Assembly (NCBI GenBank): GCA_000091205.1
Contig: AP006502.2
DNA length: 64,000 nucleotides
Direction: 5' to 3' (one strand)
Origin: Cyanidioschyzon merolae
Taxonomy: Eukaryota
The notes below the pieces were generated by a model. It made no database searches. It saw nothing but the letters and a program-made list of their open reading frames with translations, and was not told the DNA's origin. The first letter of the stretch is position 1. The number at the start of each line of letters is the position of its first letter. Positions 1-64,000 of the stretch are shown here, one piece after another. A program made the translations under genes and the position numbers.

Positions 1-132
1 GGTCAATCGCTTCGTCAAGCCAACCTCTACGTCGAGTTGTACGAGGCGCTGAAGCAACGCGATTTGTGGATGCGCGAGGCGCAGGCACTGGCTCGCAGCT
101 TGCGGTTCCTCCGTCAGGCGTTCCACTATTGA
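1..132 (+). CDS. 3' end of an upstream gene (partial CDS entering the window; product unknown)
   Basis: Frame 1 is open from base 1 to TGA at 130-132 and reads ...QANLYVELYEALKQRDLWMREAQALARSLRFLRQAFHY*. Codon usage looks coding and matches neighbouring genes. No in-window start codon, so it is absent from the ORF track. Confidence 0.3.
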   Translation, partial: GQSLRQANLYVELYEALKQRDLWMREAQALARSLRFLRQAFHY

Positions 133-1396
133 CAAAGAGACACGCTACCAGCGTTTGGTGGTCATGGTGATGGTGGTAGTTATGGCGGCAGTGTCATATC
201 GATGCTGTCGCTCCAACGACTGCTGCTGTTCCAGGAGCACCGTGATACGGTGCTTCTCGACGAGATATGGTACGAACACCGCATCACCGACGGATGTGCG
301 CTGACGAGGTACTGCTTTTCCATGGGATCTAGCTCAAACGCCGTTTTCTCAACGGATGATGCTCGTCTCTGGTGGAATCGTCAACGCTGGAGCGATGACG
401 CTACTTGTGTTGCTCCATCGGTGATGCCCGGGAAGTTTTCGACGCTGACCTATCGATTCATTTGTGCACTGAGTGCTCGTTATTCGGCCAGGTGATGACT
501 GTATTAGCTGTATCTGATGGGGCAATGACCAACTCCTCTGTGAAGACACCGAGAGAATCCCACCCATTGAAGCTGATGGCCGTTGCGGCATTCGGGTTGC
601 CTCTGAGGCCGTGGACGAGTGCGTCATATCAGCGATTTGTCGCAGAACTTTCCGTTTGCAGAGACGGAGTGATTTATTGGATGGAGGCGGGCTTTAAAAG
701 GCATGAAGCGACGCGATGGAACTCGTTTCCACGATGATATACGCGATCCTGGCATCGTCGCTCGGTCTCTTTCGATGTAGCATGCGTTCACGACGGTTCC
801 GAGTTGCCGCCAGCTACAATGCAGTACGCAGCGGGTTTGGATGACGCTGCTTTCTGTGCTGGGCGCTCAGTCCGGCGCAAATCGTTTGCTGTGCAAAATC
901 AGTAATTTTATCGATTAGGGCGCTTTGGATGCGCGGGTTCTCGTTGTCGCATCAGCCATTCCAGCCGCCGATCATCCGGGTAGCCTCTAATCCCCGTATT
1001 CGATCCTGTAGAGACCCTGAATCGACAGCGATGCACCCACGGGGACACTAGTCCCCATCGAGACCGAGTCTTTCGTGCTGTAGGAGCGCCTGTGTACGAG
1101 TCATTGCCACGCGTTTCTGCATGCCGAACGATAATGCCCCTCATGGGCTCCGAACAAGAGCATCACGACGAATGGGTAGAGCGGTCATGATCAAGAAAAA
1201 TTCTGAGCGCGAGGCCTGCTCAGCAAGATAGCGAAGATACGCTGTACATCTGCGCAGCGTCGTTTCCTATCTCGCAGGCAGATGCCGCCATACCGAAGCA
1301 CTTTGCCTGGGCGAGAATAGGCATTTAACCTGTCGTAATGAGCGTTTGCTCTGGTGCCTTCCGACGACGTCATACCTACTGATTGCTCTGTAGCAT

Positions 1397-2341
1397 TCAA
1401 AAATGAGAACTCCGTTTGCGGCCACTGTATTTGCTGAGGGGGCGCACGGGCTTCCCCTGACGTAACCGTCGAAGACGTTGCTTCTCAATCAAACGACGGA
1501 CCGACTGCACCCTCCTATGAACTGACTTACGGGAAACATTTTGCTGCCTGTTCTTGGGAACTGCAGCGATTGCAGTGTTTCCCGCCGGCGCCCTTGTCTC
1601 ACAGAGCGATGCTTCATCTTCGGACACGTCATCCGTCATTGGTTCCACGAAGCGCCGCGCGACTGCAGGTGATAACGCCTGCTGGCGCATCGTTGTCGCG
1701 CGTTCCGCAGGGCCTGCTTGCAGCACCAAGTAAAACTTCTTTGCACGAGTGCTGTTCGGGTAGTCTACAACGAGCCCGCCATCAAAACCCGCCCGTTTCG
1801 CTTGCGCGAAAATGAAAGCCACCTGGCGTTCGTGGCTCGGGTAGAACTGGAACACTGCCCGCGCACCGCGTCGAAGACATGCATATAATGTCATGAAGAA
1901 GGTAAACAAACGCTTTCGCGGATCCTGGTCGCTTGCGTCAGCATGACAGAGCCACTGGAGCACTGAGATACTCACTGCTCCATCAAAACAGCCGATTTGG
2001 AACGGTAAACCGGCTCCGAGGTCCAGTTGAATGAGGTCACCGTCAACGTCGCGCTCGACGGCGACTGACAGCATGGCAGCGGCGATGTCAAGACCCACCC
2101 ATAGGTGCCCAGCACGGCTCAGGACGTCTCCACTTAGCCCAGTACCGCATCCCAAATCGAGTATGAGTGCAGGGCCCTGCTCTAGTGTCGACGGATCGAG
2201 ATCTAGTAGTTCTAGTGCACGCTCTGCCAAGCGGGTCTGTACCTCGACAGTGTGCGTGTGGTAGATGTACTTGCGTGCTTCCTTCGGGTCGTAGAAGACT
2301 TGCGGCGGTGCCTTGTTCTCGGGGCGCTGCGCCATCGACAC
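1397..2341 (-). CDS. BUD23: 18S rRNA (guanine-N7)-methyltransferase Bud23/WBSCR22 family
   Basis: 314-aa ORF. SAM-binding motif I LDLGCGTGLSG, conserved Bud23 N-terminus (YDPKEARKY..HTVEVQTRLAERALELL), basic Lys/Arg-rich C-terminal tail typical of Bud23. Confidence 0.85.
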   Translation of the reverse strand: MSMAQRPENKAPPQVFYDPKEARKYIYHTHTVEVQTRLAERALELLDLDPSTLEQGPALILDLGCGTGLSGDVLSRAGHLWVGLDIAAAMLSVAVERDVDGDLIQLDLGAGLPFQIGCFDGAVSISVLQWLCHADASDQDPRKRLFTFFMTLYACLRRGARAVFQFYPSHERQVAFIFAQAKRAGFDGGLVVDYPNSTRAKKFYLVLQAGPAERATTMRQQALSPAVARRFVEPMTDDVSEDEASLCETRAPAGNTAIAAVPKNRQQNVSRKSVHRRVQSVRRLIEKQRLRRLRQGKPVRPLSKYSGRKRSSHF

Positions 2342-2893
2342 GCCGTGCTCCGGTTACCAGCACCAGGTCACAGTGACCGGACGAACAATCCCGTCCACTT
2401 TATCGGTGCGCCTTGAGATGCAAGAACGAGAGGTGTGAGCGGCGCGTCAAGTAGAACACCCATACACTGGTATATGGGAAACCACGCGAAAACGCTTGCT
2501 GCCCCTCTTGAGCGACAACGAGCTGAAACTTAGAGTGTCCGGGTCGGCACTTGGGACACAGGTTCCAAAAGCTGGTACAGAGTGCTTTCAGAAGAATGCA
2601 GGCGGTGCCCGTGCTTTCGCCTCTGCACAAAGGTCCCTATGGCTACGGGCTCAAGTGTGAGCTGCTAGTCCACGATTGACGGTTGCGTTTCGCACGGGCG
2701 TCGATGGGAAACGTTGCTGGAATTATTGGGACACATATGTCCATTCGCAAGATCGAACAATATTGTATATCAATACTTATTTCTGTCTTGCCTGTCCATA
2801 AATGGACATGTGCTTTGCACTCCATCGCGCCCTGACCCAGCTCGCTCATCGCTTCGGCCTGCGCTCTAGTCACCAGCTATCACTACTTTCAGA

Positions 2894-3829
2894 ATGGTTC
2901 ACAGGGACCCCGCTGAAGAGCTATGGTGTGAGCTGTGGCAGCCTGGCGTAGACATCACGAGGAAAATGAACGCTATTTTCGGTTTAAAGGAGATCGGTAC
3001 GGAGCGTGCCGTGACGCTGCTCTGCGCAGCGTTACTGGACGCCCGGGAGCGGTCAGTTCTCGTGCGTCACGAAATTGCGTACGTACTCGGCCAGATCCAA
3101 AGTGCAGCTTCTATAAAAACGCTCACTGATAGGTTAATCGATACTGATGAGAACTCAATTGTCCGCCACGAGTGTGGGGAAGCGCTCGGTGCCGTTCGGG
3201 CTTTCGCGGTGCGACCTATCCTGCAGAAACTGTGTGGCGACGCGGTACCCGAAGTTCGCGAGACGTGCGTCCTGGCGCTTGAGCGGTTACGCTGGCTTGA
3301 AGAAAAGTCCACGAACGAGGAGCGCGTGCGAGAAACCTCGGCGAAAGCGTTCAAGCTCTTCGAAACGGTCGATCCAGCGCCGGCTTTTGTTGCACCCGAC
3401 GACCTAGAGGCATCCTGGTCCAACGCTGAGCTCGGTGAACTGCTCTTGAATGAAAACGAACCATTATTTCGAAGGTATCGGGCGCTGTTTACGCTACGTG
3501 ATCGCAATACGGACGATACGGCCGGGGTGATTGCGGCAGCGCTTCGACGGGACACATCGAGTGCCCTGTTCCGGCACGAGGTGGCGTATGTGCTGGGCCA
3601 GATGAGTCGTGCCTGCACGTTACCAGCGTTGGAGTCTGCTCTGGCTGACACACACGAACACGCCATGGTGCGACACGAAGCAGCGGAGGCCATTGGTGCG
3701 ATAGGTAACTCAAGTGCATGCGATATATTGCGGAGATTTCTGCGAGATGCGAATGTCATCGTTCGAGAGAGCTGTCAGGTGGCTCTAGATATAGCTGGAA
3801 TCTCTGACGACTGCCAGTTCATGGACTAG
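2894..3829 (+). CDS. DOHH: Deoxyhypusine hydroxylase (HEAT-repeat, His-Glu diiron motifs)
   Basis: 311 aa. Four HE motifs in the characteristic two-lobed layout (RHEIAYVLGQ, RHECGEALGA, RHEVAYVLGQ, RHEAAEAIGA), as in eukaryotic DOHH. Confidence 0.85.
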   Translation: MVHRDPAEELWCELWQPGVDITRKMNAIFGLKEIGTERAVTLLCAALLDARERSVLVRHEIAYVLGQIQSAASIKTLTDRLIDTDENSIVRHECGEALGAVRAFAVRPILQKLCGDAVPEVRETCVLALERLRWLEEKSTNEERVRETSAKAFKLFETVDPAPAFVAPDDLEASWSNAELGELLLNENEPLFRRYRALFTLRDRNTDDTAGVIAAALRRDTSSALFRHEVAYVLGQMSRACTLPALESALADTHEHAMVRHEAAEAIGAIGNSSACDILRRFLRDANVIVRESCQVALDIAGISDDCQFMD

Positions 3830-5378
3830 ATCATCAGAATTTTTCATATCCGTATCGTGTGCTTGGGCGAGTTGCAATACTCAAGTGTGGCAGCCAACAC
3901 GAACAGGAAATCGCTCTCCGGTACCGAATGGTCTCATGAGCTGCATCGTATTGTCTGTTGATGAGTTGATTGCATTGTCGTGCAGGGAACCTCAGGAGCG
4001 GCTATGGTGATCGGGAATCCCGTTTCAGGCTGGCACCGCTGGACCGAACAAGAATGCACCGTAATCCCTGGATACACAGAGGCGCACTGAACCCATCCAT
4101 GTGAAGCAGGCATGGTGTGAGGCTCCTTCGCAATAAATGGACGCCGCTTGCACCTTGTATGAGGTGCGAATTGTTTGTAGACAATTCGTCGGGAACGTGC
4201 TGATATTCAAGATATCGATGCTGGTGGGTAATTCCGGCAGCAGTGCGCAACTGCGCGCCGAGTCCTTCGAGTGTACTTGCATCCAGTATGGCTTCGCCGC
4301 ATGCCGGCCTCTAAGCCGTGCGAGCAGGGCTTACTCCTTTGCTTTTATCTGTGACAGCCAACACGAGAAGCATACTCGAGTTAGCGCCAACCGATCGTAC
4401 GGGTTCTGAATGTAACCGAGGCACCCAGCAGGCGTGTCGGAACTCTTGTGGATGCATATGCTGGACCGGCGTTCCAGAGCGAACGATTCGAGAAATGGGG
4501 CACTGTTTCGGACTTGTGGGCGCGAGGTCAAGGGCGGCGTAGGTGCGTTCGCAAACGCCGAAGTTGCACGATGCCCCGTTATCGAGGTTTTGTCGATACG
4601 ATTGGGGAGTAAACTCCTGGGTCGATTTTAGCATTCGGTGGCGTCTAGAACGTTCGTTTGGCCCGGATATCGATATGCACGAACTCTCCTGAACGAATGG
4701 CCGGGTCATGTTTAGACACACTCAGTAATATCGAATAATGCAACACCATTCTCGATTGGCAGTCGCCCAGGGATACCATTCCGACTACATAAATACGATG
4801 TTGCAGACTTGTTGTATTCCTGACCATACCATACTACTGAATTGCTCCAGGCGAGAATCAGATGCCGCCTCTCTAATGTCCTTGAATTCGTTTATCAAAG
4901 GTCGTCAGCGATTCAGGGCAATGCCCACGGCCTGTACGCAACGATCCGCTCCGGGGTCCGTTCGATGCAGAGCTCATGCGCGTTTCGCTAGCAGAGGCCA
5001 TCTCCGAACGTTGTTCGACAGACGCTCATATCTCGATCCATAAAGGGCCGTCACACGCTTCGACAGGTAAACGCACACAACTGCATGCCGCTCGCTCTCG
5101 TTGCTCGCTGCATCGGACGTTATCTCAGCGTACCGTGCAACATCTCGAGCGTCCGGCTCTGTTTCACGCTCTTCTCCTCTACCGGCATCAGCGCGCAACC
5201 GTGCTCTTGATTTCTGCATATTGTCCTGCATCCATCGATAAGCATCGGAAAGAATCGATTCCTTCGCTCGTTGCACGCTCTCGTAGATGCAGCAGGAATG
5301 CAGCCCGAGCGCGTTCCAGCGCCTCGAGCGGCAGTGCGCTGCCACCGAACAGCACGACGCATCATGCACTATCGGGTT

Positions 5379-5421
5379 GATGTTCATGTTCATGTTCATG
5401 TTCATGTTCATGTTCATGTTC
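5379..5421. repeat. (ATGTTC)n hexanucleotide microsatellite, ~7 units (3 units in duplicate copy at ~18008-18026)
   Basis: Direct reading: atgttcatgttcatgttcatgttc... Unit number differs between the two duplication copies. Confidence 0.9.
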
Positions 5422-6885
5422 AAGTCCATGTCCTTGATCAAGTCCTTGAGCGTGTCCACGTCCATGTCCATTTCATGGAAACCGTTGGCCAGTCTGCGCT
5501 TCTTGCCTCCGTGCAGCCGGAGCATCGGCGAGTCCGGTGCGGCTCCATCTAGTGCCTCCATAGATTGTCTGCATGAGCCATTTGGACGCTCATGTGCTCC
5601 GTGAATGCGGCGTTCAGAGAATACCTCAGACCGCTGGATTCGGCGCTCAGAGCGTCAACATGGGTCACGACGCTGTCCTTGCACTCGCTGGTAGACCGCT
5701 GGGCGCCCGCCATGTCGGGCTCCCGTTCATGCCCTTCCCTGCACAAGCTGCGCAGTTGCATTTGCTCGCCCTGAGGATCTCCGGATACATCCCCTCGATG
5801 TAGAGATACTGCATCTGAGATGACGGTTTCCAGCTGCGGATCCGGGTCCGCCGCAATGTTCGTCTCGTCGTCTACCCTGACAGGTTGAAAAAGCTGCTCG
5901 TCGGCTGACGCTGGCCTCGGTTTCATGGAGTCTGTGTTTGTGTGTGTGTGTGTGCGTATGTGTGCAGACGGACAGTCCGTCGGTGCATCGTCCCTGTGCA
6001 TTTCGTCTTGTTTCCTTCGTGTGACAGAGAAACCTTGAACGAGCCTCTGCTCTGCTCTGCTCTGCTCTGCTTGAGGCTGCTCGAGCGATACGTCGCTGCT
6101 CGAAGAGATACCAGACCCTCTTCGCTATCCGCTTCACTGGGATGCCCGGTCATGGTCTGGTTGCTATGCTCTACGTCTGTTTTCCTCCTTGAGAAGCACA
6201 CGGACTGGATGGGCACTGTTACTAAGACTCGCCTTCTCTGTGTATGTATCGGCGCTCTCTCGGACACGTTTTCGTTACCTTCTTGAACGCGAGCGTGTCC
6301 ACGCACTGAAACGTGCCCCTGCGCTCCCTCCTGTGCAAGAGACGCGGCCCAACACGGTAGTTCAGGGCTGGTGGAGGTATCGCAAGCGTCGTCGAAAAAC
6401 TCGAGTGTTACGGACGTGACTGACGCACCACTAGATCCGTGAGCGTCAGAGCGGCTTTTGCCAACAGAAAAGACGCTTTCGACTGGAATGGACCAACGGA
6501 GAGTAGACTGGCAGGAAGCGCAGCTCTACGCAGTCTCAGCTGCATACTCGGTGACTGCTTCTTGTTGTGACGGGAACCGACGTTTTCTAGCAGCAGGACA
6601 GAAGAGCTTGGGAACGAGGTTCCGTGAGCACTTCTTAGAAGATTGAGGTTTTTGAAGGATCCGGGCTGTTCAGCGATCTCGGGGCGACCAGACGTGTTAC
6701 CCGCCGCTAGCTAGGACTGTTGTTGCCGTCGCGCTCGCTTGTCTTGGCTGAACGAACTGCGAATCGCCCCTCTTTAACTACCCGTGCGCAAGTCTACGCG
6801 TTCTCACGAACAAAGTCGCATCGAGTGAGACATGCAGCAGTCTGTCCCACGGTAAGCGATCCCTGAACAATACAAAAGCAAAGCT

Positions 6886-6906
6886 GAGCTGAGCTGAGCT
6901 GTCCGA
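6886..6906. repeat. (GAGCT)n microsatellite (expanded to ~11 units at 19488-19546 in copy B); (GT)n at 5934-5960 and (GCTCT)n at 6040-6076 nearby
   Basis: Direct reading of gagctgagctgagctgagctg. Copy B carries a longer array with one variant unit (gagctaagctg). Confidence 0.85.
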
Positions 6907-7339
6907 CACAGGATACGTTCCGGTGGCATCGCGCTTTCTCCCGCGTCCATTGGTGGCCCTTCACCGCTCTTCGTATCATGGGTACGGAAGTTTCAGAAAC
7001 TGTGGCTTTGCCAGTAGAGCTTCATAGCGAACGCTTGGAGACGAATGGAATGACGAGACGACGGTCGTGGAGATCGAGGTCCATAGGTTGCACGTCGGGT
7101 GCACCATGTCCAGACCGAGGACTAGGCAGCGAATGGCCCGTGCATCTGCCCACCGAAGAATGCCTGAATACTACACCTAAGATCCTCTGTCGCATGCTAC
7201 CAGAGACATCATAAAGTCGTCCCGCAACGCTCTTCCAACATGCTGGATACAGTCCATTAGTTGAGTGCCTGCGAGAAAAACAGAGGACGACGATGAAAAC
7301 GGCGTGCTGGTACAGGAGCTCCAGAATGCACTGCTCTGT

Positions 7340-10300
7340 TTATAGGCTCTCGATAGATGCCAAGTACTGGTGTGGGGAGAGCACGCTTGTACCGCCAATT
7401 ACCACGTCAATCTGCAGATGTGTAGCGAGTCCTCGTATCTGCTCCACTTCAAGAGCGGTGACTCCACCAAGTACCACGAACAGGAAGCGATCGTTTCGGT
7501 AACGTTCAGCGGCTCGCTGGAGACGATCCACCAACGCTGCATGCACTCCAGCGTCCTCGGGCAATGTTTCAGTCGCATCTTGCTGCTGCTGCTGCAGTGC
7601 CTCTGTGCCGTCTAAGGCTTCACAAACAGTCGCTTGTGATCGCACGTTCCTTTGTGCACTAGATGGGGGACTTGACGGCGACAGCGCCTCTGCCAGCATG
7701 CCTGCTTCTTCAGCGATACGCAACCTGCTGCGACGTGCACTGCGTTTGACGTCGACATCTGGCGTCGCCCGGTCGACTTGCTGAACGACTCGTGGAGTCG
7801 TTTGCGTGTCGGCTGCCGTTCGCTGTTCGTCGCTTTGATTACATGTTGTCCCTGGACTGTGCATCATATGCGCGTCCTCAGAATGAATACCTTTGCGGGT
7901 GTTCTGGCTGGGCATGGCGTCCAGTTGCATACCGACAGCAGCATCGTGCGTCATATCATGTCCCTGGGTTGCAGGCGTCGTCGTCGTCGTCATCGTCGTC
8001 GTCGCAGCGAGCGGAGCTGTCACGTGAGGCTCGGGCGCTGGCGACGGCGCTCGCGGCTCCACGAGCAACGTAGACAAGAAGAGTTCCGCAGCCGGTGACC
8101 CCAGCGGCTCCTTGTGTTCATGGTCGGACGCAACAGCGCTGTCGTCGTGCCCTTCAGCGACTTCATGTCGTTGTTGAAGATCGAATGCGCCCATATACTG
8201 GAGCAAAATTTGGCTCGCCATCGTCTCCGGTAACAGTAGCGATCCAAGTGACTCGTGTACCAGCACTCGAGCTCGCCGTCTCCGTCGCACGCGGGCGGAG
8301 CGCGTTGCCCACTTGGCGGCACGAAGGCGTTGAAGAAACGCATTCGCCGTTCGTATCAGCGAGTCTTGCGTCTGCAGGTCCAGTCCCGGAATTTTCTGGA
8401 CCAGTTCCCTGACAAGATGTGGGTCCCGGCATCCAAGGAACACCAGCAGTAAGCGCAGCTTGTCGGAGAGCGCATACGTGTCCGCTTCGAGAACCTTTTC
8501 CACGGTACGGCGCATCGTAGCGGAACTGATTCGTGACCCTTGATCCTGCTTGATACCCATGACGATGCACCTTTCCAACGCCGATAAATAGAGTAGATTT
8601 CGTTGTTGCTGTTCTTGGAGACAACGCTCCAGGCTCTTTGCATGCCAGCGCAAAGCGGAAAGCAACTCCAACTGCGCCGGGTCCGCTGCTTGGAGGCTCT
8701 CAAGCGCTCGCTTCAGCGAGGCAAGATCCAGGTCGATACATTCCGCATGAGTCACGCGGTTATCTGAGTCAGGCTCGCTGGATGCGAGGAGCGGCTGCGC
8801 GAGCGCCTGCAGTTTCGCCACAGCGTCCGATAGCGTGTACTGTCGCAGCGCTCGCCAGACCGCATCGTGCTCGGAAGGCCACTGCGGTCGGGCGTTTCCC
8901 GCTGCATCATTCAGTTCCAGAAGCATGCCGCGGTAGGTGTTCACGTGTAGCAGAGGCGTAACGGGGTCCACGGCACGATCCATGAGCAGGAGGTGCAGGG
9001 CACCGCGCCCTGCCACCAAACCTGGACAGAACAGCGGCAAGAGATGCACCGCTGCATACGTCTGAGCCGCCCTGGCAATGCAGGTCGCTTGTTCACTAGC
9101 CGCAGGAGAGGTATGAATCTGAATCCAGGGGGCTTCATTCGCAAAGGTGCCTGCACCCATGCCGTGCAGTAGGGTGCCGATCTGGTGACCGAGTTCCTCC
9201 ATGAGCTGGAACCGCATGGCGCAGGTCTCGGGAGCATCTGCACCGTACAAGAGACCAAATACGTCTTCCCGATTCTCGATACTTACCACTTGTTCCTCGA
9301 TCGGGAAAAAGTCCACATGAATGGGTAGTAAGACGGTGCTTCCGTCAACGTCCGCCCAGGAAATGGCGTGGCGGCGGGGCAGCGGTGCGCTCGGCGAACG
9401 CGTCAACAAGAGCCGCACCGGCACTGGAGCGCTTCGCTTAGCCTCATAGCGCGCCACACTGGTCATCCAGTCGCCCGTTGGAGCCAGAATATAGATTGTT
9501 GGGAGCTCTAGTTCCCGATTTCCGCAACGAGGAAGCTGCTCCAGGAGACATATCCGTGCTGAAGGGAAGCATTCGGCCAAGTTTGGTCCCAGGGCATATT
9601 TCAGGAGCACTGCAGTGCGGGCGTCGAGAACAAGAAGCCAATCTCTTTGCCCAAAGTGCTCCACTTGATCGTGGACAAGGGCGACCAGGAGACGCTGCAC
9701 TCGCTGGACGATGCTGAAAGGTTTTTGAGAATCGTCTATCGACCCGAAGCTCGGCAAACTGAGCATCAAAGGCGACAGGCTGTCCATGGACAGGATCCCC
9801 CCCGGAATACCCCAGCGCGGCTCATTCGCTGCCTCAGACCCGAGACTCGTCGGGCTGAGCGTGCCCTTCTCCGCTGCATCAGCTGCTTGAAATCCGTAGG
9901 CAGCCCCGAAATGCGCTTTTTTCTCGAAGCCAGCTCGTCGCTGCCGTCGTCTGCGCAGAAGGCACCATACCAACAATACACCGAATACCAGAGCGAGTAC
10001 GATCAGCACCGCCACAATGGCAGCTACGGCACCTGTACTGATGCCTTGAGCGGGACCCGCGGTCACAGCGTTGGCCTCGTTTGGATCCTGGACATCAACC
10101 GCGAGCACGTTGTCCGCGCCACAAGATACGGGTCCGAGCGCCGTCAAGTTACTCAAATGGCCCCTGCATACAAAGCGATTCAACGCTGTTTGCCAAGCAT
10201 CTAAAGCACTTGCGCTGATGACGCCCGCATAAGTGGCGATCACTGATCCAGCACGCAGATCGACCAGCACCAGCGGCGGGTCCGACAGAAGCGCTTCGCG

Positions 10301-11371
10301 TATATCCGGATTTCGCAATAGCGCTTCCGTGATATTTTGACTCACGCCAGTGGTAAATTTGCTCAGCATTAATCCCGTAAAATTCAACGGGAAGACTACC
10401 CGACGCGATGATTCTCCCCGGAAGGCAGGGAGTGGCGCGATAGTTGCCTGAGCGCTCCGCACGCCGCTGGCGATCGGGAACGGTAGCGGTGTCGGCACCG
10501 AGTCGCTCCCAGCGCTTTTAGCCGTCACCAGCACATTCGCGTATCGAATACCGGGGCAACGGGCATTGTAGAGGGCCCAGGTACCGCTGGAGAACGTGTT
10601 GTCACTCGTCTCAACAGAGAGCTCTCCGTTAATGAACACTTGAAGGCGGGCGTGATCGCAGCGCACGTGCAGCTCGACAAAGTCTCCGAGCGGGTACGGC
10701 TGCGCGTGCGCCGCTGTCGCAATCGTGTTCCAGCTCCCGTTCGCGACAACCTGCAGCTGCTGAATAGCGCCGCTGGCACGAACTCCCGGCTCTTCCGTGT
10801 TACTCCACACGAAGCGGTAATAGTTATTCGAGTCCTGAATGCGAAACATGACTCCGGCCAGTCCGTTAACTGCGGCATTGATCGCAACATAGATATCGTA
10901 GTTGGTGAGGGTCTCAGAGCCGGCCCCGATGTACTGGAGAAACGTGCCTGCATAGGGGTCGGCGGCGCTATTTGGCGAGAAAATGTTCTTGGTCTGCTCG
11001 AGCACCGCACCGCTCTCGTAACGCATCCCGTTCGCATCCACGTCGGTTTCAATCCAGAAGGAGGGCGCCCCAATCGAGCCCTGGTCCACTGGCTTCCACA
11101 CGCTCGTGTCTATTGGACATATTGGCGCTGTGCAGGAAGAGAAGTCCGTTCCGAAAATGACACCAGACTCGCTCACTCGAAACTTGCTCCAGTCGGGTGA
11201 AGCGCCCCTGACTGATTCGGAAACGCCCAAAAGCGCCAGCACCAGAACAAGCGCGCAGAGCCAGCGGTACCGCCGGGGCCACGGACGCCAGCGCGCACCC
11301 GAGAGCAGCGCGGCAACCGATGCGAACATCCACCACGTCCTGTGACGACTCAGTATAAAACCTGTGCCCAA
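7340..11371 (-). CDS. Sec1/Munc18 (SM) family vesicle-fusion protein with an N-terminal signal peptide, ~400-aa ectodomain and a transmembrane segment in the same ORF
   Basis: 1343-aa uninterrupted ORF. The C-terminal ~800 aa carry SM-family hallmarks (LLVLDARTAVLLKYALG near the domain start; LLLMDRAVDPVTPLLHVNTYRGML matching the LLxxDRxxDxxTPLLHxxTYQ core; C-terminal VVIGGTSVLS ~ IIGGTT motif). The N-terminal part has a hydrophobic signal-like segment (LCALVLVLALLGVSESVRG) and a TM helix (AAIVAVLIVLALVFGVLLVWCLL followed by RRRRQRR). A low-complexity Thr-rich insertion lies inside the SM domain. Confidence 0.7.
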   Translation of the reverse strand: MGTGFILSRHRTWWMFASVAALLSGARWRPWPRRYRWLCALVLVLALLGVSESVRGASPDWSKFRVSESGVIFGTDFSSCTAPICPIDTSVWKPVDQGSIGAPSFWIETDVDANGMRYESGAVLEQTKNIFSPNSAADPYAGTFLQYIGAGSETLTNYDIYVAINAAVNGLAGVMFRIQDSNNYYRFVWSNTEEPGVRASGAIQQLQVVANGSWNTIATAAHAQPYPLGDFVELHVRCDHARLQVFINGELSVETSDNTFSSGTWALYNARCPGIRYANVLVTAKSAGSDSVPTPLPFPIASGVRSAQATIAPLPAFRGESSRRVVFPLNFTGLMLSKFTTGVSQNITEALLRNPDIREALLSDPPLVLVDLRAGSVIATYAGVISASALDAWQTALNRFVCRGHLSNLTALGPVSCGADNVLAVDVQDPNEANAVTAGPAQGISTGAVAAIVAVLIVLALVFGVLLVWCLLRRRRQRRAGFEKKAHFGAAYGFQAADAAEKGTLSPTSLGSEAANEPRWGIPGGILSMDSLSPLMLSLPSFGSIDDSQKPFSIVQRVQRLLVALVHDQVEHFGQRDWLLVLDARTAVLLKYALGPNLAECFPSARICLLEQLPRCGNRELELPTIYILAPTGDWMTSVARYEAKRSAPVPVRLLLTRSPSAPLPRRHAISWADVDGSTVLLPIHVDFFPIEEQVVSIENREDVFGLLYGADAPETCAMRFQLMEELGHQIGTLLHGMGAGTFANEAPWIQIHTSPAASEQATCIARAAQTYAAVHLLPLFCPGLVAGRGALHLLLMDRAVDPVTPLLHVNTYRGMLLELNDAAGNARPQWPSEHDAVWRALRQYTLSDAVAKLQALAQPLLASSEPDSDNRVTHAECIDLDLASLKRALESLQAADPAQLELLSALRWHAKSLERCLQEQQQRNLLYLSALERCIVMGIKQDQGSRISSATMRRTVEKVLEADTYALSDKLRLLLVFLGCRDPHLVRELVQKIPGLDLQTQDSLIRTANAFLQRLRAAKWATRSARVRRRRRARVLVHESLGSLLLPETMASQILLQYMGAFDLQQRHEVAEGHDDSAVASDHEHKEPLGSPAAELFLSTLLVEPRAPSPAPEPHVTAPLAATTTMTTTTTPATQGHDMTHDAAVGMQLDAMPSQNTRKGIHSEDAHMMHSPGTTCNQSDEQRTAADTQTTPRVVQQVDRATPDVDVKRSARRSRLRIAEEAGMLAEALSPSSPPSSAQRNVRSQATVCEALDGTEALQQQQQDATETLPEDAGVHAALVDRLQRAAERYRNDRFLFVVLGGVTALEVEQIRGLATHLQIDVVIGGTSVLSPHQYLASIESL

Positions 11372-13237
11372 CCCTGCGCGTAAAACTCAATGAAAACAAA
11401 GCGCGTGATACCTGGAAGCGCAAGGCGGATCGCAGAACAGAAATCTCTGTTCATTGTAGGAGAAATAGGCATTCGATCGATCCGAGTATGGACGCGTGGC
11501 CTGGGGAGCAAACAGCGCCGGCTGGTGGCGCCTCGAGGGCCGGTGGCGGCACGTGCCGCTTCCGCGCACAGGGCGGCGCTTTTGTTGTGGCCCGGACCTA
11601 GCGGGGAAGCCGACGGAGATGGTTCATATTTGTCTATTAATGAATAAGAATATGAAGCGGCAGCAGGGCAATCGAGGTCTCCGCGCTCTTGCGCGTACCC
11701 CGCTGGACAGGAAAATGCGTACGCGCGCGCGGCTCGCATCCGATGATCGACACCTGTGATCGATACACATGCGATACTGAACTGCTCGTGCTATCCCTGC
11801 GTTGTGACTTGTCGCAAATTGCAGCGTTAAACGGACAACCTAGAGATCAAAAGTGCATGCATAGGAGATTACGGGTGCATATATAGGTATACGATTTTTG
11901 ATCGATTTTGTTCGGAGTGGGTTCTTCGAAGCTTTTGCGCCTGGGATTCGTTACGTTCCCAGAAACAAGATGACTGGGGGCGGCGCCCACAAATAATGAT
12001 TGGGAAAATAACCAATGTCGCGATGCAGCGTATGCGTCCAAGTCTCCGCTATTCTTCTATCGTTACATGTATCATGTTCAAATCACGTATTCTTCGTGGT
12101 TTCGATCGCACTGTTCTGAAGCGAGTCGTGCACGCAGTAATGCACGTCGCCGGATTGGCCACGAAACCAGAGCTCAACGTCGACTCTCGAAGGCGTTTTT
12201 CACATCGAATCATTTGTCTCGTTCGAAACACAAATCCGCCTCTGTTTCGAGGCATCGACCAATCGGCATTCGCCTGGAGCATAATACCTGTCACGGGATA
12301 TGCTCGCAAGGGCCCCTGTCTCTTCTCTTTGCATTCAAAAAAGGGTACTGGACACGAGCTCCAGTTATCGCAACGATCACTTCCCGTGGACCATAAGCGG
12401 ATGGAAAACTCTCGATCTCTCCTCTAACCTGGATTCCGCTTCCGAAACGTGTTCCATCATGACCAAGATCGCGTTTCATAAATCCCGTCTCGAATGGAAC
12501 ACTGCGCGCTTGCGCTCGCGGAGGATACCCTATTTACTGCGTGAATCGCACAGAAAAAACATGTGATCATGCGATACGACGATGTGTGCGAAAATGCAGG
12601 ACGGTACCGAAAGAAGCCTTCCGTAGTGTCCAGGTACATGCGGCAATCGATGAAGCAAGCGTTCAAGCTGCACTAGCCGCCGATAAAAGAGAGGGCACTT
12701 GTTGCGATGGACATCTGGGACGCCTGACCGCTGCCAAGTGTCACTGCTGCGAGGGACGAACCGAGGTCGCGTTCGAAGAACGTGCGTAGATCACAACTTT
12801 TGCCGGTGCATGAATCGCGTGAACAACACCCAGAAGCAGCGAAATCGGCGACTTGGACGCTACGATCAATACCCCTTGACCGGCATTAACAGAGCTGAAC
12901 AGACAGGAGAGATCGACGTAATCTGAGCCTGAGACCATACGGAGGTAAGGCAGGCAGTCGGAGACGAATCCCTCAAAGACTTTTGTTCATGACTGTGGGA
13001 AGCATCCCAAACTTGAGAATGTACGCTCGAGTTAGACCAGTGGACCTGCACCTTTCGATTCTGATATCGCGAGATGCTCGGTCGAGCAAAGAAGCAGACG
13101 TCGACCGGGGGCTGGCGGGTACATCTATTCAGCCAATCCCAGACGCCTTCCAGCCTTTATTAGGCCGGCCGACTGCTAACGGTTTCAGTTTATCCGGGCA
13201 CACTTCGAACCTCAGAGGCAAACCCCACGAAGCTGGA

Positions 13238-13576
13238 TTACGTCAGGCCGTCGTGTCTCGTCTTCAGCACCACACAGCGTCTGATATTGATAGCAGCGTT
13301 GAAGCCCCGGGTCACGAACTCCATGCGTTTGTTGCCTCTGGTCGAACTCACAAGTGCAAGAATTGCTAGAACTCGTGCCCCATCAGAGCCACTACAGTCT
13401 CGACATTGTCCTGTCGGGCAAGCACCGTGTCCCGCACATCTCCGCTCTTCCTCGTCTTTTGCTTCTACATCACTTGCTCTTCTTCGCTCGATCGTCGGCG
13501 AGAAGAGGATTTTTCTGTTTCCTTTCCAGTACCCGGCGATCTCGGGCCCGCCAGGACCCCTGACTTGCACGTCCAT
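13238..13576 (-). pseudogene. Degenerate Fanzor/TnpB-like nuclease remnant (C-terminal zinc-finger and RuvC-III segment only)
   Basis: ORF ends ...CAGHGACPTGQCRDC..VLAILALVSSTRGNKRMEFVTRGFNAAINIRRCVVLKTRHD. Clearly homologous to the C-terminus of the intact Fanzor-like ORF at 43056-44669 ([38 protein letters not shown]). No RuvC-I or RuvC-II region precedes it; the upstream part is replaced by a minisatellite. Confidence 0.55.
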
Positions 13577-13782
13577 ATCCGCCCCTTGGGTTTCTTACTT
13601 GTCCAAACGAGCACATGTCGAAAACGTCCAGCATAAACCGCAAAAAAAAGCACTTGACGCAACGCACCTGGAGATGGAACGCAATTCAGATGAAAGTCCA
13701 GAACGCACGCTGCGGCACCGGATCGCCGCAAGATCGCAGGCGCGCAGCGTGCACAGACGGCGCCTTTGCCGCTGAGGGTAGC

Positions 13783-14010
13783 GTCCGTCACGAGAAGCGG
13801 CCTGTGCGCGTCTGTCACGAGAAGCGGCCTGTGCGCGTCTGTCACGAGAAGCGGCCTGTGCGCGTCTGTCACGAGAAGCGGCCTGTGCGCGTCTGTCACG
13901 AGAAGCGGCCTGTGCGCGTCTGTCACGAGAAGCGGCCTGTGCGCGTCTGTCACGAGAAGCGGCCTGTGCGCGTCTGTCACGAGAAGCGGCCTGTGCGCGT
14001 CTGTCACAGC
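13783..14010. repeat. 27-bp minisatellite (gtcacgagaagcggcctgtgcgcgtct), ~8 tandem copies
   Basis: Perfect period-27 repeats starting at 13787, 13814, ... 13976. They produce artefactual repetitive ORFs in three frames (13465-14025, 13615-14130, 13766-14116). Confidence 0.9.
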
Positions 14011-14075
14011 TGGGAACGGCTGCACAGCAGTGCTTCGCGCTCACTTGGCTGTTCCAGGAAAGCACATCTGGGGCT

Positions 14076-14366
14076 ATGTCGACGTCAAGGTTGTGTACAA
14101 GTTTCCGAGCGATTAACGGCCGGGGCTTAGGGACTCTCGTTCCACGGCGAGGGCTGCACCAGACAACAGCGAGAAACCGAGCGACGCACGGCGAACACGA
14201 CGAACACCACGATGTGTACGGGTACCTGCACGCTCCGCACATGTACGACTTGAGTCACGCAAGCAAGTGGAAGTACGGCATTGCGACGTTTACATTTGTT
14301 ACAACAGGGCTGGGATTGCCTTTCTTCATGGTATGGTACTCGCAGAAAAAAGCCGGCATATGGTAA
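14076..14366 (+). CDS. Small mitochondrial single-TM protein, cytochrome c oxidase subunit 7C/Cox8-like
   Basis: 96 aa. Arg-rich presequence-like N-terminus, then KWKYGIATFTFVTTGLGLPFFMVWYSQKK, aligning with the COX7C KW-x16-PF-x-V-x6-K transmembrane signature. Assignment made from memory of COX7C only. Confidence 0.4.
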   Translation: MSTSRLCTSFRAINGRGLGTLVPRRGLHQTTARNRATHGEHDEHHDVYGYLHAPHMYDLSHASKWKYGIATFTFVTTGLGLPFFMVWYSQKKAGIW

Positions 14367-14471
14367 GACGGTTTCGATCAAGGTATTGTTGCTGGGGCTG
14401 TTGGCTGCTTCTTGAGGTTGGCGTCTCGTGTCCAACTTGTAAACACTACTTGTTTCTGAGTAACCCACGTT

Positions 14472-15128
14472 TTAGAGATACCGTTGGGGGAAGGAGAAAA
14501 TAGGTTCCATAAGAGAAGCAGCGCTCGGCAAACCAGACGCAGACGTGAGTACGTCGCGCACAAGCAGCGGCGGTTCAAGGCCCAGCGCCTGGGCACGTTC
14601 CCAGCGCTCGAGGCGACTGATACCTACACAAGGGCCGTATCGCACATCGAGGTCAAACATACGTAAAATATCTTCAGCATTTTCGTATCCCTCTGGACTT
14701 GCTGTCAAAGTGGAGGCACCGCCCCCGACTGTCGCTCCCTGCAATGTCGCTGTCGTCAGCGTTCTTGACGGCCTCGGAGCCTTCGTTGGCGTCTCCGGTG
14801 ATAACGTTCCTGACCTTGGTGCCGCCTCCTCAAACGTGCCAGGCTGGTGCGCTTTGTGTAACACGCGCACAGGTGTCGTCGAACCTGGTACGCTTCGTGC
14901 GGAAGCGGTCTGCGCGGCGCCAGACTTGGAAGCGCCACTTAAGGTCGATTTTCGACTCGTTGCTTCCATACGCAGCGTCTGTCTATCATGCTTTTGGTTT
15001 CGTGCGCTAGCCCTTGGAGAGCTGGCAGCTGCCGCGCCACCGGTCGCCTTCGAGACGCCCTCCGAAGTGACGTGCTGCTTGGCAGCGCGGGACCTGCCTC
15101 CTTGCCTCGTTCGCGTCGACACTGGCAT
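14472..15128 (-). CDS. POLD4: DNA polymerase delta subunit 4 (p12/Cdm1)-like protein with a long low-complexity N-terminal extension
   Basis: C-terminus ILRMFDLDVRYGPCVGISRLERWERAQALGLEPP matches the conserved POLD4 motif FDLxxxYGPCxGIxRLxRWxRAxxxGLEPP. The real start may be an internal Met. Confidence 0.5.
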   Translation of the reverse strand: MPVSTRTRQGGRSRAAKQHVTSEGVSKATGGAAAASSPRASARNQKHDRQTLRMEATSRKSTLSGASKSGAAQTASARSVPGSTTPVRVLHKAHQPGTFEEAAPRSGTLSPETPTKAPRPSRTLTTATLQGATVGGGASTLTASPEGYENAEDILRMFDLDVRYGPCVGISRLERWERAQALGLEPPLLVRDVLTSASGLPSAASLMEPIFSFPQRYL

Positions 15129-15449
15129 CTTCCGATAAAAACCTTAAAATAAATTCACCTGAGAACTTGTTTCCAGTACCAGACTATACCAAATCGAAGG
15201 TTTCATGAAACGCATTCCTCTGAGAAGCTCGCGATCGAACGACAGAGGAAGCGCTGCGGGCGATGTTGTGCTGCACGTCCGGCTGCGGCCGGTAACGCGC
15301 TGGCCGCCCGAACGACGACTTGTCGCGGTTCACGACGCTGTTCAACGCAGATTCGCGCTCTACACGGTACCAGCAACACGTAGTACAAGCAACACGACAC
15401 ACTGTCTTGGGAAGCACGCTTCCAAAAGCCTTGTGAACCGCTTAATTCA

Positions 15450-16196
15450 ATGGCGCTTCGCGTTCAGTTCGAGAACAATAACGATATCGGGTGTTTCGCC
15501 CGACTCACGAACGCTTACTGCCTGGTAGCCGTCGGCGGAAGTGAAGCGTTCTACTCGGCGTTCGAAGCGGAGCTTGCGGATCATATTCCTGTCATTCACG
15601 CTTCTGTCGCTGGTTGCCGCATCATCGGCCGGCTGTGCGTGGGTAATAAGCACGGCCTACTGCTTCCGAGCACCACGAACGATCAGGAGCTTCTACACAT
15701 CCGGAACTCGTTACCCGAGAGTATCGTAGTGCAGCGCGTCGAAGAGCGTTTATCTGCTCTGGGCAACTGCATCGCTTGTAACGACTACGCTGCGCTGGTG
15801 CATACGGACTTGGATCGTGAAACGGAGGAAATCATAGCGGATACTCTGCAGGTGGAGACGTTTCGTCAGACGCTTGCTGGCGAGGCGCTCGTTGGCAGTT
15901 ACTGTTACTTCACGAATCAAGGCGGCGTTGTTCACCCTATGTGTAGAGTGGAGGACCTAGATGAGCTCAGCGGCCTCTTGCAGGTCCCGCTGGTCGCAGG
16001 CACCGTCAACCGAGGCAGTGAAGTGATTGGAGCGGGGATCGTCGCCAACGACTGGCTCGGCTACTGCGGCTTTGCGACGACCGCAACAGAGCTATCTGTT
16101 GTGGAGAGCATTCTCAAGCTACGGACTTGGGCTGATAACAATGCATACGATTCGAGCGGTGCATTCAAGTCGGCGCTTATTGATGCCTTGGCTTGA
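15450..16196 (+). CDS. EIF6: Eukaryotic translation initiation factor 6 (eIF6)
   Basis: 248 aa, collinear with eIF6 throughout ([27 protein letters not shown]..., [81 protein letters not shown]). Confidence 0.92.
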
Positions 16197-17349
16197 GTTG
16201 CTCCTGCAGCGCACGCAGAGCATATTGGGATACTCGTGAAAGCCGGGGACACCTACGCCTCGAGTTGTCTGCAGAGCACTGATGGAACCGTCTGGGCTGG
16301 GAATTGGGCAAGTGCCCATCCAGATGCAATTTGAGGTGCACGAATGCATAGCTAGAAGGATGGCGTCCAAGCGGGTAGCTGCGCTCTCGTGCACCTCGTG
16401 TCTTTGCTTGAGGCGTAACACAAGCGCAGCGCCATCCTGGTATTCCGCGTCTGGGCTACATAGACAATGGTACTGGTGCGGCTCCGGTGTCATCGTTCGT
16501 GTGAAGCCTTTATGAGCAAGACAACGTAGACGCTGCAAGTTGCGTACGATGACTCGATGACAAATAGGCTCTACGCAGAGCACAGCACTCATCACGCTTG
16601 AGATGGTAGCGCTTCGGTGGCACTCCCGTGTGGTTGGCTAGAATACCAACAGCCTCTCAACAAAGATAGTCTGGGACAAGACGATGTCGGCAGCAGGACC
16701 TGTCAGAGGCGATCAGTACTCCCTATATCGTTTCTGGAACAAAGCTGTCGTGAGAGACGCATGATTTCACTGCATTGCACCACTGCTGAGTAATCGAGAT
16801 TTGTATGCATCCGTGCTTCCGGGATTGAACGTAACGCATTTCAAGTCGGTTGGTTGCGTAAGCAAGCAGGCGCTGCTGGCTACGGTGTGCTCGAAAGCGC
16901 GCGCACGTCCACGAGTGAACGTCATGGAAGCGTGCGAATGCGCTCCTCGATCATCTCTTCAACGCTTGCATGTCGCTCGTCTGCGCTTGTGCGGTGCTTT
17001 CCGTTCCGTCTTTCGATACCTTTCAAACTTGGCACCTGGGACTTGTTCAGTTTATGCCCATGACAGCCAAAGTGGATGCAGAGCAACATCGCTTGCGCTT
17101 CATGCTCGCCGGACGCAAACGCATTCGTTCCCACAGAAAACGTCACGCGCAAAACCCCGCTTGTTGGGCGGGCATGCGCAGCAAATCCGGGACCGCTGAC
17201 AAAGGTGTTGCCATTCCTGCTCATCATGGCGTTGTGCTGAGGTCTCGGCTCGTTTGGAGCCGTGTAGCTCATGTGGCTCCATAGCGCGCAAGTATGCACC
17301 GCAGCTTCGCCAGTTGAAATTCGGCAGCCACGTGTGTATTCTGCGAGAA

Positions 17350-20110
17350 ACTCAGTAATATCGAATAATGCAACACCATTCTCGATTGGCAGTCGCCCAG
17401 GGATACCATTCCGACTACATAAATACGATGTTGCAGACTTGTTGTATTCCTGACCATACCATACTACTGAATTGCTCCAGGCGAGAATCAGATGCCGCCT
17501 CTCTAATGTCCTTGAATTCGTTTATCAAAGGTCGTCAGCGATTCAGGGCAATGCCCACGGCCTGTACGCAACGATCCGCTCCGGGGTCCGTTCGATGCAG
17601 AGCTCATGCGCGTTTCGCTAGCAGAGGCCATCTCCGAACGTTGTTCGACAGACGCTCATATCTCGATCCATAAAGGGCCGTCACACGCTTCGACAGGTAA
17701 ACGCACACAACTGCATGCCGCTCGCTCTCGTTGCTCGCTGCATCGGACGTTATCTCAGCGTACCGTGCAACATCTCGAGCGTCCGGCTCTGTTTCACGCT
17801 CTTCTCCTCTACCGGCATCAGCGCGCAACCGTGCTCTTGATTTCTGCATATTGTCCTGCATCCATCGATAAGCATCGGAAAGAATCGATTCCTTCGCTCG
17901 TTGCACGCTCTCGTAGACGCAGCAGGAATGCAGCCCGAGCGCGTTCCAGCACCTCGAGCGGCAGTGCGCTGCCACCGAACAGCACGACGCATCATGCACT
18001 ATCGGGTTCATGTTCATGTTCATGTTCAAGTCCATGTCCTTGATCAAGTCCTTGAGCGTGTCCACGTCCATGTCCATTTCATGGAAACCGTTGGCCAGTC
18101 TGCGCTTCTTGCCTCCGTGCAGCCGGAGCATCGGCGAGTCCGGTGCGGCTCCATCTAGTGCCTCCATAGATTGTCTGCATGAGCCATTTGGACGCTCATG
18201 TGCTCCGTGAATGCGGCGTTCAGAGAATACCTCAGACCGCTGGATTCAGCGCTCAGAGCGTCAACATGGGTCACGACGCTGTCCTTGCACTCGCTGGTAG
18301 ACCGCTGGGCGCCCGCCATGTCGGGCTCCCGTTCATGCCCTTCCCTGCACAAGCTGCGCAGTTGCATTTGCTCGCCCTGAGGATCTCCGGATACATCCCC
18401 TCGATGTAGAGATACTGCATCTGAGATGACGGTTTCCAGCTGCGGATCCGGGTCCGCCGCAATGTCCGTCTCATCGTCTACCCTGACAGGTTCAAAAAGC
18501 TGCTCGTCGGCTGACGCTGGCCTCGGTTTCATGGAGTCTGTATTTGTGTGTGTGTGCGTGTGCGTATGTGTGCAGACGGACAGTCCGTCGGTGCATCGTC
18601 CCTGTGCATTTCGTCTTGTTTCCTTCGTGTGACAGAGAAACCTTGAACGAGCCTCTGCTCTGCTCTGCTCTGCTCTGCTTGAGGCTGCTCGAGCGATACG
18701 TCGCTGCTCGAAGAGATACCAGACCCTCTTCGCTATCCGCTTCACTTGGATGCCCGGTCATGGTCTGGTTGCTATGCTCTACGTCTGTTTTCCTCCTTGA
18801 GAAGCACACGGACTGGATGGGCACTGTTACTAAGACTCGCCTTCTCTGTGTATGTATCGACGCTCTCTCGGACACGTTTTCGTTACCTTCTTGAACGCGA
18901 GCGTGTCCACGCACTGAAACGTGCCCCTGCGCTCCCTCCTGTGCAAGAGACGCGGCCCAACACGGTAGTTCAGGGCTGGTGGAGGTATCGCAAGCGTCGT
19001 CGAAAAACTCGAGTGTTACGGACGTGACTGACGCACCGCTAGATCCGTGAGCGTCAGAGCGGCTTTTGACAACAGAAAAGACGCTTTCGACTGGAATGGA
19101 CCAAGGGAGAGTAGACTGGCAGGAAGCGCAGCTCTACGCAGTCTCAGCTGCATACTCGGTGACTGCTTCTTGTTGTGACGGGAACCGACGTTTTCTAGCA
19201 GCAGGACAGAAGAGCTTGGGAACGAGGTTCCATGAGCACTTCTCAGAAGATTGAGGTTTTTGAAGGATCCGGGCTGTTCAGCGATCTCGGGGCGACCAGA
19301 CGTGTTACCCGCCGCTAGCTAGGACTGTTGTTGCCGTCGCGCTCGCTTGTCTTGGCTGAACGAACTGCGAATCGCCCCTCTTTAACTACCCGTGCGCAAG
19401 TCTACGCGTTCTCACGAACAAAGTCGCATCGAGTGAGACATGCAGCAGTCTGTCCCACGGTAAGCGATCCCTGCACAATACAAATGCAAAGCTGAGCTGA
19501 GCTGAGCTGAGCTGAGCTGAGCTGAGCTAAGCTGAGCTGAGCTGTCCGACACAGGATACGTTCCGGTGGCATCGCGCTTTCTCCCGTGTCCATTGGTGGC
19601 CCTTCACCGCTCTTCGTATCATGGGTACGGAAGTTTCAGAAACTGTGGCTTCGACAGTAAAGCTTCATAGCGAACGCTTGGAGACGAATGGAACGACGAG
19701 ACGACGGTCGTGGAGATCGAGGTCCATAGGTTGCACGTCGGGTGCACCATGTCCAGACCGAGGACTAGGCAGCGAATGGCCCGTGCATCTGCCCACCGAA
19801 GAATGCCTGAATACTACACCTAAGATCCTCTGTCGCATGCTACCAGAGACATCACAAAGTCGTCCCGCAACGCTCTTCCAACATGCTGGATACAGTCCAT
19901 TAGTTGAGTGCCTGCGAGAAAAACAGAGGACGACGATGAAAACGGCGTGCTGGTACAGGAGCTCCAGAATGCACTGCTCTGTTTATAGGCTCTCGATAGA
20001 TGCCAAGTACTGGTGTGGGGCGAGCACGCTTGTACCGCCAATTACCACGTCAATCTGCAGATGTGTAGCGAGTCCTCGTATCAGCTCCACTTCAAGAGCG
20101 GTGACTCCAC
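17350..20110. repeat. Segmental duplication copy B (direct repeat of ~4725-7468)
   Basis: Same ORF translations as copy A, with microsatellite length differences: (ATGTTC) 3 vs 7 units, (GAGCT) ~11 vs 4 units, (GT)n variants. Ends inside a truncated copy of the Sec1 3' end. Confidence 0.85.
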
Positions 20111-20111
20111 C
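19983..20111 (-). pseudogene. Truncated duplicate of the Sec1/Munc18 gene 3' end (last ~42 codons) carried by duplication copy B
   Basis: ORF 19983-20231 ends WGGVTALEVELIRGLATHLQIDVVIGGTSVLAPHQYLASIESL. This is near-identical to the C-terminus of the 7340-11371 Sec1 ORF (...GGVTALEVEQIRGLATHLQIDVVIGGTSVLSPHQYLASIESL). The upstream part of that ORF is unrelated. Confidence 0.65.
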
Positions 20112-20490
20112 CCAGTAGCCCGGCCTTGCCCGTTCCACATGATCGACGATTCTCAGTCGATATATCCCTCCGATAAAGAGCGTGCCCTTGGCGACGCAAG
20201 AGTGCACTCGCCCGCACGCCGCACCAATCACAGAAATCGCTGCACGAAAAGCGCCGAGTACAAACTATATCGAATGCCAAGGAGTTCTTGTGCCGTAGTG
20301 GGCTCTCTTCGTTTGCGTGTTAGAGTTCTTGCAGCTTACCAAACACAGAAAGTAAGGAGGCGGACTGCCAGATTCACTCCAGGGTGCTTTTAGTGGCCGC
20401 TACTGCCGCTAAGCGCAGGTCGGGAGCGCAGCGCGCGGGCGAGGAACTCGTTTTGGAACGGGCGCGCCTAGTTGGTCGTCGCTTCAGCAA

Positions 20491-23400
20491 GTGCGCTGCA
20501 TGAACACGTCGCCAAGGTTACGAGGTCAGCGTCGATCGGACTATGCTGCGTATGCAGGTCGTCGACGACAGCCTGCATCGTCGTTGTCGTGCGCGGTTGG
20601 CGCTGAACTGAAAGCCGCTGCTCATGCAGAGCCTGTCTCTCCAGGTAACGAGATACCGCGCACCACTGGCGAGGGTGAACGTACCGGTACGGCCGTGCAA
20701 GGTCCGACAACTTCTCGGATTGATGCACTTCTAACGAAGCAGGCGCTTTCGGACGAGTTACTGATGTCAAAGCTTAGCGACCGTCTGCGGGAACTGGCAC
20801 GGAGAGCTGCAGCCTCTCGTGACGAGCACCTTCGTCAGGCGCAGCTCTTGCAAACGCGAGCTGAACGTGAACAGAAACGAAAGCTAGTGCGCAGCCACGG
20901 TGATGTGAGGCCCCTGAAACGAGACGCAGCTGGTTCGAGCGTGCTGCACACAACAGCACCACGGGGAACCGGCGAGCAGGCAAGCCCGCCTCGCTCCACG
21001 TTCCGGGACGCTGGCTCCATGGACTGGAAGTCGAGCGCGGAGGAGCCAGCCCGACTGACTCTAGACGAGCAGGTTTTGCAACATTTAACAAAAGGTCATG
21101 AATCGGGAGGAACCTCCACGTCTGCGGCTTTAGAGAAGCGCTGTCAGGCGTCCATCGAGGCCCTCGATACCACTGTTCTGGGTTTTTCTGATGCTGATGC
21201 TGCGTCGCAGCGCCTAGCGGAGGACCGCATACTGCGTGAAGCCACCGAAATCCAACAGCGCAACCTGGAGCTTGCGAAAGCGCGCCTGCCGAAGCAACCG
21301 GAACCGCCGCGCTCGAAGACACACCACGACTATCTCTGTGAGGCGATGATCTGGCTAGCCACTGATTATCGAGAGCGCTTCAAGTGGCACGCTGCTTTTC
21401 GAGCACGACTCGCTCGCGCTATCCACAGATTTCATGAAGAACGGAAGCAGCGGGACGCACGTGACTCCCAGGCACGAGAGGTCGCGCGTATACGACGAGC
21501 TCGCCTGTTGAGTCGGCACGTTCAAAAGTTCTGGGAGTCACTCTTCCATATGATGATATGGGAACAGCAGGCACAGGACGAGCGCCTTGCAAAGCGCAAA
21601 CGACAACGGGCTTTGGATTCCCTTGTTCACCAGACTGAAGACTACGTCAAGGTCCTGGCAGAAGAACTAGCGACTTGTGACTCGGAACAGATGGTTGTGG
21701 ATGGAGAGCCATATTCTACCGCGGAACTTGCGACAGGAAGGGAATCGGATCGGGCATCGCAAACGCAGCTCCCGGAGATAACCGCAGATACCGCAGCGAA
21801 TGGAACGATACGCGAGTCGGATACGCAGTCTCTGATGCCGCGCGCTACCAACGAAGTGCACTTGTCGACGAGCCGAGCACGAAGGCCACTTCCTGGTTGC
21901 TTGATGAGCAGCGCGGACGCATCAGTTGATGATGTTGGTACTGGCGGTTACGGAACGCAGCGACAAATTGGATCGATGCCAGGGACTGCGGATTCGGTCT
22001 ACTCCAGTGCGCAGCGACTGGGAGACGCCTCGCCCGAAGATCGTGGTGATGGTGATGGCGGTACAGCACTGCTACCAACGAAACCGGAAGTAGCTGCGAA
22101 CATGTCCGAAAGGTTGCCAAATACATCGCTGGGAGCAGCCGCTGCACCCGATGTTGAAGAGCATTCGGGAAACGCAACCCAGACCAGCTGTGCTGCACTG
22201 TCCACGAAAGAGGCACTTGAGCGGCCGGCATCGTTCCGCTCCGTGGACGACGCTTTGCGTATTCTCTTTCGAGGCCGCTTGCGCCCCTATCAACACGCCG
22301 GCCTACAATGGCTCATTGCCTTGAACGAGAAGGGTCTCAATGGTATGCTGGCAGACGACATGGGCCTGGGCAAGACCATCCAGACAATAGCGCTGTTGGC
22401 TTGGCTGGCAACTGCAAAACAGGACTGGGGTCCGCATCTGATCGTGGTACCCACCTCTGTGGTCATGAATTGGAACATTGAATTCAAAAAGTTCGCCCCA
22501 GGCCTCAAGGTGCTTTGTTATTTCGGGACGCCCACCGAACGAGCTGCCAAGCGCCGCGGCTGGACCAAACCCAATGCTTTCCACGTTTGTGTCACGTCTT
22601 ACCACATGGTGGTGCAGGACGCCACCGTCTTTCGTCGACAGCAATGGAGCTATCTCGTGCTCGATGAAGCGCAACACATCAAGAACTTTCAGAGCCAAAA
22701 ATGGCAGACATTGCTCACCTTCCATTCGCGGCATCGTTTACTGCTGACCGGAACGCCGCTGCAGAACTCGCTGATAGAATTGTGGTCGCTGTTACATTTC
22801 CTCATGCCAAATGTTTTCCAAAGCCATAGCGAATTCCGGGAGTGGTTTCAGGAACCTATCGAGACGCTCATTCAAGCCGATGCAAGCGTCCAGGAGAGCA
22901 TGGTTGAACGTCTGCACCGCGTTATTCGTCCCTTTGTGCTTCGACGCCTGAAGCGCGACGTGGAGCGTGAGCTGCCCCCGAAAACCGAGGAAATTGTCTG
23001 GTGTTCACTAAGCAAACGGCAACGAGAGCTCTACGATGACTTTATGAGTCGAGCAGCTACGCGGGAGAAGCTACTCAGCGGAAATTACCTGTCTGTGATG
23101 AATGTGCTCATCCAGCTGCGCAAGGTTTGTAACCATCCGGACTTGTTTGCAGGGCGACCCATCGACGAGCCCTACGCAAGTCAACGACCGCTGACGATCT
23201 TCATTCCGCACATCATACGAGCAGAAGCAGCGTCTGAGACGGCGCAGCGCCGGGCACCCCGCCTCGTCGATGAATCCATGTCTCGCGAGGACGCTGCTCG
23301 GATACGAGCCCTTACCGCCGCCGCGCGAATGCTCGCAGAGACTTCAGCGTGTCCGACGACATGCTCCGATTCGCAGGCCATATCGCGGGCATCGTTTGCG

Positions 23401-26046
23401 AGTCTCCTAGCTCGGATCGACAGAGCCGAGCAAACGGAACGCAACCAGTTGCGTCTGGTATCATGTAGTCGACGCATCGCGGAGCCAGTTATAGGGGCGA
23501 GTATTCGGCAACTCGTGCGGGTGCCTTTGCGCTCAGCACCTGCGCTGCATCCAGTGGCCACGCTGGAGCGCCTTGTTGACCGAGCGTTAGCGCAGGCGTT
23601 GCCGTTTACGCTGGTGGTGCATCGCGCGATCGCACCGGTGCCGCAGCTCGTAAGCAAGGCAGCTTTTCGTTACCAGAGACGAACAGCTTGTGGGACCACA
23701 TCACCGCCTCTAGCGTATTTGTTCGGTTTGTGGCGACCGTTGGCGATTCGTCAGCAACTGCGCTTCCCGGATGCGCGGCTGCTGCAGTGGGACTGCGGGA
23801 AACTCCAGCGCCTTGCTGTCCTGTTGAGAGAACTGGAACAAAAAGGGCATCGAGTGCTCATATTTACTCAAATGGTACGAATGCTCGATATTCTTGAACA
23901 ATTTCTCTGCCTGCATCGCTTTGCCTACATTCGCATGGACGGGAGCACGCCCACGGGTTTGCGTCTACGCCTCTGTGAGCGTTTCAACAACGATCGGCGC
24001 TATCTGGTGTTTCTCTCCACTACGCGTAGCGGAGGTGTCGGCTTGAACCTCACCGGTGCCGATACGGTGCTCTTCTACGACTCGGACTGGAACCCCACGG
24101 TTGATGCGCAGGCCCAAGACCGCTGTCATCGCATCGGACAGGATCGGCCGGTGCGAATCTACCGGCTCGTGACGGAAGGCACCGTGGAGGCTCCGATACT
24201 TCGTCGAGCGCTGCAGAAGCAACGCCTGGAACAACTGGTACTCGCGGATGGTCTCTTCACGACCGAGGTATTGCAGCGGGTCCATCCACTGGAACTGATC
24301 GAGGGAGGTCCGGCGCCGCCTCCTGTGCACCCGAATCCATACGGAGGACTGGAGGCGTGCGGCCTCACCGAGCAGGAGTACATACAGCTAGAGCGCACGA
24401 TACTCGAGGCTGAGGACGACGAGGAGCGACGGATGCGCCAGGCCATGGAGTTGGCAGCGTCTGCTGACGCCAGTCTGGATGCAGTGGACTTTGCCGAAAC
24501 GCCCGCCATGGCCGCTACTCGTACGGACAAGCCCGCTGGGGACACTTCGACCTGGTGGCCTGTTTGGCACACTGCGTGGCGAATCGCGCAGCATCTCGGA
24601 GGACCTGTGGCAGCAGCAGCAGCAGTAGCATGGGATACAAGGCAGGCACCGGAACGTGTTGCCAACACGAACGACTCCAACCTCGACGAAGGTGCTGCAA
24701 ACACATCTTTGAATGATGAAGCCGATCAGAACAGTGCAGCGCTACCTTTGGTGTATCCACCTGTTCCGGATCCGAACAGTTCGGGAACAAAAAACGGATC
24801 CGGGGGTCTCGACTGGCGGCGTACGACTCGCGCGTACCATAGCGAGAAGCGTAGCGGCGACACGGCGGCGGCGCTGGTGATGGTGTACGGGCCGCCCGTC
24901 GAGACCCCCGTTGATTTGATCCTCGACCCCGAGGCTGGCACCGAAGACGCGGCGTTTTTTATTCACTGCTATTGGCGAATGGCGCATTCTGGAGCCCCAA
25001 CTGCGCTCCAGCGCGGACGAGTAAGTGACGTGCAGCAAATCGCTTCGCATCTGCGCAACGACGACGCATTTGTCGATTCATTGACTGCTGGCTTGGGGGC
25101 AGCAGCAGCAACAACAACAACAACAACAACTACGACTACTACACGAGTACCTGTTGCAGAAGCGCGTAACGCTGTCGATCGCATTCGGGCCCCCGAGGCG
25201 ACTGCGACTGCCAAATCCGGAGCTCGTGCCGACTCGAGTACCATGCGGACATTGCCGCTAGGCCCAACACGCCAGGTCTATGTGAACCTACAGGCCTGGT
25301 TACGTCATCGAGTGCAGTGGTCGTTCCAGGAAGATGCCGCGCTGCTCCAGGCGTGGCAGCGCTACGGCTCCAATCCTCGACTGTTGGGGGATATCCTCCA
25401 TGCGCAAGCAAGCGTCCGTCTTGGTCTATTGCACCGTCGTACGGTCAGAGAGATTGAGGAGCGGCTGCAGCTCTTGCTTGCGAAGAAGATTACAGAACCG
25501 AGTGCCTTAGCGCAGTGGCATGAGGCCGTCTCGCAGACGCGAGCGACCTCGATGCGAAAACACCATCGTCGCTCGATTCAGCTGGCCCAGCGTCGCGTGC
25601 TGGGCATGCGAGCTCGCTTGGACACCAAGCGAGTGCTCCGAACGTCACGCGGGGACGCTGGAAACAACGCTTTTCTGGACCCGGACAGGGCACGCGAGGC
25701 ATCCCCGCGAACGGTGACAGCAGACCGCGCAGCAGCGAAACGCGACGCTCTTCCAAAGCGTACGCAAACAAACGAGGGAGCCCGAACCCCCGCTGATGCT
25801 GTTCCTGGAGCGGTGGCACCAGCTCCTGCCCAAGTCATGGATCCGCGAGTGTTGGTTCCACCGCCGGGCACCAGCGGCTGCGGCACTGCAGAGGCAACGG
25901 CCGCTGGGAGCCTTGTCCATCGCCCGGGGGTGAAACTCGAAGAGGAACTTCGTCGGAGGCGTCCTTTTCGTCGCTACATTGCCAGACTGGGTCCGCTGCT
26001 TGGTTTCGAGTTGCGAACCTCGAATCGGGGCCTCGACAACGACTAA
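20491..26046 (+). CDS. SWR1: SWR1/SRCAP/p400-type SNF2-family chromatin-remodelling ATPase (HSA domain, split helicase, C-terminal SANT-like region)
   Basis: 1851 aa. HSA-like block ([39 protein letters not shown]); SNF2 N-lobe ([77 protein letters not shown]); long SWR1-type insertion; helicase C-lobe ([62 protein letters not shown]); SANT/Myb-like [19 protein letters not shown]. Contains a poly-Thr tract from a CAA/ACA microsatellite. Confidence 0.88.
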   Translation: [1851 protein letters not shown]

Positions 26047-26502
26047 GGTTCTAAATCGCGATGTGTGCAGGTTCTAAGGTGCGTTTCGTTCACGAACGAG
26101 CTCCAGGGAAGCGCAGCTCGGGCATGTAATGGTATTGATGTTAGGTGCGGTGGCGTGGGGTTGCATAGCGACCCGCGCTGCTGACGTCATTGCCGGCTGC
26201 TGGACGGGATGTTGTGGCGCATGCCCCTGAAGCCTTCGCAATGCCTTTCGGTCGTGAAGACGCTGGTCTAGTTTCTCGGGTTCATCTGGGGAGGACAGAG
26301 CGCCTGAATCCCTGGAAACCGGACGTTGAGCATGTGCTCATCGTGGGTGTTGCGGCTATCGGCTGCATGGAGACAGGAAGTGCGGTCGCGGTCGTGTAAT
26401 GTATCGCTGCGAGAACACGTTAGAACACGTGCTGTTTTACCGCGAACAAGCTGCAGTCTCCGTGTTCCGCCGATTATGGATGTTGGTATGGAACCTTGGT
26501 AT

Positions 26503-26814
26503 CTAGAGTGCGCCCCCGAGTCCCTGTAAGCGGAGGTTTCCGCGGAGGATCGCTAGACCCACGTCAGAATAGAATGGAACAAGTACATGAACACTGGCGT
26601 TCTTGCCAATGTTCTGCATACTCTTCCCACGTTTATCAACAGAAGCATTTGTGGCATTTATCTGCGACTGCTTCCTCGTACTTTCTTTGATCGCCGGCAG
26701 CAAATACGCCGTGTTCTGCTTTCTCTCACGCTTCATTGTCAGCAATTGGAGGGTGTTCATAGCGGCACTGAAGTCCCGGTAACGCTTTTGCGGGCTGATT
26801 TCGACAACATCCAT
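26503..26814 (-). CDS. Possible signal recognition particle SRP14-like protein (C-terminal part)
   Basis: MDVVEISPQKRYRDFSAAMNTLQLLTMKRERKQN resembles the SRP14 C-terminal region (…STVVSSKEVNKFQMAYSNLLRANMDGLKKRDKKNK). The N-terminal half is not recovered in frame; an intron or frameshift would be required. Confidence 0.25.
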   Translation of the reverse strand: MDVVEISPQKRYRDFSAAMNTLQLLTMKRERKQNTAYLLPAIKESTRKQSQINATNASVDKRGKSMQNIGKNASVHVLVPFYSDVGLAILRGNLRLQGLGGAL

Positions 26815-27753
26815 GTAGGCGAGGTTGTAGCGATCTCCGTATCGCTTGCCATTTTCATCTTCCTGCTAGATAACATCGACGCGCAATGCGTAGCGGTGAC
26901 ACGGGCATGTAAGGCCGGTATTCCCGAGTATCCACCACATATTCACCTCCGAAGGCCGGGCAATGACGCTTCAAGACTTGCCTCATTGTTCGGTGCGTGC
27001 GCCGAACGAGTGCAGAAGGCTTCCGCCGATGCCCTCTCGAGTTCGCATGGCGAGTGCAGTACCGCAGGATCACGGGCTTGTCATGGTCGATGCCCTGGAC
27101 AAATTCACCGTCTGCTGCGAGCGCTCCCGTACTCTGTTCCATTCGATCAAGAATCAGTGGAACGCGATGCTGTCCATGGTAGACCAGGTACAGGGAGAAA
27201 ACTCCAGACTAACGAACAAGCCGCGATCATTCGTTCTCTTAACACTCCTCTCCTGCAAATCGATGGTACTCCTCCCAGTGCGTTACGATCGCTGCGATGA
27301 CTCAGGTCCGAGCACGAGACTCTTTTCCATGGAAACCGAAGCAAGGGGAGCCTCTCGGAACACATCCCGTCACAGGTATCATGCTGCTGTGCAAAAGTCG
27401 TTTCATCGATCACCGTAAAACGATTCGGACTTGTGATTCGATTGCATTCGATGATTTGACGTGAAAAGTTGCGTGCACTTTCAGCGTGCGCACGTATGAA
27501 CTTGTCGTCAAAACACGAAATCGAGTTTTCGTTTCCGCGTCAGTCCAGCTGCGCGAATTGCCTCGCCAACGAGCTCAAACATAAAAATAGTCGAAATCTT
27601 GAAGAATGCATGATTGGAGGAGGCTGCATTTTGGGAAACGTAACGAGAGGACCCTTGTTCGTATGATCAGAATTATGATGTCGTCTATTTTACGAACGCT
27701 CGATCTGCTTGTATCCAGGTGATGTCCATCGATACGCCTTGCTTGTCCGATCG

Positions 27754-29199
27754 CTATAACCGACGAGCATCCTCGAAAATTGCCTTGAACATATAGGCTC
27801 GGCTCAGAAGCGTGCTGAGATCCTGTTCTGTCCACGATCGGGTCGGCAGATTCTGAAGAAAGAGTACGAGATCGGGGAATGTCAGGCGCACAAGATCCAA
27901 CGAAAAACGCTCCAAAAGTGCAGCGCATACATACACGTGGAACGCGGCAAATGTGCCGCGTTCACTCAGATACGCATCCCAGAGTCGAAGGGTAATCGGA
28001 AGCGGAAACTCGCGAACCAAGAGACAATTCATCCAACGGAATGCAAACTGCATAAAGGTTACCTGCTCTTTGGCTAAGTGCGCACACAGTGAAGCATCAA
28101 TGCGTTGCATGATGCGTTCGAGTAGCGCCACTCGACGCTGAATACCAGGTTGCCCGAATACATACTGATCTTGCAGTGCTTCGAGAAGTGTGCTCAAGCA
28201 CCAGTAGGTATCCGCTTCAACCTCGCGCAGCAGCGGCTCCGCATCTTCCGGAAGCGTGGTGCGATCGAGTTGGCTAAACTCTGGAGCCTGGTCCGCGTAA
28301 AAGACGTACAACAGTGGTACCAGGATGTCATTGAGGCCTTGTACATAACCGGCGGCGGGATGTCGCACGGACCACAAGTGTAGGATCCGCGTCATTGCCT
28401 GTTGTACGGCTCCGGTGTGGAAGAGCGGAAATTCGGGTGCGGTACGCGGCACGTCGAGGTCGATCTGACGCTTACGAGCCCAGTCTTCTGAGGACAGGCG
28501 ATTACCGAGTCTGGGATCAGTGACTAGCCCGAGTTCAGCAACTGCTTGCCAGTACTGGTCGCGTTTGCGGCTGACGCTCCGGAGAAGACGCGAAGGTTGC
28601 GGCGGGCAGTAGTCCAGCAGCACCTTCCACGCAAGGGCCCGTTGCGCACCAGGCACGCCGCTCCAGGCAAGTTGTTCGAGGAGCCCGCGATCGACAGCGC
28701 TGATCCTGCTCAGTTCTGCAGCATCTCCTCGTCTCCAGGCCTGGCGAATCGCGTCCAGTTGTGTCCAGAGTGTGGTGGAGGCCTTCGAACCCACGCCCTC
28801 AGCGTCTTCGGTTTCCAGCGCGACTGCTGGCGCTGTTGCTGGCTTTGTCACAAGTGCTGCGCTGCCCCTTTTCAAACCAGCGTCTGTGGAAGCTTCTCGT
28901 TTGTTTTCGGCGAGCAACGGACCCTGGCACAAGGCCTGAACCGCCGTGCCGACTCGCGAACAGTGCGTTGTCGGCGCAGCGTCCGCTGAGGTTGCAGTCG
29001 TGTTATGAGGTGCGCTATCAGCGGTGATACCGCCTTGTTGCGCTTCCCATTCGCTGAACTGTGGTACGAGCTCACCTAAGCAGTCACCTGGTGCCCCAGA
29101 GAGCGAGCGAATAGACCACCAAACCGTGTTCAGCGCTCTCGAGTCCATGCAGTTCGCGGCTGCTCCAGCGTATGTGTCCAAGTTGTCGCTCAGTACCAC
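27754..29199 (-). CDS. TBC-domain Rab GTPase-activating protein
   Basis: 481 aa. Arg-finger motif IDLDVPRT and Gln-finger motif YVQGLNDILVPLL (IxxDxxR / YxQ dual-finger TBC signature); helical domain downstream. Confidence 0.8.
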   Translation of the reverse strand: MVLSDNLDTYAGAAANCMDSRALNTVWWSIRSLSGAPGDCLGELVPQFSEWEAQQGGITADSAPHNTTATSADAAPTTHCSRVGTAVQALCQGPLLAENKREASTDAGLKRGSAALVTKPATAPAVALETEDAEGVGSKASTTLWTQLDAIRQAWRRGDAAELSRISAVDRGLLEQLAWSGVPGAQRALAWKVLLDYCPPQPSRLLRSVSRKRDQYWQAVAELGLVTDPRLGNRLSSEDWARKRQIDLDVPRTAPEFPLFHTGAVQQAMTRILHLWSVRHPAAGYVQGLNDILVPLLYVFYADQAPEFSQLDRTTLPEDAEPLLREVEADTYWCLSTLLEALQDQYVFGQPGIQRRVALLERIMQRIDASLCAHLAKEQVTFMQFAFRWMNCLLVREFPLPITLRLWDAYLSERGTFAAFHVYVCAALLERFSLDLVRLTFPDLVLFLQNLPTRSWTEQDLSTLLSRAYMFKAIFEDARRL

Positions 29200-29486
29200 G
29201 CAGATAACTATGGTATTCGTAACTGTGGCAGCTGCGTCATCGGACGCCTGTCACGCTCTCGTTCAGGTCAGTGGGCAAACAACACCCATATCGAGACCGC
29301 AGCTCTATGCCACGTCCTGGACTAGGGAGAACGCTTCCAGGCTTTGCCTCGGAGCGACGATCGCTGCTGGCGTATGTGTCATTGGCATTGACTTTCTCTA
29401 GGCTTCTGTCGTTGCCGTTGTCGTCGAACAGAGACGATCGTGACCCGCTTATAAGGTGCTCCTGCAACTTTGCGGAAGCTTTCGGC

Positions 29487-29756
29487 ATGCAAGGGAGAAA
29501 ATGTGTGATTAAGTCTGTGGATATGCCAGAAGATCGGCAGCAGTTTGCCGTAGAGACTGCGACAAAGGCCATCGAGAACTATCAGGTGGAGAAGGACGTG
29601 GCGGCAGCTATAAAGAAAGAGTTTGACGCCAAGTACGGACCTACCTGGCACTGTATCGTCGGACGAAACTTTGGCTCGTACGTCACGCATGAAACCGGGT
29701 GTTTCATATACTTTTACCTGGACCAAATCGCGGTGCTTCTTTTCAAGTCCGGGTAG
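29487..29756 (+). CDS. DYNLL: Dynein light chain LC8
   Basis: 89 aa from the internal ATG of ORF 29271-29756: [89 protein letters not shown]. Near-identical to LC8 along the full length. Confidence 0.92.
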
Positions 29757-30849
29757 TGACGGGAGGGCGCGAGACGTTTGCCCGGGTCGAGCACTTGAAA
29801 GGATAACCCGCTGGTAAACGCTTTTATCAGTGCAAGCCAAACTGTTGCTACATCGTAGGTTCACTCGTAGTTTTTGCAGGGGAAGCGCCAGAAAAATGCC
29901 GATGGGGCAGCTGTAAGGCGCACAAGCACGCTTTTTTTTTGGCGGGAGCGGAGCACTTGACACGATGCAGCTACTGCTGCCGCAGTCTGCCGCAGTCAGC
30001 AACATATCGAAAAAAAGCATGGCGTTGTGCTCTGCCAACCAGGCGTAAGCAGTGTCGGAGAAGGCGCGAAGCGAACAGCGCCTCATCATCCTGGGCTGTA
30101 CACTGAAAGTCGAATAAACACGAGGCTGCTGCGAAGCAGCCTGTATCCCATTTAGGCCAGTATCGTGCGCTTCCCGCATGTTGCGTTTTCGATGCCCAGC
30201 TGCGCTCATCGCTGTCGACTTTCTCGGGAGAAAGGCATACGGTTCGTGTTTCAAAGTGGAGTTTCGATACCGAACGCGGCTCTACGGTCGTCGCCTGAAC
30301 CTAGCTCTAATGTTCCACGTCCTTGTGACGTACACATCGGATAGTCTCGTGGCGATACGCTGTCGCTTGATACACGTCCGTTGACGAAACGGATTCCAGG
30401 AATGCGACGTTTTCAACGCTCCGTGTATTCGTTTCGCATACGCTGTCCGTTACTTCACACCATCCATCTTTTGACAAAGCATGTCGCCAATGCGCGTCAA
30501 CGGAAGGCGGTCGCTTCTACCAGCTTGCTGGGCCATGGTTCAAAGCTTTTGCCTCAAATTGTGTTGGGGTGTTTTCGGCTATCGAGGTTCGATTTAGCGA
30601 ACCAGAAGCTACGGAATGTGCGCACACTGACGCCATCAATGACCAGCGGACAGGCATCTGCTCCTTTGCTGACGCTACGAGGGTCTGCGATCACCAGTTT
30701 CGTACTCCGCTGAGCAGAGGGAGCTTGAGCGAGCGACACGCGTGCAGAGAACCCAAGCCACGGCCCTGCTCATACCTACCTGGACAGCCGCGATATCGAA
30801 GCGTCAGCGTTTACGTAGCGCCCCTGACCTGGAGGGCCCAGATCCATCC

Positions 30850-31620
30850 TCACGGGGGGTCTGCTGCGTCCCTCAATGAACCCCAGTGATGCACCTTGTT
30901 TCCAGTGTCATACAAATGATGAGCGCATCCAGCAGGTCCTGGCTCGATTCGCCAGCAGAAGTTTGCCTCCTTCATGGCCGGATACAGCGGTGGGCAGCGG
31001 TGCCCACTACGCCGCCAACCGTCCCGCCATGGACTCGATGGTATCGAGAACGTTTCCAGCTCCGAAATCTGGAGTGCTTGTGCAAGCGCTCCCGACACCA
31101 CCCCTGGTCGGAACGTACAACCGCGGAGTGGATCGAACTCATCCAAAGGAACGTACACGTCACCGAGACCACGTAGGCGACTCCAGAGACGCCACTCTTC
31201 GGTCAGAGATTCTGATAAAGGCGTTTGCGGTTCTTGCAAGCATTCCATCAATCGCTCATATGCGTCTCGAACAAAAGCGAGTGCTCCACTCGGTAAGCCT
31301 CGTTTATTCTCTAGGTACCTTCGCTTCGCTCGCCAGTGTGCAGGAACTGGTACAGTACCCTGTTCGCTCTTGATGCTCACCAGTGCGAAGGGCTCGGGAG
31401 CGCTGCAGTCCCAGGGCTCCACCACAAACGGGTACGGAACGTGTAGCTTGAGATCGATGACCCGCGGGCGGCAGGCTCGACGCAGTCGCCGACTGGCTCT
31501 CCCAGGGAGTGGTGGTGCGCTCGATCCAGCCTGGTGCTGCGTTGAAGGTTGCTCACGGAACCTTTCTTCTTGCTTATCATAGTGCGGCAGATCTTTCGCC
31601 AGGTCTGAATCTTCCACCAT
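30850..31620 (-). CDS. Hypothetical protein (no recognised domain)
   Basis: 256-aa ORF with coding-like composition, between two confidently called genes. No motif I can assign. Confidence 0.3.
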   Translation of the reverse strand: MVEDSDLAKDLPHYDKQEERFREQPSTQHQAGSSAPPLPGRASRRLRRACRPRVIDLKLHVPYPFVVEPWDCSAPEPFALVSIKSEQGTVPVPAHWRAKRRYLENKRGLPSGALAFVRDAYERLMECLQEPQTPLSESLTEEWRLWSRLRGLGDVYVPLDEFDPLRGCTFRPGVVSGALAQALQISELETFSIPSSPWRDGWRRSGHRCPPLYPAMKEANFCWRIEPGPAGCAHHLYDTGNKVHHWGSLRDAADPP

Positions 31621-32283
31621 TGCAAGTTCCGCAGACAGGGACGAAGCTGCTGCTGTCGGTGCTCGGGTTAACTTACGAGACGGCTTTGGCGTTTCTCCGA
31701 GAGGCTGGTATCACCTTCGCTTGCATTCAAGGGTGCATTGGAACTCACAAAATCCTTTTCTCGATACTTCCCCAAGTTGACAGCAGTGCTGACTGCCCAG
31801 AGCAACACGAGCAACAATAACGAAACAAGAACATGGCTTTTCGCTTGCTGCACCCGATAATCGCTCCGGGCATCCGCGGTCATTACACGTCCTTCGACAA
31901 CGCGTGCGTAGCGTTTACGAACCTTGCCTTCCGCTTTCTATTCGGTGCTGCAGAACGATCTGAGGACTTTTCACAGACTTTTTTGGACTAGACTTTTACT
32001 GATACTTCCAGTATCTCTGGAATCTTGCAGAACAAAGTGTGCAGGATAGGCCTGATCGAGCGCGAAACGCTCATACTCAGCGGGGGTGCTCGACCTCGGC
32101 ACTTGTCGTGCCGTGTTTCAGGAACACGCACGGGCGACGACTGCATCCGTTGTCTCGATAGGAGCGCTCTGCTCGGTTACTGTGAGAGAAACGGCGGCCC
32201 AGGGCGCGTTGCAACTGCATTCGTTTGAGAGCACGCACTCGCACGCGCATCCCTGGCGTGGGAGCGCGTCACCCTACCCAGCC

Positions 32284-32820
32284 ATGGTTTCGGTGCGACG
32301 TGCGACGCCCGCTGACCTCTTGGCCATGCAATACTGTAACTTGCAATGTCTCCCAGAGAACTACCAAATCAAGTACTACATGTACCACCTGCTGTCGTGG
32401 CCGCATTTACTCTACGTCGCAGAGGACCTAGACGGGAGCATTGTTGGGTATGTTCTTGCCAAAATGGAGGAAAGCCCCGGATCCACGGACGCGGGCTCCA
32501 GTTCAAACACAGCAGCGACCTCTGGGGCTGTTAAACCGGTGCGTCATGGTCACATCACTTCGCTGGCGGTGCAACGGTCTCATCGAAAACTCGGTATCGC
32601 GAAACGATTGATGTGTATCGCACATCAGGCAATGCGTGAGGAGTACAATGCTGCCTATGTATCGTTACATGTTCGGTTGAGCAACGTAGCTGCGCAGCAC
32701 TTGTACCGAGACTCGTTAGGCTATCAAATCCATACCACTGAGGTTCGTTACTATGCGGATGGTGAGGATGCGTACGATATGCGGTTGTGGTTCTGTTCTG
32801 ACTCGATCCCGAAAGCATGA
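32284..32820 (+). CDS. NAA10: N-alpha-acetyltransferase 10, NatA catalytic subunit (Ard1)
   Basis: Internal Met of ORF 32086-32820: [63 protein letters not shown]...[23 protein letters not shown]...[37 protein letters not shown]. Collinear with Naa10, including the GNAT acetyl-CoA motif. Confidence 0.88.
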
Positions 32821-33494
32821 GTATTGAGCGCAATCAGTGCATGTTCAGGCAAGATTTGCAGCAAAGCAGCACCACTGGGGAACGAGCCGCTGTCCAACGC
32901 TTTGTGAATGCTTGATCAAACGCTTAAATGGCTCAACGAAATGTCGGTGCATGAAGCTGTAGGTGCAGTGTGCAGACCAGCGAGACTCGAAGGGGATTGT
33001 GGTGGCCTCAGTGCAGTTCGCACTCGCATGCGGGGACCCAGCGAGCCTCTATGGCCTTGGAGCAACTGGTACCAACTCTTTACCATCGAGAATCGTGTCG
33101 TTTTTGTTTTGGTGTTGATTTGGGAACCGGGTACCCGACATATTATCCATGTCTTATGCCTGGAGTAAACAAATTCAGAGCCCGCGTCTACGTAACCAGC
33201 CTAGTGCTACCCGAAAATTCTGACAAGCGTCTTTATCGTGTATCAAGAGTTTCCGCACGAGGTTTCCAATGCGCTTTCGGACGGAGAACCGAAGCGATAG
33301 GCGTTCTGGTAGCTGTCGCGGGGGCATCATCGACATATGCTGAAAGAATAGAAACTCTGCTCTGACTAGCAACTCGATAACAGTTTCGTTTGACCTTGAT
33401 TGTAAGCGCAGAAATGGGGAAAAGTTTCAGTATCTCGGAAAGTTTACCTTTTAGGCGGAAGGTCCCGCGAGCCGGACGAGTCTTCGGGGCTAGC

Positions 33495-33930
33495 TAGTGC
33501 TTCATGCTTCCTCCAGTGGCGGGTTCTTTAAAGAAACCTGAGCTACTCGTCCGTAACGCAATTCAATCTGGGACTAGGAGCGTGTATGCTGCGTCTGGGC
33601 GTCGCCCTGGTCGCAGTGGACGCCCAGTATATCGCACCGTGCCGCCGCAGGCAGTGCGTCTCTCTGCGCAGCTTCCAGGCTCCTAGAATGATTAAGTACT
33701 CCGACTCCGTGTCCGATGAACCACGCCTCGAGCCGACGCCCTCAGTGGTATGCCAAAGCCGTTCTGTCTCCGTGCAGCACCTGCTTCGGCGGTATATAAG
33801 CGCTACGGCGGGTGCTCAAAACAGCTAGTCGGCGCACTATAGAACATACGAAACGACCAGTATATCAGAGAGCATGTATGGGTGATAGAACTTGAAGGTA
33901 GATGCTTCATGATGGACGCTTTCCCGAAAG
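33495..33930. repeat. Dispersed ~435-bp repeat family, copy 1 (partner 45250-45685)
   Basis: Shared blocks: gctactcgtccg.a..gca.ttca.tctgggac; cccagtatatcgc; ccgcaggca; gaatgat..gtactccgac.ccgt.tc; gccgttctgtct.cgtgc; acgaaacgac.a.tatatc.gaga; gatgcttca. Roughly 75-80% identity by eye. The short ORFs 33586-33828 and 45340-45540 are homologous translations of this repeat. Confidence 0.6.
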
Positions 33931-34272
33931 CCATTATCCTTTCCGAATCCTCGGATCCATGGTCAGTCTAAACATTCTCTCATCTGAAAAGAATTCGACA
34001 TACGCTGTGTAAATGTTCAAAGCGAGCACCATATGAACTGGAACGCTACCAATGGCTAGAACGTGTGTCGAAGGAGACCTATTCATCCCGAGGAAGGTCT
34101 CGTGGGGTCTTCTCGGGCGCTCCGGCGCACGCGCCAAGCAAATTTCGAACCTCCGCTTGTGCTTATACAAGCATGGGAGACAAGCACTTCATGAACACCA
34201 CCATGACGAAGCTTTACCGCTACTAAACGAAAGTAGACTGGTTAAACTTGACGAAAGCGTTCAGGTTCCTTT

Positions 34273-36120
34273 GTGCAATTCATCAGACTGCTTACTTTTG
34301 GGTCCCGTCCCAGGTTTACGGCTGCGGAGCGAGCACTTACAAACGGGACTCATCCAGCGCGTATGGCCCCCGAAAGTGCACAAGTAACCAGTTTCGACGC
34401 GTTCCTCCATAGTGTGAGTGCTTGGGAGCACCTTCTCGAGTCTGATGCTCAGGAAACAGCGCAGAAGCAACTGAACGTCCTTCGACGCTCAGTGCCGCGC
34501 CAGCGGACCCCGAACGAACCAACACCCAGAGACGCAGCACACGCCCTCGAGACACTCTGGCTGAAGAAACACGCTGCCCTGTGGTATCGCTGGACGCCGA
34601 CCCTATGTCAGGGAGTGCGAAACGGACGCGCTGCTTCCTGCTCGCTGCTGTGCTTCCTTTTCGACGGGGCGCAGCGTTTCCTGTACCCGCTCTGTGGGAT
34701 GGTACTCAAGGCGCCACGACGTGCGACACGCATGGAAGGAGCACCAAACGCAACCAGCACCATGAAGAGCGCTCGACAGCAGACGTTTGTGCCCATGTCG
34801 GAACGGTATCGGTTGCATCTTCAACTGGTCTACGATACACTGGTCGAAACGATGCAGGCGCAGCTGACCCAAGCTGCAACTGCATTGACCGGTATAGTCA
34901 GCAGGGGAGGTGTGGATTCCAGCACCTCGACCTGTCAGCTCATGCGCTGCCTCGGGGTCGTGGTGCAGAATACGCCATCACGCTGTCTCCCGAGCGCACA
35001 GCTCAAGACCGCCGGGAACCTGCTCTGGGACCAGTACGCGCTTTCACTTGGGCCAGAGCTTGAAACGCTTCGAGCAGCGGCCATCTCCTGTCTGAAAAGT
35101 ATTCATGATCGTCTACAAACCATACCGCCGCTGGAGCAGCTTTTAGCGAATCCGCTGCGCTGGAATGATGCGCACGTGGTTTCGTTCGTGGAAGCCATGC
35201 TAACACTACGCATGCGTCATCTGAGCAGGGTCCAAGAATCCGCACCCGACAGCACTGCCGTCGACGAACTGGTACTTGCGATGGTCGAGCATCATTTTCG
35301 AAGTGCATCGACGAGTCCAGCGCTGCGACTACAAAGCGCCCGTCTCTTGCGCTTGCTGTTGCGCTCGCGGCCATCGATCGCAAGTTCGCGTAACGCACTC
35401 CTGTTCCGCATGTTGAAGGATCCCTTCCACGCGGTACGTGTGGTTGCCATCGCCTGTTTGAGTCAGCCTGGAATTGGAGCCGCAGGCACGCCGCTCTTTC
35501 GAGAGCTCGAGGCGTTAACCGCTGACCCCATTGCATCGATGCGCGCCGCTGCGTGTACCGCATTAGGGCGGCTCGCGGCGGATCCAGGCGCGTTCATCCC
35601 TCAAACAGAACCTACGATCATTCTCGATAACGACTGGAATGCATTGAAAGGGCGTGCGATGGATCTTCTACTGAAGCGACTCGAAGAAGATCCAAATGTC
35701 CATGTTCGAGCAGCTGCCGCCTACTCGTTGAGCCAGTTCTGCACGCATGCAGAACGCTTGGCGGCGCGACTCCCCGAGAGGATCATCGAATTGGCGATTG
35801 ATGAACTTCGACGTGCACCATATTCGAGTCAAGCAAGCGCGTACTGTCGCCTTCTGGGTGCGTCCGTCCCGTCCGAAGCACAGCGAACACAGATCGTTGT
35901 GGTGATCGGGGATATTGTGCAGGGTGCACGTCGAAAGGCGCTGCGCCAACAGGCGATCCTGGCGCTGGCGAAGCATGTACGACCTGCCGACGGGGCGGCA
36001 CGCTGGTCGCTTGCACAGAAGCCGGACAACGAACTGGACCTGGATCAGTGTGGACGAAACGCTGCGCCAGCGGAAACGCCACATCAGGATGCGGTTGCTT
36101 CGAATCGGACGGGAGCGTAG
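34273..36120 (+). CDS. HEAT/ARM-repeat protein (function unassigned)
   Basis: 615 aa. Repeated HEAT-like units (DPFHAVRVVAIACLSQ, DPIASMRAAACTALGRLA, DPNVHVRAAAAYSLSQF). No catalytic motif. Confidence 0.45.
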   Translation: MQFIRLLTFGSRPRFTAAERALTNGTHPARMAPESAQVTSFDAFLHSVSAWEHLLESDAQETAQKQLNVLRRSVPRQRTPNEPTPRDAAHALETLWLKKHAALWYRWTPTLCQGVRNGRAASCSLLCFLFDGAQRFLYPLCGMVLKAPRRATRMEGAPNATSTMKSARQQTFVPMSERYRLHLQLVYDTLVETMQAQLTQAATALTGIVSRGGVDSSTSTCQLMRCLGVVVQNTPSRCLPSAQLKTAGNLLWDQYALSLGPELETLRAAAISCLKSIHDRLQTIPPLEQLLANPLRWNDAHVVSFVEAMLTLRMRHLSRVQESAPDSTAVDELVLAMVEHHFRSASTSPALRLQSARLLRLLLRSRPSIASSRNALLFRMLKDPFHAVRVVAIACLSQPGIGAAGTPLFRELEALTADPIASMRAAACTALGRLAADPGAFIPQTEPTIILDNDWNALKGRAMDLLLKRLEEDPNVHVRAAAAYSLSQFCTHAERLAARLPERIIELAIDELRRAPYSSQASAYCRLLGASVPSEAQRTQIVVVIGDIVQGARRKALRQQAILALAKHVRPADGAARWSLAQKPDNELDLDQCGRNAAPAETPHQDAVASNRTGA

Positions 36121-37187
36121 CCGCTAAGCACCGCCCGCTCGTTGGGATGCCACGTTCGGAGTGCGTGTATGGCGTTGCTGCTTGCTTTGCTTCGTCGTGG
36201 ACGGCAAGCGCTCAGAGGCACGTCATCAAGGATGCGGAGCGAGCTGTTCCGACATGTGCATGTCGCTGGTACGACTCGGCGGGTCGCGTCGACGTGTCGT
36301 TGGTTGCATCGAGCGGGGGTAGGTTCGGCATGCGCATGCGTCTCGCATACGAGTCGGCGTAGGGGATCCATGTGCAGCTGCTCAGCCTCGAACAACTCTA
36401 TGGAGCATCGGGATTGAGCGCCGAACACCGTTAGCGGCATGCAAAACGCGCATTCAGTCCAGCGGCGTTGGGCGGGCATATCTGGGAGGGAACGTACGCT
36501 CGTTAACTCGCTGGCGGACGCGACCCTACTGTGGCTATGGCGGCTCTTCGTGCGCGCCAACACGGACCCAGTACAGCACGCATCGCGTCGGTCGCCAGAA
36601 AGACGATATCAGCGGTTACTGCCCTACCAGAAACGCTTCGAGCTGCAAGGTTAGCGCACCCAGTCGCCGTCTCCGTGCCCTGCCTGCCTCGCAGAGGCAC
36701 TGACGTCGTTCACGCAGAGACGCGCACGAGGGTACCGCAAAGCGCCTCCGAGCCCGTTCAGCGAACTTTTTAGAATGGACATACCAAACCTGGTGAATAG
36801 ACGTAGATCAACCACACCTGTGTCCCCTGCAGGAATACAGAACTGGAGCTCTCCTCGGAGCGTTCATGATGCGCACGACTCGACGAGTGCGATTCCGTAT
36901 TGGACGGCGGGACGGCTGGCGAGGTGTGCACCAGCAGCGCTCATGTCTGTTATATTCGTAATTGTCCTTATTGTACAAAGAGCTCCCTATTCACCATCAG
37001 CTGATGCGCGCGCATCTACAGGAGACGCCGCCGCCGCCGGCCGCGCCGTCCCGACGCGATCGTGGCGTGCGAGCCGTCCGAGTGCGCGATGCCGCCCAGC
37101 ATCGTGCGTGGGTGCATCCCGCTCCAAACGTTGGGCGCTCAACGGTAAGGGACGACCCTGGTCAGTTTAAACCGCGTTGCAGACGAT

Positions 37188-38342
37188 ATGCTGGTTCGAT
37201 TCTCGCAACTGGTGACGTGGTCTCAAACCCCTATGGTCACAGCATTGCAGCAGCGAAAGGATAACGGGGGCTCCAACTGCGGCGTGGACCAAGTTCTGCG
37301 AGCAGCACCGTCGACGCTGCCGACGGTGTGGGGTGCGCTCGGGGGTCGACCTGCGACACTCGTGGCGTGCTCGGCCGACGAAAACCCCACTTTCGGAACG
37401 TACCTGAAGTTTGCTCTGGCAGGTGCAATATGCTGCAGTGTTACCCATTCGGCTGTGGTTCCGGTCGACGTGGTCAAGACGCGGCTGCAGCTGTCGGACA
37501 AGTACCACGGTATGACACACGCCGCACGCACGATCGTCAAGGAGGAGGGCGCACTGGCACTGCTAACCGGACTGAGCCCGACTGCCGTTGGCTACTTCTT
37601 GCAAGGATGGTTCAAGTTTGGGCTTTACGAGTACTTCAAGCGGCTATATTCGAGTCTGGCTGGTCCCGAGGCAGCGGAGAAAGGCCGCTTCGGTATCTGG
37701 CTAGCAGCGGGCGGTACGGCGGAGTTTTTCGCAGACCTGGCGCTTTGCCCGCTGGAGGCCACGCGTATCCGTCTGGTGAGCCAACCGACTTTTGCGAGCT
37801 CTTTACCGGAGGCGTTCGGAAAGCTCATCTCCAATGAAGGGCTGCGTGGTCTCTACGCCGGACTCTTCCCGATCCTCCTGAAACAGATTCCCTACACAAT
37901 GGCCAAATTTGCTGTTTTTGAAGCAGCATCCGAGTTCATCTACCGCACGCTAGAGCGCATGGGGAAACCAAAAGCCGACATGCGGGATAGCACCAAGCTC
38001 TTGATTTCACTCAATTCCGGTATCTTTGCAGGTATCTGTGCAGCTGTGGTCTCGCAACCCGCGGACACGGTGTTGTCGGTCATCAACAAGTCCCGCGTAA
38101 CGGGTAGCATCGCTGAAGCAACGTTCCGGATTATTCGTGAGCTAGGTCCGCGTGGACTTTTCCGTGGACTGGGTGCTCGCGCAATCATGGTTGGTAGTCT
38201 GACTGCCGGGCAATTCTTTATTTACGACGGGTTGAAACAGCTGCTCGGCGTGGCGCCTGTTCACAAGAAAGAAGTTGCTCCACTGGTGGGCTCGGCAGCG
38301 CAACCCGCATCGGTGGCAGCACGTGCTCAACAGTCGCAGTGA
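37188..38342 (+). CDS. Mitochondrial phosphate carrier (SLC25A3/Mir1 family)
   Basis: 384 aa. Tripartite mitochondrial-carrier structure collinear with PiC: VVPVDVVKTRLQL; GWFKFGLYEYFKRLYS; AEFFADLALCPLEATRIRLVSQP; LLKQIPYTMAKFAVFE; VVSQPADTVLSVINK; AIMVGSLTAGQFFIYD. Confidence 0.88.
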   Translation: MLVRFSQLVTWSQTPMVTALQQRKDNGGSNCGVDQVLRAAPSTLPTVWGALGGRPATLVACSADENPTFGTYLKFALAGAICCSVTHSAVVPVDVVKTRLQLSDKYHGMTHAARTIVKEEGALALLTGLSPTAVGYFLQGWFKFGLYEYFKRLYSSLAGPEAAEKGRFGIWLAAGGTAEFFADLALCPLEATRIRLVSQPTFASSLPEAFGKLISNEGLRGLYAGLFPILLKQIPYTMAKFAVFEAASEFIYRTLERMGKPKADMRDSTKLLISLNSGIFAGICAAVVSQPADTVLSVINKSRVTGSIAEATFRIIRELGPRGLFRGLGARAIMVGSLTAGQFFIYDGLKQLLGVAPVHKKEVAPLVGSAAQPASVAARAQQSQ

Positions 38343-38683
38343 ACGCGAATGAAGCTGGATGAGCTCGCGTGACTCGACGACGACCTGACGCAGGTCGTCA
38401 TGGATCCCGAAACCCATATGGTACACTGGAAATCTAGCTGGTCACAGGGGACACGCCAGGCCACTGGGATGCCACTCCACGAGACGGGAGACTCGTTGCG
38501 CAGCGCCTATGTACCGTAGTCTTTTCTGTAAACGCTGCGGCGTCCAGGGACAACAGACTTGTCATACGTATCGCAGCAAGGTGCGCAGGAGCACGCGGCC
38601 CGAACCGGAGCAGCGCGCACCGCAGCAGCACCGGAGGGACTGGGGTCGCACCCAGAGCTATCGCTATCGCTTGTGGAGACGAG

Positions 38684-39676
38684 TTGCCCAGCGTTTGGAT
38701 GGATCTGGAAAACTTCCTCGAACAAGTAAAAGACCCAGACTTGCGACAGATAGTGCACGCTATCGCTGAAGCTTCGGTTTCGATTGATCAGGTTCTGCGG
38801 AACGGAGTACAAGACGTCTCATCGTCCGCAGTAGCGGCTGCTCCTGGACAGCAGCACAACGCTTTCGGCGACGCGCAGCTCTCCGAAGACCTCACAGCTG
38901 ATCATCTTGCGCGAAGTCGTCTTCTGCAGGTTCCGTGCGTATCGTACGTGAGCTCGGAAGAGAACCCCACTGAGCAGCGCGGGCCGGGGCACAAGTACGC
39001 CGTAGCGTTTGATCCCCTGGATGGCTCGTCGGTACTGGAGAGCAACTTCAGCGTCGGGTCAATTTTCGGTGTCTGGCGGACAGCAGAACGATTGGTTGGG
39101 TGCCAGGGACGCGATATGGTTGCCGCTGCGGTGACCCTGTACGGCCCACGTCTGGTGCTGGTGGTGGCAGTCGACCCCGGCCTCATGTCGAGTGACTGGC
39201 CAGGCGGTGTTGCATCCTTTCGCTGGACAACTTCGAACGACGCTCGCTGGCGACTGCTCAAGCAGTGGAGCCCCGACCTGTTGCGACACTCGAGCGCGTC
39301 GCTCTTCGCGCCGGGCAACTTGCGAGCAACGCAGGAACTGCCACCCTATGATCGTATGGTGCGCTCCTGGATCGAGTCACGCTATACGCTGCGGTACTCG
39401 GGAGCCATGGCACCGGATGTCTTCCAAATCATCGCAAAGGGACAGGGCATCTTCTGTAATCCGAGTGTTCCGGGCAAGGCGAAGTTACGGCTCGTATACG
39501 AGGCATTGCCGTTGGCGTTTCTTGTCGAAGCCGTGGGAGGTCGCAGCTCGGACGGTAGTCGCACCTCGACGAGTCTGCTGGATAAGCGTATCACTTTGCT
39601 TATAGAGCGGACGCCCGTCGTCCTGGGTTCACCGTCTGAAGTTCAACGCTATATCGAAGCGATGAACGAGACCTGA
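38684..39676 (+). CDS. Sedoheptulose-1,7-bisphosphatase-like / FBPase-class sugar bisphosphatase
   Basis: 330 aa. Metal-site motif FDPLDGSS, then NFSVGSIFGVWRTAERLVGCQGRDMVAAAVTLYGPR and LRYSGAMAPDVFQIIAKGQGIFCNPSVPGKAKLRLVYEALPLAFLVEAVGGRSSDG. These track SBPase more closely than cytosolic FBPase as far as I recall. Confidence 0.8.
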   Translation: MPSVWMDLENFLEQVKDPDLRQIVHAIAEASVSIDQVLRNGVQDVSSSAVAAAPGQQHNAFGDAQLSEDLTADHLARSRLLQVPCVSYVSSEENPTEQRGPGHKYAVAFDPLDGSSVLESNFSVGSIFGVWRTAERLVGCQGRDMVAAAVTLYGPRLVLVVAVDPGLMSSDWPGGVASFRWTTSNDARWRLLKQWSPDLLRHSSASLFAPGNLRATQELPPYDRMVRSWIESRYTLRYSGAMAPDVFQIIAKGQGIFCNPSVPGKAKLRLVYEALPLAFLVEAVGGRSSDGSRTSTSLLDKRITLLIERTPVVLGSPSEVQRYIEAMNET

Positions 39677-41006
39677 TGCGCTCGATGCTCTAGGATCGTT
39701 TCCGTGAACCGGGCATCCCCAACATCCGCAATATCGATCGGTACAGAAGCGAACGTCGAATCCTGATGCGTTTCCGGGTGTGCGTCTGTCGCCGTTATTC
39801 ACATGGCGTACACGTGCGACACTACCAGCTGTGCATCATCGGCGTAGATGGTGCTCTCCTGACTGCATGGGATTGCTGCATCCAACCAGGGATCGCTCGA
39901 GTACGCAGGTGCAGTGGATATCCCGGGAAGCGATGAACAAGAGATGACTCGTGACCGAGAGCCAGTGAGGCCTACCTCGTACGCACCGCGAAAGCGCACC
40001 TGCTGATGACAAATAGCGATCATTTAGAAATGATGGGGTCGCGCTCATAAACAGCTGTGTCTAATGCTCGCGGTAAAAAAATGTCAGTACAGGAGCTGGA
40101 ACTCGTGCGAGACTTGATGTCGACGATGTGCCAGGATGCACCTGGGCGTGCGATTTCGTGAAATTGGCGTGCACTGCACCTCTGGAGCGTTCATGCGCTT
40201 CATTTGAAATCAGGCTGGATTGCAACGCCCATGTGAATGTCAGGGATCGACGCGGTGAACACGGTATCGCAAGCTACGCATGCCGTTGCTGGTTCCACGA
40301 TGTGGCGGTGTGTCAGGCGAACGACCACAAGCGCACTCGACGGGCAAAGTTCGCGTCTATCGGTGATACGGCGTACTTGGATCGACTGAGGTTCAGAGCG
40401 AAAGTGCTGACGGTCGTCGACGGAACACAAGCAGCAGCGTGGATGCGACGTATCAACTGCTCAGGCAGCACAGCGCATATCACCACAGGACGTTACGCGC
40501 AAGCAGCGTACACCTAGGGCAGCTTTGCAGCAAGTCGACGTGCCGAACCGCGTTCTATGTGCATGCAGGCGCGTCAAGGCATGGAACGCGCACTCGCTGC
40601 GGAAACGCCCTCTGAATGAGATGAGGCAGCCCGCATACTTGGGCATGTCAAGGGAGGCCATCGGTGGCCTCATTCGTGGCCTCGCCTACGCTATATTCTG
40701 CAAAACGTACTGTGGATGTGGATGTCGATCCGCTTCCGCAAGTCCCGCTGGACGCCCGACATTCCCAGATGGCGGAATGTCCTGCTCGGTTGTCGGGCTC
40801 GTGCACTTCAGATGATCACCGGTCGGAAAGTTGTGCATTGTGGTTCTTGATGCACTGTACATCGGACGCTACACGCTCGTTGGCACCGAGAACCTGGCCC
40901 CATCGCGTGCCGTCGGCGCCTCTCGCTGACCAGTATACGTATCTATTCCGCGAGGCGCTTGCCGCACCGACACCGTCTAGCCGGCTTCGAGAAGCGCTTC
41001 GGGAAT

Positions 41007-42896
41007 TCAAATGGCTGAACGCGAACGGTCCACAGACTCTTGATCCGGAGCTTGTCGCTGCTCCATCCACTGAATATACGCTGTCTGTTGCTTGCTGTGC
41101 TCCACAATGTCCGGGAAGCGGAGCCCAACCTGCAGCTCATCTTGAGGGCACCGAGCCCGCTCAACAAGAACAACAACTGTATCAGGCACGTCCAGCATCG
41201 CTTGCCAGCCATCCGTTGCGTTCACGGAGAAGAGGCCGCCCCAGACACTTCGTTGCTGATGCATGACCACGAATTCCAGCTGCAAACGAATATCCTCCGG
41301 CTCGCGTTCCAGCCCTGGTCGATGCTCGAGTTTCACAAGCAGACCTCGAGACTCGGATCGCGCCAGTGGCCCCGCATGCGCAGCGACTCCATCGCTGGGG
41401 GTCGGGCGTTGCGCCCGAGGCGGCGTCTTCCTGTCAGGTATCCGCGGCGAACGCGTTGCGTCCCAGGAGCAGGCATCCATCCATTGAACTTGCCACCGCA
41501 AACCGCATACCTTCAACGTGCCGGGAACACGGGCCCATGCAAATGGTGGTAGCACCGCACATTTCAGCGGTATAGGTGCTTGGTCCTCGGGAAGCGCCAC
41601 CAACATCGTAGTACCAGCGGATTCGCTCCACGCACTGCATACCGCGTCGGATGCATCTATGACGGAGAGCGCGCTCAGCGCTTCCCAGCGCTCTTTCCAT
41701 TCCTGGTGTGCACGTAAGAGCGACTCAGCGCTGCTGGGGAGGGCGTGTGCGCGCTCCGCATAATGCCCTGCAATGTCCTGACGATACGCCAGCAGGCGAC
41801 GTTCCATGTCGCGGAGTAACCGCCGCAGATGCATACGCATGTCCACGAGACGCGTACGTGCTGCCTGCTGGGACTGGATCCGCTGCTGGACCTGGGTATC
41901 GATCTGCTCGAGCACGGAATCCATGAAACGTTGAATACGCTGGGAAAGCGCTTCACGCTGCCGCAGAAAGAATCGAGATGTCTGCTCGTACTCGAGCAGT
42001 TGGCATTCGAAACGCTGAAGGCGCTCGCGAAGCGGTTGCAAACCCTGCTCTAGCTCAGATGCCAAACTTTGGAGTCGCTCGTGGGCGCGTTCCAGCGGAT
42101 GGTAGCGATGCTCGCACTCGGGCAGCGGAGCACAGCACTCCGCACATATGAAGCGATTGCAGCGTTGGCAGTAATACCGCACAGCTTCATGAGCGTGGAC
42201 CGAGCAGCACCATAATGTTGCCTTCAGCGCTGACAGGGATCGCGGTGCACCTGGATTCTTTTCCGCTGGCTGCTCTGGCAGCGCCAGTTTCGGGCCTCGG
42301 CGGATGTTCTGCAGCAGCTCGCGGAGACAACGCACCAGCACCAGTTCGTGACGAGCAACGGGCTGTCGACAGTGTGGACACGGTTGTGTGCTCGCGATAC
42401 GACGGTGTCCCTGCGACGACGCCGTGCTGGGCTCTCGCCACCACTTCGTCGCACACCGTTCGCAAAACAAGACCCCGCACGAAGGACAGAGAAGCGGCTC
42501 GCGAGGGAGCTCAGCGCAAATAAGGCAGTTCAAATGGTGTTCAAGTTGTGTCGTCCAGGGGTTTGCGTTCGTCGAGGTCACAGGCGGCTGCCCCGTCGCG
42601 TTCAGGTCGGTGGGGTGTACCTCCTCGAGGGCCAGGCACTGCTCGCTCGGCTGTGAAAGAACGGTACCAGACGACCTGTCCCCTCTTTCTTCCACTCTAC
42701 ATAAACGTGCTAGCTGTGCAACAAGTTGCATCCAATCAAGCGACTCGGGTGTGCGGTCTGGGGCGAGCTCCTCGCTGTCGGCGCTCAGCGGTGGGCTGCC
42801 CGCTCTCGGCGACACCAGCCCACTCAGTGCTGTGTCGCTGAGCCGGTCGTCACCGACAGAGCATTCCAACGACGACAGGTCCGTATCACTGTCCAT
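41007..42896 (-). CDS. RING finger / B-box / coiled-coil (TRIM-like) putative E3 ubiquitin ligase
   Basis: 629 aa. RING-like CLICAELPREPLLCPSCGVLFCERC...CPHCRQPV; B-box-like WCCSVHAHEAVRYYCQRCNRFICAECC; then a heptad-rich coiled-coil segment. Confidence 0.6.
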   Translation of the reverse strand: MDSDTDLSSLECSVGDDRLSDTALSGLVSPRAGSPPLSADSEELAPDRTPESLDWMQLVAQLARLCRVEERGDRSSGTVLSQPSEQCLALEEVHPTDLNATGQPPVTSTNANPWTTQLEHHLNCLICAELPREPLLCPSCGVLFCERCATKWWREPSTASSQGHRRIASTQPCPHCRQPVARHELVLVRCLRELLQNIRRGPKLALPEQPAEKNPGAPRSLSALKATLWCCSVHAHEAVRYYCQRCNRFICAECCAPLPECEHRYHPLERAHERLQSLASELEQGLQPLRERLQRFECQLLEYEQTSRFFLRQREALSQRIQRFMDSVLEQIDTQVQQRIQSQQAARTRLVDMRMHLRRLLRDMERRLLAYRQDIAGHYAERAHALPSSAESLLRAHQEWKERWEALSALSVIDASDAVCSAWSESAGTTMLVALPEDQAPIPLKCAVLPPFAWARVPGTLKVCGLRWQVQWMDACSWDATRSPRIPDRKTPPRAQRPTPSDGVAAHAGPLARSESRGLLVKLEHRPGLEREPEDIRLQLEFVVMHQQRSVWGGLFSVNATDGWQAMLDVPDTVVVLVERARCPQDELQVGLRFPDIVEHSKQQTAYIQWMEQRQAPDQESVDRSRSAI

Positions 42897-43055
42897 CAGG
42901 TAGAGTGGGAGCCTGACGGGCTGTTTGCCGCACCAAGCGACGTTCTAAACTCGAACGACGTCGGGCGTGTACAGTAGTGGCGAACCGTACGCCCTGGACA
43001 AGAAGTCTTCAACCGAGGTGCAGACGCCTCCCCGTCTTTTTGGACCGGCTACCTA

Positions 43056-44669
43056 CTACTGATTCCAATTTTTCTCATATAATTCAACTTTTAGAGGTTG
43101 TCTACTAAAGTTCTCTCTTGTCCATTCTGGAGGTCTTTTCTCCAGCACCGCACATTTCCCTATATTGACAGCGGCGTTAACGTCACGGTTCACAAACTCC
43201 ATCCGTTTCTTGCCATCACTGGTTGTACTTCCTAATGCAAGTAGTCCACGAACTTTCGACATCCTTTCCATATGCTCTTCCGTCAGCGGTCCATACCTTT
43301 TTATATCCTCAGGGCTCCTCTGGCACTTTTCTATCCCGACCCCTTGAAGTGTGCACGCCACTTCATGGTGTGTATACGATGTGCGAACCTCACCTACAAG
43401 TATTGTAACGAAACGCCTTGCGCACTCCGTGTACGTTCTCGTCGTTGGAGCTGGTGTAGTTCCTTTTTGGGTCATCCAGTGTCCTGCTCCGTATGTTGCT
43501 ACGAGCCTCTGACCTTCATTCCCCTTCAAGGCGCTCAACTCATTGAAAAAATTCGCGAACGCCCCCTGCTTCCCACAATACAAATTCATTCGCAAACGAG
43601 CCCACCGGGGCTTGGCATACTCCTCCCACAGCGCATCCCAATGAGCGACGCGAACTTCCATAAACTCCCGAAAAGCTTTAAAATCCGCTCCTCGGCTTGT
43701 CACCTCGCTCAAAGCTTCCAGGTGCTCGTTCATTCCTGAATTCCACGTCTCTATTTTCTTCCTTGCATTCATGATTCCCGATTCTCGATAGTATCTCGCT
43801 CTCGAGAACCTCAAAAGACGCATGTCTTTCTGACGTAAGTTACCATCAGTGCCATCTTTCGCACGCTTCGGTGCTGCGATGGTTATGATATTTGTGCTTC
43901 CTGGGTCCGCACCAACGGCAAATTCGTTATCCTGCACTTTCTGCGTCTCAGGACCCGCCTCTTTTTTTTCTTCATGCTTTACCGCGTCAACGACGAAGTC
44001 GTTATCCTCCACCTCTTGCGTCGCAGGATCTGCCTCCTTCTCATCTTCATCCTTCGTCACGTCAACGACGAGGTCGTTATCCTGTACTTTCTGCATCGCA
44101 GGTTCCGCATCCTTCCCATCTTCATCCTTCGTCACGTCAACGACGAGGTCGTTATCCTGTACTTTCTGCATCGCAGGTTCCGCCTCCTTCTCATCTTCAT
44201 GGTTCGCCGAGGGCGGAACTGGACGATCTGTCTTCAACTGCCGATAGTGTACACACAACGCTACTCCATCGGTTTCGATCATCCTAGTGAACAACTTTTG
44301 TTTGCTCACTTTGAGACGTTTGAAATCGAAGATATTCTTCCAGTACGCCTCCTGGTTTTCACCGGAGAACTCCTTCCTGCTAACATTGAACTCCAGACTG
44401 ATCTCCTTAAAGATGCCGTAAAGGACGCCGGAGGCGATACTCAAAAAATGTGACTTGATGTTGTACATTGGAACCACGTTGAAGCGCTTACCCATCAGGA
44501 ACGCCTTCCGTCTCTCCCACTCTTTATTTGTCTCCTCACGCAGCTTCATCTCTGCCTTGCGTTCGAGCTCTCGGTCCAGAAACACGAAATAGCGCAGGAC
44601 GAGGCAATAGTATCTTTCCTTATGTTTTTTCAACTCTGATATCTTGTCTGTTGGATTCGCCAACCCCAA
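43056..44669 (-). CDS. Fanzor/TnpB-like RNA-guided RuvC-fold endonuclease (eukaryotic OMEGA-type nuclease)
   Basis: 537 aa. RuvC-I-like [16 protein letters not shown] (Asp); Fanzor-typical segment [15 protein letters not shown]...W after RuvC-I; RuvC-II/zinc-finger region [15 protein letters not shown]...C; Ruv[25 protein letters not shown] (the DxNAAxNI hallmark of TnpB/Cas12/Fanzor). The N-terminal part carries ~3.7 in-frame 25-aa tandem repeats. Confidence 0.7.
43919..44198. repeat. In-frame 75-bp tandem repeat (~3.7 units) inside the Fanzor-like CDS
   Basis: Plus-strand units gtcaacgacgaggtcgttatcctgtactttctgcatcgcaggttccgc.tcctt..catcttcatccttcgtcac. They encode [28 protein letters not shown]-type repeats just upstream of the RuvC-I motif. 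Confidence 0.85.
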
Positions 44670-45249
44670 GACTGCACGATGCTCTCGTATAACCGCACGG
44701 ATGACAGAAGCTTCATTCGTGCTCCTGCGTGACGCCTTCTCATAGACGAATTCGATCTCCTGCTCATGCTGGCGATCGTTCGTGATGCCATTGATAATCG
44801 TCTATATCCTCTTGGGAGAGATGCCCGGGTAGAGTGCAAACACGGCGCGTATCATGAGACGTTCGAGGTTCATTGTCAAATCGTTCATCAGGTTTCTGAG
44901 GTACTTTTCGCCCCGTAGTTGTAAATATTCCCGTCATCCTTGTATCGAGTACCGTTGGGGCGGGATTCTGCGTAATTTTAGTGCAGGGCATGCACTCGCT
45001 CATTTCTCCTCGACGTTTCCCTCGTACCAAGCATCAGGTGACGAATATAGGTCTTGTCGAAGAACTCGTCCGGAACCTCGACCGTTTCCATGTGCGTCAC
45101 GTCGCGATACATCTCCCTTACCAATTGCATCAGTCCTGACGACGCCTTTACAATACTCTTGGAGTACGAATCGACACGGTTTCTGATCGCATCTCGCAAC
45201 TTTTCCTTGTACGGATCCTTGATATGTGCAAGAAGGTTCCCCAGGCTTG

Positions 45250-45685
45250 TGGTTCATGCTCCCCCATTGTCTAGTGTTATCGTGAGATCTAAGCTACTCG
45301 TCCGCAGTGCAGTTCATTCTGGGACCGTGAACGGGATCATTGGGCGTAACGCTGGTCCCAGTTGACTCCCAGTATATCGCTTCACTGCCGCAGGCAATGA
45401 GTCTATCTTTACAGTTTGCAGGCTCCCAGAATAATGATGTACTCCGACCCCGTATCGAGTGGGTCACCCCTCGAGCCGGCGCCATCTGTGGTACGGCAAC
45501 GCCGTTCTGTCTGCGTGCGGCGACCGCATCGGCGCTTTAGGCGCCATTGCGCACTACCAGGGCAAGCAATCGGCACACGATTGAACGTACGAAACGACGA
45601 TTATATCCGAGAAGGAGTACGGATAATGTTACTTGGAAGTAGGGTATGGATCGATGGATGCTTCACCGCGCACTGAAACAAAGAA
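45250..45685. repeat. Dispersed ~435-bp repeat family, copy 2 (partner 33495-33930)
   Basis: See copy 1. Lies ~600 bp 5' of the Fanzor-like ORF start on the same side. Confidence 0.6.
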
Positions 45686-47749
45686 CAACGAAAAGAAAAG
45701 GCGTACAATCGGAGAAGGTTGGCCTCTGAAAGTGTGTTGTCAACTAAAAAAACTTCCATGCGCCAAGCAAGGCGATGCGGTAAGTTCGTTCGGACACAGC
45801 TACGCATTGATCAAGGTGGCAAGAGAGAATGGTGCTGTAGCCGGTTCGTGTGCGGAAGTTGCGTTCGGTCTGGTCCCTGCGGATTTGAGGACAGTGTCCC
45901 TTCATTACCGCTCGTAGGGACGGTGTGGAAACTTCACTTGATGTGGCTTGATTTATCGAATTTCTTAGAGAACATCCGGTAGGGAGTGGATTGATTACAA
46001 GTCAGTCTTGTAGAGAGCGTTGGCTACGTTCTGTTTTGGGTATGTGTATGTGATGTACAGGATAGGGAATACTGGGCATGTGCTTCATTCACTTGCTGAC
46101 CGTAAAATGACTAATTCGTAAACTTCATACCTGTTTTGCATGCGAGCACTAAGATCTTCACATCATTCCGCAACGTGTCTGCGATCGACCGAAAGCATGC
46201 TTTCAAGTACCTGCATGAGAAACAAAATAAAACGGATTGCGCCGGCACACGAGGTCCAGAGTTCACTGGTACGCGTATCGAGAGAACACAACGCAGGCGC
46301 TGTACCAAGGAGATTAAAATGGAACATTGACCTGCGTTCTCTGTCCTTACGTTTTGGTGATTCGCAAGTTTCTTATCCGATCTACAGCCTCGATATTCCA
46401 AGTGCAGCAATAGGGGATTCCACATTCACATCTCGTTCTAGGATTTTCGGCGGTGGTTTCGAAGTGGCTGCATCGACGCAGCCCCGCTCGAATGCATTCG
46501 ATCACCGGCATCACGGGGATTTGTGGCGTCCTCTCAAATAGATTCCTACAGAACCGATACGATTGTCTATTTCATGGGTGCGAGCCTCGGTTCTTTCCCT
46601 GACTTTACGTACAGGACGCACAAACCATGCATTCTTCAAGATTTCGATCTCACTCTTTCAAGGCAACACCTAAGCAGAACGACATGCTTCCCGAGGGTGA
46701 TGAGAAAAAGAATATGGCTTCGTCCTTTGAGTACTTGTTCACAAGCTCCTGCCAAAAGTTCATGGAACTTCTTGCGTCAAATAATCGATTCCATTCGAAC
46801 GACAAAGCCCATTTTCATCGTTGCAAAAGAGGAACCAGTATTCAACAGCAGCATGCTAATTTACGAGAGGTATACGCCAAGAGGCCCTTGTCTTCAAGCT
46901 TTGCACTAGAGAAAAGTCCTGGACTCGCTGCGCACGCATTATAGCAATCGCTACCACTAGAGGCCGAGTCACCAATTCTGGAAAAGGGAACGTAAGCGGA
47001 TTGCAATGCCTCGACTTGATCTCCGACCTGGATTTTCCGGACGACACTCGTTTCATCATTGACAAAATCGCGTTCCATGAAGCCTTAATCGACAGGAACA
47101 GCTCACGCTTGCTTGCGCAACGGACAGGGTAATTGTCAATGGCCTCACCGAGGAAGAGCCCATGGATGTAGGGTACGACACCTTTGTCTCGCGGACCTAT
47201 GACGGCACTGAGGGTACCGTCTGCACCCGTCATGCGCACGCATCGAGCGATGAAGCCAGCGTTCGCGCGCTCCAAGACGGCTCCCTGAGGCGGACGGCTG
47301 CTGGTCTTATGCGAACCCCTGAGAACAATCAAGTGCCACCGCTGCGAAGGGCGCACAGAAGCTGTATTCAAAGACGCTTGAAGTGTCAAGCGAAGCCTAG
47401 ATCGCAATGACCATGAGTGCATGAAACGCGTCGACAACGCCGGGAATCGGCGTGATCAGAAGTTCAACGCTGCCGTGTACTTCCTTGGGCCTGTGACAAC
47501 GCCACTGGAGGATACAGAGACATCGGCATATTCAGAGCCGGAGCTTAGAGCGCGAGGAAACGGAAGCAGTCACAGAAACAGCGTGCCGCGCTTCGTGTCG
47601 GTGAGAAACGGAAGAAACCAAAACTGTAGAGAGCACATCCGAACTCGCAAACCAGACCTTTTCTATTCATGTCTGACACGAGTGTAACTGCCTGTTTGTG
47701 CTGACCCTGCACGTGTCGCGCTCGAGTCGCTCACGAAAAAGGGAATTTG

Positions 47750-47823
47750 TATCGGCGGCGCGACTCGAACGCGCGATCTTGTGCGTGTGAAGCACACGTC
47801 ATAACCAACTAGACCACGCCGAC
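47750..47823 (-). tRNA. tRNA-Val (anticodon CAC)
   Basis: Minus-strand sequence folds by hand into a cloverleaf: GTCGGCG TG GTCT AGTTGGTTA TGAC G TGTGC TTCACAC GCACA AGATC GCGCG TTCGAGT CGCGC CGCCGAT A. 7-bp acceptor stem with a G1:U72 wobble; D-loop AGTTGGTTA; anticodon loop TTCACAC with U33 and A37 (anticodon CAC); perfect 5-bp T-stem with TTCGAGT loop; discriminator A. Closely resembles eukaryotic tRNA-Val. Confidence 0.75.
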
Positions 47824-47965
47824 ATCAATGCAACTTTCCGTGAAATTCATATATAAATACCGTTTGCGTGTGCTGCTGGCGGCCGAGTCGATGGCCGGCG
47901 CGTTCCAGCTGTCTCGCCGAATTCGTTCGCGATGATGGCAGCGGTTTCGCGTTCCAGCTTGAACC

Positions 47966-48886
47966 TTGAACGCAGAGGTGCTTGCACCCTCACAAAGTCC
48001 CATGTCGACAGAGTCTCGCGGAAAATCAGTAACGACATCAGTGTCTTCTCTGTATTCAAAGGCGAAGCAGAGAGTTTTGAACAAGTTTGGACGGCGAACG
48101 CACTTGACTCGTAACCCGAAAGTAGACTCGCTCAACGAAATCCAGAGTGGTATCCGAGCAGACGAATCGAAGCTAGCGTCTCGCATTACGTCGTATCGGC
48201 GATCACTGCGTGACGCTATCCTTTCAGGTCTGGAGTTACAAACGCTGTACCTGACCATCTACAAGCGGAACGTCGGTGCGCTCAAGTTTAACGTCGAGCG
48301 GAACGAGTACTCGCGAGAGCCGTCTGCGGCGCAAGTAATCTTCATCCAAAAGTTGGAGAAAGAGCTTTCTGAAGTGGAGACGGTGCTCAAACGGGAAATA
48401 GACGCGTTCACTGCCCGGTTTAAGGACTACGCCGACCACCCGCTCACCAACAAGACGCTGGAGGAAGCCGATGAGCTACGGCGGGTGGAGACGCTCAAGG
48501 CGGACTACAAGAAGGCGCGAACCCTGTACAGTGACCGTGCCATTGAGGTCGAGGCGGGTAGCAGCAATCAAGCAGCTTTAACGGAGGCATACCAGGAGTA
48601 TATGCGCCAGAGTGACTTGTTATGTCAGGAAATGATCCAGTACCAGGATCGGGTGGCGCGGGAGGTTGGGAACAAAGTTCGCGGTTTCTTCGAAGCACAG
48701 CATCGAATTTATAGCACCCTCAATGAACAGTATGACAAACTACTGCCAATGGCTCGCCAGCTTGAGTCGCTGCCTTTCCAGAATGGCTTGCCTGGGGTGA
48801 CTGTGGCGGCGGCTGCACCGATCGATGTGGTGAAACAGCACGAATCGGCTACGCCGAGCAGTGACACCATGAGTCTCTTTGATTAA
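47966..48886 (+). CDS. Hypothetical coiled-coil protein (possibly BAR-like)
   Basis: 306 aa, coding-like composition, long predicted helical/coiled segments. No catalytic motif recognised. Confidence 0.4.
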   Translation: MNAEVLAPSQSPMSTESRGKSVTTSVSSLYSKAKQRVLNKFGRRTHLTRNPKVDSLNEIQSGIRADESKLASRITSYRRSLRDAILSGLELQTLYLTIYKRNVGALKFNVERNEYSREPSAAQVIFIQKLEKELSEVETVLKREIDAFTARFKDYADHPLTNKTLEEADELRRVETLKADYKKARTLYSDRAIEVEAGSSNQAALTEAYQEYMRQSDLLCQEMIQYQDRVAREVGNKVRGFFEAQHRIYSTLNEQYDKLLPMARQLESLPFQNGLPGVTVAAAAPIDVVKQHESATPSSDTMSLFD

Positions 48887-50095
48887 TGGTGACCTAGTGC
48901 AATGCATGGGAGTAAAGTGCAAAAGTCCTCCGCCTTGGAAAGCACGATTTCGGCATGTCTTGCTTTTATACAATGCGCTGTCCGAGAACATCCTGGACGG
49001 AACAGGTCGAGCGGGCATGCAGATGCTACTGCAGCGGATGCTGCCGTTTGCGGCAGCGCGAGATGTACGCTTTGGGGTCGACGACCGCTAGTGCCGGGAG
49101 CGCTGAACGCTGGTCGCGCAGCGCCCTGGGGCGTGCCTTGATGGAGGCCTCTCCACAGGGAACAGTGGTCACAAGCAATGCTTTTGGGTTCAGCATGCGC
49201 TCAGCACATGCGAAGCATTCCCGACGAGGCCGAGAGCCTATGGAAACGTTGACGTGCACGCATCAGAGCACACATGCACACACGTATAAATATCTTGCAT
49301 CGCTGTTGTGCGTGCAGGAAATGTAGTTCCTCTTTTGCGGGGTTCTTACCATGGCACTCACTGGGATCATATGCGCCACAACATGAACGCCCGTGCGTCA
49401 ATTTCTTTCTTCCGCTGTTTATCCTAAACAAATGATGCGGAAACCAGGTTCCCCAAAGACCTGCATCCGTAACCCTGGCATGCGATCGGATTTCTGCTAA
49501 TCTGTCAGCGAGGAGCAAGACGCACGTTGCGACGGGCGCTCGCTTCCATCATTCCGCTGAATACACCAGCGGATTTGCTCAGTTACCCCAGCGTTTGCCC
49601 GCACATTGGCCCTGATCTGCCGCTCGCAGACCCAACAGTAGCTAAACTGTAAGCGCTGTCGCGCGTAACACGAGGCAGGAGCCCATGCAGCATGCCTCTT
49701 TGAGGGTATTCGTTTCGTCGCGCGGGTATCTGCGGATCCGAGAATCGCTTCGAATACTGGGCCCTCGCCAATATTTCCTCGCACTGGACGATCAGAAAGC
49801 ACGCGTATTTGGTGGAGATGGCAGCGGTTTCGGACGCTCAACGCACGCGCTGGCACTGAACGAAGAAAACTAGTGGTTGCAGCGCAAGCCGACTTCACTG
49901 CCCATGGAGCACTGCGTAGAAACAGGTGGCGTTCTCTGGAATGTCGTACAAGTCGTATCAGCCACGGTGATAGCGAGGTTTCGGCGTCGGGGCATCGGCA
50001 CTGCCCACAACACTATCGACAACCTGCGCTATTTTCTTTAGCGGAAACGGAATACGGCTCACGCTTCTCCAGCTGGCCGAGTCGCGCACCCAGCA

Positions 50096-50737
50096 TCACT
50101 GGGTCTCTGCAGTCGTTTCGTTGAAATAGGCGTCTGCACTCGCTTGCGACGGGTGTTCTTCGGCGAAGCGCATGAGCATCGCTGTAACTTGCCGGCAACC
50201 GACCAGCACTGCTTCGTCGTAGGCACTGCGTCCACTCTTATTTAAAACAAACGGACTCGCGCCTGTTTGCCGAAGCGCACCTAAAAGAACCTCAACGCAC
50301 TGCACTTGCTGGTTCATACTCGCCCAGTGTAGGGGCGTATTCCCCGCCTCGTTTTGCGCAGCTGGGTCAGCCCCGGCCTCGAGCAACAACCGAACGACCT
50401 CGGTGTGGCCGTTCGCACTCGCCATATGAAGTGCCGTGTTTCCAGTATGCTCATCGGCGGTATTCACGAACGCGATGCGGTCGCTCGGGTCTGGCCACAC
50501 GCTCTCGCTGAGCAGATCCCGCACACCTGCCTCGTCGTTCGCACGGGCATAGTCACGAAGCTCTGCAGCGAGATCTTCCCTACGAAGTAGCGCTGCGCTT
50601 GCAGCGCTCCGTTCAGACAAGACTTTTTCCCGCTCACACATGACCACGACCACAGACCATACGAACAAGTAGACATGCGTCGCCGGTATAGCGCGAAGCC
50701 ATCGTAGCAGCGGCACCAACGACGTTTTGCGGTGCAT
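50096..50737 (-). CDS. Ankyrin-repeat protein
   Basis: 213 aa. Consecutive ANK units (GNTALHMASANGHTEVVRLLLEAGADPAAQNEAGNTPLHWASMNQQVQCVEVLL). Confidence 0.65.
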   Translation of the reverse strand: MHRKTSLVPLLRWLRAIPATHVYLFVWSVVVVMCEREKVLSERSAASAALLRREDLAAELRDYARANDEAGVRDLLSESVWPDPSDRIAFVNTADEHTGNTALHMASANGHTEVVRLLLEAGADPAAQNEAGNTPLHWASMNQQVQCVEVLLGALRQTGASPFVLNKSGRSAYDEAVLVGCRQVTAMLMRFAEEHPSQASADAYFNETTAETQ

Positions 50738-50832
50738 CGATGAGCGTCGTCGATCCGAAACGGACGCGCCGCCAGAAGCGCGCCCTCGGCACAGATCAGC
50801 TGCAAAATCGTTGGCGCGGAGGATGCTCGTAA

Positions 50833-51699
50833 GTGTCTCATTCTTTTTTCCTAGGCGGGACTGTACTCGGGACGGGGCAGGGTAACTGGGTTTCTATGCT
50901 TTTCGTGAGTCTCATTCAAACTAACTGCAACTTATGGAAATGGAAAAGGGAACTCCAGCGCATACAGAGTGGGCGCTGTGACTCCAAGCCGCCTCGGATT
51001 CGAGTCCAGCGCGGGGCGGTGCACGCGAGCATCCCTGTTTCGAGGAGAGAGGTTTTGTACGCGCTTGTGTCAGCGCTTCTGGTGCCGCATACGGGCGGGA
51101 TTCAAAGTCGCCCGTTCAGTGCGGAGCTCGTGCTCGCAGCTGAAACCATGCAGGATGGTGTATCAAGCGCCACTGGTACGACGGCGTTTGCCGGGCCTCG
51201 AGCGGACGCTGTGTACAGCGCTCCCGGCGCCAGGGGCGTGCAGTTCCGCTACCCCAGTCGTTGGCGAATCCGAATGAAACCAATAAAAACACACGCCTTT
51301 GAGGTTCTTGTGGTGAGTGACACCGACGCCAACACGTCCATAGGTGTCGTCAGTGACGCGGTACGTATCAGCCGCGTGGAGGACTTCGGCTCGGCTACGG
51401 ATATCGGCGAGCGCGTTATTGATTTGGAGAGAAAGAAAGATGGGGTACTTTCTGCTGGACTCGTACGCACCGCCCAATCCGTAAGCGAAAACGACGAGCA
51501 ACCCCTAACCTACTATCTGTGTGAGTATCGGGTGAACTCTACTCGAGGCGGGGAGCGGCACTATGCTGCGAAGGTGACGATCGCGAACGGCCAGCTCTAT
51601 GTCATGACAGTACAATGCAAAGAAAGTCAATGGGTCATGTATGAACCTCTCTTCAAAGAGGTCTTGGACTCGTTCCAAGTGCGGGCTTCACAAACCTAA
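50833..51699 (+). CDS. PsbP-domain (PsbP/Mog1-fold) protein, PsbP-like
   Basis: C-terminal region PLTYYLCEYRVNSTRGGERHYAAKVTIANGQLYVMTVQCKESQWVMYEPLFKEVLDSFQV parallels the PsbP C-terminus (...[42 protein letters not shown].KFVE...SF). The N-terminal part may be a transit sequence; the true start may be an internal Met. Confidence 0.55.
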   Translation: MSHSFFLGGTVLGTGQGNWVSMLFVSLIQTNCNLWKWKRELQRIQSGRCDSKPPRIRVQRGAVHASIPVSRREVLYALVSALLVPHTGGIQSRPFSAELVLAAETMQDGVSSATGTTAFAGPRADAVYSAPGARGVQFRYPSRWRIRMKPIKTHAFEVLVVSDTDANTSIGVVSDAVRISRVEDFGSATDIGERVIDLERKKDGVLSAGLVRTAQSVSENDEQPLTYYLCEYRVNSTRGGERHYAAKVTIANGQLYVMTVQCKESQWVMYEPLFKEVLDSFQVRASQT

Positions 51700-53237
51700 T
51701 GATGCACACCAACTGGCGTACAGGGCCCGCCACGCGCACGCGCAACCCTGCAGGGAGCATGCTTCGCGCCTATCCTGCACACCGGAAGCTCGCATTACCA
51801 GCGATGAATGTTTCAGCACGCAGGCACCTGATGCGTCGCGGCCGTTCAACATCCCGATAACGTTCGATCAGGAGCGGTGCTGGCATTCCGGCGATATACC
51901 CATGCGCATCGGGCTGCGCTCATCGTGCGACACGGCAGCGGGGTCGCGCTGCATCTCGTCAGCAGCAAGCATAGATCTAGGGTTGTGCCCAGTGCCTGCA
52001 GTATACATCAACCGAGCTACTGGAGGTACAACTTGGTCAGCGGCAGGCACGGATCTAAGCATATGCCGAATGCCTGCAGGATAGGCCAACGGTTCCACTA
52101 CAGGTACATCTGGAGGCGCTTGGAACATAGAGCAGATCGTTTGGAAGCAAATCCGCATCTTTTCCACACAAATTCGCAACGCAGGAGCAGCGACGTATAC
52201 AGCATCTTACGCATCCGGATGCCATGGTGACGGCCACGCATGACGCTAGGATGTGTGATAGAGTCGCACGCACCAGATGCATGCGATGCGTGATGCGTGC
52301 GTCGTCGATGGCGCGCAATGCCAACGCATCGTCTGCTCGGCGTGCGGGCGCGCGTTCACCATCATCGATGGCGAGGGATCGGCCTCTTTAGCGGATGCCT
52401 GGTGCAGTGCCGCTTTGCAAACCAGAGCTTGGATAATGTTTATGGTATTGGTATTGACTTGAAACACGGGTGAGGGCATCGCCGTTGCATTTGTTGCCTT
52501 GGTTTAGGGGTTGCAGCCGGTTCCAGTCCCCCGTGGACACTGCTGCACGTCTCGAGATGTGCAGCAGACAGCACGCTAGCTCGCACGTCCCAGACGCGTC
52601 GAGCGGTTGCGTTGATGGAGACAATGTATGTCATCGAGATGATTCGCGCTGTGCACGCGGCGCTTTGGTGTTTCCATGGGATCCGATTTGGCGCAAAAAC
52701 GCAATGTACTAGCATGGTGCAGGAAAGGTATTCACTATTTCAGCATACATAGGACTCGTTACGCTTTATATGAAACGCTCTTGATGACATGGGATCGCAT
52801 CAAAAACGCCACCAGTTAACCACGGGGACAAAACAGCCGGCCAGTGGTATTGTCCGGCAAAAGCTCTAACAAAAGCATATATTTGCAGCCCGTACAGAAT
52901 TATGGCCGAAGCGCTTTTTCCATGATTAGCTTCCCGACATGCACCGCAATCAAGCCCAGATCCGAATGTGCGGCCCAATGAGAACACGTCACTGGCGTTC
53001 GTTTCAGTCGCTATGGTGGCATTGGCACGCCTCTAGCGACGAGTGGCTCTCCAGATTTGCCCATAGCATACGTAACGCCAAAAACAGATGCATAAATTTT
53101 ACAGTCGGTCTCGTCCAGGCACTCACCCACAAGCCCGATATGCCAATCCAAGGGGAACAGCCATGATCATCAGGTTCACCCATACAGAATGTTGGCAAAG
53201 TCGGCATCTAGATAGCTGAAGCCGCTCGAACTCTGGG

Positions 53238-54959
53238 CTATTGGTCCGCTGGTTCAGGAGACTGGACCCAATGCGAAAGCGGCTCGGCGATCACTGCGAC
53301 GAGTGATGCGCGTAAATGCCTCACTTCGGTCAGCTGAAAACCACATCGACGTAAGAGCGCATCAAACTCTATCCTGTCGCGTTCCTTGGATCGAAATGCG
53401 GTAAACATGATTTGATCGAGTGCAACGCGAAAGCGCTCAAGGAGTGAGCCGCGCGGATACTGGTCAATGCTTGCCTCCAGGATGACGAGCTTCACATTGC
53501 GAACGTCGCCGATTGCTGCTCGAACACTCCGGCCAATGCGGATACAGTCGGGATCGCGCCAGTCGTGCCAGATATTGCGCATCACATAGATGTCGCCTTC
53601 CTCCGCTGCTGGCACGGTGGTGGCGTCGAAAAGGTCGCCGGCCGCGAACTGGACGCGGCCACTTGCGACCATTGCCGAGCGCTCCGGACTCGTGTTCCAG
53701 TACGCCTTGGCATGCTCGATAACCGGCGGCAGATCGAAAATCACTGCCTTCAGCGCGAAAGCGCTCAGCAGATGATAAACGAGTGAACCATCCGCTGCGC
53801 CGAGGTCTATAACCCGGAGGTAGCGTCCCCAGTCGATATCTTTCATGATCGTCGATCCCAGGAGCGCATCTGAGCTACGCATGGCCCTGTTGAAGACATC
53901 CCATCGATCCGGATGGCTCGACAGGTATTCCCAAAACGTACACTGATGGACGCGTTCAAACGCGCTCGGTTGTTTTGTCGCTGACGCATCGGCACGCGCT
54001 CGCAAACCGTCCGTTTCTACGTCGTTTGACGGCGTATCACGTATCGTCTCAAAGAGAAGCGCACTCGCGGGAAAAATATCGACGTACAAGTGCATTATTT
54101 GAGCGCGCACGCTGTGTGGATGATCCTCGCGCAATAAAGCCGATAATAGTGTGTTCCGCCATAAGCGCTGCTCGTTCGATACGCTCTTTGAGTCACAGTC
54201 CCGCGGGACGTAGGACTCAAAGTAGCCCCAGTTTTCGCAAGCCCGTAGAACGCGACCGACCGCATTGACATCGGCACAGTTGCACTCTTTCGCAACTTCC
54301 GCTGCAGTAACGCCGCCGCCGCGTCTACCGATGATACCGGCAAAGTCAAACAGCGCCGCAGTCCCCAAACACGCGCCTATCAGAAAGAAAGAACCGTCTA
54401 GAAGGGCCCGCAGGTTGGGAGGCACTGGTCCAACGCCGTATACAGCACCCAGCTTGAAGAGCGGCCAAGGCGGCAGCGTGTTTCCGTGCCTCGCAACAAG
54501 TCGCTGTTCGAAAGCAAGCCCTTGGGGTGTGTCGGCCGCATCAGCATACGATCCACTCGCTCCGAACAGCAGAGATCTCATTTGCTCCCAGATGGACGAC
54601 ATGGCCACGTATTGGTACAACACGAAAAGTTGCCTTCTCTCGAACGCTGTACACAGGTTCTCGAAGCGGCCGCCTCCGGCCCGAGCACTCCGTCTCGATG
54701 GTGCATTGCGACGGTCGAGGCGCTCGCTGCGCCTCAGTGTTGCACAGGCTGCGTTGCTGGATGCGTTGCAGTGGCGGTAAACACGAGCGTCAGCACCTGG
54801 AATCGAATCTGCTGGCAGTGACGTCTGTGCTGTCCCACGGTAGATTAAGGAGGCGCTTGCGTCGCGGAACGGTACAGATTCCTGGTATGATTCATCGGGA
54901 ACACGTGGTGCATCATGTAATGGGAGTGGTATGCACACGCTCCCGATCGGCGTTGACAT
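53238..54959 (-). CDS. SAM-dependent O-methyltransferase family protein (plant COMT-like class I fold) with a long N-terminal region
   Basis: The C-terminal domain has motif I VIDLGAADGSLVYHLLSAF, then AVIFDLPPVIEHA, then VQFAAGDLFD...GDIYVMRNIWHDWRDPDCIRI. This matches the OMT family-2 pattern LVDVGGGxG...INFDLPHVI...GGDMF...HDWSDEHC. Confidence 0.55.
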   Translation of the reverse strand: MSTPIGSVCIPLPLHDAPRVPDESYQESVPFRDASASLIYRGTAQTSLPADSIPGADARVYRHCNASSNAACATLRRSERLDRRNAPSRRSARAGGGRFENLCTAFERRQLFVLYQYVAMSSIWEQMRSLLFGASGSYADAADTPQGLAFEQRLVARHGNTLPPWPLFKLGAVYGVGPVPPNLRALLDGSFFLIGACLGTAALFDFAGIIGRRGGGVTAAEVAKECNCADVNAVGRVLRACENWGYFESYVPRDCDSKSVSNEQRLWRNTLLSALLREDHPHSVRAQIMHLYVDIFPASALLFETIRDTPSNDVETDGLRARADASATKQPSAFERVHQCTFWEYLSSHPDRWDVFNRAMRSSDALLGSTIMKDIDWGRYLRVIDLGAADGSLVYHLLSAFALKAVIFDLPPVIEHAKAYWNTSPERSAMVASGRVQFAAGDLFDATTVPAAEEGDIYVMRNIWHDWRDPDCIRIGRSVRAAIGDVRNVKLVILEASIDQYPRGSLLERFRVALDQIMFTAFRSKERDRIEFDALLRRCGFQLTEVRHLRASLVAVIAEPLSHWVQSPEPADQ

Positions 54960-57132
54960 CCGCAGAAGACATCCCTGGCAACGCTGGATGCTTCAGGGAA
55001 AATCGTTGCATCGCTTCCACAAGCTCTGGACATGTTGCAGGACGTATGGTTGCGGCCTCATGACGTGAGGGTGCTGCATGTCTCGATCCGGCTTTATCGG
55101 TCATCGGATGGAAAGAACCGTCATGTCGACGCGTTTCTCATGTAGATCCTGGCGCGTCATGCGAAAATCAGCCAGCGCAGTCGATCTGTGACTCCCGCGT
55201 GTGCCTGCAACCGAGCCAAACATGGAAGTGAGCAGTCGTGGGGATCTCGCTTGCAGCCCGCGAGTCTGAGGAGCACAAGCATCGCGGCAACTGGGGGCGT
55301 TTCTCTGCTTCCAACACCGTTCTATGGCGTAAGATGGCGTCTATATTCAGCAAGATCGAATCATGGAACACTATAATCGTCTTCCGTCTGCGAAGGGATA
55401 TCGCTGCCGGGGCATCTGTAGGGTGCTCCCAACTTGCTCGATTGCCGAATTCGAACGACATCCGTGTCAGGAACCGGGCGAAAATCCATTGTCGTTTCTA
55501 ATCAGGCAAGTGGGTTTTCACTACAGGTCTGTAACGCTTCAGCAGCATGCCCACATGAAGCGTTCAACGATTACGTCGAAAGTTCACTCTCCAGAAAAGC
55601 AGCAGGACGCTCCAGAAGCACGAGTGTTCACCGGGTGCTGATCGAGGCGCTCAAGTCTCGGTGCAGAGCGTGCGCACGCGCTGACGTATGCTCCACTGAA
55701 AGCGATCCCTGTAAAAAGCGTCTTGTCTCGGTCCGCGGCCATTTTCCATCCGGAGAGAAGAGACAGGAGCCTCCCGCAACATATCCCGTGAGATGTACCG
55801 AGCAGCTGTCGAATGCCGTTTCGCGACTGGCCAGAAAGCGAGAAGGATATGTCACGCAAAGGGAATCGATTAGTTTCCATGAGAAGCTCAGTGGACGTTC
55901 GTCATGAGCTTGTGAAAATGTATTCAGTGGACGACGTCGAGCATTTTCTTTCGTCTATTCAGCGTCGCGAATTGCTGCGCCTCACGAGTTACCTTGAACC
56001 AGAACGATCGAAAACTTGAAAAATGCGCAAACTGTGTGCGCTACACGTAACAAATGGAGCAAGTTGGAGGCTGGTGCGTATGAACTGCATGATAAGATCG
56101 GTTATTTTACAAACCCTCGTTTGAGGGCGTTGCAAATCATCTTGATTCCCCTGACGTCACGAATTCCACCAGCGAAACGTCGATTGATGCAATCCGAATA
56201 GACGACAGAGAATCCCAAAGCTGCGTGTGAGTTCTCAACACCTTACGAGTGCACATCGAACGTCTAGACTCGAAGTCTAAATAAAGCATACAAAAATGTC
56301 GACAGGCACAAACAGAGCGAGCAGCCCAGTGATTGATTTTAATCTGACACGGGTATAGCGCTGCTGCATCTCCGATGACGAGTCGCCTTGTCGCCGCTCC
56401 CGAGACTCCGCGTCCATGATCGTCAAAAGGCGATGTGAAAGCCCTGCAGCTTTGTGGATTGATTCGGAGCGATCCACGCAAGTTGCGTACACGACATGAA
56501 TCTAGGTGCATATGTAGCATCAGCGTTCTCATCGCTAGCTCCACTGCATTTCATATGTGCACCGATTCGGTGGTCGATGCGAAGCGACTGGCTGTACCTC
56601 GAGATGGACTCAGAATGCGGTATTAAGAGCGCGACGTTCGTTCCGCCCGCGAGCGCCTCGCGGTTTTCTGCAGCGAGTCCAATAAGCGGCTTTGGCTTCG
56701 GGTTAGCAGGCACTCGAAAATTGCGTGAATCCAAGACGGGAACGTGGTTCAGCGCGAATGCAATGCGAGAATTATCGATATGGAGGCGTGATGATGCTAC
56801 GATGATGCGCGAACTTTTCTGGAATGCAACATCGCACTGCGACCACACAGGTGCCAATGAATGCAACGCGCGAATTATCGATAGGGAGGCATCATAATGC
56901 GGCCACGATGCGCGAACTTTTCTTGAATGCAACATAGCAATGCGTCCGCACGAATTCCACGCCGCACAACTTCCGCCCTTGACGTCGCTGTGCACCAAAA
57001 TCGGCAAAATCAATAGCACAGAGAGATCGTCAGTGGTCGTGCCCGCCATGCGAGCAATGCAGTGATGAAACTTCTCAAGAAGAGACGGGATACACTCGCT
57101 TCCAATCTCGTCGGAGAAGTGGAAAACGCTTC

Positions 57133-58173
57133 TCACTGCAAACCGCAGCGCGATAACAGCATGCTGCCGGAGCCGTCCGCTCCGGAACGAAACCCGCCCG
57201 CACAGAGCGTGGCTGAGCCCTCCGCGCTAACCGCCTCCCTTGTTCTCCTTGCTGTCGACGACGACGACGTCGTCACCGCCGAACGCGACTGTTCGCCTGG
57301 CTTACTCTCTCCCTGCGATGATTCAATGGTCGGAGGATCCTGCGGTGTGAGCTGTCCGCGATTCCGGGCTGTTTTCGCATCTCGGACCGGTGCTCGCCAC
57401 GTTTTTGGGTCGCGCTCTTCCAGATACTGGTCATCTGCTTCCTGATCCTCTTCGTCAATTGGTCCGAAGCCATCGTCAGATGCGGATCGCTCTATTTCAT
57501 CGAGCAGAATCCGGAATACTTCCGCAACATTCGTCCCGGTTCGCGCACTACATTCACAGAACGCTGCACCAATTGTCTCTGCAATGTGGGCCCCTTCCTC
57601 GAAGGATACTTCCCGATCAAGCGCTTGATCAATCTGGTTCCCAACGAGGATCATTGGGATCTGATCGCTTCCGAGTATTGCTACCAGACGCTGGAATATG
57701 TAGCGGACCATTTCAAATGAGCTGGCATCCCGCACAGAGTACAGCAGTACGTAGCCGTCGATGCCGATTGTCGCTTGCGCCCCCAACGAGGAGTACTCAT
57801 CCTGACCTGCTGTATCAACAATTTCCAGAGCGTAAACCGTACCGTCTCGTCCTCGCAAGGTAGTCTGGTACGTGTCTTCAATCGTCGGCAGGTACGATTC
57901 AGGGAAAGTGCCCTCGCAAAAACGAATCGTCAGTGCTGACTTGCCAACACCGCGCGCTCCCAACACTGCGATGCGTCGAACGCGCTGCGCACCAGCTGCT
58001 GCCGCCGCATACATCCCAACGCCACCATAATACGAAGTTGAAAGCAGAGAGCCTGCACTATCAGGCACTGCATTGCCTCGCGGGACCCGCGTCGAAACCG
58101 GTTGCTGGTCGCCCTCAGCCATTAGAAGTGAGAACTGTCGTGTTTCGGGTCGCGGAGGGTCTGTGTTTATCAC
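57133..58173 (-). CDS. Ras-superfamily small GTPase, Rheb-like, with a ~100-aa C-terminal extension and a CaaX box
   Basis: G1 GARGVGKSA; switch I YLPTIEDTY; G3 DTAGQDEYS; G4 VGNQID; G5 ECSA. The overall pattern is closest to Rheb (LTIxFxEGxFxxSYxPTIE). C-terminal CGLQ fits a prenylation CaaX motif. Confidence 0.72.
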   Translation of the reverse strand: MINTDPPRPETRQFSLLMAEGDQQPVSTRVPRGNAVPDSAGSLLSTSYYGGVGMYAAAAAGAQRVRRIAVLGARGVGKSALTIRFCEGTFPESYLPTIEDTYQTTLRGRDGTVYALEIVDTAGQDEYSSLGAQATIGIDGYVLLYSVRDASSFEMVRYIFQRLVAILGSDQIPMILVGNQIDQALDREVSFEEGAHIAETIGAAFCECSARTGTNVAEVFRILLDEIERSASDDGFGPIDEEDQEADDQYLEERDPKTWRAPVRDAKTARNRGQLTPQDPPTIESSQGESKPGEQSRSAVTTSSSSTARRTREAVSAEGSATLCAGGFRSGADGSGSMLLSRCGLQ

Positions 58174-58718
58174 CTTTGTGTGCCAGGTCGCAAGCGTTTT
58201 TCTAGTCCGAACTTCTGTTACTTGAATTAAACAGATCTTTCAACACCAATGAGACCAGTTCCAGTTGTTACACCTGGAACAGTAACCAGAGCAACAACAA
58301 CAACAACAACAACAACAATAGCAGCGGGGAACGCACCCGCAACGAGCGGGTCCGGTGCACTTGCGCTTACCGCTTCACGCGACTCTCGCGCAAACACACT
58401 ACACCAAACGAACAGCTCTGGTAATACGGCCACTTGGTTAACCGAATGACACCACGAAACCGACTGCTTTGATTCTGGCAGCCCTGATGAGCAATACGTG
58501 GAAAGCGAAAACACCACGATAGCCAACGCGTGTGGCTCGCCACAACGGATGCCGCAGCGCTGCGCCTACGGACGCCGTACCGCCCAGCGCGTGTACCGAG
58601 TCCAAAAGCACGCGGTGCTCGCCGGGAGTCTGCAAGCCGAGAGCCGTGCCCAATGCGGCACTTCAGTAGCATGCCTTGTCCTCAGTATCCGGGTCGGTTA
58701 CGTGGCATCAAAGCCTGA

Positions 58719-59720
58719 GTGCAGCGGTTAATGTCTCCCGCAAGAACGACGACGCGAAAGAGTCAAGTAGCCGCCGCTGATAAAGCGTACGGATCCAGCG
58801 AGGGCACTGGCGCTGGCACTGGTGTTCGCTCCGGTACGGGACTCCGGTCGACCCAGTTTGCACTGTTGGGTCTCTCGTTCCAGGCTGCAAACCCAGAAGG
58901 TAAACTGGCAGCTGGTCCGCTGCTCTTGGAACGCTCCGCGAGCGAGACTAGTGATGCGCTGCTGCCGTGGCCACCGCTTGATCGACTCCGGCTGCTATTC
59001 GATCGCGGTGCAGCAGACTGGCTCCGGCAGGAGGTGCTGGGTTTCTTCTTGGATGCAAGTAGCCAGTGCGCTGACCCACTTGCTCCGCCGGGCACAGTGC
59101 TGAGCTTTACAGGCGTTCATTCCGCGGCAGGGGCGGAAGACGGGGCGCCCCTGGCGTCGACAGCACCCACAGCTTCGACAGCGCCAAACACGAGCGGATC
59201 GGTAACTGTCAATCGTCTCGGGGGTAAGGCTTGCGGGAGTTGGCTACCGCTGGAACTGATGGAAAGCGCCTATGAGCAGGGTGCCTGGCTCGCACAGCAC
59301 CGCGTCGTGCTAGAACAGCTGGGCGTAAGCCCCGACACGTTCCGCAGCTTCGAGGGCCATGCCGCCACGAAACGCCGCCCACAACCGAAAATCATCGGTT
59401 CGAACAACGTCGAACCTGTCCAGGAGGCGTTTTCGAGGCAATCGAATGCCGTCCGGGAGGATCCGGGTTGGTTGAGGTCCCCCGAAACCGCTCATCGTAT
59501 CGAACGTGGGTCGGCACTGCGCCGGCACTCGCGAGCACCCGGTGTCGATGATGAGCGCACGCTTTCCTCCGACGAAAGTCGTTCACCGAGCACTGACCGT
59601 GACACTCTAGACTCCTCTGAACTGGACTCAGATTGGACAATGGATACATTCGATGATGACGAATCGTACGAAGCCGACGAAGCGTTCGCAACTGCGGCTG
59701 AACGCGAAGCCGTTTTCTGA
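58719..59720 (+). CDS. Hypothetical protein (Ser/Thr/Ala-rich, no recognised domain)
   Basis: 333-aa ORF in an otherwise gene-free gap between two confident genes. Composition coding-like but low-complexity. Confidence 0.3.
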   Translation: MQRLMSPARTTTRKSQVAAADKAYGSSEGTGAGTGVRSGTGLRSTQFALLGLSFQAANPEGKLAAGPLLLERSASETSDALLPWPPLDRLRLLFDRGAADWLRQEVLGFFLDASSQCADPLAPPGTVLSFTGVHSAAGAEDGAPLASTAPTASTAPNTSGSVTVNRLGGKACGSWLPLELMESAYEQGAWLAQHRVVLEQLGVSPDTFRSFEGHAATKRRPQPKIIGSNNVEPVQEAFSRQSNAVREDPGWLRSPETAHRIERGSALRRHSRAPGVDDERTLSSDESRSPSTDRDTLDSSELDSDWTMDTFDDDESYEADEAFATAAEREAVF

Positions 59721-60257
59721 GCAGGCGCGCTGCCCCCGAGGCGCATCAGCGAAACGGGATATGAGCAGAGCAGCGGGCAACTAGGGAGATCGTCTGTGGT
59801 GAATGGAGACTGACTCGCTCTCCCGTTGATGGTTACCGATGCGGAAAGCTGCGTCTGGCATCGGAATCAGCTCATCGGTAAATACGAGCGGATGCACGGG
59901 ATTTCGATGCCCACTGCATATCGTCAGTATTCTCTTTGGGTTGCGTCAAGAACGAGTTGACCCGGGGACCTCCACTGGAGACCGTGAACGCTCGGCGGTG
60001 CGGTTGATAAACGATTACCGGTGCTTGCCTTATCTCATCGTCTTGGAAAAAGCAACAGCAATAGCAGCAGTAGCAGACGCTCTGTGGTTTCCGTTTCTGT
60101 GTCGGTATGCGAAAGGCCGGATATTCCGATGTTTACCCCAGAAACGATCCAGATTTGCTGAGTTTATGTGCTCGACTCAGCAAACACGCAATCAGTTGGC
60201 TACGCAACCGAAATCACGGTCCCTGTTCGCCTATACGAGAGTGTCAGGAGGTTGCAA

Positions 60258-62105
60258 TCAGAGGCGGTGTCGTCCACGGGCTAAGCGTCTCCAGTCAGAA
60301 TCGTCATAGGGTCCCTCGCGACTTCGCTCGGCCAGATCGCCGTGATGGCCCTCTGTCTCGCTGTCACCGGGGCAGAGGATGCCGCCAGCACCCCGCAACT
60401 TGCCACGATACCGCACAAAGTCAGTATCCGCACCGGTTGAAACCGATCGCTCGAACGCATCCGGGATTTTGTACTTTTGCAGCTGGTTCGCTAAGCGGCG
60501 CGGAACGCGTATGCTCAAGTAGATGCCATGCGGCGTATAGTCTTGGTGATCGCACAAACCATGTGAGAGCGCCTCGGAAGCAAGCGCCGCCTCAGTATAG
60601 GGAATGAGGCACTCAACAGGAATGTACATGTCGCGGAGCGTGTCACTGATGCACTCCATGAGGTCGTCGAGACCCTCTCCCGTGAGCGCCGACAATGGAA
60701 CCACCGGCGGATCCTGACGTGAAAGGATCGCTGCCTGGTGTCGTACCGAAGTCGCATGCTCAATCAAATCCATCTTGTTCCAGATGACTATGCGGGGCTT
60801 GGATCGCAGGACCCCAAGCTCGCTGAGCGTATCCTCGACAACCGCGGCTTGTGCTCGCCAGCTTGGACTCGAACGGTCAATCACATGTAAAATAATATCA
60901 GCATCGACAACGACCTCAAGGGTAGCGCGGAATGCTGCAATCAGCTCCGTTGGCAGTTTCTGAATAAATCCCACCGAGTCCGTGATTAAAACCTCTGGTG
61001 CCACATTCAGGCCTGGGATTTCCGCCCGTCGCGTGGTCGGATCCAGCGTACAGAACAGCATCGGATCCGCAAACACTCGAGCATGGGTCAGTGCGTTCAG
61101 AAGCGTGCTCTTCCCACTGGAAGTATAACCGGTGAGTACCAGCGAGGGCAGATGTTGTGCTGCTCGCTGCCGTCGCCGTTGTTGACGTTGCTGGCGAATA
61201 CCTTCGAGTTCGCGTCGGAGTCGCGCAATACGCTGCGCGATGATTCGCCGGTCGACCTCAATCTGGGTCTCGCCGGGTCCACGAAAGGCCACACCGAGCC
61301 CACCGCTTTGTCTTTCCAAATGCTGCCACATGCGCGTGAGCCTGGGCAAGCGATACTGGAGAAGGGCAAGCTCAATCTGGAGAGCACCCTCACGGCTCAT
61401 CGCGTGTTGAGCGAAGATGTCGAGGATCACAGCAGTTCGATCGAGCACCTGAATCCCAGAGCGCTCGCCTCCGAAAGCTTCCTCCAGTGCTCGCTGTTGA
61501 GACGGCGACAGCTGCTCATCGAAAACGCAGGCAGTGGCCCCTACGCTTTGCATCATGGCGCGTACTTGCAGCACTTTTCCGCTGCCGATTAATGTGCGAC
61601 TCTGAAACTCTGTAAGTTTCTGAACAGTTCGTCCCATAACCTCCATACCAGCAGTACTGCAGAGTTCTGCAAGCTCGTCTAGAGACTGCTCGAGGGTGAT
61701 GCGCGTGCTCGCCGCTCCGCCGAGTCGCGCGCTTTTCAGCTCAGCGCCAACGAGGAAGCAGCGAGTGGGCGGCACGTAGCGGAGGCGTGCTCGCCAGGCA
61801 GGTTCCATACGTCTCTCCGCGTACTGTTCTTCATTTTGCTGACAGCACCAGATAGCAGGCGCCAGACTTGCCGCCCGTTGCCTGGGCCCAGGTAATCGAG
61901 GCGCCCAGGCGTAGCAGTGACCTCGGGGCTCCAACGAACACCGGTACGAGGTGCCTGTGACGCCACCACGCCACAACCAGGTGCCAATAAACATTGGCCT
62001 CTGACGACGAGCTCTGGACAGCAAGCCTTCCGAGAAAGAATGAAGTGCTTTTTGCCCCCGCAAGGTGAGCGAGGTGCTCCCCACAACACACACACACACA
62101 CACAC
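60258..62105 (-). CDS. hflX: GTPase HflX (organelle-type), probably starting at an internal Met
   Basis: Collinear with HflX: N-terminal domain (VLDRTAVILDIFAQHA..REGALQIELALLQYRLPRL...GPGETQIEVDRRII) and G domain (LVLTGYTSSGKSTLLNALT...TLDPTTRR..LITDSVGFIQKLP..IILHVID...IVIWNKMDL). The extreme 5' of the ORF (MCVCVCVV) is a (CA)n microsatellite, so the annotated ORF start is probably not the true start. Confidence 0.8.
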   Translation of the reverse strand: MCVCVCVVGSTSLTLRGQKALHSFSEGLLSRARRQRPMFIGTWLWRGGVTGTSYRCSLEPRGHCYAWAPRLPGPRQRAASLAPAIWCCQQNEEQYAERRMEPAWRARLRYVPPTRCFLVGAELKSARLGGAASTRITLEQSLDELAELCSTAGMEVMGRTVQKLTEFQSRTLIGSGKVLQVRAMMQSVGATACVFDEQLSPSQQRALEEAFGGERSGIQVLDRTAVILDIFAQHAMSREGALQIELALLQYRLPRLTRMWQHLERQSGGLGVAFRGPGETQIEVDRRIIAQRIARLRRELEGIRQQRQQRRRQRAAQHLPSLVLTGYTSSGKSTLLNALTHARVFADPMLFCTLDPTTRRAEIPGLNVAPEVLITDSVGFIQKLPTELIAAFRATLEVVVDADIILHVIDRSSPSWRAQAAVVEDTLSELGVLRSKPRIVIWNKMDLIEHATSVRHQAAILSRQDPPVVPLSALTGEGLDDLMECISDTLRDMYIPVECLIPYTEAALASEALSHGLCDHQDYTPHGIYLSIRVPRRLANQLQKYKIPDAFERSVSTGADTDFVRYRGKLRGAGGILCPGDSETEGHHGDLAERSREGPYDDSDWRRLARGRHRL

Positions 62106-62648
62106 AGATACGCTCGTCTACACAATGTGAGGGTGCGCGCGCTCAACCAGCGACGTGCCGCGTGGCGCAGTGCGTTAACGGGTACGTGTCTGGTGTGGTG
62201 GAGCGTCCAAGCCGTCGCAGCGGTATTACGAGGACCCTGCGCACTTGACGGGCAATGCACGTGAGTCGGGAAATGGTCTTACGAATCCTTTGAAACGTAC
62301 GCTGGAGAAAACAGTTTGCAGAAGAAAGCTTCTGAGTTGTCACGTTCTGTGTACGTGTCGCGGCTATGAACTGGGAGGAGGTTAGCGTTCCCGCTCGGCA
62401 GTGCGTGCAGCCCGCGCACGCATAAGAACGGCAAAAAAGTACCATGTCGAAAGTTTGCCGCGGAAAGAATCAAATCGTGCCGTGCCGCACGAATCGCTAC
62501 GTGAATCGATCGGCACTTGTAAATATTCGGGCTTCTCCAAACTGGGTAATGCATGTTACATCCCAGTGGAAACAGTGATATTCTCCCGAGTATTTGCTTC
62601 CACACGATTTCCTTTTTGGCACACAAGCTAGCAATACCTTTTATGAGG

Positions 62649-63950
62649 CTAGGACGCGGATGACTCTGGGGAGCGTGTCGCAGCGATATCCTTCAGTTGC
62701 GTCTTGGCAGCTAGACGACGCTGGGCATCACGCTCGTGTTCCCAGGCGAAACCCCTGCGACCAATCCAAACGCCTCGCTCAAGGCGTTGCGCTTGATGTT
62801 CACGCGCTAGCTGTGCAACATGAAGCACCTTTCCACCGCGACCCGGTTCGAACAGCGTGCCACCATCAAAGCGCGTTGCCTGTGCACTGCTGCTCACCGC
62901 AGACCGTCCTGCATTGCACGACTGCTGTGGCGTGCCGGGGGATTCAACGCCCCCGACACGCATCATGGCAAGTGCATTCTCCGTATCCGAAATGGAATTC
63001 GACAGGTTGTGCGCACCTTCTCCGGGTGCCGATGCATCGATACGCGCTGATGCCGATAGCCTGCCTCGCCGCTCCGTCGCGGACGCATGCGTTGAGGCAT
63101 CTGCCGCAGCCGCTGGTGTCGACGTCCGACGCAGGCACGGAAACGCGTCGGGCCCCGGCGGTATTTGGGCACGGGCACGAGCATTGCTCGACAACTGATG
63201 AGCATTCGTGTTCCTGACGACACTGGAAAGCGTTCGTGTCGCAGGAAGATTCCCTGCAGGCGGCGCTTCATTTGATTGGACCCGAGGGTGCGCGGCCAGC
63301 GCTCTACAGGCAGCGAAGAGCGCTTCTCGCAGTCGCGGATCGGGCTGTAGTGCGCACATTTCGAATAAGATAGCCGCAGCTACCGACCTGGATGCGCCGC
63401 TTTCCATTAAAAGGCGTTCGAGTGCCTGAACGCATGCTCCCGCTTGGAGTTCCCCACGCACCAGGCGCTCACAGTGCGCGCAGAACGCTAGCCAGCTCTC
63501 CTGACCCCCGGGAGACTCCGCTCGCAGGAGCGCCTTGACGCGCTCAAGCAGCCGTGCACCGCGTCGCATGGCTTCCTCTTCTGTTTTCGGAATCGGATGC
63601 ATTGCATGATCAGCAGCGGTCCTGAATTCAGCATCTCCAGCACGCTGGCTTTGGACGTCTCGACTGGAATGAGCGACCTCTGTGTCGAGCGCTTGACGCT
63701 GCCGATGATTGGTGCCAATACCCGGATTACTTGTTGCAAACCTGGGGTCACTGTTGCTGGCATTCGTCTCGTATGGTCGATATCGGGCGTCCGCTGCATG
63801 TGCCATAGAGTCACACGGCAGGGTATCGTGATCGGTGCGAGGTCGCTGGTCGACAGTCTGCCGTTGCCTGTTGCGGCTTTCCGATGTCTCAGGGGTTCTG
63901 CGCAGGGCGACCTGCTCCGTCGTCGATTCTGTCGCACTGGCGTATACCAC
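62649..63950 (-). CDS. Hypothetical protein
   Basis: 433-aa ORF with coding-like composition. Overlapped in another frame by a partial ORF (63488-64000) that looks less protein-like. No domain recognised. Confidence 0.3.
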   Translation of the reverse strand: MVYASATESTTEQVALRRTPETSESRNRQRQTVDQRPRTDHDTLPCDSMAHAADARYRPYETNASNSDPRFATSNPGIGTNHRQRQALDTEVAHSSRDVQSQRAGDAEFRTAADHAMHPIPKTEEEAMRRGARLLERVKALLRAESPGGQESWLAFCAHCERLVRGELQAGACVQALERLLMESGASRSVAAAILFEMCALQPDPRLREALFAACRALAAHPRVQSNEAPPAGNLPATRTLSSVVRNTNAHQLSSNARARAQIPPGPDAFPCLRRTSTPAAAADASTHASATERRGRLSASARIDASAPGEGAHNLSNSISDTENALAMMRVGGVESPGTPQQSCNAGRSAVSSSAQATRFDGGTLFEPGRGGKVLHVAQLAREHQAQRLERGVWIGRRGFAWEHERDAQRRLAAKTQLKDIAATRSPESSAS

Positions 63951-64000
63951 AGCAGAACCCGAAAAGCCTCGTCGACGTGCTGCTGTGATGGTTGGTTCAT

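Follow-up and report, generated by a model that had tools for sequence, protein, structure and literature searches.

The repeat family described here, which we call R, is probably a family of non-autonomous, LINE-dependent retroposons of Cyanidioschyzon merolae, very probably the one catalogued as TE-N2_CMe, and two of its copies lie in the window, that is, in the whole 64,000-nucleotide stretch of contig AP006502.2 that was analysed. The assignment is based on the size of the family, the discrete ends of its members, their target-site duplications, a 3' tail that belongs to a reverse-transcriptase element, and a junction between R and Fanzor units that is fixed in several paralogues. As a finding R is ordinary: the genome is small and well studied, the repeat family is already catalogued, and both the family and its link to Fanzor have been known since a publication of 2013. 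The shared LINE tail, together with the discrete ends and the duplications, would place a formerly unclassed family among the LINE-dependent retroposons, and the tail also points to the likely autonomous partner of R.

The two copies were noticed in a first-pass annotation as a repeat of about 435 bp, present in one orientation at 33495-33930 and 45250-45685, and the repeat proved to be real: in a self-BLASTN of the window, 33493-33921 and 45245-45663 gave a same-orientation alignment of 432 columns with 70.6% identity (E=7e-47), and the same conserved blocks were recovered in both copies by MAFFT and by a repeat finder (families D9, D13, and D14). The proposed length describes the part that the two copies share, whereas the full element measures 652 bp and both copies extend beyond the annotated limits. 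Copy 1 (33343-33994, plus strand) is a complete, solo insertion of this non-autonomous retroposon, probably TE-N2_CMe, located, as annotated, between a gene for a NAA10-like (GNAT) protein that ends at 32820 and a HEAT-repeat gene at 34273-36120. Its 5' end, AAAGAATAGAAAC, lines up with AAAGAACAGAAAC, the common start of independent copies with unrelated flanks, and its 3' end, ...TCTCATCTGAAAAGAAT, lines up with their common end, ...AAACGTTTTGTCATCNGAAAAAAA; over its full length it is 84-85% identical to the paralogues at loci L088 and L072b. A 13-bp target-site duplication, of the kind for which a search had been proposed, flanks copy 1 and can be read from the sequence: the left copy (tcgacatatgctg, 33330-33342) adjoins the first base of the element, the right copy (tcgacatacgctg, 33995-34007) adjoins the A-rich tail GAAAAGAAT, and the two agree at 12/13 positions. 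No remnant of a Fanzor unit, including its right end, was found beside copy 1. A 15-nt resemblance to Fanzor at the 5' flank was rejected as a candidate, since it consists of part of the target-site duplication plus unique flank.

Copy 2 (45245-45752, plus strand) is a 5'-deleted R that comprises element positions ~151-650, of which 151-579 are covered by its BLASTN alignment on copy 1; it carries a LINE-type variant of the tail, which ends in ...GTTGTCAACTAAAAAAAC. Five orthologous copies (L038, L041, L082, L083, and L095) match it at 99.4-99.6%. It had been placed directly 5' of a Fanzor-like gene, and indeed only 9 bp separate it from the 5' boundary of Fanzor homology at 45235/45236. The Fanzor gene is encoded on the minus strand, so that copy 2 lies upstream of the nuclease gene in the opposite (antisense) orientation, fused head-to-head to a Fanzor1 unit that is both 5'-truncated and frameshifted.

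R does not encode a protein: indels of 1, 2, and 6 nt separate the two window copies, their short ORFs do not correspond to each other, and a protein-coding reading was ruled out on these grounds. No family was matched when the whole window was searched against Rfam at the gathering threshold, and a search of both copies at E≤10 returned nothing relevant, the sole match being a chance hit to SNORD48 (E=0.76). ARAGORN detected no tRNA-like sequence in copy 1 or copy 2, and the repeat finder detected no inverted repeats at the ends of R.

The size of the family was estimated from related hot-spring JGI metagenome contigs that are near-identical to the window and stand in for the 10D genome; two proteins encoded in the window, the NAA10-like one and a RING protein of 629 aa, match the C. 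merolae 10D entries BAM83311.1 and BAM83315.1 exactly. A core pattern of 24 specified bases, derived from columns invariant across four diverged copies, matched 87 stretches, all of them in the few JGI metagenomes that also carry the genes of the window (22 and 25 matches in the two best-assembled), and it had no match among viral contigs. BLASTN over the fetched loci, denoted here by L numbers, yielded 119 instances of R in about 45 clusters in these metagenome relatives, with a mutual identity of only ~70%. The first-pass annotation would have been refuted by a repeat limited to two copies and unconnected with nuclease genes; instead, copies are numerous and adjacency to Fanzor recurs. In the window, as in L013/14, L071, L062/89, L093/16, and L085, R directly borders the Fanzor unit at its 5' end; it adjoins Fanzor in at least 5 independent paralogue clusters and was found upstream of the gene in 3/3 fetched Fanzor paralogue loci, while many other copies have no Fanzor within reach.

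Copies with unrelated flanks (copy 1, L088, L072a, L072b, L039, L090, L037a, L047b, and L052) define the ends of the element: R begins with AAAGAACAGAAAC... and terminates ~650 bp later in ...AAACGTTTTGTCATCNGAAAAAAA or ...GTCATCNGAAAAAAA. Besides the duplication around copy 1, target-site duplications were read at L088 (11/11) and L072a (6 bp), which makes a clear duplication in only 3 of about 10 solo R copies inspected, the others having none.

Over its last ~280 bp, R is homologous to the 3'-terminal part of a reverse-transcriptase (LINE-like) element of ~4.2 kb. For copy 1 this tail occupies 33711-33994 (plus strand) and corresponds to the 3' untranslated end of the LINE; with the 4239-bp copy at L102 1120-5358 as reference, BLASTN matched LINE positions 3946-4133 to window positions 33711-33900. 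Two variants of the R tail occur, which converge on an identical terminal ~25 nt, and the terminal motif, AAACGTTTTGTC-N3-5-A(n), is also present at the end of the LINE in L104. The same tail makes up the final ~300 bp of a ~1.27-kb segment that is found 5' of many Fanzor units and whose coding sequence corresponds to the C-terminal part of an ORF with longer relatives that carry PF00078 RVT_1; the ~250-aa ORF upstream of Fanzor itself had no Pfam match, and its nature is deduced only from these longer homologues. An earlier idea that the ~1.27-kb block is an invertible segment or a long terminal inverted repeat was dropped, the block being the 3' part of the LINE with differing 5' ends.

Longer collinear LINE copies were found in L102, L103, L104, and L050. 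When placed on the 4239-bp reference, all LINE copies end at 4233-4239, whereas their 5' ends vary (1, 134, 2984, 3120, 3169, 3486, 3687, and 3961), and truncated solo copies are bordered at either end by immediately adjacent duplications of 11-14 bp (L029, 11/11; L073, 13/13; L080, 13/14; and L018, 13/14). A common 3' end combined with variable 5' truncation and duplications is the LINE signature of non-LTR insertion by target-primed reverse transcription. Thus, by its reverse-transcriptase ORF, common 3' end, 5' truncation, and duplications, the partner element classifies as a non-LTR retrotransposon. Of an AP-endonuclease-like N-terminal motif, no more than a putative remnant was seen, in L102. 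Outside the tail, the 5' ~370 bp of R share with the LINE a single internal block of 25-32 bp in collinear spacing, and the first ~9 nt of R are similar to a motif close to the 5' end of the LINE; a 1.18-kb derivative of the LINE with an internal deletion is present in L019 and L049/L052. R may therefore be a strongly diverged internal-deletion derivative of the LINE.

In the broad sense R qualifies as a retroposon: it is non-coding, has discrete ends and an A-rich 3' end, and is flanked by duplications of variable sequence. Short elements that share a 3' tail with a partner LINE are well known from SINE/LINE pairs such as UnaSINE1/UnaL2 in eel and the tortoise SINE and its CR1-like LINE. R resembles the SINEs of such pairs in being a short non-coding element with the 3' tail of a partner LINE, duplications, and presumed mobilisation in trans; unlike them, it lacks a tRNA-, 5S-, or 7SL-derived head, and at 650 bp it is long for a SINE. 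Judged by its sequence, R is not a SINE in the strict sense, because no tRNA, 5S, or 7SL head was found by ARAGORN or by Rfam at E≤10. The earlier description of the repeat as SINE-like thus stands as regards its non-coding nature, discrete ends, reverse-transcriptase-element tail, and duplications, but not as regards the head.

From these features we infer that R is mobilised in trans by the LINE and that its tail is recognised as RNA. An R transcript would bear the same ~280-nt 3' tail as the ~4.2-kb LINE, including a conserved hairpin and the terminal motif; proteins of the LINE would recognise this tail, nick the chromosome, and copy the R RNA into the nick, that is, carry out target-primed reverse transcription; the outcome would be an insertion with an A-rich 3' end, flanked by a target-site duplication of 11-14 bp. 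Copy 1 would be one such insertion, complete and solo. Copy 2 would be part of a composite, named Fanzor1 CMe-1A, in which R and a ~2.75-kb Fanzor unit meet head-to-head at the 5' end of the latter, and in the window a deletion of ~595 bp would have taken R positions 1-150 along with the first ~437 bp of that unit.

The conserved hairpin of the tail lies at 33778-33814 (plus strand) in copy 1, where columns 106-113 of alignment A3 face columns 135-142. In this helix 82% of cells are paired, and both sides change in 5/8 pairs (CG/UA 21:13, UG/AU 23:10, and AU/GC 25:6). Across three named tail hairpins, 83% of cells pair, as against 32-39% when the partners are slid, and 53 cells show double changes compared with 22.5±3.8 in shuffles (0/500), although these hairpins were taken from a trimmed alignment of the same, related sequences that the covariation test then counted; most of the double-sided changes fall in the helix at 33778-33814. 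De novo folding of a gapped alignment of 44 tails with RNAalifold gave essentially no consensus structure. Taken together, the evidence for a conserved RNA stem in the R tail is suggestive. The loop of the same hairpin contains the TATA-like string tataagcgc (33795-33803), which had been pointed out downstream of a conserved core. It is no conserved promoter box: the string arises from a 2-nt insertion that copy 1 shares with a small number of close relatives (L052, L056, and L039), and most other copies have GGTATAGGCGC or GGTTAAGGTGC at the site.

The conserved blocks and some double-sided hairpin changes would also be expected if R were a family of structured non-coding RNA genes, either a Fanzor ωRNA or some other host RNA, that is conserved for its function and does not move; an unannotated ncRNA gene family had been among the readings of the first-pass annotation. 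We regard this as very improbable. The copies behave as insertions, in that they occupy unrelated sites and are flanked by target-site duplications; identity among them is only ~70%, no Rfam family was matched even at E≤10, and many of them have no Fanzor nearby. In IS200/IS605-IS607 TnpB systems and in characterised Fanzor elements, the nuclease gene and the ωRNA overlap at the 3' end of the gene. The Fanzor unit of the window resembles these systems in having a conserved, structured 3' region at the position expected of an ωRNA; R, by contrast, lies at the opposite end of the gene, runs antisense to it, and is independently mobile. The conserved non-coding region concerned (42929-43100, minus strand) follows the stop codon and contains a long-range stem, CAGTAGTRG...CCACTACTG, and then a terminal hairpin; in the about 40 paralogue 3' ends listed, conserved blocks are present and complementary arms are readable in the sequence. 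It is accordingly this 3' region, and not R, that holds the expected position of the putative guide (ω) RNA.

The Fanzor1 unit next to copy 2 (42943-45235, minus strand), probably the body of CMe-1A, maps to 438-2741 on a reference unit of 2754 bp and is thus 5'-truncated; its DNA is about 82% identical to that of the paralogues L012, L013, and L014 up to a sharp boundary at 45235/45236. A full unit measures ~2.75 kb, starts sharply with CGCGCTCGGTGAGCGCA... and a small hairpin, and has a 3' end that is not A-rich. The longest remaining Fanzor/TnpB-like ORF (43056-44669, minus strand) encodes 537 aa with RuvC-like motifs, GADPGSTN and a second motif of 10 residues. Relatives of the protein that carry PF26935 number 119 and are mostly 65-80% identical paralogues from the same metagenomes. 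The ORF is likely a pseudogene, since homology to longer Fanzor paralogues continues to 45235 in another frame: residues 37-143 of paralogue P0002 align with 45235-44915 and residues 135-750 with 44942-43107, which puts the frame change near 44915-44942. Relative to the arrangement of the L013 type, the window lacks about 595 bp spanning the R/Fanzor junction: positions 1-150 on the R side and the first ~437 bp on the Fanzor side. With this deletion and the broken Fanzor frame, the locus formed by the Fanzor unit and copy 2 is a relic.

Both components have a published counterpart. C. merolae was reported to contain ~150 CMe-1A Fanzor1 elements of ~3 kb that are ~80% identical to their consensus, have no terminal inverted repeats, and have undetermined duplications; the 5' 635 bp of CMe-1A are 95% identical to the whole of TE-N2_CMe, an element of ~70 copies, and both were left without a class (Bao & Jurka 2013, PMC3627910). 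R is very probably this Repbase element TE-N2_CMe, matched by genome, size, copy number, and position rather than by consensus sequence. Both belong to the C. merolae genome and measure 652 bp (R) and ~635 bp (TE-N2_CMe); both exist in tens of copies of roughly 70-85% identity, lack inverted terminal repeats, and form the 5' end of a ~3-kb Fanzor1 element (3.25 kb for the L013 composite described here). Unlike TE-N2_CMe as published, R has 11-13-bp duplications, an A-rich end, and the tail of a reverse-transcriptase element, and unlike in published CMe-1A, R occurs in either orientation relative to Fanzor and longer LINE pieces can take the same position. The retroposon class, the likely autonomous partner, the duplications, and the alternative orientations and LINE pieces at that position may be additions to the published account, as may the hint, discussed below, that Fanzor units move by way of RNA.

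The inclusion of R in the CMe-1A consensus as its 5' 635 bp is also what one would predict if R were the left-end region of a DNA-type Fanzor transposon, IS200/IS605-like or otherwise unclassified, with solo copies as deletion derivatives that kept the end and were moved by an unknown transposase. The recurrence of the same R/Fanzor junction in several diverged paralogues and the hairpins near both ends of the Fanzor unit, as in IS200/IS605, are consistent with this account. We nevertheless consider it unlikely, for nothing of the right end of Fanzor is present at solo R copies, which have 11-13-bp duplications and an A-rich tail; that tail belongs to a reverse-transcriptase element with 5' truncation and duplications of its own; R and LINE pieces neighbour Fanzor units in either orientation, and some lie on the downstream side; and the composites have neither terminal inverted repeats nor, in any case found, a transposase ORF. 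In this respect they differ from IS200/IS605-IS607, as no TnpA-like or other transposase accompanies the nuclease here. The suggestion that the repeat is the terminal region of a Fanzor-bearing transposon with solo derivatives is therefore borne out in that R abuts the Fanzor 5' end and matches CMe-1A, but R is not the end of a cut-and-paste DNA transposon, given the absence of inverted repeats, the two orientations, the downstream occurrences, and the solo insertions with 11-13-bp duplications and an A-rich tail.

The way in which R and LINE pieces meet Fanzor units bears on how the units themselves have spread. In head-to-head composites, R or LINE ends face Fanzor positions 1-28 with few filler bases between them: R position 1 is joined through ~10 nt of filler to Fanzor positions 1-4 in L013/14, L071, L062/89, and L093/16, and the LINE is joined at its position 1 (L102, L106, L107, and L019) or at 2984-2988 (L012 and L086). 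In head-to-tail composites, the 3' A-run of a LINE or R leads into Fanzor position 1-2, with LINE 5' ends at 3 (in an internally deleted copy), 134, 3120, and 3169. Pieces of R and LINE thus adjoin Fanzor in both orientations, and they also occur downstream of it, a 5'-truncated LINE or R following the Fanzor 3' end directly in L033 and L048/L086. In L109, two Fanzor units form a head-to-head pair with overlapping coordinates (396-2720 and 136-2736), and among Fanzor fragments the 3' end is retained more often than the 5' end. A conserved target sequence beyond the LINE or R end of the composites was ruled out, the flanks being unrelated. No target-site duplications were found around eight Fanzor-containing composites, and no transposase ORF was found in the composites.

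These junctions raise the possibility, which we put forward tentatively, that Fanzor1 units have been copied through RNA by the same LINE machinery instead of riding a DNA transposon, and that the composites, including that at 42943-45752, are retrotransposition chimeras. Head-to-head composites would then arise when each strand of a single staggered break primes its own cDNA (two-RNA twin priming), and head-to-tail composites would result from read-through transcripts or from template switching by the reverse transcriptase. Comparable products are known from mammalian L1, in the form of twin-priming inversions, 3' transduction, and U6/L1 chimeric retrocopies. The Fanzor composites resemble L1 chimeras in that joins fall exactly at RNA termini, head-to-head or head-to-tail, with variable 5' truncation of the LINE; in contrast to L1 chimeras, no duplications were seen around the composites, and what the LINE is joined to is a Fanzor unit, which codes for a protein and has no poly(A) end. 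The likeness may thus be taken as a lead. Copying through RNA would account for the terminus-to-terminus junctions in both orientations with their varied LINE truncation points, for truncated LINE or R pieces right after Fanzor 3' ends, for the overlapping pair in L109, for the preferential retention of Fanzor 3' ends, and for unrelated flanks in the absence of any transposase found. It is harder to reconcile with the missing A-rich 3' end of the Fanzor unit and with the lack of duplications around the eight composites, none having been found in the earlier study either (Bao & Jurka 2013, PMC3627910). Moreover, the several classes of junction may descend from few events, and nested insertion followed by deletion in TE-rich DNA, or the repair of double-strand breaks, could mimic the same picture.

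The exact end-to-end meetings in both orientations raise the possibility that the approximately 150 transposase-free Fanzor copies spread by reverse transcription. If this is true, a Fanzor family would have been propagated by a non-LTR retrotransposon, and such a mode of spread would bear on the function that Fanzor nucleases have for their carrier elements. Elsewhere in the window, weak TnpB-like tblastn matches (23-27% identity) were seen at roughly 5024-5935 and 17639-18496, where the ORFs are of low complexity.

The content of one chromosomal site, upstream of an SMC gene, was found to differ between metagenomic strains, as seen by comparing the related-metagenome loci L107/L108 with L109. 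In one version of this site, a long inverted LINE (the ~4.2-kb reverse-transcriptase element) faces a Fanzor unit, whereas the other version carries a second Fanzor unit in head-to-head arrangement (positions 396-2720 versus 136-2736), with both members of the pair truncated at the 5' end. Fanzor units are also adjoined, in either orientation, by a ~1.18-kb derivative of the LINE that has undergone internal deletion while keeping both termini—that is, ~620 bp of the 5' part and ~560 bp of the 3' part (L019, 1795-2982; L049, 2301-3482; L052, 12208-13384).

The motif GGA(A/G)ACGTTTTGTC lies at the extreme 3' end of both the LINE and R, the ~650-bp non-autonomous retroposon, and the same motif (GTTGGAGACGTTTTGTCTAGGGCG) is located ~70-100 nt short of the 3' end in many Fanzor units, among them those of loci L012 and L013 and, on the minus strand at about 42990-43010, that of the window. 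Its occurrence in both settings could be chance, both having small palindromes, or could reflect a shared recognition element.

The Fanzor ORF of the window contains three to four 75-bp tandem repeats (43907-44206), which translate into an acidic 25-aa unit whose copy number differs between Fanzor paralogues (e.g., P0007 versus P0006). Only one contig, the Logan contig L011, contains the exact RING protein of C. merolae 10D, and this contig stops 70 bp upstream of the RING gene, at the Fanzor 3' end (window ~42900-43000); a break at this point is expected if the multi-copy Fanzor unit breaks short-read assemblies.

Element debris forms a second patch within the window at 13223-14702. This patch comprises a diverged Fanzor C-terminal fragment (13223-13378, minus strand; 57% amino acid identity), after which part of the conserved 3' region can still be recognised, and a weak reverse-transcriptase-like match (14142-14702, minus strand; 24% identity, E=7e-4), with a 27-bp tandem array (13754-14050) between the two.

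A direct duplication of ~2.75 kb is also present in the window (4720-7468 and 17350-20111), its copies being 97% identical and separated by 12.6 kb. Low-complexity ORFs lie within it, as do (GTTCAT)n and (AGCTG)n microsatellites of unequal length between the copies. When the Fanzor protein was compared with this region by tblastn, weak similarity (23-27%) was obtained, which is probably compositional.

Three copies of a weak dispersed repeat (67-72%) were located at 12230-12513, 46629-47112, and 56026-55754 (minus strand), and this repeat, which also occurs in metagenome loci L015, L026, L044, L077, and L029, probably represents another old element family. One of its copies lies ~900 bp past R copy 2 (45245-45752), and a tRNA-Val(CAC) gene (47749-47823, minus strand) is found ~2 kb past the same R copy. 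Finally, 56756-56951 holds a pair of 93-bp direct repeats with 84% identity, 103 bp apart.
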